In this document: positions 1 through 64,000 of the stretch, in pieces
Layout: the number at the start of each line of letters is the position of its first letter
How positions within the stretch are numbered: the stretch's first letter is position 1
From: an uncultured Rivularia sp.
GTDB lineage: Bacteria; Cyanobacteriota; Cyanobacteriia; Cyanobacteriales; Nostocaceae
Length of the DNA: 64,000 bases
Assembly (NCBI GenBank): GCA_963665115.1
Contig: OY762007.1
Location: 2,240,001-2,304,000 of the forward strand
Reading direction: 5' to 3'
Made by a program: the position numbers and the translations under genes
Notes under the pieces: model-generated
Databases searched by the model: none
Seen by the model: the letters and a program-made list of their open reading frames with translations, nothing else
What the model was told of the DNA's origin: nothing

Positions 1-2
1 TT

Positions 3-614
3 TTATTAGGTTTGTTACTAGAAGGAGGAGGAGTAGCAATAAGAGTTTTGAAAGTTTTAGGAATTGACATTAATAATCTTCGTCAAAAAGTTTTAGAACA
101 AGTTGCGTCAGAGAAAATAGAACTCCAGCAAATCATAACTGCTGGAAATCAAGAATTATCAAAGCCAATTGATTTTACATCTGGTGCAATTAGCGCTCGT
201 TTTGTCAGTCTTTTATCTAGTTTAGTGGAGTTGCATCAATTAGGATATATAGTTACAAATACAGGATTTAAACTATCTAATGGAGATGTAATTGCGCCGC
301 ATATTTCATTTTATTCCAAAGAAAAACTCAAGCAAGTGCCTAGAATATATCCTGAATTATCACCTGATTTGGTAGTAGAAATTAAATCGGCATTTGAGCA
401 AGTTAATACCGTAACAAACAAAATATTTCAGTTTTTAGAAATGGGTATAGGTTCGGCTGTTTTAATTAATCCCGATCAGCGTAGTGTAAGTGTTTACATA
501 AATGAAGGGGATAAGAAAGACTCAGTTAATGTTTTGCAGGATGGAGATAAGCTAAGTTTACCTGAGTTGTTTCCTGATTGGGAGTTGGAAATATCCCAAT
601 TGTGGGTTACATAG
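3..614 (+). CDS. Clp N-terminal repeat domain fused to Uma2 (PD-(D/E)xK) endonuclease-like domain; 5'-truncated by window edge
   Basis: Frame is open from base 3. LLGLLLEGGGVAIRVLKVLGID is a typical Clp_N repeat end; SPDLVVEIKS and LSLPELFPDWEL are Uma2-like. Confidence 0.75.
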   Translation, partial: LLGLLLEGGGVAIRVLKVLGIDINNLRQKVLEQVASEKIELQQIITAGNQELSKPIDFTSGAISARFVSLLSSLVELHQLGYIVTNTGFKLSNGDVIAPHISFYSKEKLKQVPRIYPELSPDLVVEIKSAFEQVNTVTNKIFQFLEMGIGSAVLINPDQRSVSVYINEGDKKDSVNVLQDGDKLSLPELFPDWELEISQLWVT

Positions 615-684
615 TATTTCTGGTTTGCTATAACGGATTGGGAAATACAACCCAATAACTTGCATAACCGAAAAAACAATAACA

Positions 685-1612
685 ATGAAATCTTCTGCTG
701 CTGGAATTGCTTTATTAGCTACCTTGTTTTTATCTCAGGGTTGCTCATCTACCACGAAAACTGAAGATACATCTGAGAATCAACGTCAGGTACAATCTTT
801 ACCAGATAAAACTTCCCAAACTAAGCAGCCAGAATCAACGTCAACCTCTGGTAAGCAAAACACTGAAGAAAAAAAAGAAAAATTGCAGGCTAGCTCTCAA
901 TCTCAGAAAAATTCTACAGCTACTCAAGGTAAATTAGACATTCCTGAGAAAATTACACCAAATAAACCCGTTCCCGTTAAGGTTCAAATTCCAGCAACTG
1001 TAGCAAAAGCTAATAATAATGATGCTAAACCCCATCAAATGCAGATGGTTGTTGTGAGCAATGACTTAAGATTTTTCGATTTAGTTCAAGCTAGTTACAA
1101 AAATAATCAAAATATTGAAGTTAAGCCTAAATTTCCGGCTCCAGGTGAATATACCGTTTTTAGCGATTACAATCCATCTGGAGAAAAAGAACAAGTATCT
1201 GTAGAAAAAGTTTCTATTCCCGGTGAAGTTCCATTTCCTACAGAGTTAGAAAGTTATAGCAAAACAAAGACATTCGCCGATACAAAAATAGATTTGAATT
1301 TATCTCAACCTAATATCAAAGCTGGTAAAAAAGTAACTTTAAAGTTTGATTTGAAGCAAGCTAGCAATAACAAACCAATTAAAGACTTAAAACCGTATTT
1401 AGGTCAAAAAGCAAATCTAGTAGTGATCAAAAGTTCCTCTTCCCTGGGAGAAACTGATTATATCGATACTGAAACCATCAAAAAATCACCAAACAACCAG
1501 GTGCATTTTACAACCAAATTTCCCCAACCCGGAAACCTACAAACTTTGGCTGCAATTCAATCGCAACGGTAAAGTAAAAACCGCCGACTTCTGGGTAACG
1601 GTTAACAGTTAA
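685..1612 (+). CDS. Secreted lipoprotein (duplicated beta-sandwich, heavy-metal-binding-like family), +1 frameshift near 1534
   Basis: Lipobox LSQG-C; two FP(A/Q)PG(E/T)Y repeats. Removing one A of GGAAACC (1533-1535) gives ...FPQPGTYKLWLQFNRNGKVKTADFWVTVNS-stop at 1612. Confidence 0.65.
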
Positions 1613-1615
1613 CAG

Positions 1616-2569
1616 TTACTTCTTCTCCACGCCACTTGTTTTCAAAACATCGCTCATGGTGTCGCAGTAGTTTGGTAAGTTGAAGGTGCCGGGATTTGTT
1701 ATGTCGTCATAGCTAAAATGGCGATATTGCATACAGAATCTATCCCATGCAGCCATCTGAATGTTGAAGTTTTTAATTATTACATCTGCTAAGGATGGAG
1801 ATAGAGGGATGCGGAAGTGAATCTTTTTGTCCAAATAAGCGCAAATTTGTTCTATTGCTTGATTTGCGGTAATCTTTTCTTGTCCTAATACGTATTTTCT
1901 CGGTTCTTCTGCTTTGGGAGGGTTATCGATCAGATGTTTAACTACGGTAGCAATATCTTTTGCGTGGATGAAGTGAAAACTACCGTCTGCTTTCAAAAAG
2001 CGAATTAAATTAACATATTTCGTTACTTCGGGAATACCGGATGTTATTTGAGATAATGGTTTATTTTCATCACCACCTACAACTAATGTAGGGAACACTT
2101 TGGTTATTTTAGGTGCGATCGCCAGTTTGGAAAATCTCCGCAAGCAATCGAATTTGGAACGAATATAGTCTGTACCTAATTCCCCTGCTTCTTTAAGAGG
2201 TTGATTTTTGCTGTCTAAAACACTAGCTGTAGAGAAATAAATTACCTGTTCGCATTTTTCAACGTCTAACAGATTAAGTAATTCGATTGTTTTAACTACA
2301 TTAATATCAAAAGTTCCCGTACCACCCCAAGCGGTTGCTGTTAACACTGCTACATCTATAGTTTTGAGCAATTCAGCTAAATCCCCGATTTTTTGCATAT
2401 CACCTTGCAAAACATGGATACCGGGACGTACTAAGGTATCAATCTTTAATTTCTCTGGATTTCTTACTAACAAATACAGTTCGTGTTGGGTTTCTTCTAT
2501 CAGTAACTCACTGATGTAATGCCCTATACAGCCACTTGCACCAGTGACTAAAATCCGCTTCTGGTTCAT
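1616..2569 (-). CDS. NAD-dependent epimerase/dehydratase family protein
   Basis: ILVTGASGCIG Rossmann motif; YIRSK catalytic YxxxK; downstream of hemE. Confidence 0.85.
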   Translation of the reverse strand: MNQKRILVTGASGCIGHYISELLIEETQHELYLLVRNPEKLKIDTLVRPGIHVLQGDMQKIGDLAELLKTIDVAVLTATAWGGTGTFDINVVKTIELLNLLDVEKCEQVIYFSTASVLDSKNQPLKEAGELGTDYIRSKFDCLRRFSKLAIAPKITKVFPTLVVGGDENKPLSQITSGIPEVTKYVNLIRFLKADGSFHFIHAKDIATVVKHLIDNPPKAEEPRKYVLGQEKITANQAIEQICAYLDKKIHFRIPLSPSLADVIIKNFNIQMAAWDRFCMQYRHFSYDDITNPGTFNLPNYCDTMSDVLKTSGVEKK

Positions 2570-2675
2570 AGAATTGTTCTAAATTTTTATTGTTAGATGT
2601 TAGTAGTTATTTTTAACTTTTATACTCACAACTAACAACTACAACCAGATACCAAAAGTGTCGGGATGAAAAAAA

Positions 2676-2832
2676 GATGGGGGGATGGGGAGATGGGGGG
2701 ATAAGGAGATAGGGAGACAAGGGGACAAGGAGAAAATACAAAGTTAGGAGTTAAGAGTTAGGAGTTAGGATTTTTTTCTACCCCCTCTACCCCCTCTTCC
2801 CCCTCTTCCCCCTCTAACCAATGCCCCATTCC
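2676..2832. repeat. Short tandem repeat tract (GGGGAGAT / GGAGTTA / CCCCTCTT types)
   Basis: G-rich repeats followed by complementary C-rich repeats between hemE and the epimerase gene. Confidence 0.8.
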
Positions 2833-3909
2833 CTATTTCGCAGCAGTTAAGATTTCGCTTTTAGTCATATCCAACTGTTTGGCGGTTTCAAAGAAGAATG
2901 CAACATTTTCTTCTGGTGTGGTGGGTAAAACACCGTGTCCAAGGTTGAGAATGTGACCCCAATTTCCGGCTTTGCGAACTGTATCGTGAATGCGATCGCG
3001 AATAAATTCTTTGGAACCAAAAAGTACTCCTGGATCGAGATTTCCCTGTACTTTCATTTCTTTACCCAATCTTCGCCGCGCATCTGCCATGTCTACCGTC
3101 CAATCTACGTTGACGATATCGGCTCCGGATTGACTCATTCTTTCTAATAAACCCGCGCTGCCGCTGACTAAAAGAATTAATGGTGTATCTGGATGGGTTT
3201 GCTTTACTTGCTCGAAGACTCTTTTTTGATAAGGTAAAGCGAAGGTTTCGTAATCTTGGGGACTCAATTGACCTGCCCAAGAATCAAACATTTGTACTAT
3301 TTGAGCGCCGCAGTCAATTTGATAGCGGACGTAAGTAGCTATGGAATCGGATAATTTTGCTAGTAGTTGGTGCAGAATGGCTGGTTCTGAAAAAGCCATA
3401 TTTTTAATGATGGAATAGGTTTTTGAACCTTTTCCTTCTACTGCATAAGCTGCTAAAGTCCAAGGCGCACCAACAAAACCCAGTACAGTTGATTGATTGC
3501 CTACTTCGTCTCGCAACGCTTGCAAAATTGTTTTTATAAATGGCAAAGATTCGTCTGGTTGCAAGGGATACAAGCTATCTACTTGTTCTTGAGTGCGAAT
3601 AGGATTTTCAATAATGGGACCTTTTCCTTCGGCAACATCCATATCAATACCGATACCGGGTAAAGGAGTAACGATATCGGAAAAGAGAATTACGCCATCA
3701 GGTTGAAAAGCTTTCCAAGGTTGTAGGGAAACTTCAATTGCCACTTCGGGAATTTCCGAACGCTGGCGAAAAGAAGGGTATTTTTCCCTCAAGTCGCGAT
3801 AAGCTTTCATATATCGTCCAGCTTGTCGCATCATCCATACAGGGGGACGGTTTACAATTTCACCGCGAGCTGCTCGGAGCAAGTGAGGCGTTCCTGAAGT
3901 TACACCCAT
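2833..3909 (-). CDS. hemE: Uroporphyrinogen decarboxylase
   Basis: [33 protein letters not shown] and NLGHG signatures. Confidence 0.97.
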
Positions 3910-4482
3910 ATATTAATTCATCCTAAATAACTAATTTATTTAACCTATGATTTATCAGATTATCATTCTTTGATTCTGCTTTTTCGGAATATTTGTTGCA
4001 AAATATTAAGCTGTCAAGCATATGTTTTACAATTCCGAAATTCCGATATTTTTTTTCAAAGTCAACTTTGAGAAGACTTGTAAAATAGAAGATGCTTTAA
4101 TTCTTTTACCCTAGCTAAATGATATTTTTGCGGAATCGTCAATTCATTAGCTGGTGTTGCAGTTATTAACTTGATTTAACAATTAATAACTTATATTAAG
4201 GATTATAATCAATTTTACGTTTTTTGATACTTAATTTAATTAATAAATCTGTATAATTTATAGTTTTTGTAGATAATTATTAGAGTCTTTTAGTATTGAT
4301 TAAATAATTTATTTAAATGAGAATTTATGGTTTTCTGACGGGTCATTTATTGCCAAGGAATAATGATTTTAAACAAATTAGTCATTACGTAACTAGCGAA
4401 TTTCTTTTGTAGCTTGTAGTCTCACGCACCAACCACCAATTGTGACACTTGCTGCCATTCACAATTTTATGATAATCAAAAG

Positions 4483-5193
4483 GTGCTGAAATTGAATAAT
4501 ACTTTTGACAACCTAGTTGTAGTTGGTGCTAGTCGAGGAATAGGTGCTGCTGTAGCAGAGCATTTAGTTTCTCGTACCAATCGACTAATTTCAGTTTCCC
4601 GCTCTGCTCCACCTTTTGGTGAATGGGTAAAAGCGGATATCAGTACAAAGCAGGGAATTGAAATTGTTCGCAATGCTGTAGGTAATTGCGTGCTTGACGG
4701 TTTACTTTATATGGGTGGAACCTGGGAAAACAAAGCATTTACTCAAGGGTATTCTTTTGAAAAATGTTCTGATGAAGATATTGAAAATGTTTTAATGGTA
4801 AATCTTTTAGCTCCAATTCGTTTAACTAAATCTTTGTTACCCACTCTTCGCCAATCTTCCAACCCAAAGATTATATTTATGGGTGCTTTATCTGGACTAG
4901 ATAACTTTCCTGCAAGAGAAGTCGCAAATTCTGCTTCTAAATTTGGGTTGAGGGGTGTAGTTCATGCGCTTCGAGAAGAATTACGTCAAGATAGAATTGC
5001 AGTCACAATTATTAATCCTGGAAATATCGGTACTCCAGAAGTGTTATCCGATTTGAGGGAAGTTGGGAAATCCGAAGAAAACGCAATACCTCTTCAAGAC
5101 ATTTTGCAAGTTATTGACTGCGTACTTTCATTATCTCGTTCAAGCTGTATTAAAGAAATTCAAATTCCAGCTATGAACGGAGAAGGAGCTTGA
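4483..5193 (+). CDS. Short-chain dehydrogenase/reductase
   Basis: VVGASRGIG Rossmann motif and NPG; catalytic motif reads NSASK instead of YxxxK. Confidence 0.85.
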   Translation: MLKLNNTFDNLVVVGASRGIGAAVAEHLVSRTNRLISVSRSAPPFGEWVKADISTKQGIEIVRNAVGNCVLDGLLYMGGTWENKAFTQGYSFEKCSDEDIENVLMVNLLAPIRLTKSLLPTLRQSSNPKIIFMGALSGLDNFPAREVANSASKFGLRGVVHALREELRQDRIAVTIINPGNIGTPEVLSDLREVGKSEENAIPLQDILQVIDCVLSLSRSSCIKEIQIPAMNGEGA

Positions 5194-5268
5194 ATTGTTG
5201 TCAAAACAAGAAATATGTGATAGCAAAGTTATATATTAATTAAATCAAAATTAACTAAAAATAATCCG

Positions 5269-5340
5269 TCGTTTTTCCCTAATTTCCGGAAAGGCGATAA
5301 GCCACAATCACCAGAGACGCGGCTGCTGAACCCATGTCTC
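5269..5340 (+). promoter_or_regulatory. Two GC-richer hairpins upstream of rtcB (putative structured leader or small RNA)
   Basis: TCGTTTTTCC(5269-5278)/GGAAAGGCGA(5288-5297) and GAGACGCGG(5314-5322)/CCATGTCTC(5332-5340), both with G-U pairs. Confidence 0.4.
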
Positions 5341-5388
5341 GCTAAAACCTTCACAACAACAAGTTAAAAAAAAGACTTGCAAAAATTC

Positions 5389-6831
5389 ATGCAGCCAAAA
5401 AATTTAAAGCGTCTCTTGCGTGCTTTGTCGCGGCAAGGAATGGAAGTCACTTACAATAATTCAACTTATTCGGTTGGGTTGAGTAATAATACTAATGCCC
5501 CAGTTGCACAAGTTTTATTACCTGAAAGTTTTCCTGTAGAAGCAAAAGCTCTCAAACAGTTAGCGAATCTTGCGAATGTTCGTCATCCTGCGGGTGGCTC
5601 TGTTTGCAAATGTCATGCTACACCGGATTTTCATCCAGGTGATTCCGGAATTGCGATCGGCTCGGTAGTGCAAACTGAAAATATAGTGATTCCTGCGGCA
5701 ACAGGTTCGGATATTAACTGCGGAATGCGTCTGCACGTTGCCGATTTGACTGTCGATCAATTTTTAGCAAAGCGGAATCAATTTGTAGAGTTGATGAAAG
5801 GCGATTACTTTTTCGGTACTCGCGATGTCACCATGTCTGGTAAAGCTATGCAAGCTTTATTTGAATATGGGGTTCCCGGTTGGTTAGATGCGATGTTGGA
5901 TTCAGCTACCGGAAGTGTGGCGAAATCTAATTTAGATCAGTTAGCAGAAGAAAATGACAATATTTTTCTGAATGGCTCGATGGATGGTAATTGGCGACTT
6001 GCACCTCCGGAATTAGTACCCGATGAAGGGTTCGTGCGCGATGGTGGGTTGGCAACTATCGGTGGTGGAAACCATTTTGTAGAAATTCAGCGCGTCGATA
6101 AAATTGAAAATTCGGCTTTGGCTTACGCTTGGGGAATCAAAGAAGGACAACTTGCCTTTATGATTCATTCCGGCTCCCGTCATGTTGGTAAATATATTGG
6201 CGGAATGTGGCGAGATAAGGCTGTTGCGGCTTGGCAACCGGGAGTTAAATATCCTGTTGGAAAAATATTTCCGCTTTCAGTAAATTCTCATCCCGAATTA
6301 GTTGCTGGTTATTTGCAAGCTGAAGCGACTGCTGCAAACTATGGTTTTATCAACCGTTTGCTGTTAGCTGAATTACTGCGTTTGCGGTTACGGGAAGTTT
6401 ATGGAGATGTGGAAGCGCCTTTAATTTACGATTTGCCACACAATATTACATTGCCAGCAACTGAGAAAAGCTGGATAACTCGTAAAGGTGCTTGCCCTGC
6501 CCATCGAGAACAACCCGTAATTATTCCCGGCTCAATGGGTGCTTATTCTTACTTATGCGTCGGAAAAGGTAATAATAATTTTTCTAATTCTGCTTCTCAT
6601 GGTGCCGGAAGATTGCGTAGTCGATTTGACCTCAATCGTGAAGGTGCATTGGAAACTGAGGAAGAATTAGGATTAACCGGAGTTGACTGCATTACTTTGC
6701 GTGAAGAAAGACGGATTGAAGAAGCACCTGCTGCTTATAAACCAATTCAGTCGGTAATTGACGTGCAGGTGGAAGCAGGAATTATTGATGTTGTAGCGCG
6801 GTTGAGTCCAATTTTGACTTTTAAAGCTTAA
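5389..6831 (+). CDS. rtcB: RtcB family RNA ligase (alternative TTG start at 5377)
   Basis: PDFH, GSDINCG, GGGNHFVE, HSGSR, RKGA, IPGSMG, SASHGAGR and EEAPAAYK motifs. Confidence 0.92.
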   Translation: MQPKNLKRLLRALSRQGMEVTYNNSTYSVGLSNNTNAPVAQVLLPESFPVEAKALKQLANLANVRHPAGGSVCKCHATPDFHPGDSGIAIGSVVQTENIVIPAATGSDINCGMRLHVADLTVDQFLAKRNQFVELMKGDYFFGTRDVTMSGKAMQALFEYGVPGWLDAMLDSATGSVAKSNLDQLAEENDNIFLNGSMDGNWRLAPPELVPDEGFVRDGGLATIGGGNHFVEIQRVDKIENSALAYAWGIKEGQLAFMIHSGSRHVGKYIGGMWRDKAVAAWQPGVKYPVGKIFPLSVNSHPELVAGYLQAEATAANYGFINRLLLAELLRLRLREVYGDVEAPLIYDLPHNITLPATEKSWITRKGACPAHREQPVIIPGSMGAYSYLCVGKGNNNFSNSASHGAGRLRSRFDLNREGALETEEELGLTGVDCITLREERRIEEAPAAYKPIQSVIDVQVEAGIIDVVARLSPILTFKA

Positions 6832-6902
6832 AAGGTTTGTAGTAAGTAGCTCTAGACCTTTTATGCCTTGATTTAAGGACTAAAGTCCTTACTACGAACC
6901 TT
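6832..6902. repeat. REP-like inverted repeat (GTTYGTAGTA...TACTACRAAC family)
   Basis: AAGGTTTGTAGTAAG ... CTTACTACGAACCTT just after the rtcB stop. Confidence 0.75.
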
Positions 6903-7139
6903 AGTGTATTAAAATACTTGTATCTATTTAAATTTAGATATTAGTGACAGTAACAAATTAAATATATTCTTCCTTACTTTAGTATCTTTAAGCTTATGGC
7001 TACCAGCAATAATTATAGATTTTGCTAACTTAGAACTTGCACAAATTATTGTTTGGATAGCTGCTTTAAGGCATATTTTAATTCAAGGTAGACGCGAGAA
7101 TTCTTATTCATAAATATGGTTTTTTTACGCCCTGACCAA

Positions 7140-7230
7140 CTCCCAACTTTCTACTTTCTACTTTCTACTCCCAACTTTCTACTTTCTACTTTCTACTCCC
7201 TACTCCCTACTCCCTACTCCCTACTCCCTA
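7140..7230. repeat. Heptamer tandem repeats (TTCTACT / CCCTACT)
   Basis: Direct reading; overlaps the 3' end of the phosphoesterase gene. Confidence 0.9.
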
Positions 7231-8086
7231 ATATAAATACCGTTATTTCTGGGCGCGAACCAAATCGTAAATGCAGTTTGGTCATACCTAAACCCCGATT
7301 AGTATATTCAAACATTTTTCCTATCTTATAAAGACCTACATAATATTTTTGACCTAAACCTGGTAATAATGGCGGTTCTAAAAAAGGTAAACGAATTTGT
7401 CCTGCATGAGAATGTCCTGACAATTGCAAATCAAACCGATTTGTTGCAGCACTAGTATCTGCAAAATCTGGCTCGTGTGCGAGTAAAATAGCTGCGCCTT
7501 CTGGAGGTAATTGTTGTAATACTAAATCTAAACGGTCTTTACCCATCCAAACATCATCTACACCCGCAATATTAAGTATGGCATTACCTCTTTTTAGGGT
7601 ATAAACTTTATTATCAAGATTTAGTACATTAGTTTTTTCTAGAACTTCAGCAATTTTGCTTGCATTTGCCCAGTAATCATGATTTCCTAATACTCCTACT
7701 ACCTTATCTGAAGCATTAAGTTGACCTAAAGTAGCCTCTAGTTTAGGAAGAAATTTCATTTGACGACGAGTCACAAAATCTCCTGTAATCGCAATTAAAT
7801 CTGGTTTTTGTTGATTTACAAGCCGGAAGATATGATTTAAACGCCGTTTTTTGCTTTGTTTGTCAACATGAATATCACTGATTTGCACAATCCGATAGCC
7901 ATTGAATTCCGATGCTAAATTTGGTAAATTTAGTCGCACGTAATTGATATCAATCCAGTTAGGTTCAATAAAGTGGGCGTATAATAAAGTGCAAATGATA
8001 GTGGTAAAAATAAATTTTGCTAGTCTTGAGAGGAAAAATTTAGCTCTAAAAAGCAACTTGTGAATTTCCATCCCTACATTTTCCAT
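7214..8086 (-). CDS. Metallophosphoesterase (YkuE/YaeI-like)
   Basis: SDIH, TGDF, LGNHD, LAHEP and SGHSHAGQ calcineurin-like motifs; N-terminal TM segment. Confidence 0.92.
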   Translation of the reverse strand: MENVGMEIHKLLFRAKFFLSRLAKFIFTTIICTLLYAHFIEPNWIDINYVRLNLPNLASEFNGYRIVQISDIHVDKQSKKRRLNHIFRLVNQQKPDLIAITGDFVTRRQMKFLPKLEATLGQLNASDKVVGVLGNHDYWANASKIAEVLEKTNVLNLDNKVYTLKRGNAILNIAGVDDVWMGKDRLDLVLQQLPPEGAAILLAHEPDFADTSAATNRFDLQLSGHSHAGQIRLPFLEPPLLPGLGQKYYVGLYKIGKMFEYTNRGLGMTKLHLRFGSRPEITVFILGSRE

Positions 8087-8188
8087 TTTTAATAATCAAT
8101 TCCTTAATCTGTAAGTACCAGAATTTTGAATTTGTTTCACCCATATAGTTACAATATTAGTTTGGAGCTTCAGGAGCATCCTTAATTT

Positions 8189-9562
8189 ATGAGTCTTCCT
8201 ATAGTAGCCATTATTGGCCGCCCAAACGTGGGCAAATCAACAATAGTCAATCGTTTAGCAAAACAGCAGTCAGCGATTGTTCACGATGAACCCGGAGTCA
8301 CCCGAGACAGAACTTACCTAAATGCATTTTGGCGCGATCGCGAATTTATGGTGGTTGATACGGGTGGTTTGATCTTTAATGACGATACAGAATTTTTGCC
8401 GTTAATTCGTCAGCAAGCAATGATAGCTTTAGCTGAAGCTAGTGCGGCTATTTTTGTTGTCGATGGACAAACTGGCGCTACACCGGCAGATCAGGAAATT
8501 GCTGAGTGGTTGCGGCTTCAATCGGTTCCCGTATTACTTGCGGTTAACAAATGCGAGTCTCCAGATATGGGATTGGTTCAAGCCGCTGATTTTTGGCAGT
8601 TGGGATTGGGTGAACCTTATCCGATGTCGGGAATTCACGGTAACGGTACGGGAGAGTTATTAGATGAATTAATTAATCATCTTCCTCCAGCTTCAGAAAT
8701 TACCGAAGATGAAGAAATTAAAATTGCCATCATTGGACGACCAAATGTTGGTAAATCAAGTTTACTAAACTCTTTTGCTGGTGAAGAAAGAGCAATTGTT
8801 AGTCCAATTTCCGGTACTACTCGCGATGCGATCGATACTTTTATTAAACAAGACGAACAAGTTTATCGATTAATTGATACGGCTGGGATTAGAAAAAAGA
8901 AAAACATTGATTACGGTACCGAATTTTTTAGTATTAACCGTGCTTTTAAAGCAATTCGTCGTTCGGATGTGGTTTTATTTGTAGTAGATGCCCTTGATGG
9001 TGTTACCGATCAAGATCAGAAATTAGCTGGCAGAATAATTGAAGAAGGTAGAGCTTGTATAACAGTTGTAAACAAATGGGATGCTTACGAAAAAGATTCC
9101 TATAGTGTTTATGACTATCAAAAGTATTTATCAGGTAGACTTCATTTTTCCGAATGGTCGGAAACCATTTTTGTTAGTGCTTTGACAGGACAGCGCGTAC
9201 TCAAAATTCTTGATCTAGTCAAAGAAGCAATTGAACAGCATAGACGGCGGGTAAGTACTTCAGTAATTAACGAAGTTTTAGAAGATGCAGTTCGCTGGCA
9301 TTCACCACCCGCAAGTCGTAGTGGAAAACAAGGAAGAATTTATTACGGAACTCAAGTTACTACCGAACCACCTACCATTGCTTTATTCGTCAACGAAGCC
9401 AAACGTTTCAACGATAATTACCGTCGCTATATCGAACGTCAATTTCGAGAACAATTAGGTTTTAAAGGTACTCCAATTCGTCTTATATGGAGAAGCAAAA
9501 AGGTTCGCGACATGGAAAGTAATGTCAAAGCCAACAGAGCTACTAAAGTTTGGTCAAATTAA
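8189..9562 (+). CDS. der: Ribosome biogenesis GTPase Der (EngA)
   Basis: Two GRPNVGKS P-loops, DTGG/DTAG and NKCE/NKWD; C-terminal KH-like domain. Confidence 0.97.
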
Positions 9563-9566
9563 GACA

Positions 9567-9786
9567 GGTTAAAGGTTAAAGGTCAAAGGTTAAAGGTCAA
9601 AGGTCAAAGGTTAAAGGTTAAAGGTTAAAATTTTTAACCCTAATTCCTAACTTATAGCTTCTAACTCCTAACTCCTAACTCCTAACTCCTAACTCATAAC
9701 TCCCTACTCCCTACTTCCTACTCCTAACTCCCTACTCCCTACTCCCTACTCCCTACTCCCTACTCCTAACTCCCTACTCCCTACTC
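9567..9786. repeat. Heptamer tandem repeats (AAAGGTT/C, CCTAACT, CCCTACT)
   Basis: Direct reading between der and ecfT. Confidence 0.9.
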
Positions 9787-9800
9787 TCAACTATTCTTAA

Positions 9801-10730
9801 ATGGATTTATTACGTTCTTTACCACTGGGACTTTATTTAGAGCAACCTATTACTTGGCTACATAAACTCGATTCGCGAGTTAAGTTTGTATGGTTAATGA
9901 GTTTTTTAAGTACTTATATTTTTGCTAATACTGGGTGGCGTGTAATATTAGTATTTGTGCTGATTTTTATCACGTTAATATCCGGAATTCCTCGGAGAGT
10001 ATGGCGGCAGCAAATGGGTTATTTATTATCAGTTTGCTTATTAGTTTTAACTATTGCATCTCTAAGTCCTGATGGGATGGGTATTGATTATCAACCACGT
10101 TTACCTGCAAATACACAAGTTGTAAACGTGCCATCGACTCAGAATAGTTCTAAGAATCCGATTCTATCAATATTTGACCCCCAAGAATATAATTATGTAT
10201 TGTTTGCTAGAGGGCCTGTAAAAATAACTCGACATTCCTTCGATCTAGCAGTTCGTTTAAGCACTATTTTTTTTACAGTTCTATATAGTACTACCTTATA
10301 TTTACTAACAACTGCACCAGAAGAAATTACTGCTGGTATAGAAAGTTTGATGCAGCCCTTGAGGCGATTTAAAGTACCAGTTACTGAAATCGCTTTAACA
10401 TTAACATTGTCTTTACGCTTTATTCCTTTAGTTTTAGAAGAAATCCAAAATTTAATTCGCTCGGTAATGACTAGGGCAATTAATTGGAAAAAATTAGGAT
10501 TGAAAGGAGTAGTTAAAGTTTGGATGATGATTGCAGAGCGATTGCTGCAAAATTTACTTTTACGTGCCGAACAAATGGCTAATGGTATTGTGGTAAGAGG
10601 TTTTATTGGCCCTAACAAACACCGAGTTCAGTGGCATAACTTAAGTTTAAAACGTTTTGACTGGTTGGCAATTTTTGTATTAATTCTATTTTGGGGAATG
10701 CGGTTTGCTATCGGAAATCAGGTTAAGTGA
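9801..10730 (+). CDS. ecfT: Energy-coupling factor transporter transmembrane component T (CbiQ family)
   Basis: WLHKLDSRVKF, LLTTAPEEI and LSLRFIP motifs; multiple TM helices; conserved position after der in cyanobacteria. Confidence 0.85.
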   Translation: MDLLRSLPLGLYLEQPITWLHKLDSRVKFVWLMSFLSTYIFANTGWRVILVFVLIFITLISGIPRRVWRQQMGYLLSVCLLVLTIASLSPDGMGIDYQPRLPANTQVVNVPSTQNSSKNPILSIFDPQEYNYVLFARGPVKITRHSFDLAVRLSTIFFTVLYSTTLYLLTTAPEEITAGIESLMQPLRRFKVPVTEIALTLTLSLRFIPLVLEEIQNLIRSVMTRAINWKKLGLKGVVKVWMMIAERLLQNLLLRAEQMANGIVVRGFIGPNKHRVQWHNLSLKRFDWLAIFVLILFWGMRFAIGNQVK

Positions 10731-10744
10731 TAGTTGATGGTTGT

Positions 10745-10865
10745 TAGGAGTTAAGAGTGAGTAGGGAGTAGGGAGTAGGGAGTAGAGAGTAGTTAGGAAT
10801 TAGGGATTATTTCTCCCCCTCTCCCCATTCCCCCATCCCCCATCCCCAATTCCCAATTCCCCAGT
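10745..10865. repeat. Heptamer tandem repeats (GGGAGTA, CCCCATC/CCCAATT)
   Basis: Direct reading. Confidence 0.85.
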
Positions 10866-10874
10866 TTTCAATTA

Positions 10875-12312
10875 ATGACAAACCAAATTCAGCCTTGGTA
10901 TTGGCGAAAGCTTCCTTTAAAACAACGTACTGGTAGTGATATTTTTAGCTGTTTGTTTATTTCTAATCCCCTTAATGAAATAGCTACTCTTTTAGAAAGT
11001 CCTTATCCAAATAGTACAAATAATCCCCAATTAGCTCGCTATTCGATCTGTGCTGGTTCATCTCGGGTAATTAATGGTGTTCCGCAAATGTGGACACCTG
11101 AATTAGGGGGAGTGTTACCTTTTCTCAGACAATTATTAGAAAAGCCAGCAAAAAAACCAGCAGATTTTGAAACATTTCCTCCTCTTCCATTTACCGGAGG
11201 TTGGTTGGGTTGGTTGGGTTACGATGTGGCTTGGGAAACAGAAAATTTACCTAAACTCAGATCGGATACTTTACCGTTTCCAGTAGCTTTTTGGTATGAG
11301 CCTAAATGTTTCGCAGTGCTGGATCATTGGGAACAAGTTTTGTGGTTGGCTGCGAGCAATAACAGCGAATTGGATGAATTAGAAGATAAATATCAACAAA
11401 AGCTAGATTTATCCGATTGCACATCTGCAATTGGTGATGTAATATCACCCTTAGAATTAGTTACCTCTCAAGCTGATTATGAAGCGGCTGTTTTGCAAGC
11501 GAAAAAGTACATTCAATCAGGAGATATTTTTCAAACTAATCTTTCTATCCGCTTTGAAACTCAAACAAATGCTTCTGGATGGGAAATTTATCAAGCTCTA
11601 CAAAAAATAAATCCTTCTCCTTTTGCGAGCTATTTTAAAACTCCTTGGGGTGAGGTAGTTAGCTGTTCCCCGGAAAGATTGGTTCAAGTATACGAGAATC
11701 AAGCCCAAACTCGACCAATTGCAGGAACTAGAAAGCGCGGTGATACTGAGAAAGAAGATTATATATTAGCTGAAGAATTACTTAATAATAGTAAAGAGCG
11801 TGCCGAGCATATCATGCTCGTGGATTTGGAACGTAATGATTTGGGACGAGTTTGTGAATGGGGAAGTGTCAATGTAGATGAATTACTGACAATTGAGCGC
11901 TACAGTCACGTGATGCATCTGGTGAGCAATGTTAAAGGAACTCTATTAAATAGTAAAAATAAAAGTACTATAGTGGATTTGATTGCTTCCATGTTTCCCG
12001 GTGGTACAATTACGGGTTGTCCAAAAGTTCGCTGCATGGAAATTATAGAAGAACTCGAACCTGTCAGACGCAGTTTATTCTATGGTTTCCTGCGGTTATT
12101 TAGATAGAAGAGGTAATCTAGATTTGAATATCTTGATTCGTACCTTATTAGTGGCTCCTCAAGCATCATCGGGCAATTTACATTTGCCAACTGTTAATTC
12201 CGTTTGGGGACAAGTTGGAGCAGGAATTGTAGCAGACAGTAATCCTCAGAAAGAATGGTACGAATCTCTGCATAAAGCACAAGCACAAATACAAGCACTG
12301 CAAAGAGTTTGA
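10875..12312 (+). CDS. pabB: Chorismate-binding enzyme component I (aminodeoxychorismate/anthranilate synthase), +1 frameshift near 12087
   Basis: SPERL, TRPIAGTR, KERAEHIMLVDLERND and FPGGTITGCPK motifs. Removing one T of GGTTTCC joins the two ORFs as ...FYGSCGYLD...GAGIVADS. Confidence 0.8.
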
Positions 12313-12396
12313 GATGAAAGTAGCTATGCAAACAAGTATGTTTCTTTCGTACTTGTTATGCCAATTCAATAGTCGTTGAAGAGGGAACAGAGCATA

Positions 12397-12487
12397 TAGG
12401 ACTTACGCATCAATAACAGAAAGTATAGTGTTCCAGACATTCTAGATCCCCCAACCCTCTTAAAAAGGGCAGCTTGCGTAAGTCCTA
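12397..12487. mobile_element. MITE-like element with 13-bp terminal inverted repeats
   Basis: TAGGACTTACGCA ... TGCGTAAGTCCTA; 91 bp, non-coding. Confidence 0.75.
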
Positions 12488-13090
12488 AATATTATAAGAT
12501 AATCTTGTTTCCGAAGACCAATAGTCATCTCACAGCCAGTCTTACAGATATTTTCACCTATTCTTTAGCAAGCCCTAACTACTCAAGAACCATAAGTATT
12601 TTATAGCTCGCTTCAATTTGCATCAAATTTTATACCTATCTAAATGATTAAGTAGTCTCAAGTCTCAACATAAAATTGACCGCATTGTTTAAAAGTTTAA
12701 AAAATATTACTTTGGATGCTTTATATCTAACGATTGAATCGGGAAGTAATAAAATTGGTTCTATATGATATTTCAAAGCTGCGGTAAAATAGTTTTTTAC
12801 CCAGAAAAGCTCGATAGATAAAATAGGCTATTAATTGGTTTTTAGCAAAACTTGTCGTAATTGTAACAGGTTTTGTCGTAACTATATTTTTTGATGGGAA
12901 GAATGTAACGAACATTTAGCATTTAATTTTTCTCATGCGTACATCCATTCGTTGATGTGCAAATAACTACCATTATTGCCATTCTGTATTTACATTGCTT
13001 AAAAATATTTGGGCGATATCTTATTAAAGAAAGTCCGACTTTTTGTTTTTAACAGCGAAAAGATATATGTACTCGTACCTTGACTACTAA

Positions 13091-13369
13091 ATGACTTCAG
13101 AAACCTCCGAAACTTACTTGAATCATCCTACTTGGGGACTACTTTACAGAATATGTATGGTAGACCAAAGTCAAGAGCTTTTTACTACGTTGTATGCTCA
13201 ACGCCTGTTTTTCTTGGTAATCAACGATGAGAAAGGCATTAAGTTCCAACCAGTAGGACGTACTGAAGCGAGAATGATGTTGGAAAATCGTTTGCGTAAC
13301 TTGCGTCGAAGCGGACAATCTGTTGAGTACGATCAACTCACTAGTATTTTTCAACGTACATTCCAATGA
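13091..13369 (+). CDS. pipX: PII-interacting protein X
   Basis: SETYLNHPTWGLLY...FTTLYAQRLFFLV signature; followed by pipY. Confidence 0.95.
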   Translation: MTSETSETYLNHPTWGLLYRICMVDQSQELFTTLYAQRLFFLVINDEKGIKFQPVGRTEARMMLENRLRNLRRSGQSVEYDQLTSIFQRTFQ

Positions 13370-14037
13370 GTAGTTCGCTTTCTCGACGTATACGTTCAAT
13401 TCAAGAAAAGCTTCCTGAATCTGTCAAATTAATTGCTGTAAGTAAGAAAGTTTCGGCTGCCGCAGTACGCGAAGCATATGCTGCTGGCATCCGAGACTTC
13501 GGCGAAAGTCGGATTCAGGAAGCTGAAAGCAAAATTGAGCAATTACAAGACTTATCGGGCATTTCCTGGCATTTTATTGGACATCTACAAAGCAATAAGG
13601 CTAAAAAAGCTCTTTCGTATTTTCAATGGCTTCATTCCGTAGACAGCCTCAAGTTAGCGCAACGCTTAAACCTTTTAGCAAGCGAGCTGGGAATCAGTCC
13701 CAAAATTTGCCTGCAAGTCAAAATTCTCCCCGATTCAAACAAATCCGGTTGGACGATACAGCAACTTCTAGACGATTTAGTGGAACTTAACCTTTGTCAA
13801 AGTTTACAATTTGAAGGTTTGATGACAATTCCACCATTGGGATTAGATAGCTCGGAGGTTATTTACGTGTTTAATCGGACACGAGAACTGATAGCTGAAA
13901 TCAACGAACGCAACTTGTCAAATATTAAAATGAAGCAGCTTTCGATGGGAATGTCGCAAGATTATCAGTTAGCAATTCAATCAGGTGCAACTATGGTACG
14001 TTTGGGAACAATTTTGTTCGGAGAACGTTATCTATGA
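13366..14037 (+). CDS. pipY: PLP homeostasis protein (YggS/PipY)
   Basis: LIAVSK, FGES, WHFIGHLQSNK, GLMTI, LSMGMSQD and VRLGTILFG motifs; ATGA overlap with pipX. Confidence 0.95.
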   Translation: MSSSLSRRIRSIQEKLPESVKLIAVSKKVSAAAVREAYAAGIRDFGESRIQEAESKIEQLQDLSGISWHFIGHLQSNKAKKALSYFQWLHSVDSLKLAQRLNLLASELGISPKICLQVKILPDSNKSGWTIQQLLDDLVELNLCQSLQFEGLMTIPPLGLDSSEVIYVFNRTRELIAEINERNLSNIKMKQLSMGMSQDYQLAIQSGATMVRLGTILFGERYL

Positions 14038-14549
14038 GTCACCTTTATTAAGCTAAAAAAAGCTAAAAACCTCGATATTGCTTGGTTTTAAGCTGGGAGA
14101 AGAAAAATCTGCCGATTCTCAAAATCAGTCAGTCTTTTGATGCACCTTCAATAATTCGCCAGATTACACCTAAAACTGGCGAACTCCCATCAAATGAACA
14201 AATATTCGTCCGTAGGTAAGTGCCAAAGCTATTATATTTGATACAGAATATTTATTTAATACCCTAGTTGCAAATGCGACAAAAGATATAGTATTTACAA
14301 ATGAAAAAAAAATAAAATAAGGGGTGAAAACAGCTTTTCATTCCGAGGTGACTAAGATATAATTTTGACTCATTATTGTAGGTAGTTTAAGTACAAACCT
14401 TGCAATAAGGTGAATGCTGTAGAAAAGACCGTGATATATGCTACAAGTAGTTATTTAATGTAACAATTATTTTCTGTTTGTAGCGGTAAAAGTTGACAAA
14501 AACAATTTTTACCTTCTCAATAAAGATGATTGGCACCAGGAGCGTAACA

Positions 14550-15161
14550 GTGAATAACATATTTTCCCGATTGAGAGACTTTGTTGGTTTAAATGAACCA
14601 GTTGAATATGAATATTATGAAGAGGAGCCAGATGCAGAGGGTTATGAGAATCTGTATCAAGAACAGAATCAACCAGCGACTGCTCCTCCTCAACCAGAAA
14701 ATGCCGCAGTTAATCGACGTTGGCGCGAACCAATGCCTACAATGGGTAGCGATGTAACAAGCACTTCCTCTGCTGCAAAGACAATGAGTAATGTTATTGG
14801 TATGCCAGGAGTCTTGAACGGTATTTCTGAAGTATTGGTACTTGAACCACGTACTTTTGAAGAAATGCCCCAAGCGATTCAAGCATTGCGCGAACGTAAG
14901 TCTGTGGTATTAAATTTAACAATTATGGACCCAGACCAAGCTCAGCGTGCTGTAGATTTTGTTGCAGGAGGTACTTACGCCCTTGACGGACATCAAGAGC
15001 GTATAGGAGAAAGTATCTTTCTGTTCACACCTAGCTGCGTACAAGTTAGTACTACTGGCGGAGTACTTCATGAAGTTCCTCAGCCACCAGTACGTACTCG
15101 TCCTAATCCAAATCCATCTAACCAAGCGTGGGGAAACGAACCGAATCGCATGGCACAATAA
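14550..15161 (+). CDS. sepF: Cell division protein SepF
   Basis: VVLNL...[17 protein letters not shown]...IFLFTP; GTG start preceded by AGGAG; N-terminal amphipathic [10 protein letters not shown]. Confidence 0.93.
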
Positions 15162-15170
15162 AGATAAACT

Positions 15171-15231
15171 AGTCATTAGTCATTAGTCATTAGTCCGTTT
15201 GTTTCTGCCTGATGACCAATGACGAATGACC
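15171..15231. repeat. Inverted heptamer arrays (GTCATTA)n ... (AATGAC)n
   Basis: Complementary arrays able to fold back, between sepF and proC. Confidence 0.75.
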
Positions 15232-15247
15232 AACGATAGAACGGGCA

Positions 15248-16066
15248 ATGACGAATCACAAAAAATTTGGCTTAATTGGTGGCGGGGTAATGGGTGAAGC
15301 ATTATTATCCCGCCTCATCAGTTGTGGAATATATCAACCATCCGAAGTTATTGTCAGCGAACCACTTCCAGAACGTCGGACTTATTTAGAGCAAGAATAC
15401 AAAATTTTGGCGATCGCCGATAGCAGCATGGCGTTTGCTCAATCTACAGAAGTAGTATTTTTAGCCATTAAGCCTCAGATATTCAGTGCGATTGCTCAGG
15501 AGTTAGCAGGAGTAATTGAACATGGAAGCAAGCAATTGATAGTTTCTATTTTGGCGGGAGTACCATTAAAGCAATTAGAAGCAGCTTTCCCTGGTTTGCC
15601 GGTAGTTAGAGCAATGCCAAACACCCCAGCTACAGTAGGTGCGGGAATGACTGCAATTTGTTGTGGTGCTTACACTAAAGCCAAACATACTGAAATTGCA
15701 ACAAAGCTATTTTCGGCAGTCGGGGAAGTAGTAGAAGTACCCGAATACTTAATGGATGCAGTCACAGGTCTTTCAGGAAGTGGTCCGGCTTATGTCGCAT
15801 TAATGATAGAAGCCCTTGCCGACGGTGGAGTTGCAGCAGGTTTACCAAGAGCAACTGCTGCTACTTTGGCCTTACAAACTGTATTAGGAACGGCACAATT
15901 GCTACTAGAAAGTAAAATGCATCCAGCAGTATTAAAAGATAAAGTTACCAGTCCCGGCGGTACAACAATTGCCGGGATTACCAAACTTGAGCAAGCTGGA
16001 TTTCGTTCTGCATTAATTGAAGCAGTAAAAGCTGCTACTAAGCGTTCTCAGGAATTGGGAAAGTAG
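15248..16066 (+). CDS. proC: Pyrroline-5-carboxylate reductase
   Basis: [22 protein letters not shown] and VTSPGGTT motifs. Confidence 0.97.
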
Positions 16067-16298
16067 GGAGTAGGGAGTAGGGAGTAGGGAGTAGGGAGTA
16101 GGGAGTAGGGAGTAGGGAGTAGGGAGTAGGGAGTAGGAAGTAGGGAGTTAGGAGTTTGGAGTAGGGAGTTTGGAGTAATAAATAGTTATTCTTCTCCTTG
16201 TCTCGCAATTCCCAATTCCCAATGCCCGATGCCCAATTCCCGATGCCCAATTCCCGATGCCCAATCCCCAATCCCCAATCCCCAATCCCCAATTCCTA
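16064..16298. repeat. Heptamer tandem repeats: (TAGGGAG)x10, then CCCAATT/CCCGATG/CCCCAAT arrays
   Basis: Ten perfect TAGGGAG units at 16064-16133; STRR-type arrays to about 16298. Confidence 0.95.
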
Positions 16299-16486
16299 AT
16301 ACTTCGTATTTTACGAATTGTCGAGAAATTTAATCAAATTGAATGTGGTTAAGTATAATACTCTTAACTCGCGTAAGGGAGTTTGATTGATTGGTGCGGG
16401 GAAATTATGCGCGAGATATGTAAATCCTGCTTGCAATAGACGAAAATAATTTAATTGAAAATCAGTTTGGATGTAATTGTATTTGA

Positions 16487-19157
16487 GTGAATAATCCAGC
16501 CCTAACTCCAGATGTTGAGCCGAGTTCTGTTTTTTCTTTTGAACTCGATCGATTCCAGCATGATGCGATCGATTCTCTGAATGCCGGACATTCAGTTGTT
16601 GTATGTGCGCCTACGGGTTCCGGTAAAACGTTAATTGGGGAATACGCGATTTATCGTGCTATGGCGCGAGGCAAACGGGTATTTTATACTACTCCCCTCA
16701 AGGCGCTTTCCAATCAAAAATTACGCGATTTCCGTTCCGAGTTTGGTTTCGATTCGGTGGGACTTTTGACTGGAGATGTTTCTATCAATCGAGATGCTCC
16801 AATTTTGGTGATGACTACGGAAATTTTCCGTAATATGCTCTACGGTACACCTATTGGACAGGTCGGTACTTCTTTAATAGATGTGGAAGCAGTGGTGTTG
16901 GATGAGTGCCACTATATGAATGACCGTCAACGCGGGACGGTTTGGGAAGAATCTATTATTTATTGCCCGGAATCAATTCAGATTGTAGCTCTTTCGGCGA
17001 CGGTTGATAATAGCGATCAGCTTACTGACTGGTTGAATCAAGTTCACGGCCCTACGGATTTGATTTATTCGGATTTTCGTCCGGTTCCTTTGGATTATCA
17101 TTTTGGTAATAGTAAAGGGTTTTTTCCTCTTTTAAATGAAGATAAATCGGAATTAAATCATCGCTTAATCAAAAGAAAAAGAAAGAGAGGCGACAGAAGC
17201 AAACAAATTGCTAGACAAGAATCTCCTGGCATTAGTGAAGTATTAGAGCATTTGCGAGCGCGTGATATGCTGCCAGCGATTTACTTTATTTTTAGTCGCC
17301 GGGGTTGCGATCGAGCGGTGGCTGAGGTAGGGGATTTATGGTTGGTAGATGGTGATGAAGCGCAAAGATTGCGACCCCAGATTGATGATTTCCTAACTCG
17401 CAATCCAGATGCTGGCCGCGCCGGACACGTCGGGGCCGCTTTACCGAGGAGTTGCCGCCCATCATGCCGGAATTTTACCTGCTTGGAAAGGGTTAGTTGA
17501 AGAACTTTTTCAACAAGGTTTAATTAAAGTTGTATTTGCTACGGAAACTCTAGCGGCAGGAATTAATATGCCTGCTAGAACAACAGTAATTTCTACACTT
17601 TCCAAACGTACCGATAGCGGACATCGACTGTTAAATGCTTCCGAGTTTTTACAGATGGCGGGAAGGGCTGGCCGTCGGGGTATGGATGAAGTCGGTCACG
17701 TTGTAGCGCTACAAACCCCGTTTGAAGGTGCTAAGGAAGGTGGTTATTTAGCAACATCCAATCCAGATCCTTTAGTTAGTCAGTTTTCGCCAAGTTACGG
17801 AATGGTGTTGAACTTGCTGCAAACCCATACATTGGAAGAAGCGAAAGAGTTAATAGAACGAAGTTTTGGGCAGTATTTAGCTAATCTGCATCTACAACCG
17901 CAGTACAAACAAATTTCTGAAATTAAGCAGCAATTAACAGACGTTCACTCAAAGATTGCCAACGTTAGCGACGAAGAAGTCGCGCAATATGAGAAATTGC
18001 GTCAGCGTATAAAAGTGGAACGCAAGCTGCTAACAACCTTGCAAGAACAAGCAGCAGAAACTCGCAAAGAAGAATTAATCATGATGCTGAGTTTCGCGGT
18101 TTCGGGAACGCTGTTAAGTTTAAAAGGTGATAATGCCGAAATTTCTGCACCAGTCACGGCCGTGTTAGTTGGTAAAACACCAGGTACGGAAACACCTTTC
18201 TTAGTTTGTTTGGGAAAAAATAATCGTTGGTACGTAACTTCGGTTCATGAAGTAATAGACTTATACGCTCAATTACCTCGCATTGACGTACCTCCCGATT
18301 TGCTACCCCCACCGGAGTTATCGTTGCAACCGGGCGAATCCGATGATGGTGATGAAATTACAGCCAATATAGCCGCACAAATTCCCGAATCTACAGACGA
18401 TTTGTCTATGGCTCCGGAAGTATTAGAGCAGTCGCGTCTGGTATCAAGTTTGCAAGAGCAAATGGAAAGCAGTCCGCTGCATGGGTTAGGGAATGCCGCG
18501 AGCATATACAAACGTCAAGCCCGCGCTGCTGAATTAGAAAACGAAATCCAATATTTGCGATCGCAAGTTGAACTACAATCTCAACGTCATTGGGATGAGT
18601 TCGTCACATTAATTGAAATTCTTCAATATTTTGAAGCTTTAGATAACTTGGTACCTACTCATTTAGGACAAATGGCAGCCGCAATTCGGGGAGAAAACGA
18701 ACTATGGTTGGGTTTAGTACTTGATAGCGGTAACTTAGATCAACTAGCTCCCCATCATTTTGCTACGGCGATCGCAGGTTTAGTAACAGAAACCTCCCGT
18801 CCCGACAGTAGAGTATTTTTTGAACTCAGTACTGAAGTTTCAGATGCTTTAGCTTCATTGCGCTCAATTCGTCGCAAGGTGTTTCAATTGCAACGCAGGT
18901 ATGGGGTAGCATTACCCGTATGGTTGGAGTTTGAATTAATTGCTTTGGTAGAAAAATGGGCGTTAGGAATGGATTGGGTGGAACTGTGTGAAAACACTAC
19001 CTTAGATGAAGGAGATGTGGTAAGAATATTACGTCGTACCTTAGATTTGTTATCGCAAATTCCTCACGTACCTCATTTACCGCAAGAAATTAAGCGTAAT
19101 GCTCAGCGGGCAACTCAGTTGATTGATAGATTTCCTGTGAATGAAGTGGTTGAGTAA
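16487..19157 (+). CDS. Ski2-like DExH RNA helicase (HelY family), +1 frameshift near 17433
   Basis: APTGSGKT, PLKALSNQK, DECH, SAT, HHAG, TETLAAGIN and QMAGRAGRRG motifs; DSHCT-type C-terminus. Removing one G of CGGGGCC joins the two ORFs. Confidence 0.9.
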
Positions 19158-19285
19158 TCAGTAATTGGGGATGGGAGATGGGGAGATAGGAAGACAAGGG
19201 GACAAGGAGACAAGGGGGAAATCAATGTTCTTAATTCCTAACTTTTCCCTTAATCCAGAATCTAAAATCTAAAATTAAATAGCTC

Positions 19286-19735
19286 CTATTTTTTAAGTTG
19301 ATTTAGTATACCTTGGGTTAATTGATAGCCTTGAGTATTTCCTTGCTGACGAAATAGTTTGGCAGCTTGCTGTAAATCGGTTACGGCAACGCGCTTGTTT
19401 CCTAAAGCGTAATTGGCTAATCCCCTGCTACCGTAAGCATTGGCTAATTTTGGATTGTATTTTATTGCTTGATTGAAATCTGTTACTGCTGCTTTATTAT
19501 TACCTTGCTGATAATTAATCAGTCCCCTGTTGTAGTAAGCATCTACAAACTTTGGTTCTAATTTTACAGTTTGGTCAAAATCTGATATTGCTGCCGAAAC
19601 ATTTCCTAAACTTGCATTTACAATACCGCGACTGTTGTAAGCATCCGCATGACGGGGATTAATTTTTAACGCTCGATCAAAATCTTGAATTGCCGATTGG
19701 AATTTTCCTAAATGGGATTTTGCTAAACCACGCAA
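19286..19735 (-). CDS. TPR repeat protein, probably 5'-disrupted
   Basis: Four TPRs (AYNSRG, AYYNRG, AYGSRG); no ATG start; upstream hydrophobic stretch is in another frame. Confidence 0.7.
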   Translation of the reverse strand: MRGLAKSHLGKFQSAIQDFDRALKINPRHADAYNSRGIVNASLGNVSAAISDFDQTVKLEPKFVDAYYNRGLINYQQGNNKAAVTDFNQAIKYNPKLANAYGSRGLANYALGNKRVAVTDLQQAAKLFRQQGNTQGYQLTQGILNQLKK

Positions 19736-19793
19736 ACAGTATCCTTCATAAATAGGACTGAAGTAATACCCAGCAAAATCAATGTGGTGAAGT

Positions 19794-19851
19794 ACTAGAA
19801 GATTTATAACCCGCGCAGGCGGGTTTTATTTGTGTAGCAGCGACTTCTAGT
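19794..19851. repeat. Short palindromic element (ACTAGAAG...CTTCTAGT with internal ACCCGC-GCAG-GCGGGT hairpin)
   Basis: Related sequence at about 32568-32611 (GCTACACA...GTCCACCTGCGTGGAC). Confidence 0.65.
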
Positions 19852-19938
19852 AAATTTCCCATGCATCCTCTTAAAGATAGCAGCCTTGTTTAAGTACACT
19901 GTGGTGGCAAAAGAGTCTAATTTAGTAATTTTCAACTT

Positions 19939-22900
19939 TTAAGCGATATCTGAAACAGCACCTAAAATGTGTAACGTTTCCTTTGTCGCTGCTGTTAAAC
20001 CATTAGCACCTTGAATATTCATTTTTTGATAAGGCTTAGGAATTATCAAAGTTTTAATGCACTTAACTGTATTAATATCCCAGAGCTTAATGGTTTCATC
20101 CTCGCTGCAACTGAATAAAATATTCAACTGGTGACTATAACAAATTGACCAAATACTGTGTTGATGACCTGTTAAAATTTTAAGACAATTTCCCGTACAA
20201 ATATCCCAGAATCTAATAGTGCGATCGTCGCTGGCGCTAATTAAAATTTCTGGTTGAGTAGAAGATTGAGGAATAAAAGTCAGAGCGCGAATTTGTGCTT
20301 GATGTCCAGAAAAAGTTTGCAAGCAATTTTGGGTTTCCACTTCCCATAATTTGATATTGAAATCATCGCTGCTGCTAGCAATTAATTTACCAGAATTATT
20401 AAAAGTTATGGCTCGAATGCGATGGGTATGTCCTTTCAAACTAGTTAAGCAAACTTTCTTGTGAATATCCCACAAATTTATAGATTGACTAGTTCCAGCA
20501 GTCGCTAGAATTTCAGCTTGGGGATGAGAAGCGATCGCCCACATCCATTCTGTTTCTAAATTACCTAAAACTTGAGATTTATTAGTGCAAGTATCCCAGA
20601 TTAAAACTGTGCGATCGTCGCTAGCACTAATTAATGTATGATTATTCTGGATAAATATTATTGACCATATCCAATCAGTATGAGCGCGTAAAGTTTTCAA
20701 GCATTTACCCGTATTTACATCCCAAATTTTAATCGTGCGATCGTGACTAGCACTTGCAATTAGTTCACCATCCGAACTAAAAGTAACGTGACGAATTCTA
20801 CCTTGATGTCCCGACAAGGTTTTTAACAATTCACCAGTTTCTGCATTCCACAATCGAATCTTGCCATCATCGCTACCACTAGCAAGATAGATCGTATTTT
20901 GTTGATAAACGGGACTAACAGCTACAGTCCAAATTCGATTGCTATAACCTTGAAAAGTTTTAATTGGCTCACCAGTTTGAGTATCCCATAACCTAACCAA
21001 CTGGTCATCGCTACCCACGGCAATAATCTTTTTGTCAGCACTATAAGCCAAAGAACGAATGCGGTGATGGGGTTCGTGTAAAGTCATTTGCGGTTCCCCA
21101 TTTGCTAAATTCCAAAGTTGAATTTTATCGGTACCGCAACTGATGATAGTTTCACCATTAGGACTAAATTTAATAGCCCAAATAGCAGTTGGTGCAGTTT
21201 TCACACTCCGCAAACACTTACCTGTATTCACATCCCAAGTTTTCAGACATTGATTATCGGTGCTTCCCACCAAACTTTTACTATCTGGACTAAAAGCAAG
21301 TTTCCGAACCCCTGTGGAATTATCATCAAAGGTTTTTAAACATTCATTCGTCCAGACATTCCATAATCTTATCGAGTCAGCACCACTTGTAGCCAAAGTT
21401 TGACCATCATTACTAAAAGAAAATCCCCAAACCTCTCGATCCGGTTCGTGGAAAGTATAAATGCAAACTCCTGAATCGAGACTCCAAACTTTTACAGTGC
21501 GATCGCTACTGGCGCTAACTACCAAACGCTTATCCCAGATAAAATACACCGACCACACCCAATCAGTATGTCCGCGCAATATTTTTAAACATTTTGCAGT
21601 TTGACTATCCCAAATTTTCACCGTATGGTCATTTCCACAACTTGCAATTAAGTTACCATCCGGACTAAAAGCTACACAGCGAATCCAATCACCATGAGCT
21701 TGCCATGCTAAAATTTGCGAACCATCTGCCACATTCCAAAAACGAATTTGTCCATCCATTCCCCCAGTTGCAAGTAATTTTTGATCGGGGCTAAATGTAA
21801 CGCTAAATATACTACTTAAAGATTGAGAAAAAACAGTTTTATCAAAACTGCAATCGCTAAAATTTACTTGTGGTAATTCCACCCCCTGTAAATAAGCTTG
21901 GGAAATAGGAAGACGAGAAAAATCGTAACCAGCTAGATTTACTTGGAGTTGAATTAAAAGATTAATTAAATTTCCTCCCGCATATCCTACAGGTGCTTGT
22001 AATTCTTGTTCTCTTAACTTCTCAACAATAATACGAAATTTCTGTTCTAAAACTCTTTTCGTCTGGTTTTTGCATAAACTTTCAGCCACAGGTTCTAATA
22101 AAACCCGTTTTTGATTTTCCCTGAGATAATCTGGTGCTGAAGCCTTAATAATCGCGTGAGTTCTTAATAAATCTAACTCGCAACTATCTAATTCATGGAT
22201 AATTTTGGTAATGAAAACTTCCGTAATATACTCCATCACCACATTTTGCAGCGTCAATCCTAAATTAGTAGATTGAATTAAACAACGTCGTAATAAAGAA
22301 TCTAAACCTTCTCGAATCTGACGCGGTGATAAACCTAAAATATCTTCTGCTAAATCATTTTCCGATACAGCTTGACGGTTAATTGCCAACCAATACATTA
22401 AACCTTTTTCTAGTTCCGATAACCGCTCAAACTGCTGCGTTAATAAATCGTGAATATCATCAAAAACAATAATACCTGTATTTAAAAAAGCTTTAATATC
22501 ACCATGAAAAAGTTTTATTATAGTTTCTGGAACAATTTGTAAAGCTAAAGGATTACCGTGATAGCGCTTTACCAATTCTTCGATGTCTTCTGTTGAACCA
22601 CTTATACCCCTTGCAGTCAAAATTTCGGCTGCCTTCTCTAACCCTTTCAACTCCCAAACCCGCACAGGTAAAGTTTCCCCCGCTAACCGTCGCACCTCCT
22701 TAAATTGTTCGCGACTAGTTAAAATCAAACAACTTTGATGTTGAGATTCTCCTATTCTGCGAAATAACTCACCATAACCAGAATATTCCTCACGATAATT
22801 ACCTGAAGAAGAACCACTTTGTAAAATTGATTCAGCATTATCAAGAATCAGCAAACAACGAGAAGCGCGTAAATAATCAATTAATCGCGTGATTTTCTCC

Positions 22901-23505
22901 TCCAAAGTGTCAGGTAAATCAATTTCTTGTTGAAGAGAAAGAAACTTAACAATATCTGCAATTATTTTTTCCGGTGTTGGAGCTTCTCGCAAACTCCGCC
23001 AAATAATATAGTCAAACTCCCCACTTACCTCTTGAGCTAACTTTACCGTCAAAGCAGTTTTACCCACACCACCCATCGCCAAAATTGCTACCAAACGGCA
23101 TTTATCGTTAATTAACCATTGTTTTAGCCTAGTTAATTCTACCCTTCTATCGTAGAAAATTGATACATCAGGAGCAGCATTCCAATCATGCTTTGTCGGT
23201 GATGATTTATCTTTATTATTCGCGCTTTTAACTTCATTCTGAGTTTCAACAACCTCTTCCCAATTTAGTTGTAAGATTTGGCAGAAAGCCTTGAAATTAG
23301 GAGATTTAACAGGTGTACCCCATAGAAAACGCTTCCAAGTACCGATAGAAACCGCGACTACTGGATATTGCCAACTTTTGTTGCCCGGTTCGAGGATATG
23401 ACTCGCTTCTTCTAGCCACGTTGGGTTATCAATGGCTGATCCTCTTTTCTCCCGCGCTTCCTTGATTTTTTTCAGCCCCTCTGGTGATGCTTTTAAGCTC
23501 CGCAT
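19939..23505 (-). CDS. STAND NTPase: N-terminal HTH-like domain, NB-ARC and WD40 repeats (NLR-like)
   Basis: Walker A AMGGVGKT, Walker B LLILDNAE, GNPLAL; about 14 GH...WD repeats; N-terminal ASPEGLKKI...TWKRF...FCQILQLNWEE. Confidence 0.92.
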   Translation of the reverse strand: MRSLKASPEGLKKIKEAREKRGSAIDNPTWLEEASHILEPGNKSWQYPVVAVSIGTWKRFLWGTPVKSPNFKAFCQILQLNWEEVVETQNEVKSANNKDKSSPTKHDWNAAPDVSIFYDRRVELTRLKQWLINDKCRLVAILAMGGVGKTALTVKLAQEVSGEFDYIIWRSLREAPTPEKIIADIVKFLSLQQEIDLPDTLEEKITRLIDYLRASRCLLILDNAESILQSGSSSGNYREEYSGYGELFRRIGESQHQSCLILTSREQFKEVRRLAGETLPVRVWELKGLEKAAEILTARGISGSTEDIEELVKRYHGNPLALQIVPETIIKLFHGDIKAFLNTGIIVFDDIHDLLTQQFERLSELEKGLMYWLAINRQAVSENDLAEDILGLSPRQIREGLDSLLRRCLIQSTNLGLTLQNVVMEYITEVFITKIIHELDSCELDLLRTHAIIKASAPDYLRENQKRVLLEPVAESLCKNQTKRVLEQKFRIIVEKLREQELQAPVGYAGGNLINLLIQLQVNLAGYDFSRLPISQAYLQGVELPQVNFSDCSFDKTVFSQSLSSIFSVTFSPDQKLLATGGMDGQIRFWNVADGSQILAWQAHGDWIRCVAFSPDGNLIASCGNDHTVKIWDSQTAKCLKILRGHTDWVWSVYFIWDKRLVVSASSDRTVKVWSLDSGVCIYTFHEPDREVWGFSFSNDGQTLATSGADSIRLWNVWTNECLKTFDDNSTGVRKLAFSPDSKSLVGSTDNQCLKTWDVNTGKCLRSVKTAPTAIWAIKFSPNGETIISCGTDKIQLWNLANGEPQMTLHEPHHRIRSLAYSADKKIIAVGSDDQLVRLWDTQTGEPIKTFQGYSNRIWTVAVSPVYQQNTIYLASGSDDGKIRLWNAETGELLKTLSGHQGRIRHVTFSSDGELIASASHDRTIKIWDVNTGKCLKTLRAHTDWIWSIIFIQNNHTLISASDDRTVLIWDTCTNKSQVLGNLETEWMWAIASHPQAEILATAGTSQSINLWDIHKKVCLTSLKGHTHRIRAITFNNSGKLIASSSDDFNIKLWEVETQNCLQTFSGHQAQIRALTFIPQSSTQPEILISASDDRTIRFWDICTGNCLKILTGHQHSIWSICYSHQLNILFSCSEDETIKLWDINTVKCIKTLIIPKPYQKMNIQGANGLTAATKETLHILGAVSDIA

Positions 23506-23670
23506 GACTAGGTAATTAGATGAGTGTTGTCAAGTACATTTACGGAACACTACAAGGGGAGGGGTAAGTGATCCGGAATTGTGCTGAAAGTGTGCTGGTT
23601 TTTCTCAGTGGATTTATGGAAGATGGGGATGTGAAGGGTTACAAGAGTGAAAAATGCTGGAGGATTAAAT

Positions 23671-23868
23671 ATGAAACTGAAACTGGGATATTTGGTGTTG
23701 AGTGGTGTGATTTTTACTGCTGCTGTATCTCATACTCAAGCAGCGAATGCATCATCATATCGAGCAGCTCGTGCTATAGGTAATTTTCTTTCAAATCCAA
23801 CTGTTATCACTGCCTTAATAGCATTAATTGCGGTTGTGCTACTAATTGCAAAATACGCTATAAAATAG
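23671..23868 (+). CDS. Small membrane/secreted protein (65 aa)
   Basis: GGAGG RBS; signal peptide ending AQA; C-terminal TM helix. Confidence 0.6.
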   Translation: MKLKLGYLVLSGVIFTAAVSHTQAANASSYRAARAIGNFLSNPTVITALIALIAVVLLIAKYAIK

Positions 23869-23974
23869 CAGCAAGTAGTTACTTTTAAATTCAATATTGG
23901 ATTTATAAAATGGATACTCAATGCTTATACTAATATTTTTTACTATTAACTAAATGAAAGTATTACTTACTCTC

Positions 23975-24065
23975 ATGACTTACGCACCAATATCATTTTT
24001 ATGTCATTATTCGTTGTGTTAAGTAGTCGTAAAGCTTTATTTTTCATTGCGAGTATGTAAGTCAT
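23975..24065. mobile_element. Degenerate MITE-like element related to 12397-12487
   Basis: ATGACTTACGCAC ... GTATGTAAGTCAT imperfect TIRs; also 91 bp. Confidence 0.5.
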
Positions 24066-24144
24066 AACTTTATATTTCAGAAACAAATAATGATAATAAA
24101 GTATTTTATCAAACAAACTAACATTATTCCTCAAGGAGTTAACA

Positions 24145-24312
24145 ATGGAAGGATTAGGACTTGTTTTTGGATTGATTTTATTAGTAAGTATAGCTACAGT
24201 TACAATGAAAATTGCTCAAGAAAAAGGACGTAGTTCTACACTCTGGTTTATTTTAGGAATTGCATTTGGATTTTTAGCTTTAATTGTCGTTTCATTTTTA
24301 CCTCATATATAA
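24145..24312 (+). CDS. Small two-TM membrane protein (55 aa; not in ORF track)
   Basis: AAGGAG RBS; MEGLGLVFGLILLVSIATVTMKIAQEKGRSSTLWFILGIAFGFLALIVVSFLPHI with IAxxKGRSxxxWF motif. Confidence 0.75.
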   Translation: MEGLGLVFGLILLVSIATVTMKIAQEKGRSSTLWFILGIAFGFLALIVVSFLPHI

Positions 24313-24429
24313 AATAGTTTTATCCTTTATAAACTGGATAAATCAAAGGAGTATAGGATAAATATCATTTATCTTCAAATGTATTAGGTTTAATTGAAAA
24401 ATGTAACAAATTGTTTATCTGGGGAAAAT

Positions 24430-24909
24430 ATGTACGATTCAAAAATTAACGAAATAGAAAAAATGATTGATAAAATTGATAAATTGCAAGGTCAAGCTGA
24501 TAGTTTAAGATCGGAGGTATGTGATTTCAATGATTTTTGGGGATCTGCGGATAGGCTTGCAAATCAAATTAAAACTATTAATAGTGGCACAAAAAATATG
24601 GCACATTGTTTAAAAGAGTTAAAAAAAGAATTAGAAAATTTGTCACCTATATTTAATGATAAGGAATCACAACAAATTGCAAATAAATGGGTATATGTTG
24701 TAGCTAAACTAAAACGTTTAACAGAAACTGTAAATAATGCACAATATGAATTGGTTGATAGAAACTTTTGGGCTTGGGCTTCTTCTTTACTTGAAAATTT
24801 GGGAAATTTACTTAGACAAGTGATAGATGACGTAAAAGAAATAGCAGTGCGAGGAACAAAGAAATTAATCACTGAAGGCAAAATATTATTTCTTCCAGGA
24901 ATAGATTAA
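24430..24909 (+). CDS. Hypothetical coiled-coil protein
   Basis: ATG at 24430 within the ORF; helical heptad pattern. Confidence 0.6.
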   Translation: MYDSKINEIEKMIDKIDKLQGQADSLRSEVCDFNDFWGSADRLANQIKTINSGTKNMAHCLKELKKELENLSPIFNDKESQQIANKWVYVVAKLKRLTETVNNAQYELVDRNFWAWASSLLENLGNLLRQVIDDVKEIAVRGTKKLITEGKILFLPGID

Positions 24910-24957
24910 ACATCTAATTAGTAAAACTAAACATAATCCAAAAATAAGGCTGATGTT

Positions 24958-25401
24958 ATGAGCAAAAATATAGCTTTAGAAAAATTAATGACAAAATCTA
25001 CAAATAGCTTAAGAGTTTTAGAAGAAGAAATAGAATCATATGATGATATTGATTTAAGACATATACTTTTTTTATTAATTAATAAGTTAGTGTGTTCCGG
25101 TCAACACGATGAAGATAACACAAGAATAAAGCAAATATACAGAGAATTAGAGCGTATTCGTTCACAAATAAAAGCAGCTATCGATACTTATTCCAGAGAA
25201 CTTAAAAAAGATGATAACAATAATAAAGATACATTAGGATATATATCACAAATGATGCAAGTACTACGAAAGGTTTCAGTTATCGAAGAAAAATTAAATC
25301 GTAAAGACATTGAGAATATCATTAACAATCATAGTAGTAGTAAAAGTCGTCATCAAAAAGATAATGATATAAATTGGGATGACTTAGATTTAAATCTGTA
25401 G
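24958..25401 (+). CDS. Hypothetical helical protein
   Basis: 147-aa ORF in very AT-rich DNA; acidic tail INWDDLDLNL. Confidence 0.6.
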   Translation: MSKNIALEKLMTKSTNSLRVLEEEIESYDDIDLRHILFLLINKLVCSGQHDEDNTRIKQIYRELERIRSQIKAAIDTYSRELKKDDNNNKDTLGYISQMMQVLRKVSVIEEKLNRKDIENIINNHSSSKSRHQKDNDINWDDLDLNL

Positions 25402-25467
25402 TTTATTCTTATAACAATCAAAAATATGTAAAATTATCTCTTAATTGTTATTCCAAAAAATCCAAAA

Positions 25468-26667
25468 ATGCCTTCCAACGAAAACAACAACACCACCTTA
25501 TCCATCGCAGCATTAGCCGCAGCAGCAACCGGGATTTGGTCAATTTTCAACAACTCAAATAAATCAAACAACAACTATAAGCAGACAGAAGTGGATGCTT
25601 TATTTAACCAAGCGCTTGCCTTAATTCAACAAGGAAACTATCATCAAGCAACCCAGATATTCCTTCAAATTTTAGAAACAAATCCTCAGCACGCACCAAC
25701 CTATAACTACCTAGCTTGGATTTATGCAATTCATAACTATGAACTCGAACAAGCACTTGCATTTGCAAATAATGCGGTTCAACTAGCAAGCAGTCACGTT
25801 GATAAAGCTTGTTTTATTGATACTCTTGCAGAAGTTTATGCCCGTAAACAACAATTAGATACAGCAATAGCATTATCTTTAGATTGCTTAAAAATATTTC
25901 AAGGTATTAATAAATATCCTAATAATCCAACAACTTATTTTCGTTTGGCTTGGTGCTATCAAATTAAACAGGATTTTAATCAAGCCTACTATTTTATCCA
26001 GCAAATTCTACAATTTAACAGTATAGGAGCAAACGAACACCTAACGATAGGGGATATTTGTTACGCAATCGCCTTTTGTACTAGCAGTCAGGGAATGTAT
26101 CACGATTCCTTATCCCATTTTGATAACGCTATCCAACATTATCAAATATCCCTCAACATTGCCCAAAGCCAAAACTTTAGTATTGACTTATTCAGATTAA
26201 AGCTAAGTTGTTGTCTGAATGATAAAGCAAGAATTTTTTTTGTTCTAGAAGATTACCAAAGTAGTCAGAATTTATATCTCCAATCACATAATGTTTATAA
26301 TTTAAATCCTTATCCTTTAGTTAATTTGGCTCTTTTAGCTGCACGAGCTAAAAATAAACAGCAAATGCTTTTTTGGGTAGGAAAAACAATGCCTTTGATT
26401 GTAGATATGCCTCCCTACGTGCAGAAAGAAAAGTTAGTATATATTCTACTTACAGATATAGATTTTGATGATTATAAAGAGGATATTTTAGGATTACTTT
26501 TCAACCACGGCAAAATCAACCAATACGAATATGCACAATTTATAAAAAAAGCAATTAAGTCAAATCAGCCAATTATGAATTTTTCACAACAGAACTTTTA
26601 TGCAGATGTTACTGGTGTGGCTGGTAATGTTGAGGGAAATTTCATGTATCAACCTCAATGTGCATAA
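25468..26667 (+). CDS. TPR protein with N-terminal hydrophobic segment and C-terminal GVAGNVEGNF motif
   Basis: TPR helices (LFNQALALIQQGNY, NYLAWIYA, IDTLAEVY); low-complexity N/Q/G/V tail. Confidence 0.8.
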   Translation: MPSNENNNTTLSIAALAAAATGIWSIFNNSNKSNNNYKQTEVDALFNQALALIQQGNYHQATQIFLQILETNPQHAPTYNYLAWIYAIHNYELEQALAFANNAVQLASSHVDKACFIDTLAEVYARKQQLDTAIALSLDCLKIFQGINKYPNNPTTYFRLAWCYQIKQDFNQAYYFIQQILQFNSIGANEHLTIGDICYAIAFCTSSQGMYHDSLSHFDNAIQHYQISLNIAQSQNFSIDLFRLKLSCCLNDKARIFFVLEDYQSSQNLYLQSHNVYNLNPYPLVNLALLAARAKNKQQMLFWVGKTMPLIVDMPPYVQKEKLVYILLTDIDFDDYKEDILGLLFNHGKINQYEYAQFIKKAIKSNQPIMNFSQQNFYADVTGVAGNVEGNFMYQPQCA

Positions 26668-26703
26668 ACAAAACTCATAAATTAATCATAAGGAGATAAT
26701 TTT

Positions 26704-27063
26704 ATGTCAGATAATTCTAAAGTTCAAATGAATATGCATCAAGCAACTATTTCAGGTGGTGTTGCTGGTAATGTTGAAGGTGATTTTAATGTTAATCAAC
26801 AGCAAAATTTATCCGAAGCAGCAGCAGAAATCCAACAATTACTCAATCAACTATCTCAAACCTACCCGACAAACACAACTTCTGAAAAAATGGAAGTAGC
26901 AACAACAGCTATCCAACGTATCGAGAATAATTCTAATCTTCGTCAACGGGTACTCAACGCTTTAAAAACAGGAGGAATTCAAGCGTTAGGCCAAATGCTG
27001 AATCACCCGGCATCAACTTTTGTAATTGCAGCTTTGGATGATTGGCAGAAAAGCCAAAATTGA
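26704..27063 (+). CDS. Small protein: N-terminal GVAGNVEGDF motif plus helical 'NLSEAAAEIQQLLNQL' domain
   Basis: AAGGAG RBS at 26690-26695; the helical domain resembles a common C-terminal module of cyanobacterial repeat proteins. Confidence 0.8.
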   Translation: MSDNSKVQMNMHQATISGGVAGNVEGDFNVNQQQNLSEAAAEIQQLLNQLSQTYPTNTTSEKMEVATTAIQRIENNSNLRQRVLNALKTGGIQALGQMLNHPASTFVIAALDDWQKSQN

Positions 27064-27068
27064 TTAAC

Positions 27069-27176
27069 TTACTTTTCATCTGCGTTGTTTACTAGCGTAG
27101 GTATCGCTTCCAACCAAGCATCCAAATCGGACATCCCTTGAAAATCAAGCAAAGCTTCCCCCAAATTTTCCAACTG
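27069..27176 (-). pseudogene. DUF4351-like C-terminal remnant
   Basis: QLENLGEALLDFQGMSDLDAWL...-stop, preceded directly by an in-frame TAA; no start codon. Confidence 0.7.
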
Positions 27177-27283
27177 TTAGCCTTGAAATTGATTTCGAGG
27201 CGGGAAATAGGGCTTAACGATAATGCTGCAAGATATCAGTTAAGAGACTTTTAGCATTACTTTTCAAAGTCGGCAATTTATAT

Positions 27284-27865
27284 TCAATTCTTCTCTCCCA
27301 CATCAAACTGAACTCGTCGATAAAGTTTCTCTACCGAAATCGAAATTCCCACGCTTTCCAAATTCAAAGTATCACCTTCCCCGTAGGTATGTAAAACCCA
27401 TAAACCTTTATCATTCCGACGAAAGCATTCCACAGCAATTTCATCGGATGCAATTAAAACGTATTCTTTTAAAGTGCTTGATTGACGATAGCGAGTGAAT
27501 TTTTTACCTCTATCGAAAGCTTCTGTTGATGGGGAAAGCACTTCGACAATTAAACAAGGATGACGGATCATGTCAATCCGTCCTTTATCTCTCTCATCAC
27601 AAGTTACTACTACATCGGGATAATGATATGGTCCTGCTTCTGATACTTGTACTTTCACATCAGAGATATAAAATTCACAACCCTTTTCGGCTAAAAAATT
27701 ATCTAACTCACTACCTAAGTTAAAAGCAATACGGCTATGGGGTTTTGTTCCCCCAGTCATTGCGAATACTTCACCGTCAATATATTCATAACGGAGTTCT
27801 TGAGTTTTTTCCCATTCCAGGTATTCCTGGGGACTCATGTATTGAAATTGAGGATTAGCAACCAT
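27284..27865 (-). CDS. Uma2 family endonuclease
   Basis: EYIDGEVFAMTGGTKPH, YPDVVV, IVEVLSPST and DRGKKF motifs. Confidence 0.92.
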   Translation of the reverse strand: MVANPQFQYMSPQEYLEWEKTQELRYEYIDGEVFAMTGGTKPHSRIAFNLGSELDNFLAEKGCEFYISDVKVQVSEAGPYHYPDVVVTCDERDKGRIDMIRHPCLIVEVLSPSTEAFDRGKKFTRYRQSSTLKEYVLIASDEIAVECFRRNDKGLWVLHTYGEGDTLNLESVGISISVEKLYRRVQFDVGEKN

Positions 27866-27951
27866 TGGTTATTTCCAAGTGATGGTATGACTTAATTCCA
27901 TTTTACCAACTACCAATTACCTATTACCCATTACCAATTATCAATTATTAC

Positions 27952-29571
27952 CTATCTACTAATCAAACAAGCTTCTTCTAATTCAACTAATAAATCTTTT
28001 TCAATTGGTTTAGTAGAAAAGATATCGTGTTTTAAATCTCCCCATTTTTTACCAGAACTAGTTTTGTGTAAACTAATAATTTCAGGGATTTGTGAAGACA
28101 CCATGACTCGCACGGATTGCAGTTGTTCTAATAGTCTTGCTTTACGATAGTGGTGCGATTTTTGTAATCCCTCTTCTAACTGTGATGCGATTTCTTGGGG
28201 ATTATGTTTCGCGTTATCAAGTAATAATAGATAATGCTCTTGGGGATGTTTTACGGGTACTAAAGTTTTAAAACAGCTTTCTTCTAAGGGTAAACTTTTT
28301 AAGACATCGCGAACAAAATCTGAATGTAATTTTTCACCAACTAAATCACTTACTTCTTTTTGTCTTCCGATAAATTCCAAACAAGGTGTATTTAGGTATG
28401 AATGGGTAAAACGTACTCTATCTCCGATACGATAGCGATAGAATCCACCTTTTTGAGAAATAATCATTTCATAGGTGTTTCCCTGTTTTAATTGGTGTAG
28501 CTGAAAAACAAACCCGCTTTCATCTATAAATTCAAAAAACACTTCATTTAGTACGGGTACGCATCCTTTTGCAGGAATTAAAGGAATAGTCATTGGTGCT
28601 TCTGTAGCGAGAAGTCCTTTTCCTTGTACCAAAACATTAGGAAATAAAGAACGTAAAAAATCAGCACCATCAGCAGCATTGGCGCTATCCCAACAAGATA
28701 TTAGTTTAAGTTCGCTCCATAACAAATGCCAAGGAATTTTATCGCAATAAATTTTCTGGAATAGCTGATTTAATTTAGGATTTGTAGAGATTTGTTTGAA
28801 TAAATGAGGTTGCAACAGCATTAAACGACGTTTTGCTGACATCTTTTCTTTCAATTCTAAAGCTAATTGTTTGCGATTATTTTGAATATAATCAAGGATA
28901 ACTTTGAGAAAAGTTGGACTCCAGATCGATATTATTTCTAATTTTTCTGATTTTAAAAGCGTTTTAGCCAATTCATGTTTAAATTTTTCTGCATCGCGCA
29001 ATTTGTTTAATCCAGGCGGAGAAACTAGAAAATTATTCATCAAAAACTTCAACCAACCATCTAAATATTCTGAATCATCTTGTAAGGATTGAAAGTTGGA
29101 ATTATTTTTGAATTGTTCTTGCTGATTTTCTCCTAATTGCGGGGAAATACAAAAATATATTTTTCCAGTGTTAAATTTGGGGCCGTGTTTAATCAGATCG
29201 TACGCCCATATACAGAACATTTCATTGAAAGAGCGCCGCAAAGATTTAGTATAGGGAATTAATTTGGCTGAGCCACGACTTCCAGAAGTTTTTTCGTAAA
29301 AGCTAACTTTTTCCGCTGTAAGTAGCTGAGTTTTATCTTGCTGCTGTATATGAATCCAATTCTCAATATTATGGTATTCGATTATAGGAATGCGATGCCA
29401 ATCATCAATCGTTTTTACACGCAAATATCTTCCATAGTCGCTTTTAATCAAGCTTTTTAATATTTGATTCTGGACTTTTTCCTGTGCAGCTTGGGGATTT
29501 TCTAAAGCCCGATAAAAATTATGGCTTGTGGATTCGATTAGTTTACTAAAAAGTTTGATGAGTAAGTTCAT
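27952..29571 (-). CDS. GH3-family acyl acid-amido synthetase (adenylating ligase)
   Basis: TSGSRGSAKLIP, GLLATEAP, YRYRIGD and GEKL motifs. Confidence 0.85.
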   Translation of the reverse strand: MNLLIKLFSKLIESTSHNFYRALENPQAAQEKVQNQILKSLIKSDYGRYLRVKTIDDWHRIPIIEYHNIENWIHIQQQDKTQLLTAEKVSFYEKTSGSRGSAKLIPYTKSLRRSFNEMFCIWAYDLIKHGPKFNTGKIYFCISPQLGENQQEQFKNNSNFQSLQDDSEYLDGWLKFLMNNFLVSPPGLNKLRDAEKFKHELAKTLLKSEKLEIISIWSPTFLKVILDYIQNNRKQLALELKEKMSAKRRLMLLQPHLFKQISTNPKLNQLFQKIYCDKIPWHLLWSELKLISCWDSANAADGADFLRSLFPNVLVQGKGLLATEAPMTIPLIPAKGCVPVLNEVFFEFIDESGFVFQLHQLKQGNTYEMIISQKGGFYRYRIGDRVRFTHSYLNTPCLEFIGRQKEVSDLVGEKLHSDFVRDVLKSLPLEESCFKTLVPVKHPQEHYLLLLDNAKHNPQEIASQLEEGLQKSHHYRKARLLEQLQSVRVMVSSQIPEIISLHKTSSGKKWGDLKHDIFSTKPIEKDLLVELEEACLISR

Positions 29572-29658
29572 AGTAGGATAACGAGATTAAAATCTGTATT
29601 TATAAATGGATGAAAAAAACTACTTCCCGCAATATTCTAAGCTAAAGCCTGTATTCAA

Positions 29659-30318
29659 TTACGATAAAATTAGCGGATTTACTAATTGATTATTATCCTG
29701 CTGACAATCTTTTTCGATCACCGTATTTGGATACAAACAGCTATTTGCAGGAATAAAAGTTTGGTCTTTCACAATTACACCGGGAGTAAGTTTAGAACCC
29801 GCTCCGATAAAAACATCGCTACCAATTTTTACTTTTTTTACATACAGCATCAAATCTTGTTTTTTCGGTTTAACAACGTGGGGAAAAATACCGCAGCTTT
29901 GCCCAAAAAGTACGCGATCGCCAATTTCAATTAAGGAACGATCGCCAATTTCTAGTGTGGGAGTCCAGTATACATTTTTACCAACTTTTGCTCCCCACAA
30001 TCGCAACCACAGCGAAAATGCACCAGGAATCAGACGCAATGCCGATTCTAGAAAGCTAAAAGTGACATATATTAACTGTATTTGGTGACTTCCCCACCAA
30101 GGAGAATATTCTTTCCCCCCTAGATAACTAATTCCTTCTTCAATCTGGTAAAAATAGTCATGTATTTTATGGATTAATAATGGCAATCCATAGAAGGAAA
30201 ACAATAAACTGGCAACGCTTAAAATTCCAGGTGAATAACAAACCCATAAGAAAGAGGTAAATCCTAGAAGCATCACAGCAGCAGGAAAAAAGGAAAGTAT
30301 AGTGCTTGTTATAGTCAT
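29659..30318 (-). CDS. Membrane-anchored left-handed beta-helix acyltransferase
   Basis: Two N-terminal TM segments; LWGAKVGKNV, IEIGDRV and KIGSDVFIGAGS hexapeptide repeats. Confidence 0.8.
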   Translation of the reverse strand: MTITSTILSFFPAAVMLLGFTSFLWVCYSPGILSVASLLFSFYGLPLLIHKIHDYFYQIEEGISYLGGKEYSPWWGSHQIQLIYVTFSFLESALRLIPGAFSLWLRLWGAKVGKNVYWTPTLEIGDRSLIEIGDRVLFGQSCGIFPHVVKPKKQDLMLYVKKVKIGSDVFIGAGSKLTPGVIVKDQTFIPANSCLYPNTVIEKDCQQDNNQLVNPLILS

Positions 30319-30654
30319 GGGTTTAAATATATCGATCGTGAAATTGTGTATGCTGACATCATTTTGTTCCTAATTTGGATTTCAAGTAAATTTTGAGCTT
30401 TAACATCCGCAACATTTGAAAGGCGATGTAGTTTAGTAATTTCCACGATATCCAGTTTATTAAGCACTAGTACCAATTGCTTTTAAAACACGTATAAATC
30501 CGGATGTAAGTATCTCAATCTACAATCTCTTTAAATTTTATGCCTGTAATATGAAGTAAAAAGAGTACAACTAGCAGTAGTTGAGATGATGTGTTATTAC
30601 GCAAGTATTTGGATATTCATCGCAATTTTATATTCTCTATACTATCTATACTAC

Positions 30655-31380
30655 TCAAAATGGCAAGAATAATTTTTTCGTCAAAGATAGATAATTATTA
30701 ATACCTAATGAATCTGGAAGATTATCGGATTGATAGTAAGTTCCATGTATTTTATCCCAAAGCTTCAAATTTGCACCGTAGTTTCCCCGATCGCAATTGC
30801 TGGAATGATGCCAAGCATGATCTTGAGGTAAAATTAACCACGGTGATAAACAATAATATAACCATGAATTTACTTTTGGCGTAAAGTTACTGTGTCGCCA
30901 TAAATCCAAAGCCGAACTTAAACTGATGCCTAAAATATACCAGTAAGGTTCTTGCAGCAAATACAGGAATAAAGAGTGAATCCATAGATAAACAATAAAG
31001 AAGCTTGTCCATAAAGTATTACGGGAAGTTCCTAACACGTCCATTTCTGTGACAGTGTGATGCACTTGATGCATAAACCATAGTTTTCGAGTGTGAAATA
31101 GACGATGATTCCAGTAATAGAGATAATCTACAAATACAAAACTTAGCGAGAAAGCAGCGATAGGATAAAGATTTATTGAAGCACGAGTATGTGGTAGCAG
31201 CAACTGGTAAAGTTGAAAAACTACAGTAATTTGTAAAAATGGGATTGCAATTCCCTGAAAAAATAAGCCAATACCGTCTAATAACCAATCCTCACGACTC
31301 TTTTTTCGCCATAGAAAGGGTTGTTTGCTATTTGTAACGGTTAATGCTAGAAGAATTACGAAGGTAAAGAAAACTAACAT
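30655..31380 (-). CDS. Sterol desaturase / fatty acid hydroxylase family diiron enzyme
   Basis: His boxes HRLFH, HQVHH and HAWHH; GNYG...WDKIHGT. Confidence 0.9.
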   Translation of the reverse strand: MLVFFTFVILLALTVTNSKQPFLWRKKSREDWLLDGIGLFFQGIAIPFLQITVVFQLYQLLLPHTRASINLYPIAAFSLSFVFVDYLYYWNHRLFHTRKLWFMHQVHHTVTEMDVLGTSRNTLWTSFFIVYLWIHSLFLYLLQEPYWYILGISLSSALDLWRHSNFTPKVNSWLYYCLSPWLILPQDHAWHHSSNCDRGNYGANLKLWDKIHGTYYQSDNLPDSLGINNYLSLTKKLFLPF

Positions 31381-31503
31381 ATTGATAAATCAGTTGTAAT
31401 TTATACGATTTCAGGATTATATAATCGCTATACTTTAACTCAGGTTCTACCTGGGAATTTTTTGGAAGTGGCTGAGCCACTTCTTTTTTTGTTTGTACTT
31501 TAC

Positions 31504-32523
31504 TTAAACCCAAAATTTTACCTCTACCGATTTATCCGGAAGTTGCCTTGGATCTTTTCCTGCTAAAATGCGATCGCGAATTGACTCGACAAAAATATGG
31601 ATGGTGTCAGCAGGGGTATTAGCAAATTGGGTTCCATACTTTTCGATTACTTGCCACTGAATCTTTAAAGCTTGAATATCTTGCTGGATAATATGCTGTG
31701 TAGTCCAATGTACGAGGGGCTTTGCCAGTTTAGTCCATATGCCATAGTTATAGGTTACATAGGTATAAACCAAAGTGGAATCTTCTGTTTCTGGAATGCA
31801 TTGGCTGGTGATGAAAAGTCTTCTGTTAGGGGATATATCGTATTCAACGCTGGTAACATTCGGCATATGAAAGCTATCGATATGGCGAATTTTATGATTT
31901 TTACGATTGAGAAATTTTGCAAACCAGCCTATATTATTGGTTTCGTTACGGTATTCTGCAAACACGCTACCGTTGCGTCTTTCTACAGTCATTTCTAGCT
32001 GTTGTTTGCTGGGTTTGCGAAAAATCCCAGGATGCACTGAAGCGGTATGAGGAACATCAATAAAATTTTCTGCACAGTTAGTGACGTTATTACGAAAGCG
32101 ATTGATAACTTTTACAGTTTCCCATCCCGGCTGTTGGTACTCAGGCATTTTGAAAGGTGCAAATTCCTCCAAAGGTGACGATAAGCGCACGTAAACGAAA
32201 CCATCTTCTTCTTTAGTTTGATAAAGTTGGTTTTTTCGCATTTTGCTTGAACAAAAATTCTCTCCTTCCGAAGGTACGGTAACAACCTTGCCGGTATCAT
32301 CGTAAACCCAACCGTGGTAAGGACATTCGAGCTTGCCCTGACAAACTTTACCTTTTGATAAACGGGTATTTCTGTGAATGCACCTATCTTGTAAAGCAAC
32401 AGGTTTACCATCTTCCCCACGGAAAACTGCCAGCCATTCACCTAAAATTGTTCGTGAAAGGACTTGATTTGGTTTTAATTGGTTGCTCAAAGCGACAACA
32501 TACCAAAAATCTTCAAGTTTCAT
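31504..32523 (-). CDS. Rieske non-heme iron oxygenase
   Basis: CIH...CPYH Rieske ligands; ENFIDVPHTASVH mononuclear Fe site. Confidence 0.92.
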   Translation of the reverse strand: MKLEDFWYVVALSNQLKPNQVLSRTILGEWLAVFRGEDGKPVALQDRCIHRNTRLSKGKVCQGKLECPYHGWVYDDTGKVVTVPSEGENFCSSKMRKNQLYQTKEEDGFVYVRLSSPLEEFAPFKMPEYQQPGWETVKVINRFRNNVTNCAENFIDVPHTASVHPGIFRKPSKQQLEMTVERRNGSVFAEYRNETNNIGWFAKFLNRKNHKIRHIDSFHMPNVTSVEYDISPNRRLFITSQCIPETEDSTLVYTYVTYNYGIWTKLAKPLVHWTTQHIIQQDIQALKIQWQVIEKYGTQFANTPADTIHIFVESIRDRILAGKDPRQLPDKSVEVKFWV

Positions 32524-32609
32524 AATGTTGTTAGTGGATAGTTGTTAGTTGATTGAAATACCTGGCGAATGTAATTCACTGCTACACAGGCAAAGTCCAC
32601 CTGCGTGGA

Positions 32610-32897
32610 CTATTTTATTGTTGTAATTTGAATATTATTAGTTAACTGAATTTGACAAGCTAATCTTGCCTTTGGATTTTCTGGATCTAGTACTTCTAAA
32701 AGTTCTATTTCCTCTTCCGATGCAGGTGGAATATCTCCTTCTACAGCTACAATACAAGTGCCACAAATTCCAGTACGACAACCGAAAAGTATCGGTGAGT
32801 TTTCTACAGTTAAATGTTCGGCAAGGTTTTGATTTATTTCTAATTCAATCGGTTGATAATTTGTTTCTGGAAATTGAATAATACATTTTTTAGTCAT
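32610..32897 (-). CDS. 2Fe-2S ferredoxin
   Basis: CRTGICGTC ... RLACQ. Confidence 0.92.
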   Translation of the reverse strand: MTKKCIIQFPETNYQPIELEINQNLAEHLTVENSPILFGCRTGICGTCIVAVEGDIPPASEEEIELLEVLDPENPKARLACQIQLTNNIQITTIK

Positions 32898-33027
32898 ATT
32901 TATAAGTTATTTACTATTAACTATTCCTAATACTCTTTAAGACGACTTATCTCTCTTAATTTCTTTCCTCTGCGTCTCTGCGTCTAGTAAGGTTTATTAT
33001 CTTATAATGCCTCTACAAATCAATAAT

Positions 33028-34062
33028 TTATTTTTTATTTGACCATATTGAAGGTTGAAGTCGATTTACATAGCTCATATATTTAACCAACGGCTCATCA
33101 ATAGTTAAAAGAGCATTTGGATTATAACGAATATTGTCATAAATCATTCCATCTTCACCACGTAAGAAATAGTAAGCTAGTTTCGTCATAAATAACAAAA
33201 ATCTACTTATCAACCAACCAATAATTCCTTTTCTTTTTTTAGTTATATAAATAGGCTGAATTCTAGTTTTTCTACCTTCTAAAGGTGTATAGGCATAAAT
33301 CATATGCAAAGAAGGTATAAATCGCACTTTTTTCATGATAGTTAGCAATCCTATACAGCCATCGGCGTATCTCATGGTGTATTCGTAATCATCGCCGAGT
33401 ATTCTTTTAGCAATTTTCTCTCTAGATGTAGTTTGTGGAAACTTACCACTAAGGGTAAAATCAATGATATTTCCAGATTTATTTTCCTCTAGCGATAAAT
33501 CCATTTTGATATTTAGTTTATGTACGGTTTGAAGATGTTGAGCATCAATTCCGTTCATCATACAAATATGATGATGACAATTGCGTTCAAATGCTTTGTC
33601 GTATGATGTAACAAGAGATTTATTTTTTAATTCACCAAACTCTGCAATCTCTGGTGCTTTTTCCTCTGGATAAACCCAAATAAAACCATATTTTTCGTCA
33701 GTAGCATAAGATTGCAACTTGGCTTTTTGAGGAATATTTGATTGACAGGGAATATCTTGACATTTACCTTCACCATCAAATGCCCAATGATGGAAGAAAC
33801 AGCGAATTAAATTACCATCGACTTTCCCAATTGCTAAATCGGTTCCTAAATGGGGACAGTAAGCATCTAATGCCCTAACTTCATTATCTTTACCGCGAAA
33901 AATCACTATTTTCTGTCCGCAAATAGTAAAAGATTTGGCTTTGCCTTGGGATATGTCTTTACTCAGACAAACTATATACCAACCTTTAGTAACAACGTCC
34001 CAATTATTAAATACTTCCATCTTTATTAATGGTTGGGTATTTTTGTTTTGTAATGAGTTCAT
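33028..34062 (-). CDS. Rieske non-heme iron oxygenase
   Basis: CPH...CFFH; NGIDAQHLQTVH. Confidence 0.92.
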   Translation of the reverse strand: MNSLQNKNTQPLIKMEVFNNWDVVTKGWYIVCLSKDISQGKAKSFTICGQKIVIFRGKDNEVRALDAYCPHLGTDLAIGKVDGNLIRCFFHHWAFDGEGKCQDIPCQSNIPQKAKLQSYATDEKYGFIWVYPEEKAPEIAEFGELKNKSLVTSYDKAFERNCHHHICMMNGIDAQHLQTVHKLNIKMDLSLEENKSGNIIDFTLSGKFPQTTSREKIAKRILGDDYEYTMRYADGCIGLLTIMKKVRFIPSLHMIYAYTPLEGRKTRIQPIYITKKRKGIIGWLISRFLLFMTKLAYYFLRGEDGMIYDNIRYNPNALLTIDEPLVKYMSYVNRLQPSIWSNKK

Positions 34063-34077
34063 GTAATTAATTGACTC

Positions 34078-34254
34078 TTATTGATTTTTAGCATCAAGAA
34101 TAAACAGAATTGATCCGATAGTAAATAATATTCCTCCGCAGACAGAAGAAATAGAATAAAAGGATATCTCTTTAAATAAATCGATAAAAGAATTGTTCGT
34201 AAATAGAAGAGAACCAATTAGAAACAAATAACTTCCTAATAACGTATAGCTCAT
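34078..34254 (-). CDS. Small two-TM protein (YrhK-like, 58 aa; not in ORF track)
   Basis: MSYTLLGSYLFLIGSLLF...GGILFTIGSILFILDAKNQ; repeated LFxIGS motif; starts 2 bp after the upstream stop. Confidence 0.7.
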   Translation of the reverse strand: MSYTLLGSYLFLIGSLLFTNNSFIDLFKEISFYSISSVCGGILFTIGSILFILDAKNQ

Positions 34255-34256
34255 AA

Positions 34257-35426
34257 TTAATCGTGTTGATTATTAATTACCCATTTTTTAAAAGCTTTTC
34301 TTTGCCGATTCAAATATCGAGAAGTAGAATTTTCAGCCATCAAAGACATTTCACGGTTGCTTTTCCATAGATAATCCAGAGATTGCAGATAAACTTTATA
34401 GGATTCCATCGCTTCATGATGAGTTTGAAAGCTGTTGTGTAACGCTTCCGTCTCTTCAGTAAAACAACGACGCATCATATCTTTCGCATCTGCATCGCTC
34501 ATCCCGAAAATGCGCGATCGCAATACTTTGTAAATCGCTGAATACAGTGCAGCATCGTACCAAAATATCCCGTTGACTGCCACAGAACAATGATAATGGT
34601 CTTTTTGACAGCCGCGTACTCCTAAGTTTGCAACCAGTTTCTCAAAGTCGGTAGGAGGTTTGATGCAGTTAATTACATCGTGGGAAATTATAGTTGAACT
34701 ATTAAAATGAAAGCTTTCATCCATAAAATGATAGTAGGAAATTTTTGCGGGGATGGGTGCATCTTCCGGATTAAGATGTTTTTGATAATAATTGCTGAGC
34801 TTATGTTGAACTAACTTACCGTTAAGAGTACGCACGCCCCTAACTGTAAAATACTGACAAGCAAGAAATGTATTATCTGCGGATATTAATCCAAAAGCTT
34901 GTAGCTGAAGTTTTTTCCATTGTTGCTTGAGCAAGTTGGTATCAGTAAACACCATAGTTTCTGTATAAGGGCCGCGCATTGGGTAGCTGAAAATACGTTC
35001 TTCAAACAGCTTTAATTCGACTTCTTTAGAGATGGTTTTGAAAGCATTAATATGGGCGCGTTCCTGTGAAGATTCCAAATCGAGCATATCGCAGATCGAA
35101 CGAAAATCCTCTTGAGCATACAATCCAGCAGCGCTAGTTTGGTTAAAAAAGATAGTCGCAATTTCAGCAGAAATGATTTGAGAATAGTAAGCTACCCAGT
35201 AAAGTTGATTGAGAATAATTCTTTGACTTGGACTTGATTCTAACCATAAAGGCGTACCAAAAAGTAACGAGAACTCTTCTGGATTCCAGTATTCATTTTT
35301 GCAATCATCATACTTAAAATCAGTCGCAGCTTGATCTAATAATTCCGTACAATCTTGCTGTTTATTACGTTTATAGTTAATTTGCAACTTACGGCAGACT
35401 TGTTGATTTTCTAAAAGCATTTTCAA
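34257..35426 (-). CDS. AurF/CylC-like dimetal-carboxylate enzyme (putative halogenase/oxygenase)
   Basis: YYSQIISAE, ESSQERAH and HFMDESFH metal motifs; YWNPEEFSLLFGTPLW resembles cyanobacterial CylC-family proteins (recalled, not searched). Confidence 0.8.
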   Translation of the reverse strand: MKMLLENQQVCRKLQINYKRNKQQDCTELLDQAATDFKYDDCKNEYWNPEEFSLLFGTPLWLESSPSQRIILNQLYWVAYYSQIISAEIATIFFNQTSAAGLYAQEDFRSICDMLDLESSQERAHINAFKTISKEVELKLFEERIFSYPMRGPYTETMVFTDTNLLKQQWKKLQLQAFGLISADNTFLACQYFTVRGVRTLNGKLVQHKLSNYYQKHLNPEDAPIPAKISYYHFMDESFHFNSSTIISHDVINCIKPPTDFEKLVANLGVRGCQKDHYHCSVAVNGIFWYDAALYSAIYKVLRSRIFGMSDADAKDMMRRCFTEETEALHNSFQTHHEAMESYKVYLQSLDYLWKSNREMSLMAENSTSRYLNRQRKAFKKWVINNQHD

Positions 35427-35450
35427 TTATCAATTATCAGTTATCAATTA

Positions 35451-35626
35451 AGCTGATGTGCAGCTAAACTCTATAAAACGTTAGCGTTCACCGAAGGTGC
35501 GGCTCAGCGTGTCCGAAGGACATACAGCATATTTAGTTTTGGTGAAGTACATTCTGACGGGCAGGGATGCCCATCCCACAAGACTTTCGGAATATAGTTT
35601 TGTACCTCATTTAGCTGCAAAGGGCT
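35451..35626. mobile_element. MITE-like element with nested mini-hairpins
   Basis: TGCAGCTAAA(35459)...TTTAGCTGCA(35619); internal CACCGAAGGTG, TGTCCGAAGGACA and GGGCAGGGATGCCC hairpins. Confidence 0.6.
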
Positions 35627-35732
35627 GTAAATCTAAAATTATTGTAGTGCGGGCATCTTGCCCGCCAGAAAAATACAAATAAAATGCACGACACCCTACT
35701 TACAAATTTGAGAATATTTTTCTACTCTCTTT

Positions 35733-36638
35733 CTAAAAAACACATTGACTGGGTTTTAAAGCTTGAAAACTTCCCTTAATATCCAGATTTTCAAGTATAT
35801 TTTTAGCATTGGGTAAATCAATCAAATTGCGTAACAATTTCAAGCGACTTCCACTATGATTTTCAGTATCAAGTTGTGCAAAAATATTAATTTTATCTTC
35901 TTTTGATAAATGTCCTTTGACTTGTTCAATTGCTTTAACAACACTTTGAGGCCCCAGTTGCACCATTTGTAAAAACATTGCTAATATTTCCACAATATAT
36001 TGACTAGATTTACTTAGCGATATATTCTCAAACAGCGTTACTCCGGTAGCGTGATGTCGGCTTTCATCTTGCAAAAAACCTTGCAATATCGATTTTAATT
36101 GAGGATTTTGACAATATGAAGCAATACTGCGGTAATGAGTTAAACCCCACCCTTCTAAAACGACTTGCAGCACAAATAATAAAACTGTTTTATCATCGCT
36201 TTCTACCACCTTTTCCAGCAAATCTAAAAATGGGTTGTTGCTTACTTCCGGAGTCGGTAAAAAACTACTAATTTGTGCAAAATGGGTTACTTCATCCGCA
36301 GCAAATAAACCATAAAGCATTCTTTCCTCAGTGGTTTCTGCTAGCAAAATCATTTTCGCCATATAGCCCATGCCAGCTTTTTCGATAAAATAAGCTTCCT
36401 CCAAAATTCCTAAATTGCAAAGTTGTAAAATAGAACTTTGTTCCCCAGGTGTGGAATCTTTAAAAATTTTGACTTTATCGAGATTAAAATAATTAGCATT
36501 CCAGTAATTAACTAAAGTAGATCTATTTTCATAATATCTATTTGTTTTTTCAAGTGCTGAAGATAGAATTCGATTTAATTTATCTTTTGAATTAATATCA
36601 GGTAAATCTAATCCAGCAATAGTATATTGTCGATCCAT
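35733..36638 (-). CDS. Ferritin-like diiron-carboxylate protein
   Basis: EAYFIE, DEVTH, LEGWG and DESRH paired E...DExxH motifs. Confidence 0.85.
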   Translation of the reverse strand: MDRQYTIAGLDLPDINSKDKLNRILSSALEKTNRYYENRSTLVNYWNANYFNLDKVKIFKDSTPGEQSSILQLCNLGILEEAYFIEKAGMGYMAKMILLAETTEERMLYGLFAADEVTHFAQISSFLPTPEVSNNPFLDLLEKVVESDDKTVLLFVLQVVLEGWGLTHYRSIASYCQNPQLKSILQGFLQDESRHHATGVTLFENISLSKSSQYIVEILAMFLQMVQLGPQSVVKAIEQVKGHLSKEDKINIFAQLDTENHSGSRLKLLRNLIDLPNAKNILENLDIKGSFQALKPSQCVF

Positions 36639-36695
36639 GATTTTATATTTTAAGCTACTAACTAAGAGTTGAATATCTGAAAATTTATTAAAAGG

Positions 36696-36754
36696 GTTTG
36701 TAGTAGCGCTTCAGCGCCTCCGGATTCATGAGGCGCTGAAGCGCTACTACGAAC
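36696..36754. repeat. REP-like inverted repeat with a perfect 21-bp stem
   Basis: GTAGTAGCGCTTCAGCGCCTC(36700-36720) / GAGGCGCTGAAGCGCTACTAC(36730-36750). Confidence 0.9.
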
Positions 36755-36895
36755 TTTAATTATTCATGACTTATAAAGTGGAGCTGGCAAAAGTTCAAGT
36801 TTATTTAAGCTTATTAAAAATGATAAAAACGTAAATTGAAACCTACTAATATAAACATTAAAGTAAATAAAATATTCTATTCTTAACTTTCCTTC

Positions 36896-37153
36896 TTACT
36901 CTTGCGATTTTAAACAGCTGGGAATAACCATAGGATGAGATTCTTTTTCAAAGCTACGATCTTTCGGTAAAACCATAGGATGAGAATTCTCTTCAGTTTT
37001 GTTATTCGCGAATTTTTTTCCCGGTATAAGCATCTCCGAGTCCTCATGAGGGCAGATTTCGGCTTTTTTCTGAGAATTTGCACCGCAAGCAGCAAAAATA
37101 ATTACTATCAGGGAGTTGAAAAGGATTGAACGAACTGTAAGGGCTTTTTTCAC
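36896..37153 (-). CDS. Small lipoprotein with repeated SHPMV(L/I)P motif
   Basis: GTG start at 37153 gives MKKALTVRSILFNSLIVIIFAA-C lipoprotein signal; motif present twice plus a degenerate DSEMLIP. Confidence 0.65.
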   Translation of the reverse strand: MKKALTVRSILFNSLIVIIFAACGANSQKKAEICPHEDSEMLIPGKKFANNKTEENSHPMVLPKDRSFEKESHPMVIPSCLKSQE

Positions 37154-37225
37154 GATCGAATATTTGATTAATATATTTCTTGTAATTATTGTTGTTTGGT
37201 TAACCTTCAATCTAGTTGTTTCAAT

Positions 37226-37303
37226 TTTTGTAACGCTTTAGTACTCCACCACATTAAATCTCCAAATTCCGTAAAGTGAGGCGCTAAAGCGCTACTACAA
37301 ACC
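37226..37303. repeat. REP-like element (intact right arm, decayed left arm)
   Basis: GAGGCGCTAAAGCGCTACTACAAACC at 37278-37303. Confidence 0.7.
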
Positions 37304-37306
37304 TAA

Positions 37307-38401
37307 TTAATCATTCGCTTCTCCTTTTGATTCCACCATCTCTGCTTTTTTTTGTCTTTGTCTTTCTTGTTCCTCGTTTATGGGTTCCCAACTTTCCCAA
37401 CGTAAGGCTTTTTGTGTTTCTACATTTTGGATAAATTGCAAAATGGCATTATCTGCTTTAGTTGGTGTTTGAAAGTCGAAGTTGATTGTTTGAAATATCT
37501 GAGTATCTCCGGAAGCAAAGTAGTTACCCACCAACTTTGTCAGCAAAAGTACCGCTCTGTTGAACAACCAACCGAAAACACCCCGACGCTTTTTAGTTAT
37601 TAGAATGGTTTGTCCCTCTGCTTTCCCGCCTTCAAGCAAACGCAAAGCAAACATAATATGAAAATGTAGAAAATCGGGTCCTAAAGTTACTGTGCCAATA
37701 CTTCCATACCAATAACACATATTATAAGTAACGGCTTTTTTGTAAAAAGGGCGGATTAATTTCATCAGAAACGAATCTTCGCCACCCCTAGTAATGTTGT
37801 TAAAAATAATCGCATTATCATTGAGTTGCTGCTTGCGAAAAACAATCTCTAAGGGTAGATTGTGAACCGTATTAAAATGATGAGCATCGATAGCATTAAT
37901 CATCACCACGTTGGGATGACAGTTTTTCACAAACTCAGAAGTTACAAGACTATCACATTCATAATTTTCTAATTCTGGAACAAACGGTAAGGGTTGAGCA
38001 TGAGTTTCACCCACCCAAACCCATATCATGCCGTATTTTTCGGCAACGTGCCAGGTTTTCAACTGCAACGGAAGACTCGTTCCCAAACAAGGAACATCAA
38101 CGCAATTACCTTGACTATCAAACTTCCAATTATGAAATAAACAACGCAATCCCTTACCTTCAACTTTACCTTCGGCAAGGTGAGCGCCCATATGAGGACA
38201 CTTAGCGTCAAAGCAAACTAGTTCACCATCAATATTCCGGTAAATTGCTAACTCTTTACCCAGTAACGAAACCGCTTTGACTTGTCCTTTTCGCAACTTT
38301 TTGGCAGGAATAGCCCAATACCAACCTTCAATAAACCGCCTTGGATGGTTAAATATTTGCGTGTAACGATATGAACTAATAGTATTTGGTACGGCTTTCA
38401 T
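37307..38401 (-). CDS. Rieske non-heme iron oxygenase
   Basis: CPH...CLFH; NAIDAHHFNTVH; visibly paralogous to 33028-34062. Confidence 0.92.
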   Translation of the reverse strand: MKAVPNTISSYRYTQIFNHPRRFIEGWYWAIPAKKLRKGQVKAVSLLGKELAIYRNIDGELVCFDAKCPHMGAHLAEGKVEGKGLRCLFHNWKFDSQGNCVDVPCLGTSLPLQLKTWHVAEKYGMIWVWVGETHAQPLPFVPELENYECDSLVTSEFVKNCHPNVVMINAIDAHHFNTVHNLPLEIVFRKQQLNDNAIIFNNITRGGEDSFLMKLIRPFYKKAVTYNMCYWYGSIGTVTLGPDFLHFHIMFALRLLEGGKAEGQTILITKKRRGVFGWLFNRAVLLLTKLVGNYFASGDTQIFQTINFDFQTPTKADNAILQFIQNVETQKALRWESWEPINEEQERQRQKKAEMVESKGEAND

Positions 38402-38572
38402 GTCATTTTCATTACCGGAAGTTCCGGGTTTTAAATAAGTTGTATTTAAAAGCGTTATATCAAGGATGAGTAATTTTTAGTGTGTTGAAAGCATCACCTC
38501 GAAACTATTCAACGCCCTCTATTTCAACCCGACCGCATTTTTAGTTTTAAAGCGAACTTTGAAACAGGACTT

Positions 38573-39325
38573 TTAAACCGGAATTTTAAAGTCGGAATTT
38601 TTATCTTCGCTCTTACAATTTGTATTTGCAAACCACATTCTACGTCCGGCACGAGTCAAATTTTCCTCGCAAATCTCCGTAAAACAAACTAATTCATCAC
38701 CATTAAGATGCCCTGGGTTGAGCGTCTGGAAAAACTGAATATGCGGATCTCGCAATCTTTGAACGGGTATACCGTGCAAGCCATCTCGGAGTTTGTGGGG
38801 ATGGGGAAAACGAACCACACCAGTTTTAATATTATAATTTTCGCCAAAACGTTTGACAGATAAATCTTGCATCAAATTCAAAATACGTTCGGGGGTTACG
38901 GAGTCGTAGCAGGGATAAAACTCTTTCCAAAATAAGGGTAAAAAACGATAGGTGCGATAACCACCAGAAATTAATAGCCAGTAGAGTTTTCCTTTACAGT
39001 ATTCCCGGCGTAATTTATTTATCGAAGCTATCCAGCCCGTAGATAGAGCCGAACTTGACCAAGCGGTAGGATCTACAATAGTATCTCCAGAAAATACAAT
39101 GCTAATATTTTCACCTTCAAAATAGGTGTCGTACATTAGTAATGTAGAAAAACCTTTTAATTGATTTGTTTCTTCATCTTTAATTAAGATTACCCAATTT
39201 TTACTATCCAAATCGTTGTTGAATACGTCTCTCTTAACTCCTTCAAAGTGATTCGTTAAAAGCGCAAACATTTCTTCTACATCCAAAGCCGACAAATCGC
39301 TGGTGCTAATTAAATTACTATTCAT
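38573..39325 (-). CDS. Hypothetical GNAT-fold-like protein, first gene of the cluster
   Basis: LKGFST, FSGDTIVDP and LYWLLISGGYRTYR pattern suggests an acyl-CoA N-acyltransferase fold (inference). Confidence 0.55.
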   Translation of the reverse strand: MNSNLISTSDLSALDVEEMFALLTNHFEGVKRDVFNNDLDSKNWVILIKDEETNQLKGFSTLLMYDTYFEGENISIVFSGDTIVDPTAWSSSALSTGWIASINKLRREYCKGKLYWLLISGGYRTYRFLPLFWKEFYPCYDSVTPERILNLMQDLSVKRFGENYNIKTGVVRFPHPHKLRDGLHGIPVQRLRDPHIQFFQTLNPGHLNGDELVCFTEICEENLTRAGRRMWFANTNCKSEDKNSDFKIPV

Positions 39326-40559
39326 TTTTATCAATATTTTCTATTTACTTATTATCAACTATAGTTTTTTATTCTAGAAAGTTATTAAATGTATGTGTCA
39401 GATAGTTATCTGTCCAGGGTATTTTCACAGAAAAATATATCTATAAATAAATCCTAATAGATTGATATGCATAGCTTTGAGATTGTGAACTATCTCTTTT
39501 ACAAAAAATATCCCGCTCAATTAATAATATGAATTATTGTAAACTACTAAAAACTTCATCCCGCTTCATGTCGATTCAGCTATGTTCAATTAATATCTTA
39601 GTGATTGTTATATCTTCTAAGCAAAATGATAAATAATAGTAGACTATCTGACTAGAAATTGATGTTGAGAATATAAAAAAAATATCTAAATTTTAGTGGT
39701 TTGAGTATTCTTTAATAGTAATAATGGCAAAATATACTTTAGATAGGATATTTATTTCATTTGCTGTAGTGCAAGCATTTTGCTCGCGACTCCATATAAA
39801 TAAGGAGTTATTTATTTCCTCCCCATAAATATTAGTGTAAAAACCTTATGCTTCCGGTAATAGAAGCGCGATCGCCATGCTATTACTTTCAATATAGAAT
39901 AATTTATCTAGCAAGCCGGTGTTATCTTTATTTTCTTATTTTTTTATACTTCATTGTAGTTACCTACTCCGTATTTCGTTAAAAATATTGAGTCTTTATC
40001 AAAAAAACTAGCTCCCATGAAGTGAAAAGCTAATTTTTACAGACTCTACAGTCGAGCTAATCCCTGATATAGGGCATATTTACCAGATATATGTTCGATT
40101 CCATGTAAAATGCGCTACAATAATTCCAGCTTTGGCTGACGACATAATTTTAGTGCATCTACATTTAAAGTCAGGGTTGCATCTTCAAACTCAATTTTTT
40201 TTCTACGTAATGGCATCTTAAGATTACTGTTGCTACTTCTCTACAAGATAGCTGAGCAACTAATTTTACTGTTTTATAACAATTTGATTCTCTTTGAGAA
40301 AGATTTCAGCAAATTTCTCAGCAATAATTGTGATTTTGATATAAAAACCCTCAAAATGGGCAAACTAAACTGAAAAAATAATTAAATATTTTTGCACTTT
40401 TTGCTTGGATAGAATATCAAGTAATTTTGGATTTACGATTTTAAATTTTAAATTATCTCTGAAAGTATTGCCATAGCTGAAGTTACAGGCATATTTTTTG
40501 AATTATTTAAAGCTAAAAATCTAAAATCTGTTATGGCTGACATAAAAACTTGATTTTGG

Positions 40560-40662
40560 GGGAGCATCTCAATTTTTTTAACATATTGTAGTGGGAGCGT
40601 CTCGCTCCCTCGTAGTAAATAGCGAGCTCGTACTACTAATTTAAATCCGTAGGGATGCTCCC
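40560..40662. mobile_element. MITE-like element with nested REP-like palindrome
   Basis: GGGAGCATCTC ... GGGATGCTCCC TIRs; internal GTAGTGGGAGCGTCTCGCTCCC. Confidence 0.65.
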
Positions 40663-40742
40663 AATTTTGGGGTTAGCTCTATCTATCTAAATTAAAGCTG
40701 CTTTGTTTAATTATTCTAATCCAGGGAAAAATCTACATATTA

Positions 40743-42503
40743 TGTACGACTTAACTAAATTTACTCTTAGGGATATGTCAGAGTGCGGTTTAGCGCTACG
40801 ACAAATTGCAGAAAAATCTGATTGCATGGAAGATGCTAGTAATTTAATTATCAAATATTTTTACGAAAATTTTATTAATAAAGATACTGGAGAAAAATCT
40901 TGCATTCTTGTACGCTTTTTTAAAACTCATACCTACGAGAAACTAACTCCCGAATTACAAGAATTTGCACGGGATATATTAGCTCAAAACAAGGTTGCCG
41001 ATGATTTAAAATGTTTGACTTTACTATCTACTGCGGGTGAACTTCCAGAATGGAATTCTCGCTATAAATCAACAGCACACAAAGCAATACCACTTGCAAG
41101 TGAAGATTCTATACATCGCATACCAATGATTTCGCAATTGATTAGACAAATGGGTTTAAATCCTGGAACACTATTACAAACCGATGCCGATTTATTAATT
41201 GATAGCGAACAGAAGATGTATAACGTATTTTATGTTCCTAATGCTTTGGGTAGCTCTTATATTCCTTGCCAAACATCTTTCGTAATTCCGTTCGGAGTCA
41301 AATCTGTGATTGGATTTGGTGGATTATTGCCTACTGGCAATATGTTTACGATTTTGATGTTTTTGAGGATAGTAGTTTCCGCAAACAATTGTAGATTTAA
41401 TACGTCCTTTAGCCCTAAATGTTAAAACTGCGATTCTTCCTTTTGATGACGGCAGAATTTTCAAAGAACCTCATCAAGTATCTATTAACGAAGACAATAT
41501 TTTACAGCGCCTAAATTCTAAAGTTGGCACTTTAAATCAGTTACTAAATGTTTCCGAACAATCCACTATTACTCAGTCAGATCGTTTAGAGAAAGCAATT
41601 ATCAACCTTGAGCAAACTTTGAATCAGCTTCAGAAAACTCAAATTCAACTAGTACATAATGAAAAAATGTCTAGTTTAGGTCAGATGGTGGCAGGTGTTG
41701 CTCATGAAATTAATAATCCTGTAAGCTTTATTCATGGAAATCTTAACTACGTAGAGGAATACAGCCAAACTTTACTCAAATTAATCCACTTGTATCAACA
41801 GAAAGATGCCGACGATTTAGAACAAATTCAACAAGAACTTGATTTTGAAGAATTAGATTTTATCAAAGAAGACTTTATCCAAATTATTCGGTCGATGAAG
41901 GTAGGAACTGAACGTATTCAAGAAATTGTTAAATCTCTAAGAATTTTTTCTCGCTTAGACGAAGCAGAAATTAAACGGGTTGATATTCATTTAGGTATCG
42001 ATAGTACTTTGATGATTTTACAAAGTCGTTTAAAAGATCAATCCACTCATTCAAATATTGAAGTAATAAAAGAATATGGCAAATTACCAGAAATAGATTG
42101 CTATCCCGGTCAACTAAATCAAGTATTCATGAATATTATTGCTAATGCGATTGATGCTTTAGAAGAACAAATAGGTAATAGAGGATGGGCAACAGAAGAT
42201 AATAAAAAAGAATGGAACAAAGATATTTTTAAACCTTTTCAAATTCGTATTCGTACTAAAGTTTTAAATGAAAAATGGATATCTGTTAGTATTTCTGATA
42301 ATGGTTTGGGGATGACAGAAGAAGTTAGTTCTAAATTATTCGATCCATTTTTTACAACTAAAGAAGTCGGAAAAGGTACGGGATTGGGATTATCTATCAG
42401 TCATCAAATTGTAGTAGAAAAACATGGCGGACAACTCAAATGTAATTCTGTACTTGGAGAAGGTACGGAATTTGTAATAATGCTTCCGATTAATTCGCTT
42501 TAA
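40743..42503 (+). CDS. Cytoplasmic sensor histidine kinase, +1 frameshift near 41377
   Basis: H-box GVAHEINNP, N-box NIIANAIDA, DNGLG, FDPFFTTK and GTGLGL. Removing one T of AGTTTCC fuses the 240-aa ORF via ...PLALNVKTAILPF... to the kinase ORF. Confidence 0.85.
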
Positions 42504-42534
42504 AGAAAGTGCTGTATGATTTTACTTCACTAGA

Positions 42535-42589
42535 TTCGTAGTAAGGAATTTAGTCTTCAGATTAAGAGAACTGAAGTTCTTACTACAAA
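42535..42589. repeat. REP-like inverted repeat between convergent genes
   Basis: TTCGTAGTAAG ... CTTACTACAAA. Confidence 0.75.
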
Positions 42590-42605
42590 CCATTATAAAG
42601 CCTTA

Positions 42606-43742
42606 TCAAAGTTTCGTTTTTAGTCTTGCATTAACCGTTGGCGATCGACTTTCCCAAAGACGAACTGTTTTATCGAAACCACCGCTAGCAAGAGTTTTTC
42701 CGTCAGGGCTGAAAGCGAGGGAACTTACCCAGTCTGAATGCCCGTAAAGCGTACTTAATAAACTACCTGTATTCAAATCCCAGATTTTTATCCCGTCTTT
42801 ACCACCGCTAGCTAAAGTTTGTCCGTCTGGATTAACTGCGATCGCAATCACTGAGTTAGTATGCCCGGTGAAGGTTTGCAATACTTCTCCAGAATTGAAA
42901 TTCCACATTTTCACAACGCGATCGCTACTAGCGGTAATCACATTATTTCCATCCGGTGTAAAGGCTATAGCTTTAACTTCCCTCTGATGCGCTTGGAATC
43001 CGCGAATCAACCTTCCACTTTGCAAATCCCACAGTTTCACAATACCTTTATTGTCGCCGCTAATTAATGTTCTACCATCGGGGCTAATTGCTACGGTGTA
43101 AATTAAATTATCAAACTTTGCTAATCTCCCCAAAGGACGTTGTTGCAACAAATCCCATATCCTAATTCCATCTAAAGCACCGCTAACAAGAACTTTACTA
43201 TCTGGAGTCACCGCGATTGAAAGTACGTTACTGCTATGTGCCCTAAAGGAACGGATAAATTTGTAGCTTTCCAAACTCCAAATATTAACGGAGTTATCAG
43301 TACTACAACTGACTAAATGTCTACCATCTGGGGAAATTAACAAAGATTGTATCGATTCTTGATGTGCTTTACGAATCTCACCCAAGCGTTTCTTCTTTTT
43401 CAAATTCCATAAACGAATAATACCATCGTTGTTAGAACCTCCGCTGACAAGCATTCTACCGTCAGGGCTGAAAGTTACAGCTTTAACGGCTCCTTTATGG
43501 CCTTTAAAAGTATGACTTAATTGAGGATTCGTAAAATTATTTGCAGCAGTTGAACCTATAATAACTTGTGCAGTAGCTGGCTCAGTCAATGGTAATTGAG
43601 TAATACCCACAATACCTACTGCTCCCATTAATACCGGCATAAGGTTTTTTGCGACAAATATTTTAGATTTAGAAGCTAAGATCTCAAATACAGAGGAATT
43701 AATAAAGCTGGACTTTATAAAGTTATGATGAAATATTTTCAT
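42606..43742 (-). CDS. WD40 repeat protein (7-bladed), probably secreted
   Basis: Seven GH/AH...WD/WN repeats; N-terminal hydrophobic segment ending ATAQ. Confidence 0.9.
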   Translation of the reverse strand: MKIFHHNFIKSSFINSSVFEILASKSKIFVAKNLMPVLMGAVGIVGITQLPLTEPATAQVIIGSTAANNFTNPQLSHTFKGHKGAVKAVTFSPDGRMLVSGGSNNDGIIRLWNLKKKKRLGEIRKAHQESIQSLLISPDGRHLVSCSTDNSVNIWSLESYKFIRSFRAHSSNVLSIAVTPDSKVLVSGALDGIRIWDLLQQRPLGRLAKFDNLIYTVAISPDGRTLISGDNKGIVKLWDLQSGRLIRGFQAHQREVKAIAFTPDGNNVITASSDRVVKMWNFNSGEVLQTFTGHTNSVIAIAVNPDGQTLASGGKDGIKIWDLNTGSLLSTLYGHSDWVSSLAFSPDGKTLASGGFDKTVRLWESRSPTVNARLKTKL

Positions 43743-43886
43743 GGTTTACAAAATAATCTAAGCAAATACCCTTAAAAAGCATAAAAGAGGGTTTCCCCTC
43801 CTCAAAATCTATTTTGCCTTGTACATCAAAGGTTTGCCAATAGACAGTAATTTTCGATAATTGATATTTCTTTCCTAAAAATGTTT

Positions 43887-43912
43887 GAGACGTTGCATTA
43901 CAACGTCTCTAC
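43887..43912. repeat. REP-like palindrome
   Basis: GAGACGTTG-CATTA-CAACGTCTC followed by TAC. Confidence 0.7.
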
Positions 43913-43961
43913 ATTGTTTATGTAGCTTTTTATTCAACTTTTCAACTTCGATCTTTAATGC

Positions 43962-44264
43962 CTACTGTGGTGGTTTCTTCTTAGAGATACTCAACATTGG
44001 CAACGACGAATTAGATGAATGGGGAGGTAAATATAATTGTTTTGCAGGTTCATCCGAATTTTGTAAAGTAGGACTTTGTTTAATCCGCAACCACCTGATA
44101 ATTAAGGCTGTTCCAGCAGTTCCTAAGCCAAAAACAAACAGTGCCCAACTGTCATCGAATCCACCTATGAGTGCATCCACTATTCCCATCGTGATTAATA
44201 TGGTGATTAGCGGTTCTTTACGGTAGGCTGATTTTACAATACGAGGAAATACAGCATTCATCAC
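43962..44264 (-). CDS. Conserved cyanobacterial two-TM hypothetical protein
   Basis: KSAYRKEP...MGIVDALIGG; proline-rich tail. Confidence 0.7.
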   Translation of the reverse strand: MMNAVFPRIVKSAYRKEPLITILITMGIVDALIGGFDDSWALFVFGLGTAGTALIIRWLRIKQSPTLQNSDEPAKQLYLPPHSSNSSLPMLSISKKKPPQ

Positions 44265-44771
44265 AGCGTGTTTTCAGTTCCCCTTAAGTTAATTGTTTAC
44301 TAATATAGCGATATTGCATTATAGACGCTTAATATCAAAGCATTAATACTATTATAATTTTATTCAACAGGCAAGTAAGGAATTCCCTAACTTTACTAAA
44401 AGTTTAGCTTCTATTCAGTTTAGCTATTATCCCTCGTCTTTATATTTAATTGCAAGTTCACAATAGCACTTATATCAAAGACAGGGAATAGGGAGTAAGA
44501 GATTGTAGGGCAAGGGGAGATGAATATATTATTTTGATTTTGTCTCGACCGTTTTTCTTGCTTAACTAAAAAATAATTCCTCTTTAGCGGATAATTTCAA
44601 CGTAAAAGTTAGGATTAGAAGCAAGATAGTTTTTATTTAAGTACTTGTGCAAAATTAATTAAATATTTTCTTTGGCTAGGGAACATTCATATCACTGAGC
44701 AGTAAATATATAAATAATGCAGGCTTGACTACTTAAATTAAATTTTAGAGACAAATCTTGAGGGAATCGAA

Positions 44772-44837
44772 AAAACCGGGTTTTTAAATGAATCGATCGG
44801 TTTTTCTAGTTCACTCATTATCAAAAAACCCGGTTTT
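44772..44837. repeat. Inverted repeat pair downstream of hliD
   Basis: AAAACCGGGTTTTT ... AAAAACCCGGTTTT. Confidence 0.65.
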
Positions 44838-44905
44838 AACTAAAAGTAATGCTTTCTAATTACTCACCGCCGCGATCGCACTCTTATTTGTTGCCTAAAA
44901 AAAGA

Positions 44906-45082
44906 CTATCTCAGCCCCAACCATGCTAAAACACCTTGATTGGTTATACATTCAATCGCCACCATTATCACAAAACCAATCATTGCAGCTCTACCATTTA
45001 AACGTTCTGCATACTCGTTAAAGCCTAATTTTGGTTCTTCCAATCTGGGTGTAACGGTTGGTTGTGGTTGCTGTACTGTCAT
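44906..45082 (-). CDS. hliD: High light-inducible protein (HliD/ScpE type)
   Basis: AERLNGRAAMIGF chlorophyll-binding motif; C-terminal TNQGVLAWLGLR; AAGGAGGT RBS. Confidence 0.88.
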   Translation of the reverse strand: MTVQQPQPTVTPRLEEPKLGFNEYAERLNGRAAMIGFVIMVAIECITNQGVLAWLGLR

Positions 45083-45186
45083 TGAAAATACCTCCTTATA
45101 TAAAGATCGACATATTCGATCGGATTTAAATTTTAATTGCACTGCTTGAACTAGCAATATTCAAAATTAAGGCAATACAACTACAA

Positions 45187-45204
45187 TTTACAAAATTTTA
45201 CTAT
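45187..45204. promoter_or_regulatory. HLR1-like direct repeat (RpaB site) upstream of hliD
   Basis: TTTACAAA-AT-TTTACTAT fits (G/T)TTACA(T/A)(T/A)-N2 repeat with one mismatch; overlaps a minus-strand TAAAAT -10. Confidence 0.6.
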
Positions 45205-45383
45205 TTTTTATATAACGTAACAAGGCGCTGGTGGTGGTTAAAACAGCTAATTGTAAGGCTCCGCCGAAGAATTGAGGGTATGTAAGATGAAATTGGTAGT
45301 ATTTAATTCAGCATGACTGCTATTAAATTGACAGACTACAGTTAAAGCAATATTGAAGCTGTAAGTTAATTTAGGGGCAGTAT

Positions 45384-46473
45384 ATGGAAATCGGTGTTCC
45401 CAAGGAAACAAAAGATAGAGAGTTTCGAGTAGGGTTAAGTCCTTCCAGTGTCAGGGTTTTAAAGGAAGCAGGCCATAATATTTTTGTAGAAACCAAAGCC
45501 GGTACTGGTGCTGGATTTACAGATGACAATTACGTAAGTGCGGGCGCACAAATTGTTACCACACCTGAAACTGCTTGGAATCGTGAATTAATTGTAAAAG
45601 TCAAAGAAACCGCTACAGGCAGAATATAAATTTTTGCAAAAAGGGCAATTACTATTTACTTATTTACATTTAGCAGCAGATAGAAAATTAACTGAACATT
45701 TAATTGATTGTGGTGTAACGGCGATCGCCTACGAAACAGTAGAGCAACCTGGTGCGAATAAGTTACCTTTGCTTACTCCGATGAGTATAATTGCCGGTCG
45801 TCTTTCGGTACAGTTTGGTGCTAGATACCTTGAAAGTCAGCAAGGTGGAAGAGGGGTACTTTTAGGTGGAGTACCAGGAGTTAAACCGGGTAAAGTCGTA
45901 ATTTTAGGTGGTGGTGTAGTTGGTACCGAAGCTGCAAAAATTGCCGTCGGCATGGGTGCTACAGTACAAATTTTAGATATTAACGTCGAACGCTTATCTT
46001 ATTTAGAAACATTATTCGGTTCCAGAGTTGAACTGCTTTATAGTAATTCTGCCTATATTGAAGAAGTAGTTCCTCAAGCGGATTTACTTATAGGTGCAGT
46101 TTTAGTCTTAGGAAGACGAGCGCCTACCTTAGTATCTCGCGAATTGATCAAAAAGATGAAGCCCGGTGCAGTAATTGTAGATGTTGCCGTCGATCAAGGT
46201 GGATGTATTGAGACTTTACACCCTACATCTCATACAAATCCAGTTTATGAAGAAGAAGGAGTAATACATTACGGCGTACCTAATATGCCAGGTGCCGTAC
46301 CAAGGAGTGCAACTCAGGCACTAAACAATAGTACTTTACCCTATGTACGACAGTTAGCGAATGAGGGAATAAAAGCTTTGGTTAATAATCCAGCATTAGC
46401 GAAAGGATTAAATGTAGATCATCATAAAATCGTGCATCCAGCCGTAAAAGAAGTATTTCCAGATTTGGTTTAA
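45384..46473 (+). CDS. ald: Alanine dehydrogenase, +1 frameshift near 45608
   Basis: MEIGVPKE, KVKEP, FTYLHLA, ILGGGVVG, DVAVDQGG and VPNMPG motifs. Removing one A of GAAACC restores KEPLQAEY. Confidence 0.93.
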
Positions 46474-46616
46474 GATAATTGCAAAATGCCCGCAGCCTCC
46501 AAGGCTGGGGCTACAATTACAAAGATCGAGGGACGATCTAAGCTATATTTTTTTAATAAGGAAAGCAAATTACGTTAAAAATTGGGTTTTAAATTGGAAT
46601 AAAAATTTTTTAATAC

Positions 46617-46727
46617 CTAGTACCGCTGCGCGGAAGTAAAAAGTCAAAAGTAAGAAGTAAAAAGTATTATATGATAAGGCTTTCAAACTTTTTAAATGGG
46701 TGCTTTATTTACGCCGTACTGTACTAG
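46617..46727. mobile_element. MITE with CTAGTAC terminal inverted repeats
   Basis: CTAGTACCGCTGCGCGGAA ... TTTACGCCGTACTGTACTAG; internal AAAAGT(A/C) heptamers; 111 bp. Confidence 0.75.
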
Positions 46728-47096
46728 CACGCTAAAACCTTGCTATAAAAGGCTTTAATATATATTATACGATAATTATCTCAAAAAAAAACTCAGATTA
46801 CTTATTAATACTGTCTTATTTACTGTTCCCTCTTGTACAACTTTTTAATTAGCGTACCGAGTACAGAATAACCTTTTTTTATAATTATTTTGAAATCAAG
46901 TTTTTCCTTAATCTATCAAAGAAGTAATTTATTCATCGTCCTAAAACAATTAAAAATTAAAAATTACCATTACCTGAAGTCTGAAGCTTAAAGCGGTATA
47001 ATAATTCTTTTATATTTTTCTCCTTAAAAGGAGAGGCTTGTATCCTTAATTTTGAATTCAAAAAATGATCAACTAGTATTTAGAGGGAACAATAAA

Positions 47097-48062
47097 ATGC
47101 CGAAAATATCTGTTATAATTCCCGCTTATAATGCAATGAATTATCTTCCAGATACTTTAGATAATCTTCTGAAGCAAACATATAATGATTTTGAAATAAT
47201 TATTGTTAATGATGGTAGTTCCGATAGCATTGAACAATGGTTTTCTCAACTCCAAGATCGGCGAGTTAAGCTGATTTCTCAAGAAAATCAAGGGGCGGGA
47301 TTAGCAAGAAATACAGGTATAATTAATGCCAAAGGCGAATATTTAGCATTTTTAGATGCAGATGATATTTGGGAATCAACAAAACTGGAAAAACAACTAC
47401 GTATTTTGGAAGAAAATCCAGAAGTTGGATTAGTATATACTTGGGTCGAATATATTAGTGAAACAGGTCAATCTACAGGTAGAATTGTTAAGCATCAGGC
47501 TGAAGGTAATGTTTGGGAAAAACTCATAAAATGTAATCTTGTTGAATGCGGTAGCGTTGCAATGGTTCGTCGCAGTTGTTTTGATGATGTTGGCATATTC
47601 GATCGGAATTTAAGTTCATTTGTTGAAGATTGGGATATGTGGCTGCGTATTGCTTCCCGTTTTCCTTTTAAAGTGGCTAAGGAAGTTTTAGTATATTATC
47701 GACAACACCCCAATGGGGGTTCTAAAAATTGGCCATCGATGGAAGAAAACTATAAAATAGTGATTGAAAAAGCTTTTTCTTCTGCTCCAAATAAATTAGA
47801 ACATTTGAAGAATAAATCCTATACATCAGCTTATCTCTGTCTAGCTTGGAAGCCCTTACAAAGCAGCATTCAAGACTATAAAAAAGCTATTTATTTTCGT
47901 AGTTTAGCAATTAAATACTATCCCCAGACTTGTTTATCTAAAGAATTTTTCAGACTGAGTTTAGCAATCGAGATTCAGCGCTGGTTGGGAAATGAAGCTT
48001 ATCAAAAGTTTCTCAAGTTATTTTTTCTACTGCGGAGATGTACGACAGCAATTAGTAAATAA
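47097..48062 (+). CDS. Glycosyltransferase family 2
   Basis: SVIIPAYN, NDGSSD, FLDADD and EDWDMW motifs. Confidence 0.92.
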   Translation: MPKISVIIPAYNAMNYLPDTLDNLLKQTYNDFEIIIVNDGSSDSIEQWFSQLQDRRVKLISQENQGAGLARNTGIINAKGEYLAFLDADDIWESTKLEKQLRILEENPEVGLVYTWVEYISETGQSTGRIVKHQAEGNVWEKLIKCNLVECGSVAMVRRSCFDDVGIFDRNLSSFVEDWDMWLRIASRFPFKVAKEVLVYYRQHPNGGSKNWPSMEENYKIVIEKAFSSAPNKLEHLKNKSYTSAYLCLAWKPLQSSIQDYKKAIYFRSLAIKYYPQTCLSKEFFRLSLAIEIQRWLGNEAYQKFLKLFFLLRRCTTAISK

Positions 48063-48161
48063 TATTAGCCCTTTAGGTTATAGCCGTACCTAGTGTGCGA
48101 AAAATACAATCAAAATCATCTACGGATTTTATCAGGCTAACTCAACCTTTAACCTTTAACC

Positions 48162-49548
48162 TCAAGACCGTAATATTTGATAATATCCCCACAAATTCTT
48201 TCTTTCTTTTGTCGATATCAATGGCAGCATTAATAATAATATAGAGAAGTAACGCAATGGACTTTCAACTGTACCTAAAAACAATACAGTTACCGAAAGA
48301 GTAAACCAGATCGAAGGGGTAATATAATTTGGTTTACCAAGTTCTTTTGAAACATATAAATGTAGAACAATATAACTGATTAAAGTACAGACTTCAGCCC
48401 ATCCATATCCAACTATGCCGATACGAGGTACTAGTAACAACGCAGTTCCCCCGAGTATGACTACATTAATTAAATGAAACCAAGCAACTTGCATATTTTT
48501 GCTTAATAAATAAAGAGCGGAAATATGTAAATTAAATATTGAATTGGCTATATAGCTAACTGCAATAAATGGATACACATCTAATACCGGGTCCCATTTT
48601 TGACCAAAAACAATACTCAAGACTATTGGTGCTATTAGGGAAAAACACGCCATTGGTAATCCGACTATCAAAGCTAATAAATGCATTCCTTCTTCAACGC
48701 TATAAAGCAAGCGAGCTTTATTGTCTTTAAATTTCGCTAAAGCCGCCATTGCTAAACGCCAAGCAATATATTTTACGAAGGAAAGTATTTCTACCAAGCG
48801 GATGGCTAAAGCGACAAAAGCAACAGCTTCTGCACCAGCAAAACGTCCTACAACTACCAGATTTACCAGCGATCGCAATTCCCAAGTCCAGCTAGAAGCG
48901 GAATAGGTAAAGCCAAAGCTCAACATTTGTTTTGCTAATTTCGGGTTCCAGCACAAGCCGAATTTTAAATTAGCACCTAACTGACTAAGTATAAAGAAGA
49001 TATGTTGTTGAACTAATAAACCTACTGCGTGCGACCAAGCACCAGCCCCTTGAAACGCCAACGGTATGGCAATTACGTAGTAGCTAATTTGACTTATTAA
49101 CTCATTGAAAGCAACACGTTTATAATTCAGGTCGCGTTCGAGTTTCACCGTCGAAGGTACTTTTAAAAGAGTCGGAGGAATTGTAAAAGCTAAGGCTAAT
49201 AAAAGTGGTGAAACTTGCTCAATTCTGAGAAAACCAGCAATAATATCTCGGAAGAACGCCATACCCAAAGTCAGAACTATACTGATACCAAGTAAAATTG
49301 TGAAAGCTTGATTGTACTCTTTCTGGTCTGGATTCTCAGTTTGACGCACCAGATAAACATCCAAACCCCAAGGGCCCTAAACGGTGAAGAAAAACAGCGA
49401 TTCCCGAAGCAGCACCAAAAAAACCAAATTGCTCCGGGCCAATAATTCGCGTCACAAAGATAATGCTCGACAAGCTGAGTAAAATACCCAAACCTTGGCG
49501 GATAACCATAATAAATCCGCCTTTTACGGCTTGATTACGTAATCCCAT
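48162..49548 (-). CDS. wzx: Oligosaccharide flippase (Wzx), +1 frameshift near 49367
   Basis: MGLRNQAVKGG...TRIIGPEQFG N-terminus joins the multi-TM ORF after removing one G (LGLDVYLV). Confidence 0.85.
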
Positions 49549-49664
49549 ATATATTTAAAATATTATGTATGTTTGCAATGGATTTGGGCATTGGGAATTG
49601 GGCATTGGGCATTCTTTACTACTCCTTACTCCCTACTTACTACTCCCAACTTATTTAAGGACTA

Positions 49665-50624
49665 TCATGAAACGGTACCAGCCCTAAGCTTACCCAAGGT
49701 TTTCTTCAATCCTCGGACTTTGCCGTAAGTTTGAGGTCCAAATAAAGCTAATATCATGATGGCGACACTCAAACGTAGATATATTGATGTAAAACGTATT
49801 TCAGGGTAATGGTGTACGGCCTGTTGACGGTAATACGCTGCTTGTTTGTAGTCTTTTTCTTCGTCATTAGCCAACCAAGCGGCTAAGATATTCATCCATC
49901 CATAGCTGCGGTTTTTTAAATAAAGTAATTTTTCTGGGACATTTTGAAAGGTTTTTTCTATTACCCTAGATAGTTCGGGAACTATTTTTTTATTGCTTTT
50001 AGTTGTATTCTGAGGATGCCTTCTATAGAGAGTTAAAGGTTCTTTGATTACTGCAAAAGGATAACAGCTCGCGATACGAGTCCACATATCCCTATCTTCA
50101 CCAATAGATAAATCTGAATCGAACAGACCTACTTTATCAAAGCATTCAGCCCGAATCATTGTAGAACTACCAGTGGATATCATATCTCGAACCACGATTT
50201 TTTCCCATACATTTCCCTCAATATGAGAAATAAGTGATACCCCTATAGGCTGACTAAATTGGTCTATAAAAGCTGTCCAGGTATAAGCTAAACCTACTTT
50301 GGGACTAGCTTCGAGACGATTCACTTGTTTTTCTAACTTTGTCGATTCCCATAAATCATCAGCATCAAGAAAAGCTATATACTTCCCTTGAGAGTTGCGA
50401 ATTCCCGTATTTCGTGCTGCGGACACACCCTGATTTGCTTGCGAAATCAACTTGACTCGCGAGTCTGTTATTTGTGAAACCCATTCCACAACATTATCTG
50501 AACTACCATCATTAATAATCAATATTTCAAAATCGCTGAAAGTCTGCTTAAAAACACTTTCTAGAGTTTCCGGCAGATAATTCATCGCGTTGTAAACTGG
50601 AATAATTACAGAAAGTTTTGGCAT
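49665..50624 (-). CDS. Glycosyltransferase family 2
   Basis: SVIIPVYN, NDGSSD, FLDADD and EDRDMW motifs. Confidence 0.92.
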   Translation of the reverse strand: MPKLSVIIPVYNAMNYLPETLESVFKQTFSDFEILIINDGSSDNVVEWVSQITDSRVKLISQANQGVSAARNTGIRNSQGKYIAFLDADDLWESTKLEKQVNRLEASPKVGLAYTWTAFIDQFSQPIGVSLISHIEGNVWEKIVVRDMISTGSSTMIRAECFDKVGLFDSDLSIGEDRDMWTRIASCYPFAVIKEPLTLYRRHPQNTTKSNKKIVPELSRVIEKTFQNVPEKLLYLKNRSYGWMNILAAWLANDEEKDYKQAAYYRQQAVHHYPEIRFTSIYLRLSVAIMILALFGPQTYGKVRGLKKTLGKLRAGTVS

Positions 50625-50702
50625 AGTTCGATTTTGGATTTTAGATTTTGGATTTTGGATTTTAATAACGGATATTTTTGGAGTTAGGGATTAGGAGTTA
50701 AA

Positions 50703-50890
50703 TTAGGTAAGTCGGCGTAAAATATAATTGTGTTCTGTCATTGCGTTACCCTAACGGTGAGGCAAGCTGAACACGGAGTGTTCCCAAAAGCGGGAATGGA
50801 GGCACGACGACGCATTCAGCCGAGCTGCGGTTAATCCCAATCGTTTTGAGGCTTTTACTTTCCGTTACATAGTTAGTACGAGCCTACTAA
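50703..50890. mobile_element. Degenerate MITE-like / composite mini-repeat element
   Basis: GC-rich island of short hairpins with weak terminal complementarity (GTAAGTCGGCGTAA ... TAGTACGAGCCTAC). Confidence 0.35.
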
Positions 50891-50965
50891 TTAAATTATT
50901 TTTAAAGCTATTTTTAAAGCTATTTTTAAGGCTATTTTTTAAATAAATTTATCAAATAATAATAT

Positions 50966-52150
50966 CTATCCAGCTTGCTCCTGCTTTCTTTTAATAGTTG
51001 CTAAAATCACATCTCTGTATTTTAAAGCAATAGTATCAGAATTAAATCTTAAAACGTTATTTATAGGTTTTTGTTGCCAATTTTGTTGCAATACTTTTAT
51101 TAATGTGTCTGCATATATTCGTGGGTTCGTAACATCACATAAGATACCGCTATTGCCGACAATATAACGCCGCATTTCGTCATCAGTTGCAACTATTGGT
51201 AAACCACTCGCCATCGCTTCAATATAAGCAAAACCAAAAGGTTCATTAATAGAAGGAAGTGTAAACATATCGGCACTACGATATACTTCGGGCATTCTTT
51301 TAAAAGGAAACGTACATATTTTAAATCGATTTGAACCGAGTAATTTATCGCCTCTAATTTTAAAATATTTTTTATCTGGCCCATCTCCGCATAGCAATAA
51401 ACTTGCTTCAGGCAAACGAGCAACCGCGTCGATAGCTAAATCTACTCTTTTATGATTATTACGATTTAAGGAAGCGACACACAATATAATTGGTTTTTTC
51501 AAACCAAATTCCATCTTGCTTCCTTTGGGATTAAACTGTTCTAAATCAACTCCATTGGGAATAATACTTACAGGTTGCGTTGATTTAATATTGCGAGCTA
51601 ATTTAGCAGTTTTATCATCATAAACTATTAAATGGTCGGGAGAAAAATGCAAATTGCGTTTCAAACATTTACCTCCAGCTAATAGATTATTATGTTCGGT
51701 ATAGAGTATAGGAATACCTTTTATCGCACGTACTAGAGCAGCAATTGCTAACCCACCATAATCATTACAAGGGAATATTAAATCGGTAGAATTATTTAAA
51801 CAATGAGTCACGCAGGGTAAAAAATTAGTTAGATGTTCAATTATAATTTCGGGATGATTTACAAAGCGATGTAATAAATTTTTAATCAACGGTTGATTGA
51901 TAAAATCATAAGTATAAGCGCGAGGAATACCACCAGAAGGAAGAGAAAATTCACCGCACTCAGCACCACTTAAAAGTTCTACGTCAAAGTAATTACTAAG
52001 ACGACGAGAAATTTCGATTGCAAAAACTTCTGAACCACCGCTCCAATTAACTCCCGCGCTGGGATGAATGATGGTTATTTTGTAAGAATGTTTTTTGTTA
52101 TTTAACAGTTGCTGCCGATTCTTTGTAGATTTGATTAGTTGTTGAATCAT
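50966..52150 (-). CDS. Glycosyltransferase family 4
   Basis: GGSE, IIPNGVD and EPFGFAYIEAMASG motifs. Confidence 0.9.
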   Translation of the reverse strand: MIQQLIKSTKNRQQLLNNKKHSYKITIIHPSAGVNWSGGSEVFAIEISRRLSNYFDVELLSGAECGEFSLPSGGIPRAYTYDFINQPLIKNLLHRFVNHPEIIIEHLTNFLPCVTHCLNNSTDLIFPCNDYGGLAIAALVRAIKGIPILYTEHNNLLAGGKCLKRNLHFSPDHLIVYDDKTAKLARNIKSTQPVSIIPNGVDLEQFNPKGSKMEFGLKKPIILCVASLNRNNHKRVDLAIDAVARLPEASLLLCGDGPDKKYFKIRGDKLLGSNRFKICTFPFKRMPEVYRSADMFTLPSINEPFGFAYIEAMASGLPIVATDDEMRRYIVGNSGILCDVTNPRIYADTLIKVLQQNWQQKPINNVLRFNSDTIALKYRDVILATIKRKQEQAG

Positions 52151-52204
52151 TCTATTTTACATTTTCAATTCCCAATTTCCAATTCCCAATTGCCCTTTAA
52201 TCTT

Positions 52205-52909
52205 TTAGTCATCATTAATTACAACCACAAAATCTAAAGTGAAAAATAGCAATCTATTTTTAATGATTTTATATTTAGTAATACCCGCAGCTTCTAGTCT
52301 TTTGCACAAATCACTTAATGACAACAAATACATATATTCTTCAGCAGCCCATCCTTTACCAACAAAGTGTAAAAAATGGTCAAATACTTTCTTGGGCAAA
52401 AAATGCAATAGCGGTATGCGTGTATGAACTTCAATCGGAAAATATCTATTTGGAGTTGTGATAAATGCCCGTTTTGCTACTCTCTTAATCTCCTTTAAAA
52501 AAATTATTTGTTCTTCCTCATCACCGACGTGTTCTAAAACAGCATTTGACCAACAAATATCAAAAGTTTTGTCGCTAAAGGGGAAAGTTTTACCGTTATA
52601 TGTGACAATTTCTAGCTGTGGATATCGTTTTGAAGCTTGTTTCTTTTTGACTGCAATTGCTTCTTTTGGTACTTGAAAATCGACCTCTTTTCTAGCGTGA
52701 AGATATGCTTCCGGTGTTTCTAGACATAAAGCCGTTATTTGTTCGGTTTGAGGATAATGTTTCTCTAAAAAATTATCTGTATCGCTATATTCTTCTTCAC
52801 TAAAACCAATATCTAAAATAGTACTTTGAGTAGTTGGTCTAATTTCTTTAAGAAAGGATTCCCATTTACGTTTGCGATTCCAACCAGATACTTGATAAGC
52901 GAATGACAT
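52205..52909 (-). CDS. Class I SAM-dependent methyltransferase
   Basis: ILDIG, FPFSDKTFD, SNAVLEHV and ITTPN motifs; AGGAG RBS before ATG at 52909. Confidence 0.8.
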   Translation of the reverse strand: MSFAYQVSGWNRKRKWESFLKEIRPTTQSTILDIGFSEEEYSDTDNFLEKHYPQTEQITALCLETPEAYLHARKEVDFQVPKEAIAVKKKQASKRYPQLEIVTYNGKTFPFSDKTFDICWSNAVLEHVGDEEEQIIFLKEIKRVAKRAFITTPNRYFPIEVHTRIPLLHFLPKKVFDHFLHFVGKGWAAEEYMYLLSLSDLCKRLEAAGITKYKIIKNRLLFFTLDFVVVINDD

Positions 52910-53015
52910 ATTATAAACTCCTGCGGACAATCTATATTTTTGCAATAAGGAGTAGGGTAGAAGGGGAAGAGTGGGAGAAATAACTCCTAACTTTTAACTC
53001 GCTACTTACTACTTG

Positions 53016-54437
53016 CTACTTACTACTTGCTACTCCTAACTCCTCCCCATTCTCCCAATACTTCGATTCCCAACCTAATACCGCAAATAACAAACACCAG
53101 TAGAAAAACAATGTTGTGTGACTCCAAACATTATCAGTGGTCATTCCTACAAGTATTGCCATAAAAATGGCTATCATAATTGAAGACAGTTTGCGACGCG
53201 GACTTGATATCGCAGAAGACTGCAAATATTTAATCAAACGAAGCATTTTCACTCCTAAAAATATCATAAAACTAGTGAATCCGATAATTCCCGTTTCTGT
53301 AAGGAATCTAAGATAATCGTTATGAGCATAATTTTCAAAATAGGTGATATATTTACTTGTACCCAAACCATATCCCAAAAAGGGTGATTCTTTCCAAGCG
53401 TCTATTAAAAAAGTCCATTGGGCAATTCGCCAATTCGCGCTGTTTCCATCTCCAAACGACAATAATATTGTTCGCGATATATCCAATTCTTGATTAAATA
53501 CAGGCGTTTCTAAAACTGCATTTAGCTTATCGTGACCAAATTCTGTATTCACGAATAAGTAAAATACAAGTACGATAAATAAAATCCCCCCAATTAGTCT
53601 TATAAGGTTCAATTTAGGCGCAATTAAAGCAATAATAAATACGGTAAACATCAATAAGCTGGTTAATGAACGACTCATAACCATTAAGAAAGCAGCTAAT
53701 CCTAATAAAAGTAACCATCCCCAGCGGTTACGTGCGTGACCTAATTTCCATAAAGTTAAACAAATAAAAAGAAACAAAAAGCTTCCAAAAGCGCTAGGAT
53801 GACCAATTGTTGAATTAAGATAGTTTGGGCGATCGAGAAGCACGCTCGGAAGTAGCGAAGGTGTGAAAAGCTGTAATAATCCTACTATCAGCGGTACGAT
53901 AGTGCTAAAAAATAAAGCAGAAATTGCTTTTTGCGGATGAATTCTTCCTTTTAACTGCATCACCAGCAGATATACCATCAACCAGGTAAATATTCGCGTC
54001 CATTCTCGAATACCGTCTATTAAATAGCTTTTTCCTAAACTACCCCAACCAACTATTGGTAGCACCAGCCATATTCCCAAAAATGCTACCCATCCCGCAA
54101 AAAACCAGAAAAATTTATCCGTATTAACCTTTTGTCTTAACAATATTTGTACTATTACATAGAGTATTGTCAAAGCATCCAATCCAATCGCAAAAGCAGC
54201 AGGTACTTGCTGTGCCGAAAAAGGATCGAGGGAACTACGTAAAACTAATAAAGTTAATACTGCTTGTTCAAATCGAGCAAAAAAGAACACCAGTACTGCG
54301 ATTACACCCAAAAGCAAACCTATATAAACGGGTACCGCACCAGCCCCATATCCCACAGCGACACCAATTAAAACCCCTGCCAATCCAATTACCAGTGACG
54401 TATAAAAAGAAGCATTTAATCCTTTATTGCTTAACAT
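53016..54437 (-). CDS. O-antigen ligase/polymerase family protein (Wzy-like)
   Basis: Multi-TM; SANWRIAQW, PFLGYGLG and AHNDYL motifs. Confidence 0.88.
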   Translation of the reverse strand: MLSNKGLNASFYTSLVIGLAGVLIGVAVGYGAGAVPVYIGLLLGVIAVLVFFFARFEQAVLTLLVLRSSLDPFSAQQVPAAFAIGLDALTILYVIVQILLRQKVNTDKFFWFFAGWVAFLGIWLVLPIVGWGSLGKSYLIDGIREWTRIFTWLMVYLLVMQLKGRIHPQKAISALFFSTIVPLIVGLLQLFTPSLLPSVLLDRPNYLNSTIGHPSAFGSFLFLFICLTLWKLGHARNRWGWLLLLGLAAFLMVMSRSLTSLLMFTVFIIALIAPKLNLIRLIGGILFIVLVFYLFVNTEFGHDKLNAVLETPVFNQELDISRTILLSFGDGNSANWRIAQWTFLIDAWKESPFLGYGLGTSKYITYFENYAHNDYLRFLTETGIIGFTSFMIFLGVKMLRLIKYLQSSAISSPRRKLSSIMIAIFMAILVGMTTDNVWSHTTLFFYWCLLFAVLGWESKYWENGEELGVASSK

Positions 54438-54612
54438 AAAAATTTTGGATTTTAGATTTTAGATTTAATTGAGGATTGAGGATTGGGGATTGGGGATTGG
54501 GCATAGTTAAGAGTAGAAAGTAGAGAGTTAATCACTTTTTATTATTGTCATAAATGTCGCTACTCACTACTCATTACTCACTACTTTAATAATGTCCCCT
54601 TGTCTCCCCCTA

Positions 54613-54787
54613 CCCTTCGGGAACACCTCCGGTGAACGGGTTGCGCCACTTGCTACAACGCGGCGGCAGTCCCCTCAACGGAGGGAACCTCCGCACAGGG
54701 CTGCCTTGGGAACCCCTCCGGGTTCAACTCTTTGCTTATGCCGGGGAACCCGTCCACCGCAAGTGTTTCACCGCGCAACGCAGTGGC
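54613..54787. repeat. Nested short dispersed hairpin repeats
   Basis: Outer GCCACTTGC...GCAGTGGC enclosing GGCAGTCCC...GGGCTGCC and TTGC...GCAA units with GGAAC loops. Confidence 0.7.
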
Positions 54788-54808
54788 TTACCATCTTCCT
54801 ATCTCCTC

Positions 54809-56971
54809 TCATCTACTCCTTGCCCCTGAAGTCAAATGTTTTGTCGGTTGATAACTTTTAACGGGATAGCGGTAATATTTTTCTGTCAGATTGGACATTC
54901 CGTTAACTACAACTCCTAAAATCGGTATGTGATTATCGGTCAATTCCGATACTACTTTTTTCAGCATTTCTTTGTTTGTAAAGCTAGGTCGTGTAACTAA
55001 AACTACTCCATCGCTGTATTTACCTAAAGTGGCAGCATCCGCACAAGCGCTAACTGGAGGTGTATCTATTACAACTAAATCGTATTCTTTCGCAGCTTCT
55101 TCTAATATTGATTTCATTGCAGCAGACTCTAATAACTGCGAAGGTCTGCCGTGGAGTTCTCCGCAAGTTAAGACATCTAAGTTTTCTACATCAGTTTTTT
55201 GTATAGCGTCGGTGAAACTTCTGTTGCCCTCAATTATCTCGGTAATCCCTGGCTTTGGTGGTAAATTAAACAGAGTGTGCTGTACTGGTCTGCGTAAATC
55301 TGCATCAATAACTAGTGTTTTTCGAGACAGCATTGCTGAAACTGCTGCTAAGTGAGATACTACTACCGATTTACCTTCACCAGAGATGGTGCTGCTGACT
55401 ACAATTTTTTGCAACTCCTTATCACTACGAAACTCTAAAGTTTTAAACAGCATTCGGTAAGGTTCCACCAAACCAATTCGGTCTAAAAATCTATCTGAAG
55501 GTTCTAATACTAAAGTTTTTCCCGGTAAACGGGGTAATACTCCTAGTAACGGTAGGTTGAGCAATTCTCCTGCTTCTCTAGCATCTCGAAGGGTGTTATC
55601 CATTAATTCCAGCAGCAAGATAACGCCAGTTGCTAAAATACCTCCAAAAATTGTAGCTAATGCTAAAACCACAGCTTTTTTCGGTGAAGATGGCGATTCT
55701 GGCACTTTAGCTGATTGTATGACCCGGATATTGCTTACCTTCTGCGCTTGAGCAAGTCTTGCTTCTTCTAACTTACTTTGTAAAAATTTTAGAGTTGAAG
55801 CAACTTCTTCCCTTCGGCGGACGAGTGCAGTTAAAGGTTGCTGTTTAATTGGTAATTGAGCCACACGAGCTTTCAATTGTGATGCTTGTGCCCGCACGAT
55901 TGCTAATTTCTTTTGAATAGCTAAGCGTTCAATTTCACTAGTAATTAACTTAGAAGTCAACTCCTGAGAAATTTCGTCTGAAGCTATTTGGTTTGTAGGA
56001 ACAGTTTGGCTTGACTGGGATACTTTCGCTAACTCCCTTTCGTACATTTGACGGAAAGCATCTCGTTTTTCGGCTAACTCAATTACCTGGGGGTGATTAA
56101 AAGTAAACCGCAAACGTGTTTCCACAAATTGCCGTTCCAACTCTGCTAAGCTAGCCCGCATTTTAACTAATTCTTCATCCGAACCACTGCGAACCGAAGA
56201 ATAAGCACTATTCAAACTCTTCGCATCTGTAATTTCTCGTAAAGAATTTTCTTGCGATCGCACTTGTTCGAGTAAGGCGCTCAAGGTTCGTTCTTGCTCT
56301 TCAAGAGATCCTAAATTCTCAACTAAAGATTTAGTTTGTTCTTCAAAAGAAACAATACCGCTATCTTGTCTGTACTTACTTTCAGCAACTTCAACTTGTT
56401 GTAAATTCTTCCTAGCAATCGGAAGTTGTTTATTTTCCAAAAAGTCTTTTACTTTTGTAGCTTCAGAGCTAATAGCTTTAATATCGTACTCAACCATCGC
56501 CCTCGATACAGCATTAAGCAGTTCAGCCGCTAAAACGGGATCTTGATTTTCATAACTAGTTTGTAAAATATTAGTTGCAGGAACTATTTTTACGCTTAAA
56601 TTTTTACGCAAATATTCCGAAGTCAATGCATCTTTACTAAGACTCTCCTCCGAGTCAACTTTGTAATTAGAATTAAATATCTCAATCGCTTTGTGCAAAA
56701 CCCGTTGTGACTTTACCAACTCGGCTTGATCGGCTAAAGGATTTGCTCCACCAGGAGTAGCATTTGCAACTTGAGTTAAATCTCTACCTAATTCCGACAC
56801 GCTCACCTGTTTTTGATCGAGCATTAACCGCGCCGAGGTTTCATAAACACGCGGCGTAACCCTCAAGTAAACAAAAGCCCCACCAATGACTGCAACAAAA
56901 GTAGCCAGCGCAGGCAAACTTCGTCGCATTACAACTGTTAGCAAGGATGAAATTCCTTTCTCCATTCGCAT
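54809..56971 (-). CDS. wzc: Polysaccharide co-polymerase / BY-kinase (Wzc/GumC)
   Basis: Two TM segments flanking a coiled coil; SGEGKS, IDADLRRP, IDTPP and C-terminal Tyr cluster (KYYRYPVKSY). Confidence 0.92.
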   Translation of the reverse strand: MRMEKGISSLLTVVMRRSLPALATFVAVIGGAFVYLRVTPRVYETSARLMLDQKQVSVSELGRDLTQVANATPGGANPLADQAELVKSQRVLHKAIEIFNSNYKVDSEESLSKDALTSEYLRKNLSVKIVPATNILQTSYENQDPVLAAELLNAVSRAMVEYDIKAISSEATKVKDFLENKQLPIARKNLQQVEVAESKYRQDSGIVSFEEQTKSLVENLGSLEEQERTLSALLEQVRSQENSLREITDAKSLNSAYSSVRSGSDEELVKMRASLAELERQFVETRLRFTFNHPQVIELAEKRDAFRQMYERELAKVSQSSQTVPTNQIASDEISQELTSKLITSEIERLAIQKKLAIVRAQASQLKARVAQLPIKQQPLTALVRRREEVASTLKFLQSKLEEARLAQAQKVSNIRVIQSAKVPESPSSPKKAVVLALATIFGGILATGVILLLELMDNTLRDAREAGELLNLPLLGVLPRLPGKTLVLEPSDRFLDRIGLVEPYRMLFKTLEFRSDKELQKIVVSSTISGEGKSVVVSHLAAVSAMLSRKTLVIDADLRRPVQHTLFNLPPKPGITEIIEGNRSFTDAIQKTDVENLDVLTCGELHGRPSQLLESAAMKSILEEAAKEYDLVVIDTPPVSACADAATLGKYSDGVVLVTRPSFTNKEMLKKVVSELTDNHIPILGVVVNGMSNLTEKYYRYPVKSYQPTKHLTSGARSR

Positions 56972-56990
56972 ACCTTTTTTGAATCACGTT

Positions 56991-57093
56991 TAAGCTGCTA
57001 CGCATTTAATTTGTATAGTAATAGCGAGCAAGATGCTCGCACTACAACCTTTTCAAATTTTCCCATTATCCAATTTAGCTGGAAATCAGCTTA
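56991..57093. mobile_element. MITE-like element with nested REP palindrome
   Basis: TAAGCTG ... CAGCTTA ends; internal GCGAGCAAGATGCTCGCACTAC; right end resembles the 35451 element. Confidence 0.55.
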
Positions 57094-57097
57094 TTAA

Positions 57098-57315
57098 AGG
57101 GAGAGGGGGGGGGAGATAGAGAGACAAGAAGACAAGGAGATGGGGAAAGAATTCTTAACTACTTAACTTACTTACTACTCCCAACTCCCTACTTACTACT
57201 CCCTACTTACTACTCCCTACTCCCTACTCCCTACTCCCTACTTACTACTCCCTACTCCCTACTTACTACTCCCTACTTACTACTCCCTACTCCCTACCCC
57301 CAACTCCCTACTCCT
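57098..57315. repeat. Heptamer tandem repeats (CCCTACT / TACTTAC)
   Basis: Direct reading. Confidence 0.9.
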
Positions 57316-58489
57316 TAAAAGCTCCCGCTAATCCTTTTTCGTTGGTTTCTACTTCCAGATGGGAAGGTGACGATAGCGTTTGATATAATTTCAGGGTTTC
57401 GTTTGTAATGTAGTCCCAGCTATAGTTGTGGTCTACGTATTTTTGTGCATTTTGAGCCATTGCCGTCATGTGAGCGGAGTTTTCGGTGGCCCAAGACAAT
57501 TCGTTGATGCAAGATTCTAAGGAACCAGCTTCAAAAAGTCTGCCTCGCCCTCCTTCAATCAATTGTTTATGGGGTGGAATATCGCTTGCGACTACGGGAA
57601 TACGTTCGCGCATGGCTTCTAACATTGCCATTGGTAATCCTTCGACATCTGAAGGTAAAACAAATAACCCAGCCCCTCGAACAATCTCGGCTAAACGCGC
57701 TCCTCGAAGCTCCCCTGCAAATACTATGTTGCGGTTGTCTGCAACTTTTTCTAATAGTTGTGAAGTAAAAGACTTTGTATTACTCACACCTCCAGCTAAA
57801 ACAAGCTTCCAGTTTTGTGCTTGTAAATTTACGAAGGCTTCTACAAGTAAGTCGGGACGTTTTTCGGGTACTAATCTACCCAGAAACAACATATATCGTC
57901 CCCGCTTAAGCCCTAAATTGCTACCGTAGGCAAAATCTGGATCGGATCTTACATAGCTTGCCGGGGCAGTAGGAATATATACAACTTCTCTTCCGTAAGT
58001 TTGCAAAAAATAGGTCTTAAGTGCATCGGAGACTGCAATTATTCCGTGAGCGCAACGCACAGCTGTTTGTTCGCCCATTTGAATTAAACGGGTAGAAAAA
58101 TTACCCCATTTAGCGCGTTGCCAATCTAATCCATGACAAGTTACGACGATTTTTGATTTTGATGTAATTCTAGATAAGCCTGTAAATAAAGATGGACCGA
58201 GAGCTTGAAAATGAATAATGTCATATCTTTTACCAGTAGCTGCTAAAGCACCCAGAGCGGATGTAATAAAAGCATCTACGCCTCTCGTGCGTACATCTGG
58301 TAAAGAAATAACTTTCACGCCCTCAAAATAATAATTCTCTAGCCAAGAACTATCGGTATAAGAAGAACGAGCAAACAAATCTACACTATGACCTTGAGCT
58401 ACCATGCGGGGAAACACTTCAGCACAGTAATGTTCAATTCCCCCCTGTGTGGGAGGTAGACCTTTTGCACCAATTACAGCAATTTTCAT
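57308..58489 (-). CDS. Glycosyltransferase family 4
   Basis: GGIE, GRLVPEK and EGLPMAMLEAM motifs. Confidence 0.92.
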   Translation of the reverse strand: MKIAVIGAKGLPPTQGGIEHYCAEVFPRMVAQGHSVDLFARSSYTDSSWLENYYFEGVKVISLPDVRTRGVDAFITSALGALAATGKRYDIIHFQALGPSLFTGLSRITSKSKIVVTCHGLDWQRAKWGNFSTRLIQMGEQTAVRCAHGIIAVSDALKTYFLQTYGREVVYIPTAPASYVRSDPDFAYGSNLGLKRGRYMLFLGRLVPEKRPDLLVEAFVNLQAQNWKLVLAGGVSNTKSFTSQLLEKVADNRNIVFAGELRGARLAEIVRGAGLFVLPSDVEGLPMAMLEAMRERIPVVASDIPPHKQLIEGGRGRLFEAGSLESCINELSWATENSAHMTAMAQNAQKYVDHNYSWDYITNETLKLYQTLSSPSHLEVETNEKGLAGAFKE

Positions 58490-58528
58490 CTTTTGCTCGT
58501 TTTTGCTCTCAATTGAGGTTTATAAGTG

Positions 58529-59743
58529 CTAAACGTTAACAATTTTTTTTTGAACGTTCCAACGTTGCCACATTTGACTGTAAACTTGGTTGACTACAGT
58601 GCTTGCAGCATAAGGTGCGGCTACTCTTACGCATTCTTCCACTGGATAACTTTCTGGATGCATGACAACCGTTAGTAAAGCTGAAGCAATACATTGAGGT
58701 GTTCGTTGCGAACAAACAACCCCACTATCGGCAGATAGTAATTTATGAGTTTCTCCAGCTTCGGTGGTGACGATTGGAGTTCCACAAGCAAGGGCTTCTA
58801 AAACCACAAACGGCAATCCTTCAAAAGCACTGGTTAGAACAACAGCGTTGCAAGCACGGTGTAAGTTAGATAGTTCTTGTTGTCGAACTATTCCCAGCAT
58901 CGTCACTCGCTCGGAGAGTCCTAAAGAACTAATTTCATTACGTACTGTAGCTGCTAATTCACCCTCACCTGCGATCAATAAATGAATATTCGGCTCGTCC
59001 AATGCTTTTATAGAACGTATCAATAACAAAGGATCTTTTTGTGGATGCAACCTTCCAGCGAACAGTACAAATCGCGTATTCTTGTCTAAATTCAACTTGA
59101 GTGCCAACTCGCGCCTTATTGCATCGCGTTCTTGGAGAGAAACAGGATAAAATACTTTCTCATCAAAAGTATTGTTCAACAAGCTTACCCTGTCGGATAT
59201 ATCGGGATAACGCTGTTGATAAAGTGACTTTGAATCGCTATTGCAAGAATAAATATGGTCAAACTGTCCAACTAATAAACGTTCTAAAGCAAAATAAGCT
59301 GCCGGTAATCGTCGCCATAAGATTGCATTCTTATCGCGATCTGATGACATCTGCTTTTCTATATCGTTTTGAATAAATAAAGTTTTTTCCCCTTTCCATT
59401 TGAAAGTGGCTAAAGTTGGCTCTAATCTGTAAAAGTGCATAAAATCAGAGGCATAACAACGCCCCATCATTGCAGCTGTATATTTAACCGTTGTCGGTAC
59501 CAAACCTCTAACGTTATCATCTTCTACTACAAACAAAGGCAGAAAATCAATTTCTCTGCCTCCAAATTCTCTTTTGTGCCATTTGCCTAATGTTTCATTT
59601 TTGTTGTTTGCCGTTCCAACAAGCCTCACCTCAAAATCTGAAGGAGCATACTTGATAAAAGTATTGATTAATGTCTGTATTCCTCCAATTGTGGTGTCCC
59701 AAGGATTATATTGGTAAAAAATTGTTAAAACAGGCTTACGCAT
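58529..59743 (-). CDS. Glycosyltransferase family 4
   Basis: GGIQ, GRLHPQK and EGLPFVVLEALACG motifs. Confidence 0.92.
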   Translation of the reverse strand: MRKPVLTIFYQYNPWDTTIGGIQTLINTFIKYAPSDFEVRLVGTANNKNETLGKWHKREFGGREIDFLPLFVVEDDNVRGLVPTTVKYTAAMMGRCYASDFMHFYRLEPTLATFKWKGEKTLFIQNDIEKQMSSDRDKNAILWRRLPAAYFALERLLVGQFDHIYSCNSDSKSLYQQRYPDISDRVSLLNNTFDEKVFYPVSLQERDAIRRELALKLNLDKNTRFVLFAGRLHPQKDPLLLIRSIKALDEPNIHLLIAGEGELAATVRNEISSLGLSERVTMLGIVRQQELSNLHRACNAVVLTSAFEGLPFVVLEALACGTPIVTTEAGETHKLLSADSGVVCSQRTPQCIASALLTVVMHPESYPVEECVRVAAPYAASTVVNQVYSQMWQRWNVQKKIVNV

Positions 59744-60499
59744 TTCTAACCACCCTGCACTTCAAGTATTAAGCGTGCAAATTGTTATTGTCAGATTCTT
59801 TACTTTCGCTCTACGATCTTGCCATTTTAAAATAGTCCATTGACCAAAAAATTTACTCCGACCATAGCAGTATTTTCAATAATTTTACTTATCAATTTTG
59901 GGAACTCAATTTTAAGGGCAATTTCAGCAATCCTTTAGTAATGAAGGTACAAATATTTATGCCAATCGCAGTTATACGCAAAATAAATACTGTTTATGCA
60001 TTGAAAATTTGTCACACCTTTAAAATCGTAATATTAATGAACTTTAAAGTCACTCCAGCTTACCCAATCTTTATGATTTTTTTACTTATAAAGTATAAAA
60101 TGCGTCTTTATAGTTTGAGATGTATGTTAATATACAATAATTTTGTAGGATAGAAAACAAAATTAATCGTCTCAAGCCTACTGGCTTTATAATATCTTAA
60201 TATAAAAAATCGTAAAAACCTCAATAGGGTTTTATTTTTTTAGTCAATAATACGATTTCATGGCAGATAAATAGTTAAGTAACAACTATGTTTCCTAAAT
60301 AGCTACCTGTATTAAAGATGCCACCAGACAAAACGAACAATTAAACTTATATCTATAATTATTATATTTATTAGTCAAGAAGTAATGTATATAAATACAA
60401 GCGAACAAATATTGGTAAATACTTAGTTTATTTTTATAATTTTAAAAACTTATACATCGAATTGTTTTCAACGATGATTAATTGATCGTATATTTTATA

Positions 60500-60548
60500 G
60501 GTTTGTAGTAAGCGCTATGCCGCATACGGGCATTCTTTACTACAAACC
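60500..60548. repeat. REP-like inverted repeat downstream of pepN
   Basis: GGTTTGTAGTAA ... TTACTACAAACC. Confidence 0.8.
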
Positions 60549-60591
60549 CATCAAAATTAATGTCCCGAAATAGTACATTAATCCTAAGTGT

Positions 60592-63192
60592 TTAATCTAA
60601 CTTAGATTTTGCTTCCAAACTTTCCAAACGACTTCTAAGTTGTTGATTCTGCTGCTTGAGTTGTTCAACTTCGGTACGTAAATCGTTTACGGCACTATCA
60701 GATGAAGTCTTCCGAACCAATTTGTCAACTTCTTCCTCAGCATAACGACGCACGCGGCCATCGGGAGTTTGTTCGGCTAAAGTACGCAGAATTCCAATGG
60801 CTTTTTTATTTTCCATCTGTCCGAGGGAGTTTGCTACGGCAATTTGGGTTAAAAAGAAAGTTTCTTGAGAAATTTTGCTCAATCTTTCCAAAATTCTTTC
60901 TAAATTTGTGCTATCTTGACCAACAGAAATTTTTCCTAAAGCGCGAATTGCACCTAAACGCAGAGGTTGAGGAACGCCTAATTTGGTATAATCCAAGATT
61001 AAATTTAAAGCCGCCTCGCTGGTTTTTAATTCAGCCAAACCTGCGATCGCGCCATTTCTTACTACTTCATTCCAACCAGCTTTGGATTGCAAAATGTTCT
61101 CAAACAGCTTTATTACTTCTGCTTCATCGGGTTTGTCTTCTCCCACTGTTGCAGCAATCGAACCAATAGAAGCAACAGCAGCAGCTTCAACAGAATAGCT
61201 ATCATCTCCAGTTTGAGACAATTTTTTCAAAGCTTCATAGCTAGGAATAGTTTTGATCGTACCAAGTGCTTGCGCTACAGCCTTACGCACGTATGGGTTT
61301 GGATCTGATATATACTCGATTAAAACATCAAAAACTTGATCTAACTTAACTTCCGCCAGCTGTTTGACTACCTCTACACGCACACCCCAAAAATCATCAT
61401 TTTTCAAAGATTCCGATAGTGCCTTCACAGCTTCTAAACTATTCTTTTTTGCTAAAGCAACCGCTGCGTAAATTCGCGAAACGGGATTTGCATCGTGGAG
61501 TAACTGCGCTTTCAACTCAGGTATGGGATATTCTAAAGTCACTGTTTTCAGGTAATGATTCCCTACGTCAAAGCTGATAAAATCGGGTTTTTTCTCCACA
61601 GGGAAGTAAAAGCTCTGCTCCTTTTCCGAAACCTTTATCGTAAAAACTTTCAAATCATCAGTTCGATCGATATAGCCCAAACCGATGGGAATTCTTAAAT
61701 CAAATAAACTTTCGTCATTTTTATCATCCGAAGTTACCTGAGTTTGTGTTACCGTCACCTTCGCCAAATTCGCATCCCCATCCCAAGCATAAGCGACTTT
61801 AAAATCGGGATGTCCGCCACGATAAACGTACTGATCGAAAAGAAACGTTAAATTACGACCAGTAGCCTTTTCAATTGCTCGTAACAAATCTATGGTTTCT
61901 ACAGTTTGATGAGCATTACTGTTAACAAACTCACCTATAGCCAGCCAAAACAACTCTTCTCCCAACTGCGATCGCATCATATGATAGAGGCACGAACCTT
62001 TTTCATAAATATGGCGATCGTATAGCTCGATAGCTTCCCGGTAAACATGAGTTACCATTGGACGACGGTAGCGACTGCTGTCTTCAGCAATATAGCGGCG
62101 TGCTTGCTGCAAACGATAGTAATCTGCTTCTTGAGAACCATATTCGCGTTCCGTCCACATTACCTCAGAGTAACTTGCCATTCCCTCCTTAACCCAAGCA
62201 TGGGACCAATGCTTAATTACTACTAAATCGCCAAACCACTGATGCGCTAATTCATGAACAACCAAGCTTTCGGCATTGCGGTTATCAATAGCTGCTTTTT
62301 CATCAAGCAGACATCGATCCGTTAACAGAGTAGTAGAAGTATTCTCCATTCCCCCAAAAATGAAGTCATCAACGCAGACTTGCGCGTATTTTGGGAAAGC
62401 ATAATTTAATCCATACTTATCGCTGAGAAACTCCATCATTTGAGGAGTTTTACCCATAGTCCGTTTAGCATCTGCTTCCCGTCCCTTCTCTACATAGTAA
62501 GTAACGGGTTTATCCTGCCATTGGTCGCTAATTTCAGCAAAATCACCTACAGCAAGAGTCATTAAATAAGTTGGATGAACCTGCTTTTGCAACCAGTGAT
62601 AAACAACATAATCTTTATTTTCCCTATCTTCCTCGGTGTCTATTAATTCACCATTAGAAATAACCTTCAAAGGTTTAGGAACCTTTACCCGAATCTCCGA
62701 AGTAGATAATTGTCCGGGATAATCAAAGCAAGGAAACCAAAACCGCGAATCTTCGTCTTCTCCTTGAGTCCAGACTTGAGTCGGTTTATTGGGATAATGT
62801 TCGTCCGGTTGAATAAAATAAATCCCACGAGTCGGTTTTTCTACCGAGTAGGCGATAATAATATCAAGTCGCCGATTAATTTGAGTTGGAGAATTAAGTT
62901 CGATATCCAGATGTTCGCCATCGTAATTAAACTTTTGTGAAATTTCTCCAATAAAAACCGACTCAATATTTAAATTAACAGCATCCAAGTGTAAGCGGTC
63001 TACACCGTTACTTATCGGAGCCAAAGTTATTTTACAGGTGCCGCGAACAGTTTGGTTTACTATATCCAAACTTAGATCCAGGAAAATATGCTTTACCTGT
63101 CCAGGTCTATCCGGATTGTATTGCGGTTTTGCGCCTGGTGAAACAAAAGATTTGTGGCGCTGATTTTCGGTATCAAAATGTGACTGCAACAT
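60592..63192 (-). CDS. pepN: M1 family zinc aminopeptidase with C-terminal HEAT repeats and coiled coil
   Basis: GGMEN, HELAH-x18-E and IYEKG motifs; HEAT repeats. Confidence 0.9.
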   Translation of the reverse strand: MLQSHFDTENQRHKSFVSPGAKPQYNPDRPGQVKHIFLDLSLDIVNQTVRGTCKITLAPISNGVDRLHLDAVNLNIESVFIGEISQKFNYDGEHLDIELNSPTQINRRLDIIIAYSVEKPTRGIYFIQPDEHYPNKPTQVWTQGEDEDSRFWFPCFDYPGQLSTSEIRVKVPKPLKVISNGELIDTEEDRENKDYVVYHWLQKQVHPTYLMTLAVGDFAEISDQWQDKPVTYYVEKGREADAKRTMGKTPQMMEFLSDKYGLNYAFPKYAQVCVDDFIFGGMENTSTTLLTDRCLLDEKAAIDNRNAESLVVHELAHQWFGDLVVIKHWSHAWVKEGMASYSEVMWTEREYGSQEADYYRLQQARRYIAEDSSRYRRPMVTHVYREAIELYDRHIYEKGSCLYHMMRSQLGEELFWLAIGEFVNSNAHQTVETIDLLRAIEKATGRNLTFLFDQYVYRGGHPDFKVAYAWDGDANLAKVTVTQTQVTSDDKNDESLFDLRIPIGLGYIDRTDDLKVFTIKVSEKEQSFYFPVEKKPDFISFDVGNHYLKTVTLEYPIPELKAQLLHDANPVSRIYAAVALAKKNSLEAVKALSESLKNDDFWGVRVEVVKQLAEVKLDQVFDVLIEYISDPNPYVRKAVAQALGTIKTIPSYEALKKLSQTGDDSYSVEAAAVASIGSIAATVGEDKPDEAEVIKLFENILQSKAGWNEVVRNGAIAGLAELKTSEAALNLILDYTKLGVPQPLRLGAIRALGKISVGQDSTNLERILERLSKISQETFFLTQIAVANSLGQMENKKAIGILRTLAEQTPDGRVRRYAEEEVDKLVRKTSSDSAVNDLRTEVEQLKQQNQQLRSRLESLEAKSKLD

Positions 63193-63594
63193 CGATTTAT
63201 CTTGACCTTATAATTGGGAAAACTCTCAATTTAGTTAATAAAAAATAACATTATGTGGTGAATTTTGGTGAACTACCACCATATAAAGCTGCGCTTGCTT
63301 TACAAAACCCATTTACTTCAAAGTGCATTACTCATTTTAATTCCGATCTGGTTTTTTATGAGTAAAAATACTTGGATCTTGTTTTATATAGATTAGAATT
63401 ATTTGTCACCGTTATTCTTTTAGCCTATAGAGGTAAGAAAGATTTAGTGGTTAATGGATTATCTTACTGACGTAAATTTTGCCAAATTTTAAACCCTATA
63501 GTATGTAGAATGACTAATCTTATCAGTAAATACCCATAATATGTTGTATGGAATATGAAGTATAAAAGCTGAAGAATAAAATAGAACTTTGAGT

Positions 63595-63732
63595 AGATGG
63601 GGAGATGGGGAGATGGGGAGAGAATTATTAACTACTCACTACTCCTTACTCCTTACTTACTACTCCCTACTCACTACTCACTACTCACTACTTTCTACTC
63701 ACTACTCCCTACTCACTCCCTACTCCCTACTC
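63595..63732. repeat. Tandem repeats (GGGGAGAT, CTCACTA, CCCTACT)
   Basis: Direct reading. Confidence 0.85.
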
Positions 63733-63767
63733 GCAATTTAATTACCATCGTTATAAGAAAGAGAATA

Positions 63768-64000
63768 ATGTCTAAACTTAAGCCTAAATTTTTAATTCCC
63801 GCGATTGCTGCTGCTGTAGTCATCGGCGGCGGTATCGCAACTTATTTATACTTGAAAGGCGGCCCATCGGGAGGTATTTCTGATGCTAGTGCTAGCGCTA
63901 AACTAGTTCCAGATGATGCGATGATGGCAACTTATATTGCCACAGATCCAAAACTTTGGTCAAAATTAGAAGAATTTGGTACTCCTGAAGCACAAAAATT
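63768..64000 (+). CDS. DUF3352-like protein, 3'-truncated by window edge
   Basis: MSKLKPKFLIPAIAAAVVIGGGIATYLYLKG...SAKLVPDDAMMATYI; open to the window end. Confidence 0.65.
   Translation, partial: MSKLKPKFLIPAIAAAVVIGGGIATYLYLKGGPSGGISDASASAKLVPDDAMMATYIATDPKLWSKLEEFGTPEAQK

Follow-up and report, generated by a model that had tools for sequence, protein, structure and literature searches.

Matched tags on neighbouring TPR and small helical proteins of Rivularia likely mark a prion-like defence switch of inverted polarity

Two adjacent genes of an uncultured Rivularia sp. encode a TPR-repeat protein and a small helical protein that carry a common motif, GVAGNVEG(N/D)F, within a tag of about 25 residues at the C-terminus of the former and the N-terminus of the latter (Table 1). 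By analogy with described systems, these matched tags likely mark a prion-like (amyloid) defence switch that is built the opposite way round from those described in bacteria. The tags quite probably pair through an amyloid-type fold, and we give about an even chance to the proposal that the two proteins are a sensor–effector pair, as first suggested from the letters of the DNA, with the helix domain as output. In the mechanism that we envisage, clustering of the TPR protein, a predicted membrane-anchored molecule, would cause its C-terminal tag to fold into a beta-stack; this stack would template the small protein's own N-terminal tag, and the templated tag would switch on the four-helix domain behind it, the output most likely being membrane damage or growth arrest used in defence. 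Physical pairing, the amyloid state, the direction of signalling, toxicity and the defence role are what we infer here. The window analysed is a stretch of 64,000 nucleotides (contig OY762007.1, positions 2,240,001 to 2,304,000) of a genome that consists of a single 8.69-Mb contig.

Table 1. Features of the gene pair and its divergent neighbour (positions in the window)
Feature	Position	Strand	Support
TPR-repeat protein, 399 aa	25468-26667	+	Pfam TPR_12 E 2.8e-15; predicted helical solenoid; 16 homologues
Small tag-plus-helix protein, 119 aa; putative effector	26704-27063	+	68 homologues of similar length range
TPR C-terminal tag, residues 371-394, predicted disordered	26578-26649	+	pLDDT <50; kept in 16/16 homologues
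Small-protein N-terminal tag, residues 6-31, predicted disordered	26719-26796	+	pLDDT <50 over residues 1-30
TPR stop codon, spacer with two more in-frame stops, RBS	26665-26703	+	centre of the junction cassette
Divergent NB-ARC-WD40 protein, 1188 aa, without tag	19939-23505	-	Pfam NB-ARC E 2e-14, WD40
TPR N-terminal hydrophobic helix, residues 9-27, predicted membrane anchor	25492-25548	+	hydropathy, alignment
Unnamed four-helix domain, residues 34-119	26803-27060	+	AlphaFold2; 1,704 clusters

The shared core GVAGNVEG occupies residues 383-390 of the TPR protein (26614-26637) and residues 19-26 of the small protein (26758-26781). The sequence-only reading had claimed two separate genes in one reading frame, divided by stops and a strong RBS, and this was borne out: three stops intervene, and an AAGGAG RBS (26690-26695) lies 8 nt 5' of the small-gene ATG. 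Fusion to the small protein was seen in none of the 16 TPR homologues, and the length range of that homologue search (219-699 aa) was wide enough for a fused product of about 520 aa. The intergenic gap is a multiple of three in 3/9 homologous loci, so the shared frame is incidental and readthrough is not indicated; together with the stops, the RBS and the unfused homologues, this rules out a readthrough product or a single fused gene. The tag match is not due to chance and is a real, selected feature. Of the 128,829 segments obtained from the genome in six frames, only the two of the window pair contain the pattern [AG]G[ND][VI]xG[ND], and a profile of the tag family, built with both window tags included, found no third carrier among the 10,981 genome ORFs of at least 90 aa (next best E 2.1). 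Synonymous codons in the core had also been brought forward as a sign of conservation at the protein level, which holds for the three codons listed at the time, but the other five of the eight are identical; across the 12 identical aligned residues of the two tags, seven codons agree against 5.4 expected from codon usage.

The TPR family is small, comprising 16 proteins (all of 378-427 aa) among 318 candidates. Where homologues carry a name, they belong to Calothrix, Rivularia, Tolypothrix and allied filamentous cyanobacteria. Comparison with Pfam and NCBIfam returned TPR families only and detected no catalytic or NTPase domain. In the AlphaFold2 model a helical solenoid spans residues 37-364 (mean pLDDT 77.7), preceded by a low-confidence helix at residues 9-27 and followed by a disordered tail (364-399, pLDDT <50) that holds the tag. 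The 19-residue hydropathy of the N-terminal helix is 1.56 in the window protein and 1.26-2.18 in 15 of the 16 homologues, the sixteenth starting after the helix. The C-terminal part of the protein was matched in 10 of the 201 genomes of the family, the window genome included, and in all ten the tail lies directly upstream of the small gene. Seven of these loci have a full-length TPR gene and three have tail remnants only, one of the latter with its small gene in two pieces. Scans of metagenome and genome contigs with a single TPR query returned only loci that were already known or nearly so. At another locus, the tail and tag typical of the TPR protein have been taken over by a different, 112-aa protein encoded upstream of the small gene (L007:1863-2198, minus strand).

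The sequence-only reading had not recognised the small protein as an example of a tag-plus-helix module that is widespread. AlphaFold2 predicts a disordered 30-residue head followed by four helices, with pLDDT values of 78-86 in ten-residue blocks from residue 41. The four-helix domain falls into 1,704 clusters (50% identity) at E<=0.001; small-protein or helix-domain matches occur in 121 of the 201 genomes of the family, and the domain in 52 of 301 genomes of the phylum. It is C-terminal in 142 of the 150 best representatives and is preceded by a G+N-rich segment in 137/149, compared with 207/867 control windows; the tags contain 15.8% G and 16.8% N, with 0.7% L and 0.9% P. Many of the 62 representatives that were scanned are pentapeptide-repeat proteins, others carry TIR, TRADD-N, SLOG or LRR-Roc-COR domains, and fusions of the helix domain to CHAT and AbiTii were seen in the loci. 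Pfam gave no match at cut-off for 33 members (one reached E 0.012 against EAD8), and there was no NCBIfam match. Comparison with PDB sequences yielded only partial armadillo-repeat matches, judged to be noise, and structural searches with Foldseek (E<=0.001) and a wide VIA-align fold search (Z>=8) yielded none. Among the fold-search rows listed there is no Bell-like entry, and the best of them is a TetR protein (Z 5.6, rmsd 3.9, 92 aligned). The ESM Atlas returned unnamed cyanobacterial clusters and sub-0.9 leads to TCAD2, DUF4404, DUF5955 and DUF2321. Such a lack of matches does not establish a new fold. At E<=1e-5, PADLOC 2.0 matched no family to either the TPR or the small protein.

Several relatives of the small protein depart from the window arrangement. 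A second copy of the helix domain in the window genome (G000:C1:3495017-3495724) has a charged tandem-repeat linker before the domain and does not carry the window tag. Close homologues, up to 80% identical over the helix domain, have a different, BASS3/RHIM-like head (P0025, P0026, P0030, L073), and at L073 the tail of the upstream gene matches the head of that locus. In viral contigs the domain was found at one locus among 68 pattern matches; here a contig of the viral collection with a terminase-like gene encodes a 479-aa membrane protein that ends in tag and helix domain and adjoins a vWA-like gene (L163:1831-3267).

The matching of tags between neighbouring genes was examined across cyanobacterial loci. 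The sample comprised 139 non-redundant helix-domain hits (loci L001-L150), which were top hits and not a random sample, in which kin loci are not independent; pairs were not selected on score, and a score of at least 45 counted as a match. Upstream, 35 of 61 stand-alone copies had a same-strand ORF of at least 100 aa and were scored, the 26 lacking one being dropped, and tag and upstream tail matched in 22/35 own pairs compared with 15/1,098 pairs from other tag clusters. Downstream, where 72 hits had a scorable ORF, tag and downstream head matched in 35/72 own pairs compared with 21/1,674. Permutations with one representative per cluster gave p<=0.001 in 200/200 draws for the upstream pairs (17 clusters), and a median p of 0.001 with a maximum of 0.032 in 200 draws for the downstream pairs (9 clusters). 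Tags thus match between neighbouring genes in many tag families, the co-variation on which the proposed pairing had been made to depend. At identical residues the codons are identical in 167/311 and 327/626 cases, against 134 and 290 expected for unrelated codons under the codon usage of the window genome. About one silent site in two has diverged and the amino acids have been retained, which argues for conservation at the protein level and disfavours recent duplication or gene conversion as the sole cause; the excess over the unrelated expectation points to shared ancestry of the matched tags.

Matching within the TPR family itself is a weaker guide. Eight aligned junction cassettes (TPR tail, spacer and small-gene head) show two cassette types and two TPR body types in all four combinations, the tail types are interleaved on the TPR tree, and both tags lie about 140 nt apart in the TPR loci. 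The two tags are exchanged as one cassette, so the pairs stay matched, yet covariation within the family is not independent evidence; concordance may reflect linkage, and we have discarded it as independent proof. Internal starts were analysed in 58 fused genes (loci L011-L150). A Met lies 15-62 residues before the helix domain in 52/58, compared with 112/328 control windows. An SD-like word precedes such a Met in 26/58 fused genes versus 5/156 other internal Mets, a contrast somewhat favoured by counting the former per gene and the latter per Met; stand-alone starts have such a word in 36/56. Examples of an SD-like word and ATG before the tag are found in fused CHAT, pentapeptide, COR and AbiTii genes (L011, L121, L125, L143). 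Either the fused genes also make the free tag-plus-helix module or they retain an old start after fusion; on these sequence signals, nested isoforms of the module are possible.

An old start inside a fusion is also what would be expected if the second tag were a relic: on this view the self-contained tag-plus-helix gene inserts or duplicates beside other genes and leaves a copy of its own start at their ends, the two copies then travelling together without interacting. The module does keep its own RBS and ATG inside fusions, genes are often fused or split, the junction is exchanged as one unit, and identical codons lie somewhat above the unrelated expectation, as common ancestry predicts. We nonetheless regard a relic as very improbable in view of the silent-site divergence, of the TPR tail tag that is conserved in homologues down to 46% identity, and of matches that also occur beyond the helix domain, at the N-termini of downstream genes, and in a convergent neighbour (L197).

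The partners of the module differ with their position. Among the neighbours examined, 24/62 stand-alone copies match upstream, 13/62 downstream, none on both sides and 25/62 on neither. A P-loop is present in 29/35 matched downstream partners versus 5/37 unmatched ones. Twelve of 20 scanned matched downstream partners contain NACHT, NB-ARC, nSTAND1 or AAA_35, in the canonical BASS receptor position; three of the other eight have other domains and five none at E<=1e-9. The matched upstream partners include the TPR family, DUF6232 membrane proteins, a caspase-domain protein, an FHA protein and a NACHT-HEAT protein. The ten DUF6232-like two-helix membrane partners, mostly 20-41% identical, fall into five tag classes, each scoring highest within its own locus class, with the tenth (L103) giving no score in the scoring window used. 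DUF6232 proteins ending in the tag of the next small gene were seen at L029, L046, L053, L056, L088, L094, L100, L113, L116 and L175, and none of the papers searched uses the term DUF6232. Some modules carry two different tags in tandem (L025, L028, L030, L129, L140, L147), and in several of them the head of the downstream NTPase resembles only one of the two.

The window tag family itself is found on other proteins, and these bear on polarity. NB-ARC proteins encoded after a stand-alone small gene begin with it (L105, L106), as do TRADD-N-pentapeptide proteins (L164, L180). NACHT-HEAT proteins of 815-1,032 aa, encoded close to a tag-plus-helix gene, end in it (L195, L196, L197), the tagged neighbour at L197 being transcribed convergently, and a homologous 820-aa protein (L194) has NTPase, HEAT, tag and helix in one chain. 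NACHT was named by Pfam for L196 and L107, and in the others the corresponding region shares 45-77% identity with that of L196. These arrangements parallel the two-gene and all-in-one forms known from fungal and bacterial systems; the helix domain takes the effector position, and C-terminal tags fall on the sensor side. The unusual polarity of the window pair, motif at the C-terminus of the sensor and N-terminus of the effector, is therefore supported. By analogy with the tagged NACHT-HEAT proteins we read the TPR protein as the putative sensor and nucleator. With unfused homologues and tags matched between neighbours, the sensor–effector pair stands as a candidate, and we infer the identity of its sensor.

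A hydrophobic N-terminal helix combined with a C-terminal tag is, on the other hand, the layout of described effectors, and the roles of the two window proteins could be reversed. The tags would then pair as amyloid and the helix domain would act as an adaptor, or as a threshold-setting cap or decoy, the effector being the tagged partner, here the TPR protein. The fly Imd protein, in which a Death domain stands behind a cRHIM, offers an analogue of such an adaptor. The helix domain is, moreover, appended to CHAT, TIR and AbiTii proteins, effectors in their own right, and an internal RBS and ATG in fused genes would give a free tag-plus-helix copy suited to buffering. The domain is also weakly hydrophobic: none of its segments is of transmembrane grade (over 128 domains, the best 19-residue hydropathy has a median of 0.89), its first and last helices have mean hydrophobicities of 0.08 and 0.21, and no resemblance to known pore formers was detected. 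Against this, the 13 stand-alone cases with a downstream match mostly face an NLR-type NTPase, and the small protein is the sole candidate output at the locus. The window genome has no third tag carrier, its other helix-domain copy sitting on a repeat protein elsewhere, and in the NACHT-HEAT-tag-helix fusions the domain occupies the place expected of an effector. An adaptor or cap is thus unlikely in our judgement, and we put the chances that the small protein acts as the output in the way proposed at about even.

Among known systems, the Bell-BASS/NLR pairs BASS1-10 come closest in overall design. As described in the accessible text of Dyrka et al. (10.1101/2020.01.06.895854), they share with the window pair adjacent genes with a short, locus-specific G/N/hydrophobic motif, a small helical partner, filamentous cyanobacterial hosts, many motif families, two-gene and all-in-one forms, and CHAT and TIR among the associated domains. 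The same text (10.1101/2020.01.06.895854) places bacterial motifs at the C-termini of effectors, such as Bell, and the N-termini of NLR receptors. Here the motif precedes a C-terminal helix domain, and the window partner, a TPR protein, has its motif at the C-terminus and contains no NTPase. A NACHT or NB-ARC partner with an N-terminal motif is absent from the window and present at the related L105 and L106. The window pair lacks both defining features and is thus not a member of the Bell-BASS/NLR class. Bab/Agp (BASS11), an antiphage pair of E. coli, resembles it in combining a non-NLR TPR partner with a helical protein of about 110 aa through a matched motif encoded in adjacent genes (available text of 10.1101/2024.11.07.622273). 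In Bab, a Bell-like domain whose first helix is of the MEPIS type comes first and the motif stands at the C-terminus, the reverse of the small protein, and Agp has an N-terminal motif followed by GreA/B-C and PIN, unlike the TPR protein with its C-terminal motif and no enzyme domain (10.1101/2024.11.07.622273, same text). By analogy, Bab/Agp is the experimental model for the mechanism proposed for the window pair.

Templated assembly by short matched motifs, as proposed here, is shared with fungal HET-S/NWD2 and HELLP/PNT1 and metazoan RHIM/cRHIM (PMC7889193, PMC13506858, from the portions accessible), from which the window pair differs in having no HeLo or HELL domain, no two-repeat prion domain and a tag with no G-phi-Q-phi-G core. 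The G-phi-Q-phi-G core of RHIM/BASS3/PP is replaced by G-N-V-E-G in the window tags and Pfam scans gave no RHIM match; some small-protein homologues carry a Q-V/I-G-D word instead. The effector-associated domain (EAD) and TRADD-N systems of multicellular bacteria likewise place a small helical domain on variable effectors (TIR, CHAT, Roc-COR, pentapeptide, TRADD-N) in cyanobacteria, but the helix domain matches no EAD model at cut-off, and neither the domain nor the paired motif is described in the accessible parts of PMC7159879 and PMC8195603. Neither GVAGNVEG nor AGNVEGD turned up in a text search of the accessible part of the BASS data set (PMC8086366 supplement 1); the shorter words GNVEG and VAGNV are present in a small number of its entries, some of class C02. 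The available parts of PMC8086366, PMC12261475 and 10.64898/2026.10.19.760177 hold nothing on the helix domain. In a literature search that covered mostly papers outside subscription, layout and helix domain were not found, and either could be listed in the supplements of 10.1101/2020.01.06.895854, 10.1101/2024.11.07.622273 or PMC8195603.

Whether matched tags imply a polymer is a separate matter. Matching and covariation indicate pairing at most, each window protein has one tag, and no listed BASS family has been shown to include it, all of which would suit finite beta-strand docking of two cooperating proteins, as a heterodimer or short beta-solenoid, with no self-propagating amyloid. Docking would not readily account for tags that are near-identical, not complementary, on both partners. 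The window tags fit the features of the amyloid-motif class in being short, G/N-rich, predicted disordered and terminal; together with a low L and P content and the N-terminal position on NLRs, these are features of validated amyloid motifs. The heads of P0025 and L073, moreover, carry QVGDGN or VQIGD, words frequent in the BASS3-like class of the training set (PMC8086366, accessible part). Docking therefore seems rather improbable, and the best reading, by analogy, is an amyloid-type pair that would resemble BASS systems in the matching and composition of its tags and in the layout of its genes; its effector would be inverted and of a non-Bell type, and its driver a non-NLR TPR protein.

Unlike in Bell-BASS/NLR pairs, the motif precedes a C-terminal helix domain, the partner motif may be C-terminal and the partner in the window is a non-NLR TPR protein. 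A wider and more tentative proposal, to which we assign somewhat less than an even chance, is that the tag-plus-helix protein represents a new class of amyloid-activated executioner acting from a free C-terminus, a mirror image of Bell/HeLo/MLKL. It would be a plug-in module with its own start, which cyanobacteria, by swapping a two-tag cassette of about 200 nt, would wire to NLRs, to membrane proteins and caspases, and to plain TPR proteins, and would allow NLR-independent signalling and nested short isoforms. The accessible text of a 2021 review notes that motif searches have been biased towards the NLR/executor layout, and raises the question of whether NLR-independent pathways also make use of signalling amyloids (PMC7889193). 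The window pair provides a direct, small test case, with two genes, one tag and no third carrier found in the genome. If our reading is true, the amyloid-controlled outputs gain an unnamed domain that comprises about 1,700 sequence clusters, the polarity of amyloid signalling can be inverted, and many natural orthogonal tag pairs become available for studies of specificity and for engineering.

The gene context of the pair fits a variable, defence-type island. The NLR-like neighbour named in the sequence-only reading does exist as the NB-ARC-WD40 gene, but the tag-family profile found no match in its product; without a tag it is not the nucleator, and it was ruled out as tag donor. A homologue of 72-78% identity lies upstream in 5/9 related loci, one of them truncated; it is absent from three, and in one the contig ends. 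The G+C content is low, at 0.29, for 24001-26000, between this gene and the pair, and 23506-25467 holds small coiled-coil and hydrophobic ORFs that belong to no family at cut-off. The NB-ARC-WD40/TPR slot is variable in L154-L157 and L160, with a GTPase and a vWA gene, or an IetA-like AAA ATPase and small membrane proteins, and one related locus has a Tn7-like TnsABC/TniQ block between the NB-ARC-WD40 gene and the pair. Further upstream in the window, overlapping ORFs of 337 and 582 aa (16487-19157), possibly reflecting a frameshift or sequencing error, represent what we take from visible motifs to be a DEAD/DEAH-type helicase-like gene. Downstream of the pair (27952-38401) lie genes that we assume by resemblance to encode Rieske-type oxygenase, GH3-like, ferredoxin, desaturase/hydroxylase-like and ferritin-like proteins, presumably a lipid or secondary-metabolite pathway.

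Follow-up and report, generated by a model that had tools for sequence, protein, structure and literature searches.

The ten core genes of a twelve-gene run in an uncultured Rivularia sp. are read here, tentatively and with somewhat less than even confidence, as a carrier-free pathway to an oxidised N-acyl amide lipid, likely without chlorine. The run lies in a window of 64,000 nucleotides (the whole stretch of DNA that was analysed), and the genome hosting it is 99.9% complete. The remaining two genes, for a lipoprotein and a YrhK-like peptide, are lineage-specific extras.

Gene content and co-occurrence

The twelve minus-strand open reading frames listed in the first-pass annotation are real, co-directional, and in the order given there (27952-39334), with intergenic gaps of 2-336 nt (Table 1). 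The probable starts were corrected to ATG 39325 for the GNAT-fold gene (from the alignment) and GTG 37153 for the lipoprotein gene. Pfam cut-offs were passed by the three Rieske proteins and for Ferritin_2, Fer2, FA_hydroxylase, Hexapep, GH3 N/M/C, and YrhK. The annotation had also described six iron-dependent oxidative enzymes with intact ligands and no PKS, NRPS, FAAL, or ACP, and both statements held. The metal ligands are complete in all six iron oxygenase-type genes and near-invariant in 77-105 homologues per gene; Pfam gave zero PKS, NRPS, FAAL, or ACP matches in the 48 ORF translations of the window, and ACP and adenylation-loop motifs were absent from its six frames. Rfam gave no match.

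Table 1. Features of the twelve-gene run, in order of position in the window.
Feature	Position	Strand	Status	Match or basis
GH3-family acyl-adenylate amide ligase (putative)	27952..29571	-	core	GH3 N, M, C domains
Membrane-anchored hexapeptide-repeat acyltransferase	29659..30318	-	core	PF00132
Membrane His-box enzyme, sterol-desaturase/fatty-acid-hydroxylase family	30655..31380	-	core	PF04116
Rieske oxygenase C, VanA/PobA-like	31504..32523	-	core	PF00355 + PF19112
[2Fe-2S] ferredoxin, Fed6 type	32610..32897	-	core	PF00111
Rieske oxygenase B, paralogue of A	33028..34062	-	near-core	PF00355
YrhK-like 58-aa membrane peptide	34078..34254	-	lineage-specific	PF14145, 34 bits
CylC-related diiron enzyme, Rieske/PriA clade, Gln207 variant	34257..35426	-	core	conserved ligands
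Ferritin-like diiron enzyme, 2-His/4-Glu type	35733..36638	-	core	PF13668
Small lipoprotein, ~85 aa, two HPM repeats	36896..37153	-	passenger	FAACG lipobox-like site
Rieske non-heme iron oxygenase A	37307..38401	-	core	PF00355
GNAT-fold protein, partner of this GH3 subfamily	38573..39325	-	core	predicted model

Co-occurrence was scored in one sample of 301 genomes. The CylC-like clade is present in 27 of these, and the desaturase-family gene is found in exactly the same 27. Orthologues of the GH3 gene occur in 27/27 cluster genomes, the ferritin-like gene in the 27 and as three solo copies, and Rieske B in 26 of the 27 (IS-interrupted in one, G167, of Synechocystis). The GNAT gene is present in 36 genomes (the 27 and nine others), all of which have GH3. 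The co-occurrence persists in genomes with the genes scattered over several loci. As the GH3, GNAT, ferritin-like, and desaturase-family genes are present in all 27 genomes, even where scattered, they are assigned to one pathway, which bears out the earlier view that the genes are conserved together. Pairwise identities of the CylC-like protein track those of its partners at a Spearman coefficient of 0.88-0.93, the related genomes not being independent. The cluster is also found in non-photosynthetic lineages.

Among the extras, the YrhK-like gene was found at 12/80 loci and the lipoprotein gene at 17/80, with frameshifts in two (L001 and L002). The lipoprotein ORF has no Pfam match, its lipobox-like site is kept in relatives, and the gene is flanked by a dispersed repeat with 105 matches in the genome.

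The CylC-like enzyme and its relatives

A rather unlikely alternative keeps the same amide-lipid scaffold and lets the CylC-like enzyme chlorinate the free or amide-bound acyl chain, the chlorine being kept or cryptic. It is favoured by the active site and by kinship: E88, Q121-E122-H125 (QExxH), and H233-D236-E237-H240 (HxxDExxH) are invariant in 105/105 homologues, 8/9 halogenase-type active-site residues are retained, position 121 has the halogenase-type Gln and not the Asp of AurF, and the nearest characterised relatives are CylC-type halogenases. Against it stands position 207, which is Gln in all 105 homologues and in 76/76 metagenomic copies. The equivalent position is Glu in 11/11 homologues whose loci are carrier- or KAS III-linked, as it is in 20/20 distant full-length representatives; it was identified from the alignment and from its distance of 30 residues to the Asp in carrier-linked homologues. 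The corresponding residue of NocO, E252 (CylC E283), is a second-sphere Glu, and E252A abolished NocO chlorination (PMC12101540, where a Gln subset within the family was already remarked). The halogenation proposed in the first-pass annotation is thus weakened, because the whole clade has Gln where the carrier-linked halogenases have a Glu that is essential for chlorination. In favour of chlorination, no metal contact is predicted for the variable residue; the NocO result was obtained with Glu-to-Ala, and a Glu-to-Gln form may still be active.

The phylogenetic placement suggested for this gene, which is single-copy in the genome, was carried out with FAAL/ACP- and KAS III-linked homologues standing in for CylC, NocO, and BrtJ themselves. 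The CylC-like protein and its PriA-adjacent homologues form a separate clade (100/100 support) on a long branch from all carrier-linked homologues, to which the protein is 28-32% (about 30%) identical; the long branch also counts against chlorination. The enzyme resembles CylC/NocO/BrtJ (PMC12101540) in fold family and in the retained active-site residues and differs from them in the Gln, in the separate clade, and in having no ACP or FAAL. Characterised CylC and NocO require an ACP-bound substrate; no cognate ACP was found in the window or recurring in related loci, and the enzyme may draw on a housekeeping ACP. Synechocystis PCC 6803 is not known to make a chlorinated lipid, and this was also counted against chlorination. 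Apparent fusions at locus L113 (a 741-aa CylC-like frame and others) were rejected as open frames of GC-rich DNA.

In a further alternative, which we regard as improbable, the product is small and not a lipid, for example an aromatic acid amide, with the Rieske enzymes hydroxylating it and an AurF-like step oxidising its nitrogen. The AurF/CmlI arylamine N-oxygenases share the ferritin-like diiron fold, database names for the CylC-like protein include 'AurF', Rieske C has VanA/PobA-type domains, and plant GH3.12 ligates benzoates. CmlI and AurF are also among the fold matches of the ferritin-like enzyme, whose structure model ties with ADO, sMMO, R2, R2lox, CmlI, and AurF at Z 14-15.5. The match of the CylC-like protein to the AurF family (PF11583) is sub-threshold, however, at 17.3 against 29.6 bits, and its family profile has no PDB sequence match at E<=1. 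It has QExxH in place of the Asp-ExxH of AurF, no Glu at the E196-equivalent position, and not the 3-His/4-carboxylate ligand set, so that the suggested AurF-type N-oxidation has lost ground. Two core enzymes are membrane-bound, the accessory genes of relatives are mostly of lipid type, and no conserved gene for a chorismate-derived precursor recurs in the related loci.

Proposed activation, oxidation, and fate of the acyl chain

In the preferred amide-lipid reading, the GH3 enzyme would use ATP to convert a fatty acid to its adenylate and couple this to an amino acid or amine, by analogy with OlsH, which produces N-acyl-ornithine from free fatty acid and ATP (PMC12493201). Addition or modification of acyl groups would fall to the GNAT partner and the membrane hexapeptide acyltransferase. 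The three Rieske enzymes, the two soluble diiron enzymes, and the His-box enzyme of the membrane would introduce hydroxyl groups or double bonds into the chain or head group. The cluster ferredoxin is the likely electron donor, and a housekeeping reductase is proposed to supply it since the cluster has no reductase gene. For a membrane lipid, six oxygenases is a high number, which counts against this reading.

Nucleotide-binding motifs I-III are present in the GH3 protein (motif II with Leu instead of Tyr) and match those described for OlsH (PMC12493201). T95-S96-G97, T323-E324, and R379-Y380-D384 are invariant in 78/78 homologues, and S96 corresponds in the alignment to S115, which is essential in OlsH. 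These intact motifs support the annotated role as an amide ligase and, with no carrier protein present, are consistent with the carrier-independent route to an oxidised acyl-amide or lipid that had been put forward from the sequence. The score against the OlsH model NF052613 is 25.6 bits (cut-off 620). PDB matches are plant GH3 enzymes exclusively, and plant GH3s accept aromatic acids too. The GNAT-like ORF has no Pfam or NCBIfam match; its predicted model (pLDDT 90) has a GNAT fold with Z 10-13 to many GNATs, none prominent, and LasI (Z 12.1, rmsd 3.4, 166 aligned) and FeeM (Z 11.1, rmsd 3.3, 158 aligned) are tied with acetyltransferases. The hexapeptide acyltransferase has two hydrophobic helices and an H147 that is invariant in 76/76 homologues.

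Among the other iron enzymes, E86, E116, H119, E162, E192, and H195 of the ferritin-like protein are invariant (93/93), and fold searches with its structure model singled out no specific subfamily; the same is true of the GNAT fold. Rieske A has C68/H70/C87/H90 and D172/H175/H180/D299 in 94/94 homologues, Rieske B its ligands in 77/77, and Rieske C its Rieske and iron His/Asp ligands in 88/88 and D156 in 87/88. The four Cys of the ferredoxin are invariant (90/90). The His boxes of the desaturase-family enzyme are conserved in 79-80 of 80 homologues, and its match to OlsE is weak (67 vs 475 bits).

Tailoring of the cell's own hopanoids or sterols can hardly account for the cluster. The best NCBIfam match of the three Rieske proteins is the sterol monooxygenase SdmA (far under cut-off), there is a sterol-desaturase family gene, and KshA is among the PDB matches. 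This reading was largely refuted because 15/27 cluster genomes, including this one, show no squalene cyclase, and only 12/27 gave a match to the squalene/oxidosqualene cyclase domain.

The accessory genes at 80 metagenomic loci encode amidohydrolase (17), Mpo1-like (17), SnoaL-like (16), SDR (14), PAP2_3 (9), methyltransferase (7), and GT2 (4) proteins, and those of lipid type favour the lipid leaning of the product already expressed in the annotation. In L113 and L127 the amidohydrolase is fused to Mpo1, and a strong amidohydrolase match was found in 10/27 cluster genomes vs 0/27 others; both genes are absent from this genome. In some lineages the amidohydrolase and Mpo1-like dioxygenase may hydrolyse the amide and shorten the acid that is set free. 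The amidohydrolase, Mpo1-like, and SDR genes, the Rieske matches to catabolic KshA and to demethylases, and the occurrence in non-photosynthetic lineages would also fit degradation or remodelling of an outside lipid or amide by hydrolysis, oxidation, and alpha-oxidation, the part of GH3 being limited to activation of the acid. This is very improbable: the ligase and the acyltransferases belong to the core whereas the hydrolase and Mpo1 are optional, related loci have no recurring gene for a transporter or regulator, and cells in mineral medium transcribe the Synechocystis block.

Scans for promoters and terminators gave counts that fit chance (62 vs 53.6 +/- 6.9 and 12 vs 8.8 +/- 3.8, respectively), and the only RNA run for this organism, which contained 5% of the words and gave fragments mostly 90-95% alike, did not show transcription. 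A phosphate-starvation substitute lipid was rejected as a general explanation: Synechocystis sll0263-sll0266 are not induced by phosphate starvation, and a Pho-box consensus scored 18/24 upstream of the cluster, the mode of 400 random windows. The Synechocystis fed6-pobA piece is phosphate-induced, yet its place is the end of a taxis operon to which PhoB binds. Phosphate starvation does not regulate the Synechocystis pieces together, a point against the preferred reading.

Relation to described clusters

The novelty that the annotation had supposed is not supported, and this copy shows no new architecture; the type has been in print since 2014 and 2021. Its gene order matches 'cluster f' around fed6 (Cassier-Chauvat and Chauvat 2014, PMC4284462), which was given as a gene neighbourhood only, in the order hypothetical-Rieske-hypothetical-hypothetical-fed6-pobA-sterol desaturase-hypothetical. 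The copy here has, in addition, Rieske B, YrhK, the lipoprotein, and the terminal GH3. According to the main text of Eusebio et al. 2021 (PMC8406957), 'Rieske-containing' clusters (36) are the commonest class of CylC-homologue clusters in that survey and have no product. The present cluster is of the same kind as these Rieske/PriA-containing clusters, with a single CylC homologue in a separate clade, 2-4 Rieske genes (three here), a sterol desaturase family gene (one PF04116), acyltransferases, and no carrier protein or FAAL nearby. That main text reports no substrate-activating proteins nearby and mentions GH3 0 times, whereas GH3 is present in 27/27 cluster genomes here; judged by its motifs, GH3 could be the activating enzyme reported missing. 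The literature searched, mostly outside the subscription journals, gave no product or mutant phenotype beyond the cited papers, in line with the annotation.

OlsH/OlsI and OlsE (PMC12493201, PMC12971839) offer a working model for the scaffold, with a GH3, a second acyltransferase, and a His-box hydroxylase. The present cluster differs in scores far under both cut-offs, in five further oxygenases, and in having GNAT and hexapeptide enzymes instead of the alpha/beta-hydrolase OlsI. Against the preferred reading, a 2026 review states that no ornithine lipids have been identified in cyanobacteria.

The Rieske-containing class is the largest CylC-homologue group in the main text of the 2021 survey and is without a product. 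Should the Gln clade prove to be non-halogenating, the number of diiron halogenases in cyanobacteria has been overestimated by about a third, and nature offers in the Gln/Glu pair a test of which features turn a diiron enzyme into a halogenase; if the clade does halogenate, it would provide a carrier-free C-H halogenase of use as a biocatalyst. Either way, GH3 is a direct biochemical entry to an undescribed lipid. A broader and unlikely proposal is that this commonest 'CylC halogenase' class in cyanobacteria is non-halogenating and that its product is a lipid signal not described before, an N-acyl amino-acid lipid with multiple oxidations, built by GH3 and removed by the amidohydrolase-Mpo1 pair and common to cyanobacteria, non-photosynthetic relatives, and Bdellovibrio-type predators. 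It would be the bacterial analogue of the way plants conjugate oxylipin hormones with amino acids. Laboratory cyanobacteria carry cluster genes.

Gene content and conservation

The twelve minus-strand ORFs that the first-pass annotation had placed at 27952..39334 were all found by ORF calling on the window, with a GC content of 34-39% that matches the adjoining DNA. Pfam confirmed the three Rieske oxygenases (A, B and C), the ferritin-like protein, the ferredoxin, the fatty-acid-hydroxylase (desaturase) family protein, the hexapeptide protein, the three-domain GH3 and YrhK; the AurF match of the CylC-like protein was under the cut-off. Predicted models confirm that the first gene product has a GNAT fold and the fourth a diiron fold of the ADO/R2/AurF type, with no specific subfamily for either. 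The metal ligands had been described as intact, and all those predicted for the oxygenases were conserved without exception, or almost so, in the 77-105 homologues compared for each enzyme (full-length matches of at least 33% only, some genomes possibly counted twice). As had been noted, PKS, NRPS, FAAL and ACP were absent from the window by Pfam scan and motif search.

A species-genome scan gave 309 relatives of the CylC-like gene, of which the best 80 of 309, mostly Nostocales, were kept. Many of these loci end at contig edges, which affects the partner counts: ferritin-like 76/80, Rieske A 74/80, ferredoxin 74/80, GNAT 72/80, Rieske C 69/80, Rieske B 66/80, desaturase 62/80, hexapeptide 56/80, GH3 53/80, lipoprotein 17/80 and YrhK 12/80. 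In a second sample of 301 genomes, drawn evenly from the phylum, the CylC-like protein was matched in 37. Of these, 27 fall in the window's clade at E below 1e-147, and ten of the 27 lie outside the window's class. The desaturase-family gene occurred in exactly those 27 genomes and no other; the GH3 orthologue, GNAT and ferritin-like gene were each present in 27/27 and Rieske B in 26/27, where the GNAT and ferritin profiles were derived partly from these same genomes and kin among the 27 are not independent. Genus g27 keeps the gene set spread over five places, and one cluster-bearing member is named Bdellovibrionia. Metagenomic loci of at least 12 kb (38 of 80 fetched) contained GH3 in 27, GNAT in 27, desaturase in 29 and Rieske C in 32.

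GH3 ligase as a possible activating enzyme

GH3 motifs I-III agree with those of plant GH3s and OlsH, a bacterial GH3 making N-acyl-ornithine, including the serine essential in OlsH (compared with the available part of PMC12493201); identity as OlsH itself was rejected by NCBIfam comparison. Eusebio et al. 2021 described substrate-activating proteins as absent near these CylC homologues, and the available main text does not mention GH3 (PMC8406957). Because GH3 enzymes adenylate carboxylic acids, the GH3 could fill this missing role.

GNAT was found without the cluster in nine further genomes. All nine have GH3, often adjoining GNAT and with other genes, so the two form a reusable module. Such pairs also occur in other settings (L157, L158, L159, L161, L162, L164, L253), where their neighbours are B12 radical SAM genes, a fatty-acid desaturase, a hexapeptide acyltransferase or a large RnfD-like/FG-GAP/UnbV protein. 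These appear to be more orphan clusters for amide formation, together making up a family.

Proposed product and the CylC-like enzyme

The best model, tentative and at slightly below even confidence, is an N-acyl amide lipid that the GH3 would build and that would then be acylated further and oxidised by the six iron enzymes, supplied by the cluster ferredoxin. Accessory genes in relatives' loci (amidohydrolase, Mpo1-like 2-hydroxy-fatty-acid dioxygenase, fused to the amidohydrolase in two loci, SDR, PAP2_3, a methyltransferase and a GT2) point to lipid chemistry. A small non-lipid product is improbable, and a catabolic role for the genes slightly more so. The amidohydrolase gave a strong match in 10/27 cluster genomes vs 0/27 hand-picked other genomes, and a genome search found neither it nor Mpo1 in the Rivularia sp. 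genome. A squalene cyclase domain was found in 12/27 cluster genomes and not in the Rivularia sp. genome, a distribution that speaks against tailoring of hopanoids or sterols.

The same amide lipid might carry chlorine. CylC and NocO are diiron halogenases. The available part of Wang et al. 2025 sets out nine residues, notes that a subset of the family has Gln in place of one Glu, and shows that NocO E252A lost chlorination and retained iron (PMC12101540). In a 37-row tree, midpoint-rooted and leaving out AurF and the named enzymes (CylC, NocO, BrtJ, ColD), the window protein fell in a 26-row clade (100/100 support); the nine homologues linked to FAAL/ACP and the two linked to KAS III lay apart from it. 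These 11/11 linked homologues, and 20/20 distant full-length representatives, have Glu 30 residues ahead of the motif Asp, the E252-D282 spacing of NocO. The window's clade has Gln there (Gln207) in 105/105 homologues and 76/76 metagenomic copies. Judged from these residues, halogenation by the window's enzyme would be less likely, and we regard the chlorinated lipid as rather unlikely, though ahead of the non-lipid and catabolic readings.

Published counterparts and neighbouring features

The cluster type is already in print, as fed6 'cluster f', a ferredoxin neighbourhood with the same gene order, in the available part of a 2014 review (PMC4284462), and in Eusebio et al. 2021 (PMC8406957). 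The available parts of PMC10088813 and PMC12971839 name no product for such a cluster, and none was found in a literature search. The Rivularia sp. copy adds a new, intact representative to an orphan class that is already known.

The gene order in one g27 genome (G167) corresponds to Synechocystis sll0263-sll0266, ssl2559-sll1297, sll1510-sll1511 and sll0225, as mapped from neighbours. From the accessible portions of the sources, fed6 was called essential in Synechocystis (PMC4284462) and was fully deleted in a 2022 study (PMC8887894); sll0264-sll0266 is a single transcription unit, for which read numbers range over 2,654-7,638 across nine conditions and stand at 336 in darkness (PMC4195498); iron deprivation lowers sll0266 (PMC3516471); and ssl2559-sll1297, behind a PhoB-bound taxis operon, is phosphate-induced, whereas sll0263-sll0266 is not (PMC11126600). 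The genes are thus expressed in a model strain, though not as one phosphate regulon.

Coordinates of neighbouring and related features
Location	Feature	Remark
Window 16487-19157	DEAD-box helicase	Split into two ORFs
Window 40703-42503	Sensor histidine kinase	Split into two ORFs; single 545-aa ORF in relative L005
Window 45384-46473	Alanine dehydrogenase	Split into two ORFs
Window 24394-27063	Four low-GC (29-33%) plus-strand ORFs just downstream of cluster	One with TPR repeats; no Pfam match for three
L165:9400-13200 (own genome, outside window)	Second, distant GH3 (22-25%)	Beside JmjC/cupin and Asp/Asn beta-hydroxylase genes, ABC exporter
L120:13400-14500 (genus g27)	359-aa desaturase-like gene	Directly upstream of GNAT-Rieske-ferritin-CylC block, same strand; presumably desD
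L271:3899-5881 (G167)	Rieske B orthologue	Broken by ~0.95 kb insertion with two transposase-like ORFs, which we take to be an IS element
L272:8398-9486, L273:8805-9908, L274:8568-9740	Stand-alone Rieske A/B paralogue	30-40% to B
L249:9550-10512, L250:9528-10487, L251:9526-10452	Ferritin-like gene, solo	Cluster absent
L036:11530-11922, L068:12604-13068, L140:8127-8998 (Nostoc)	Ferredoxin-Rieske C gap	Insertion hot spot

The three split window genes are assembly frameshifts or recent pseudogenes. Rieske B is intact in the two other cluster-bearing g27 genomes. A majority of the genomes in the window's family carry the stand-alone Rieske paralogue (33/37 with a match), which is absent from the Rivularia sp. 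genome. It has no conserved operon, and in 2/3 loci its neighbours are a MerR regulator and a metal ATPase. The Nostoc gap carries deaminase-toxin and SMI1/KNR4 immunity-type genes, or toxin-antitoxin pairs.
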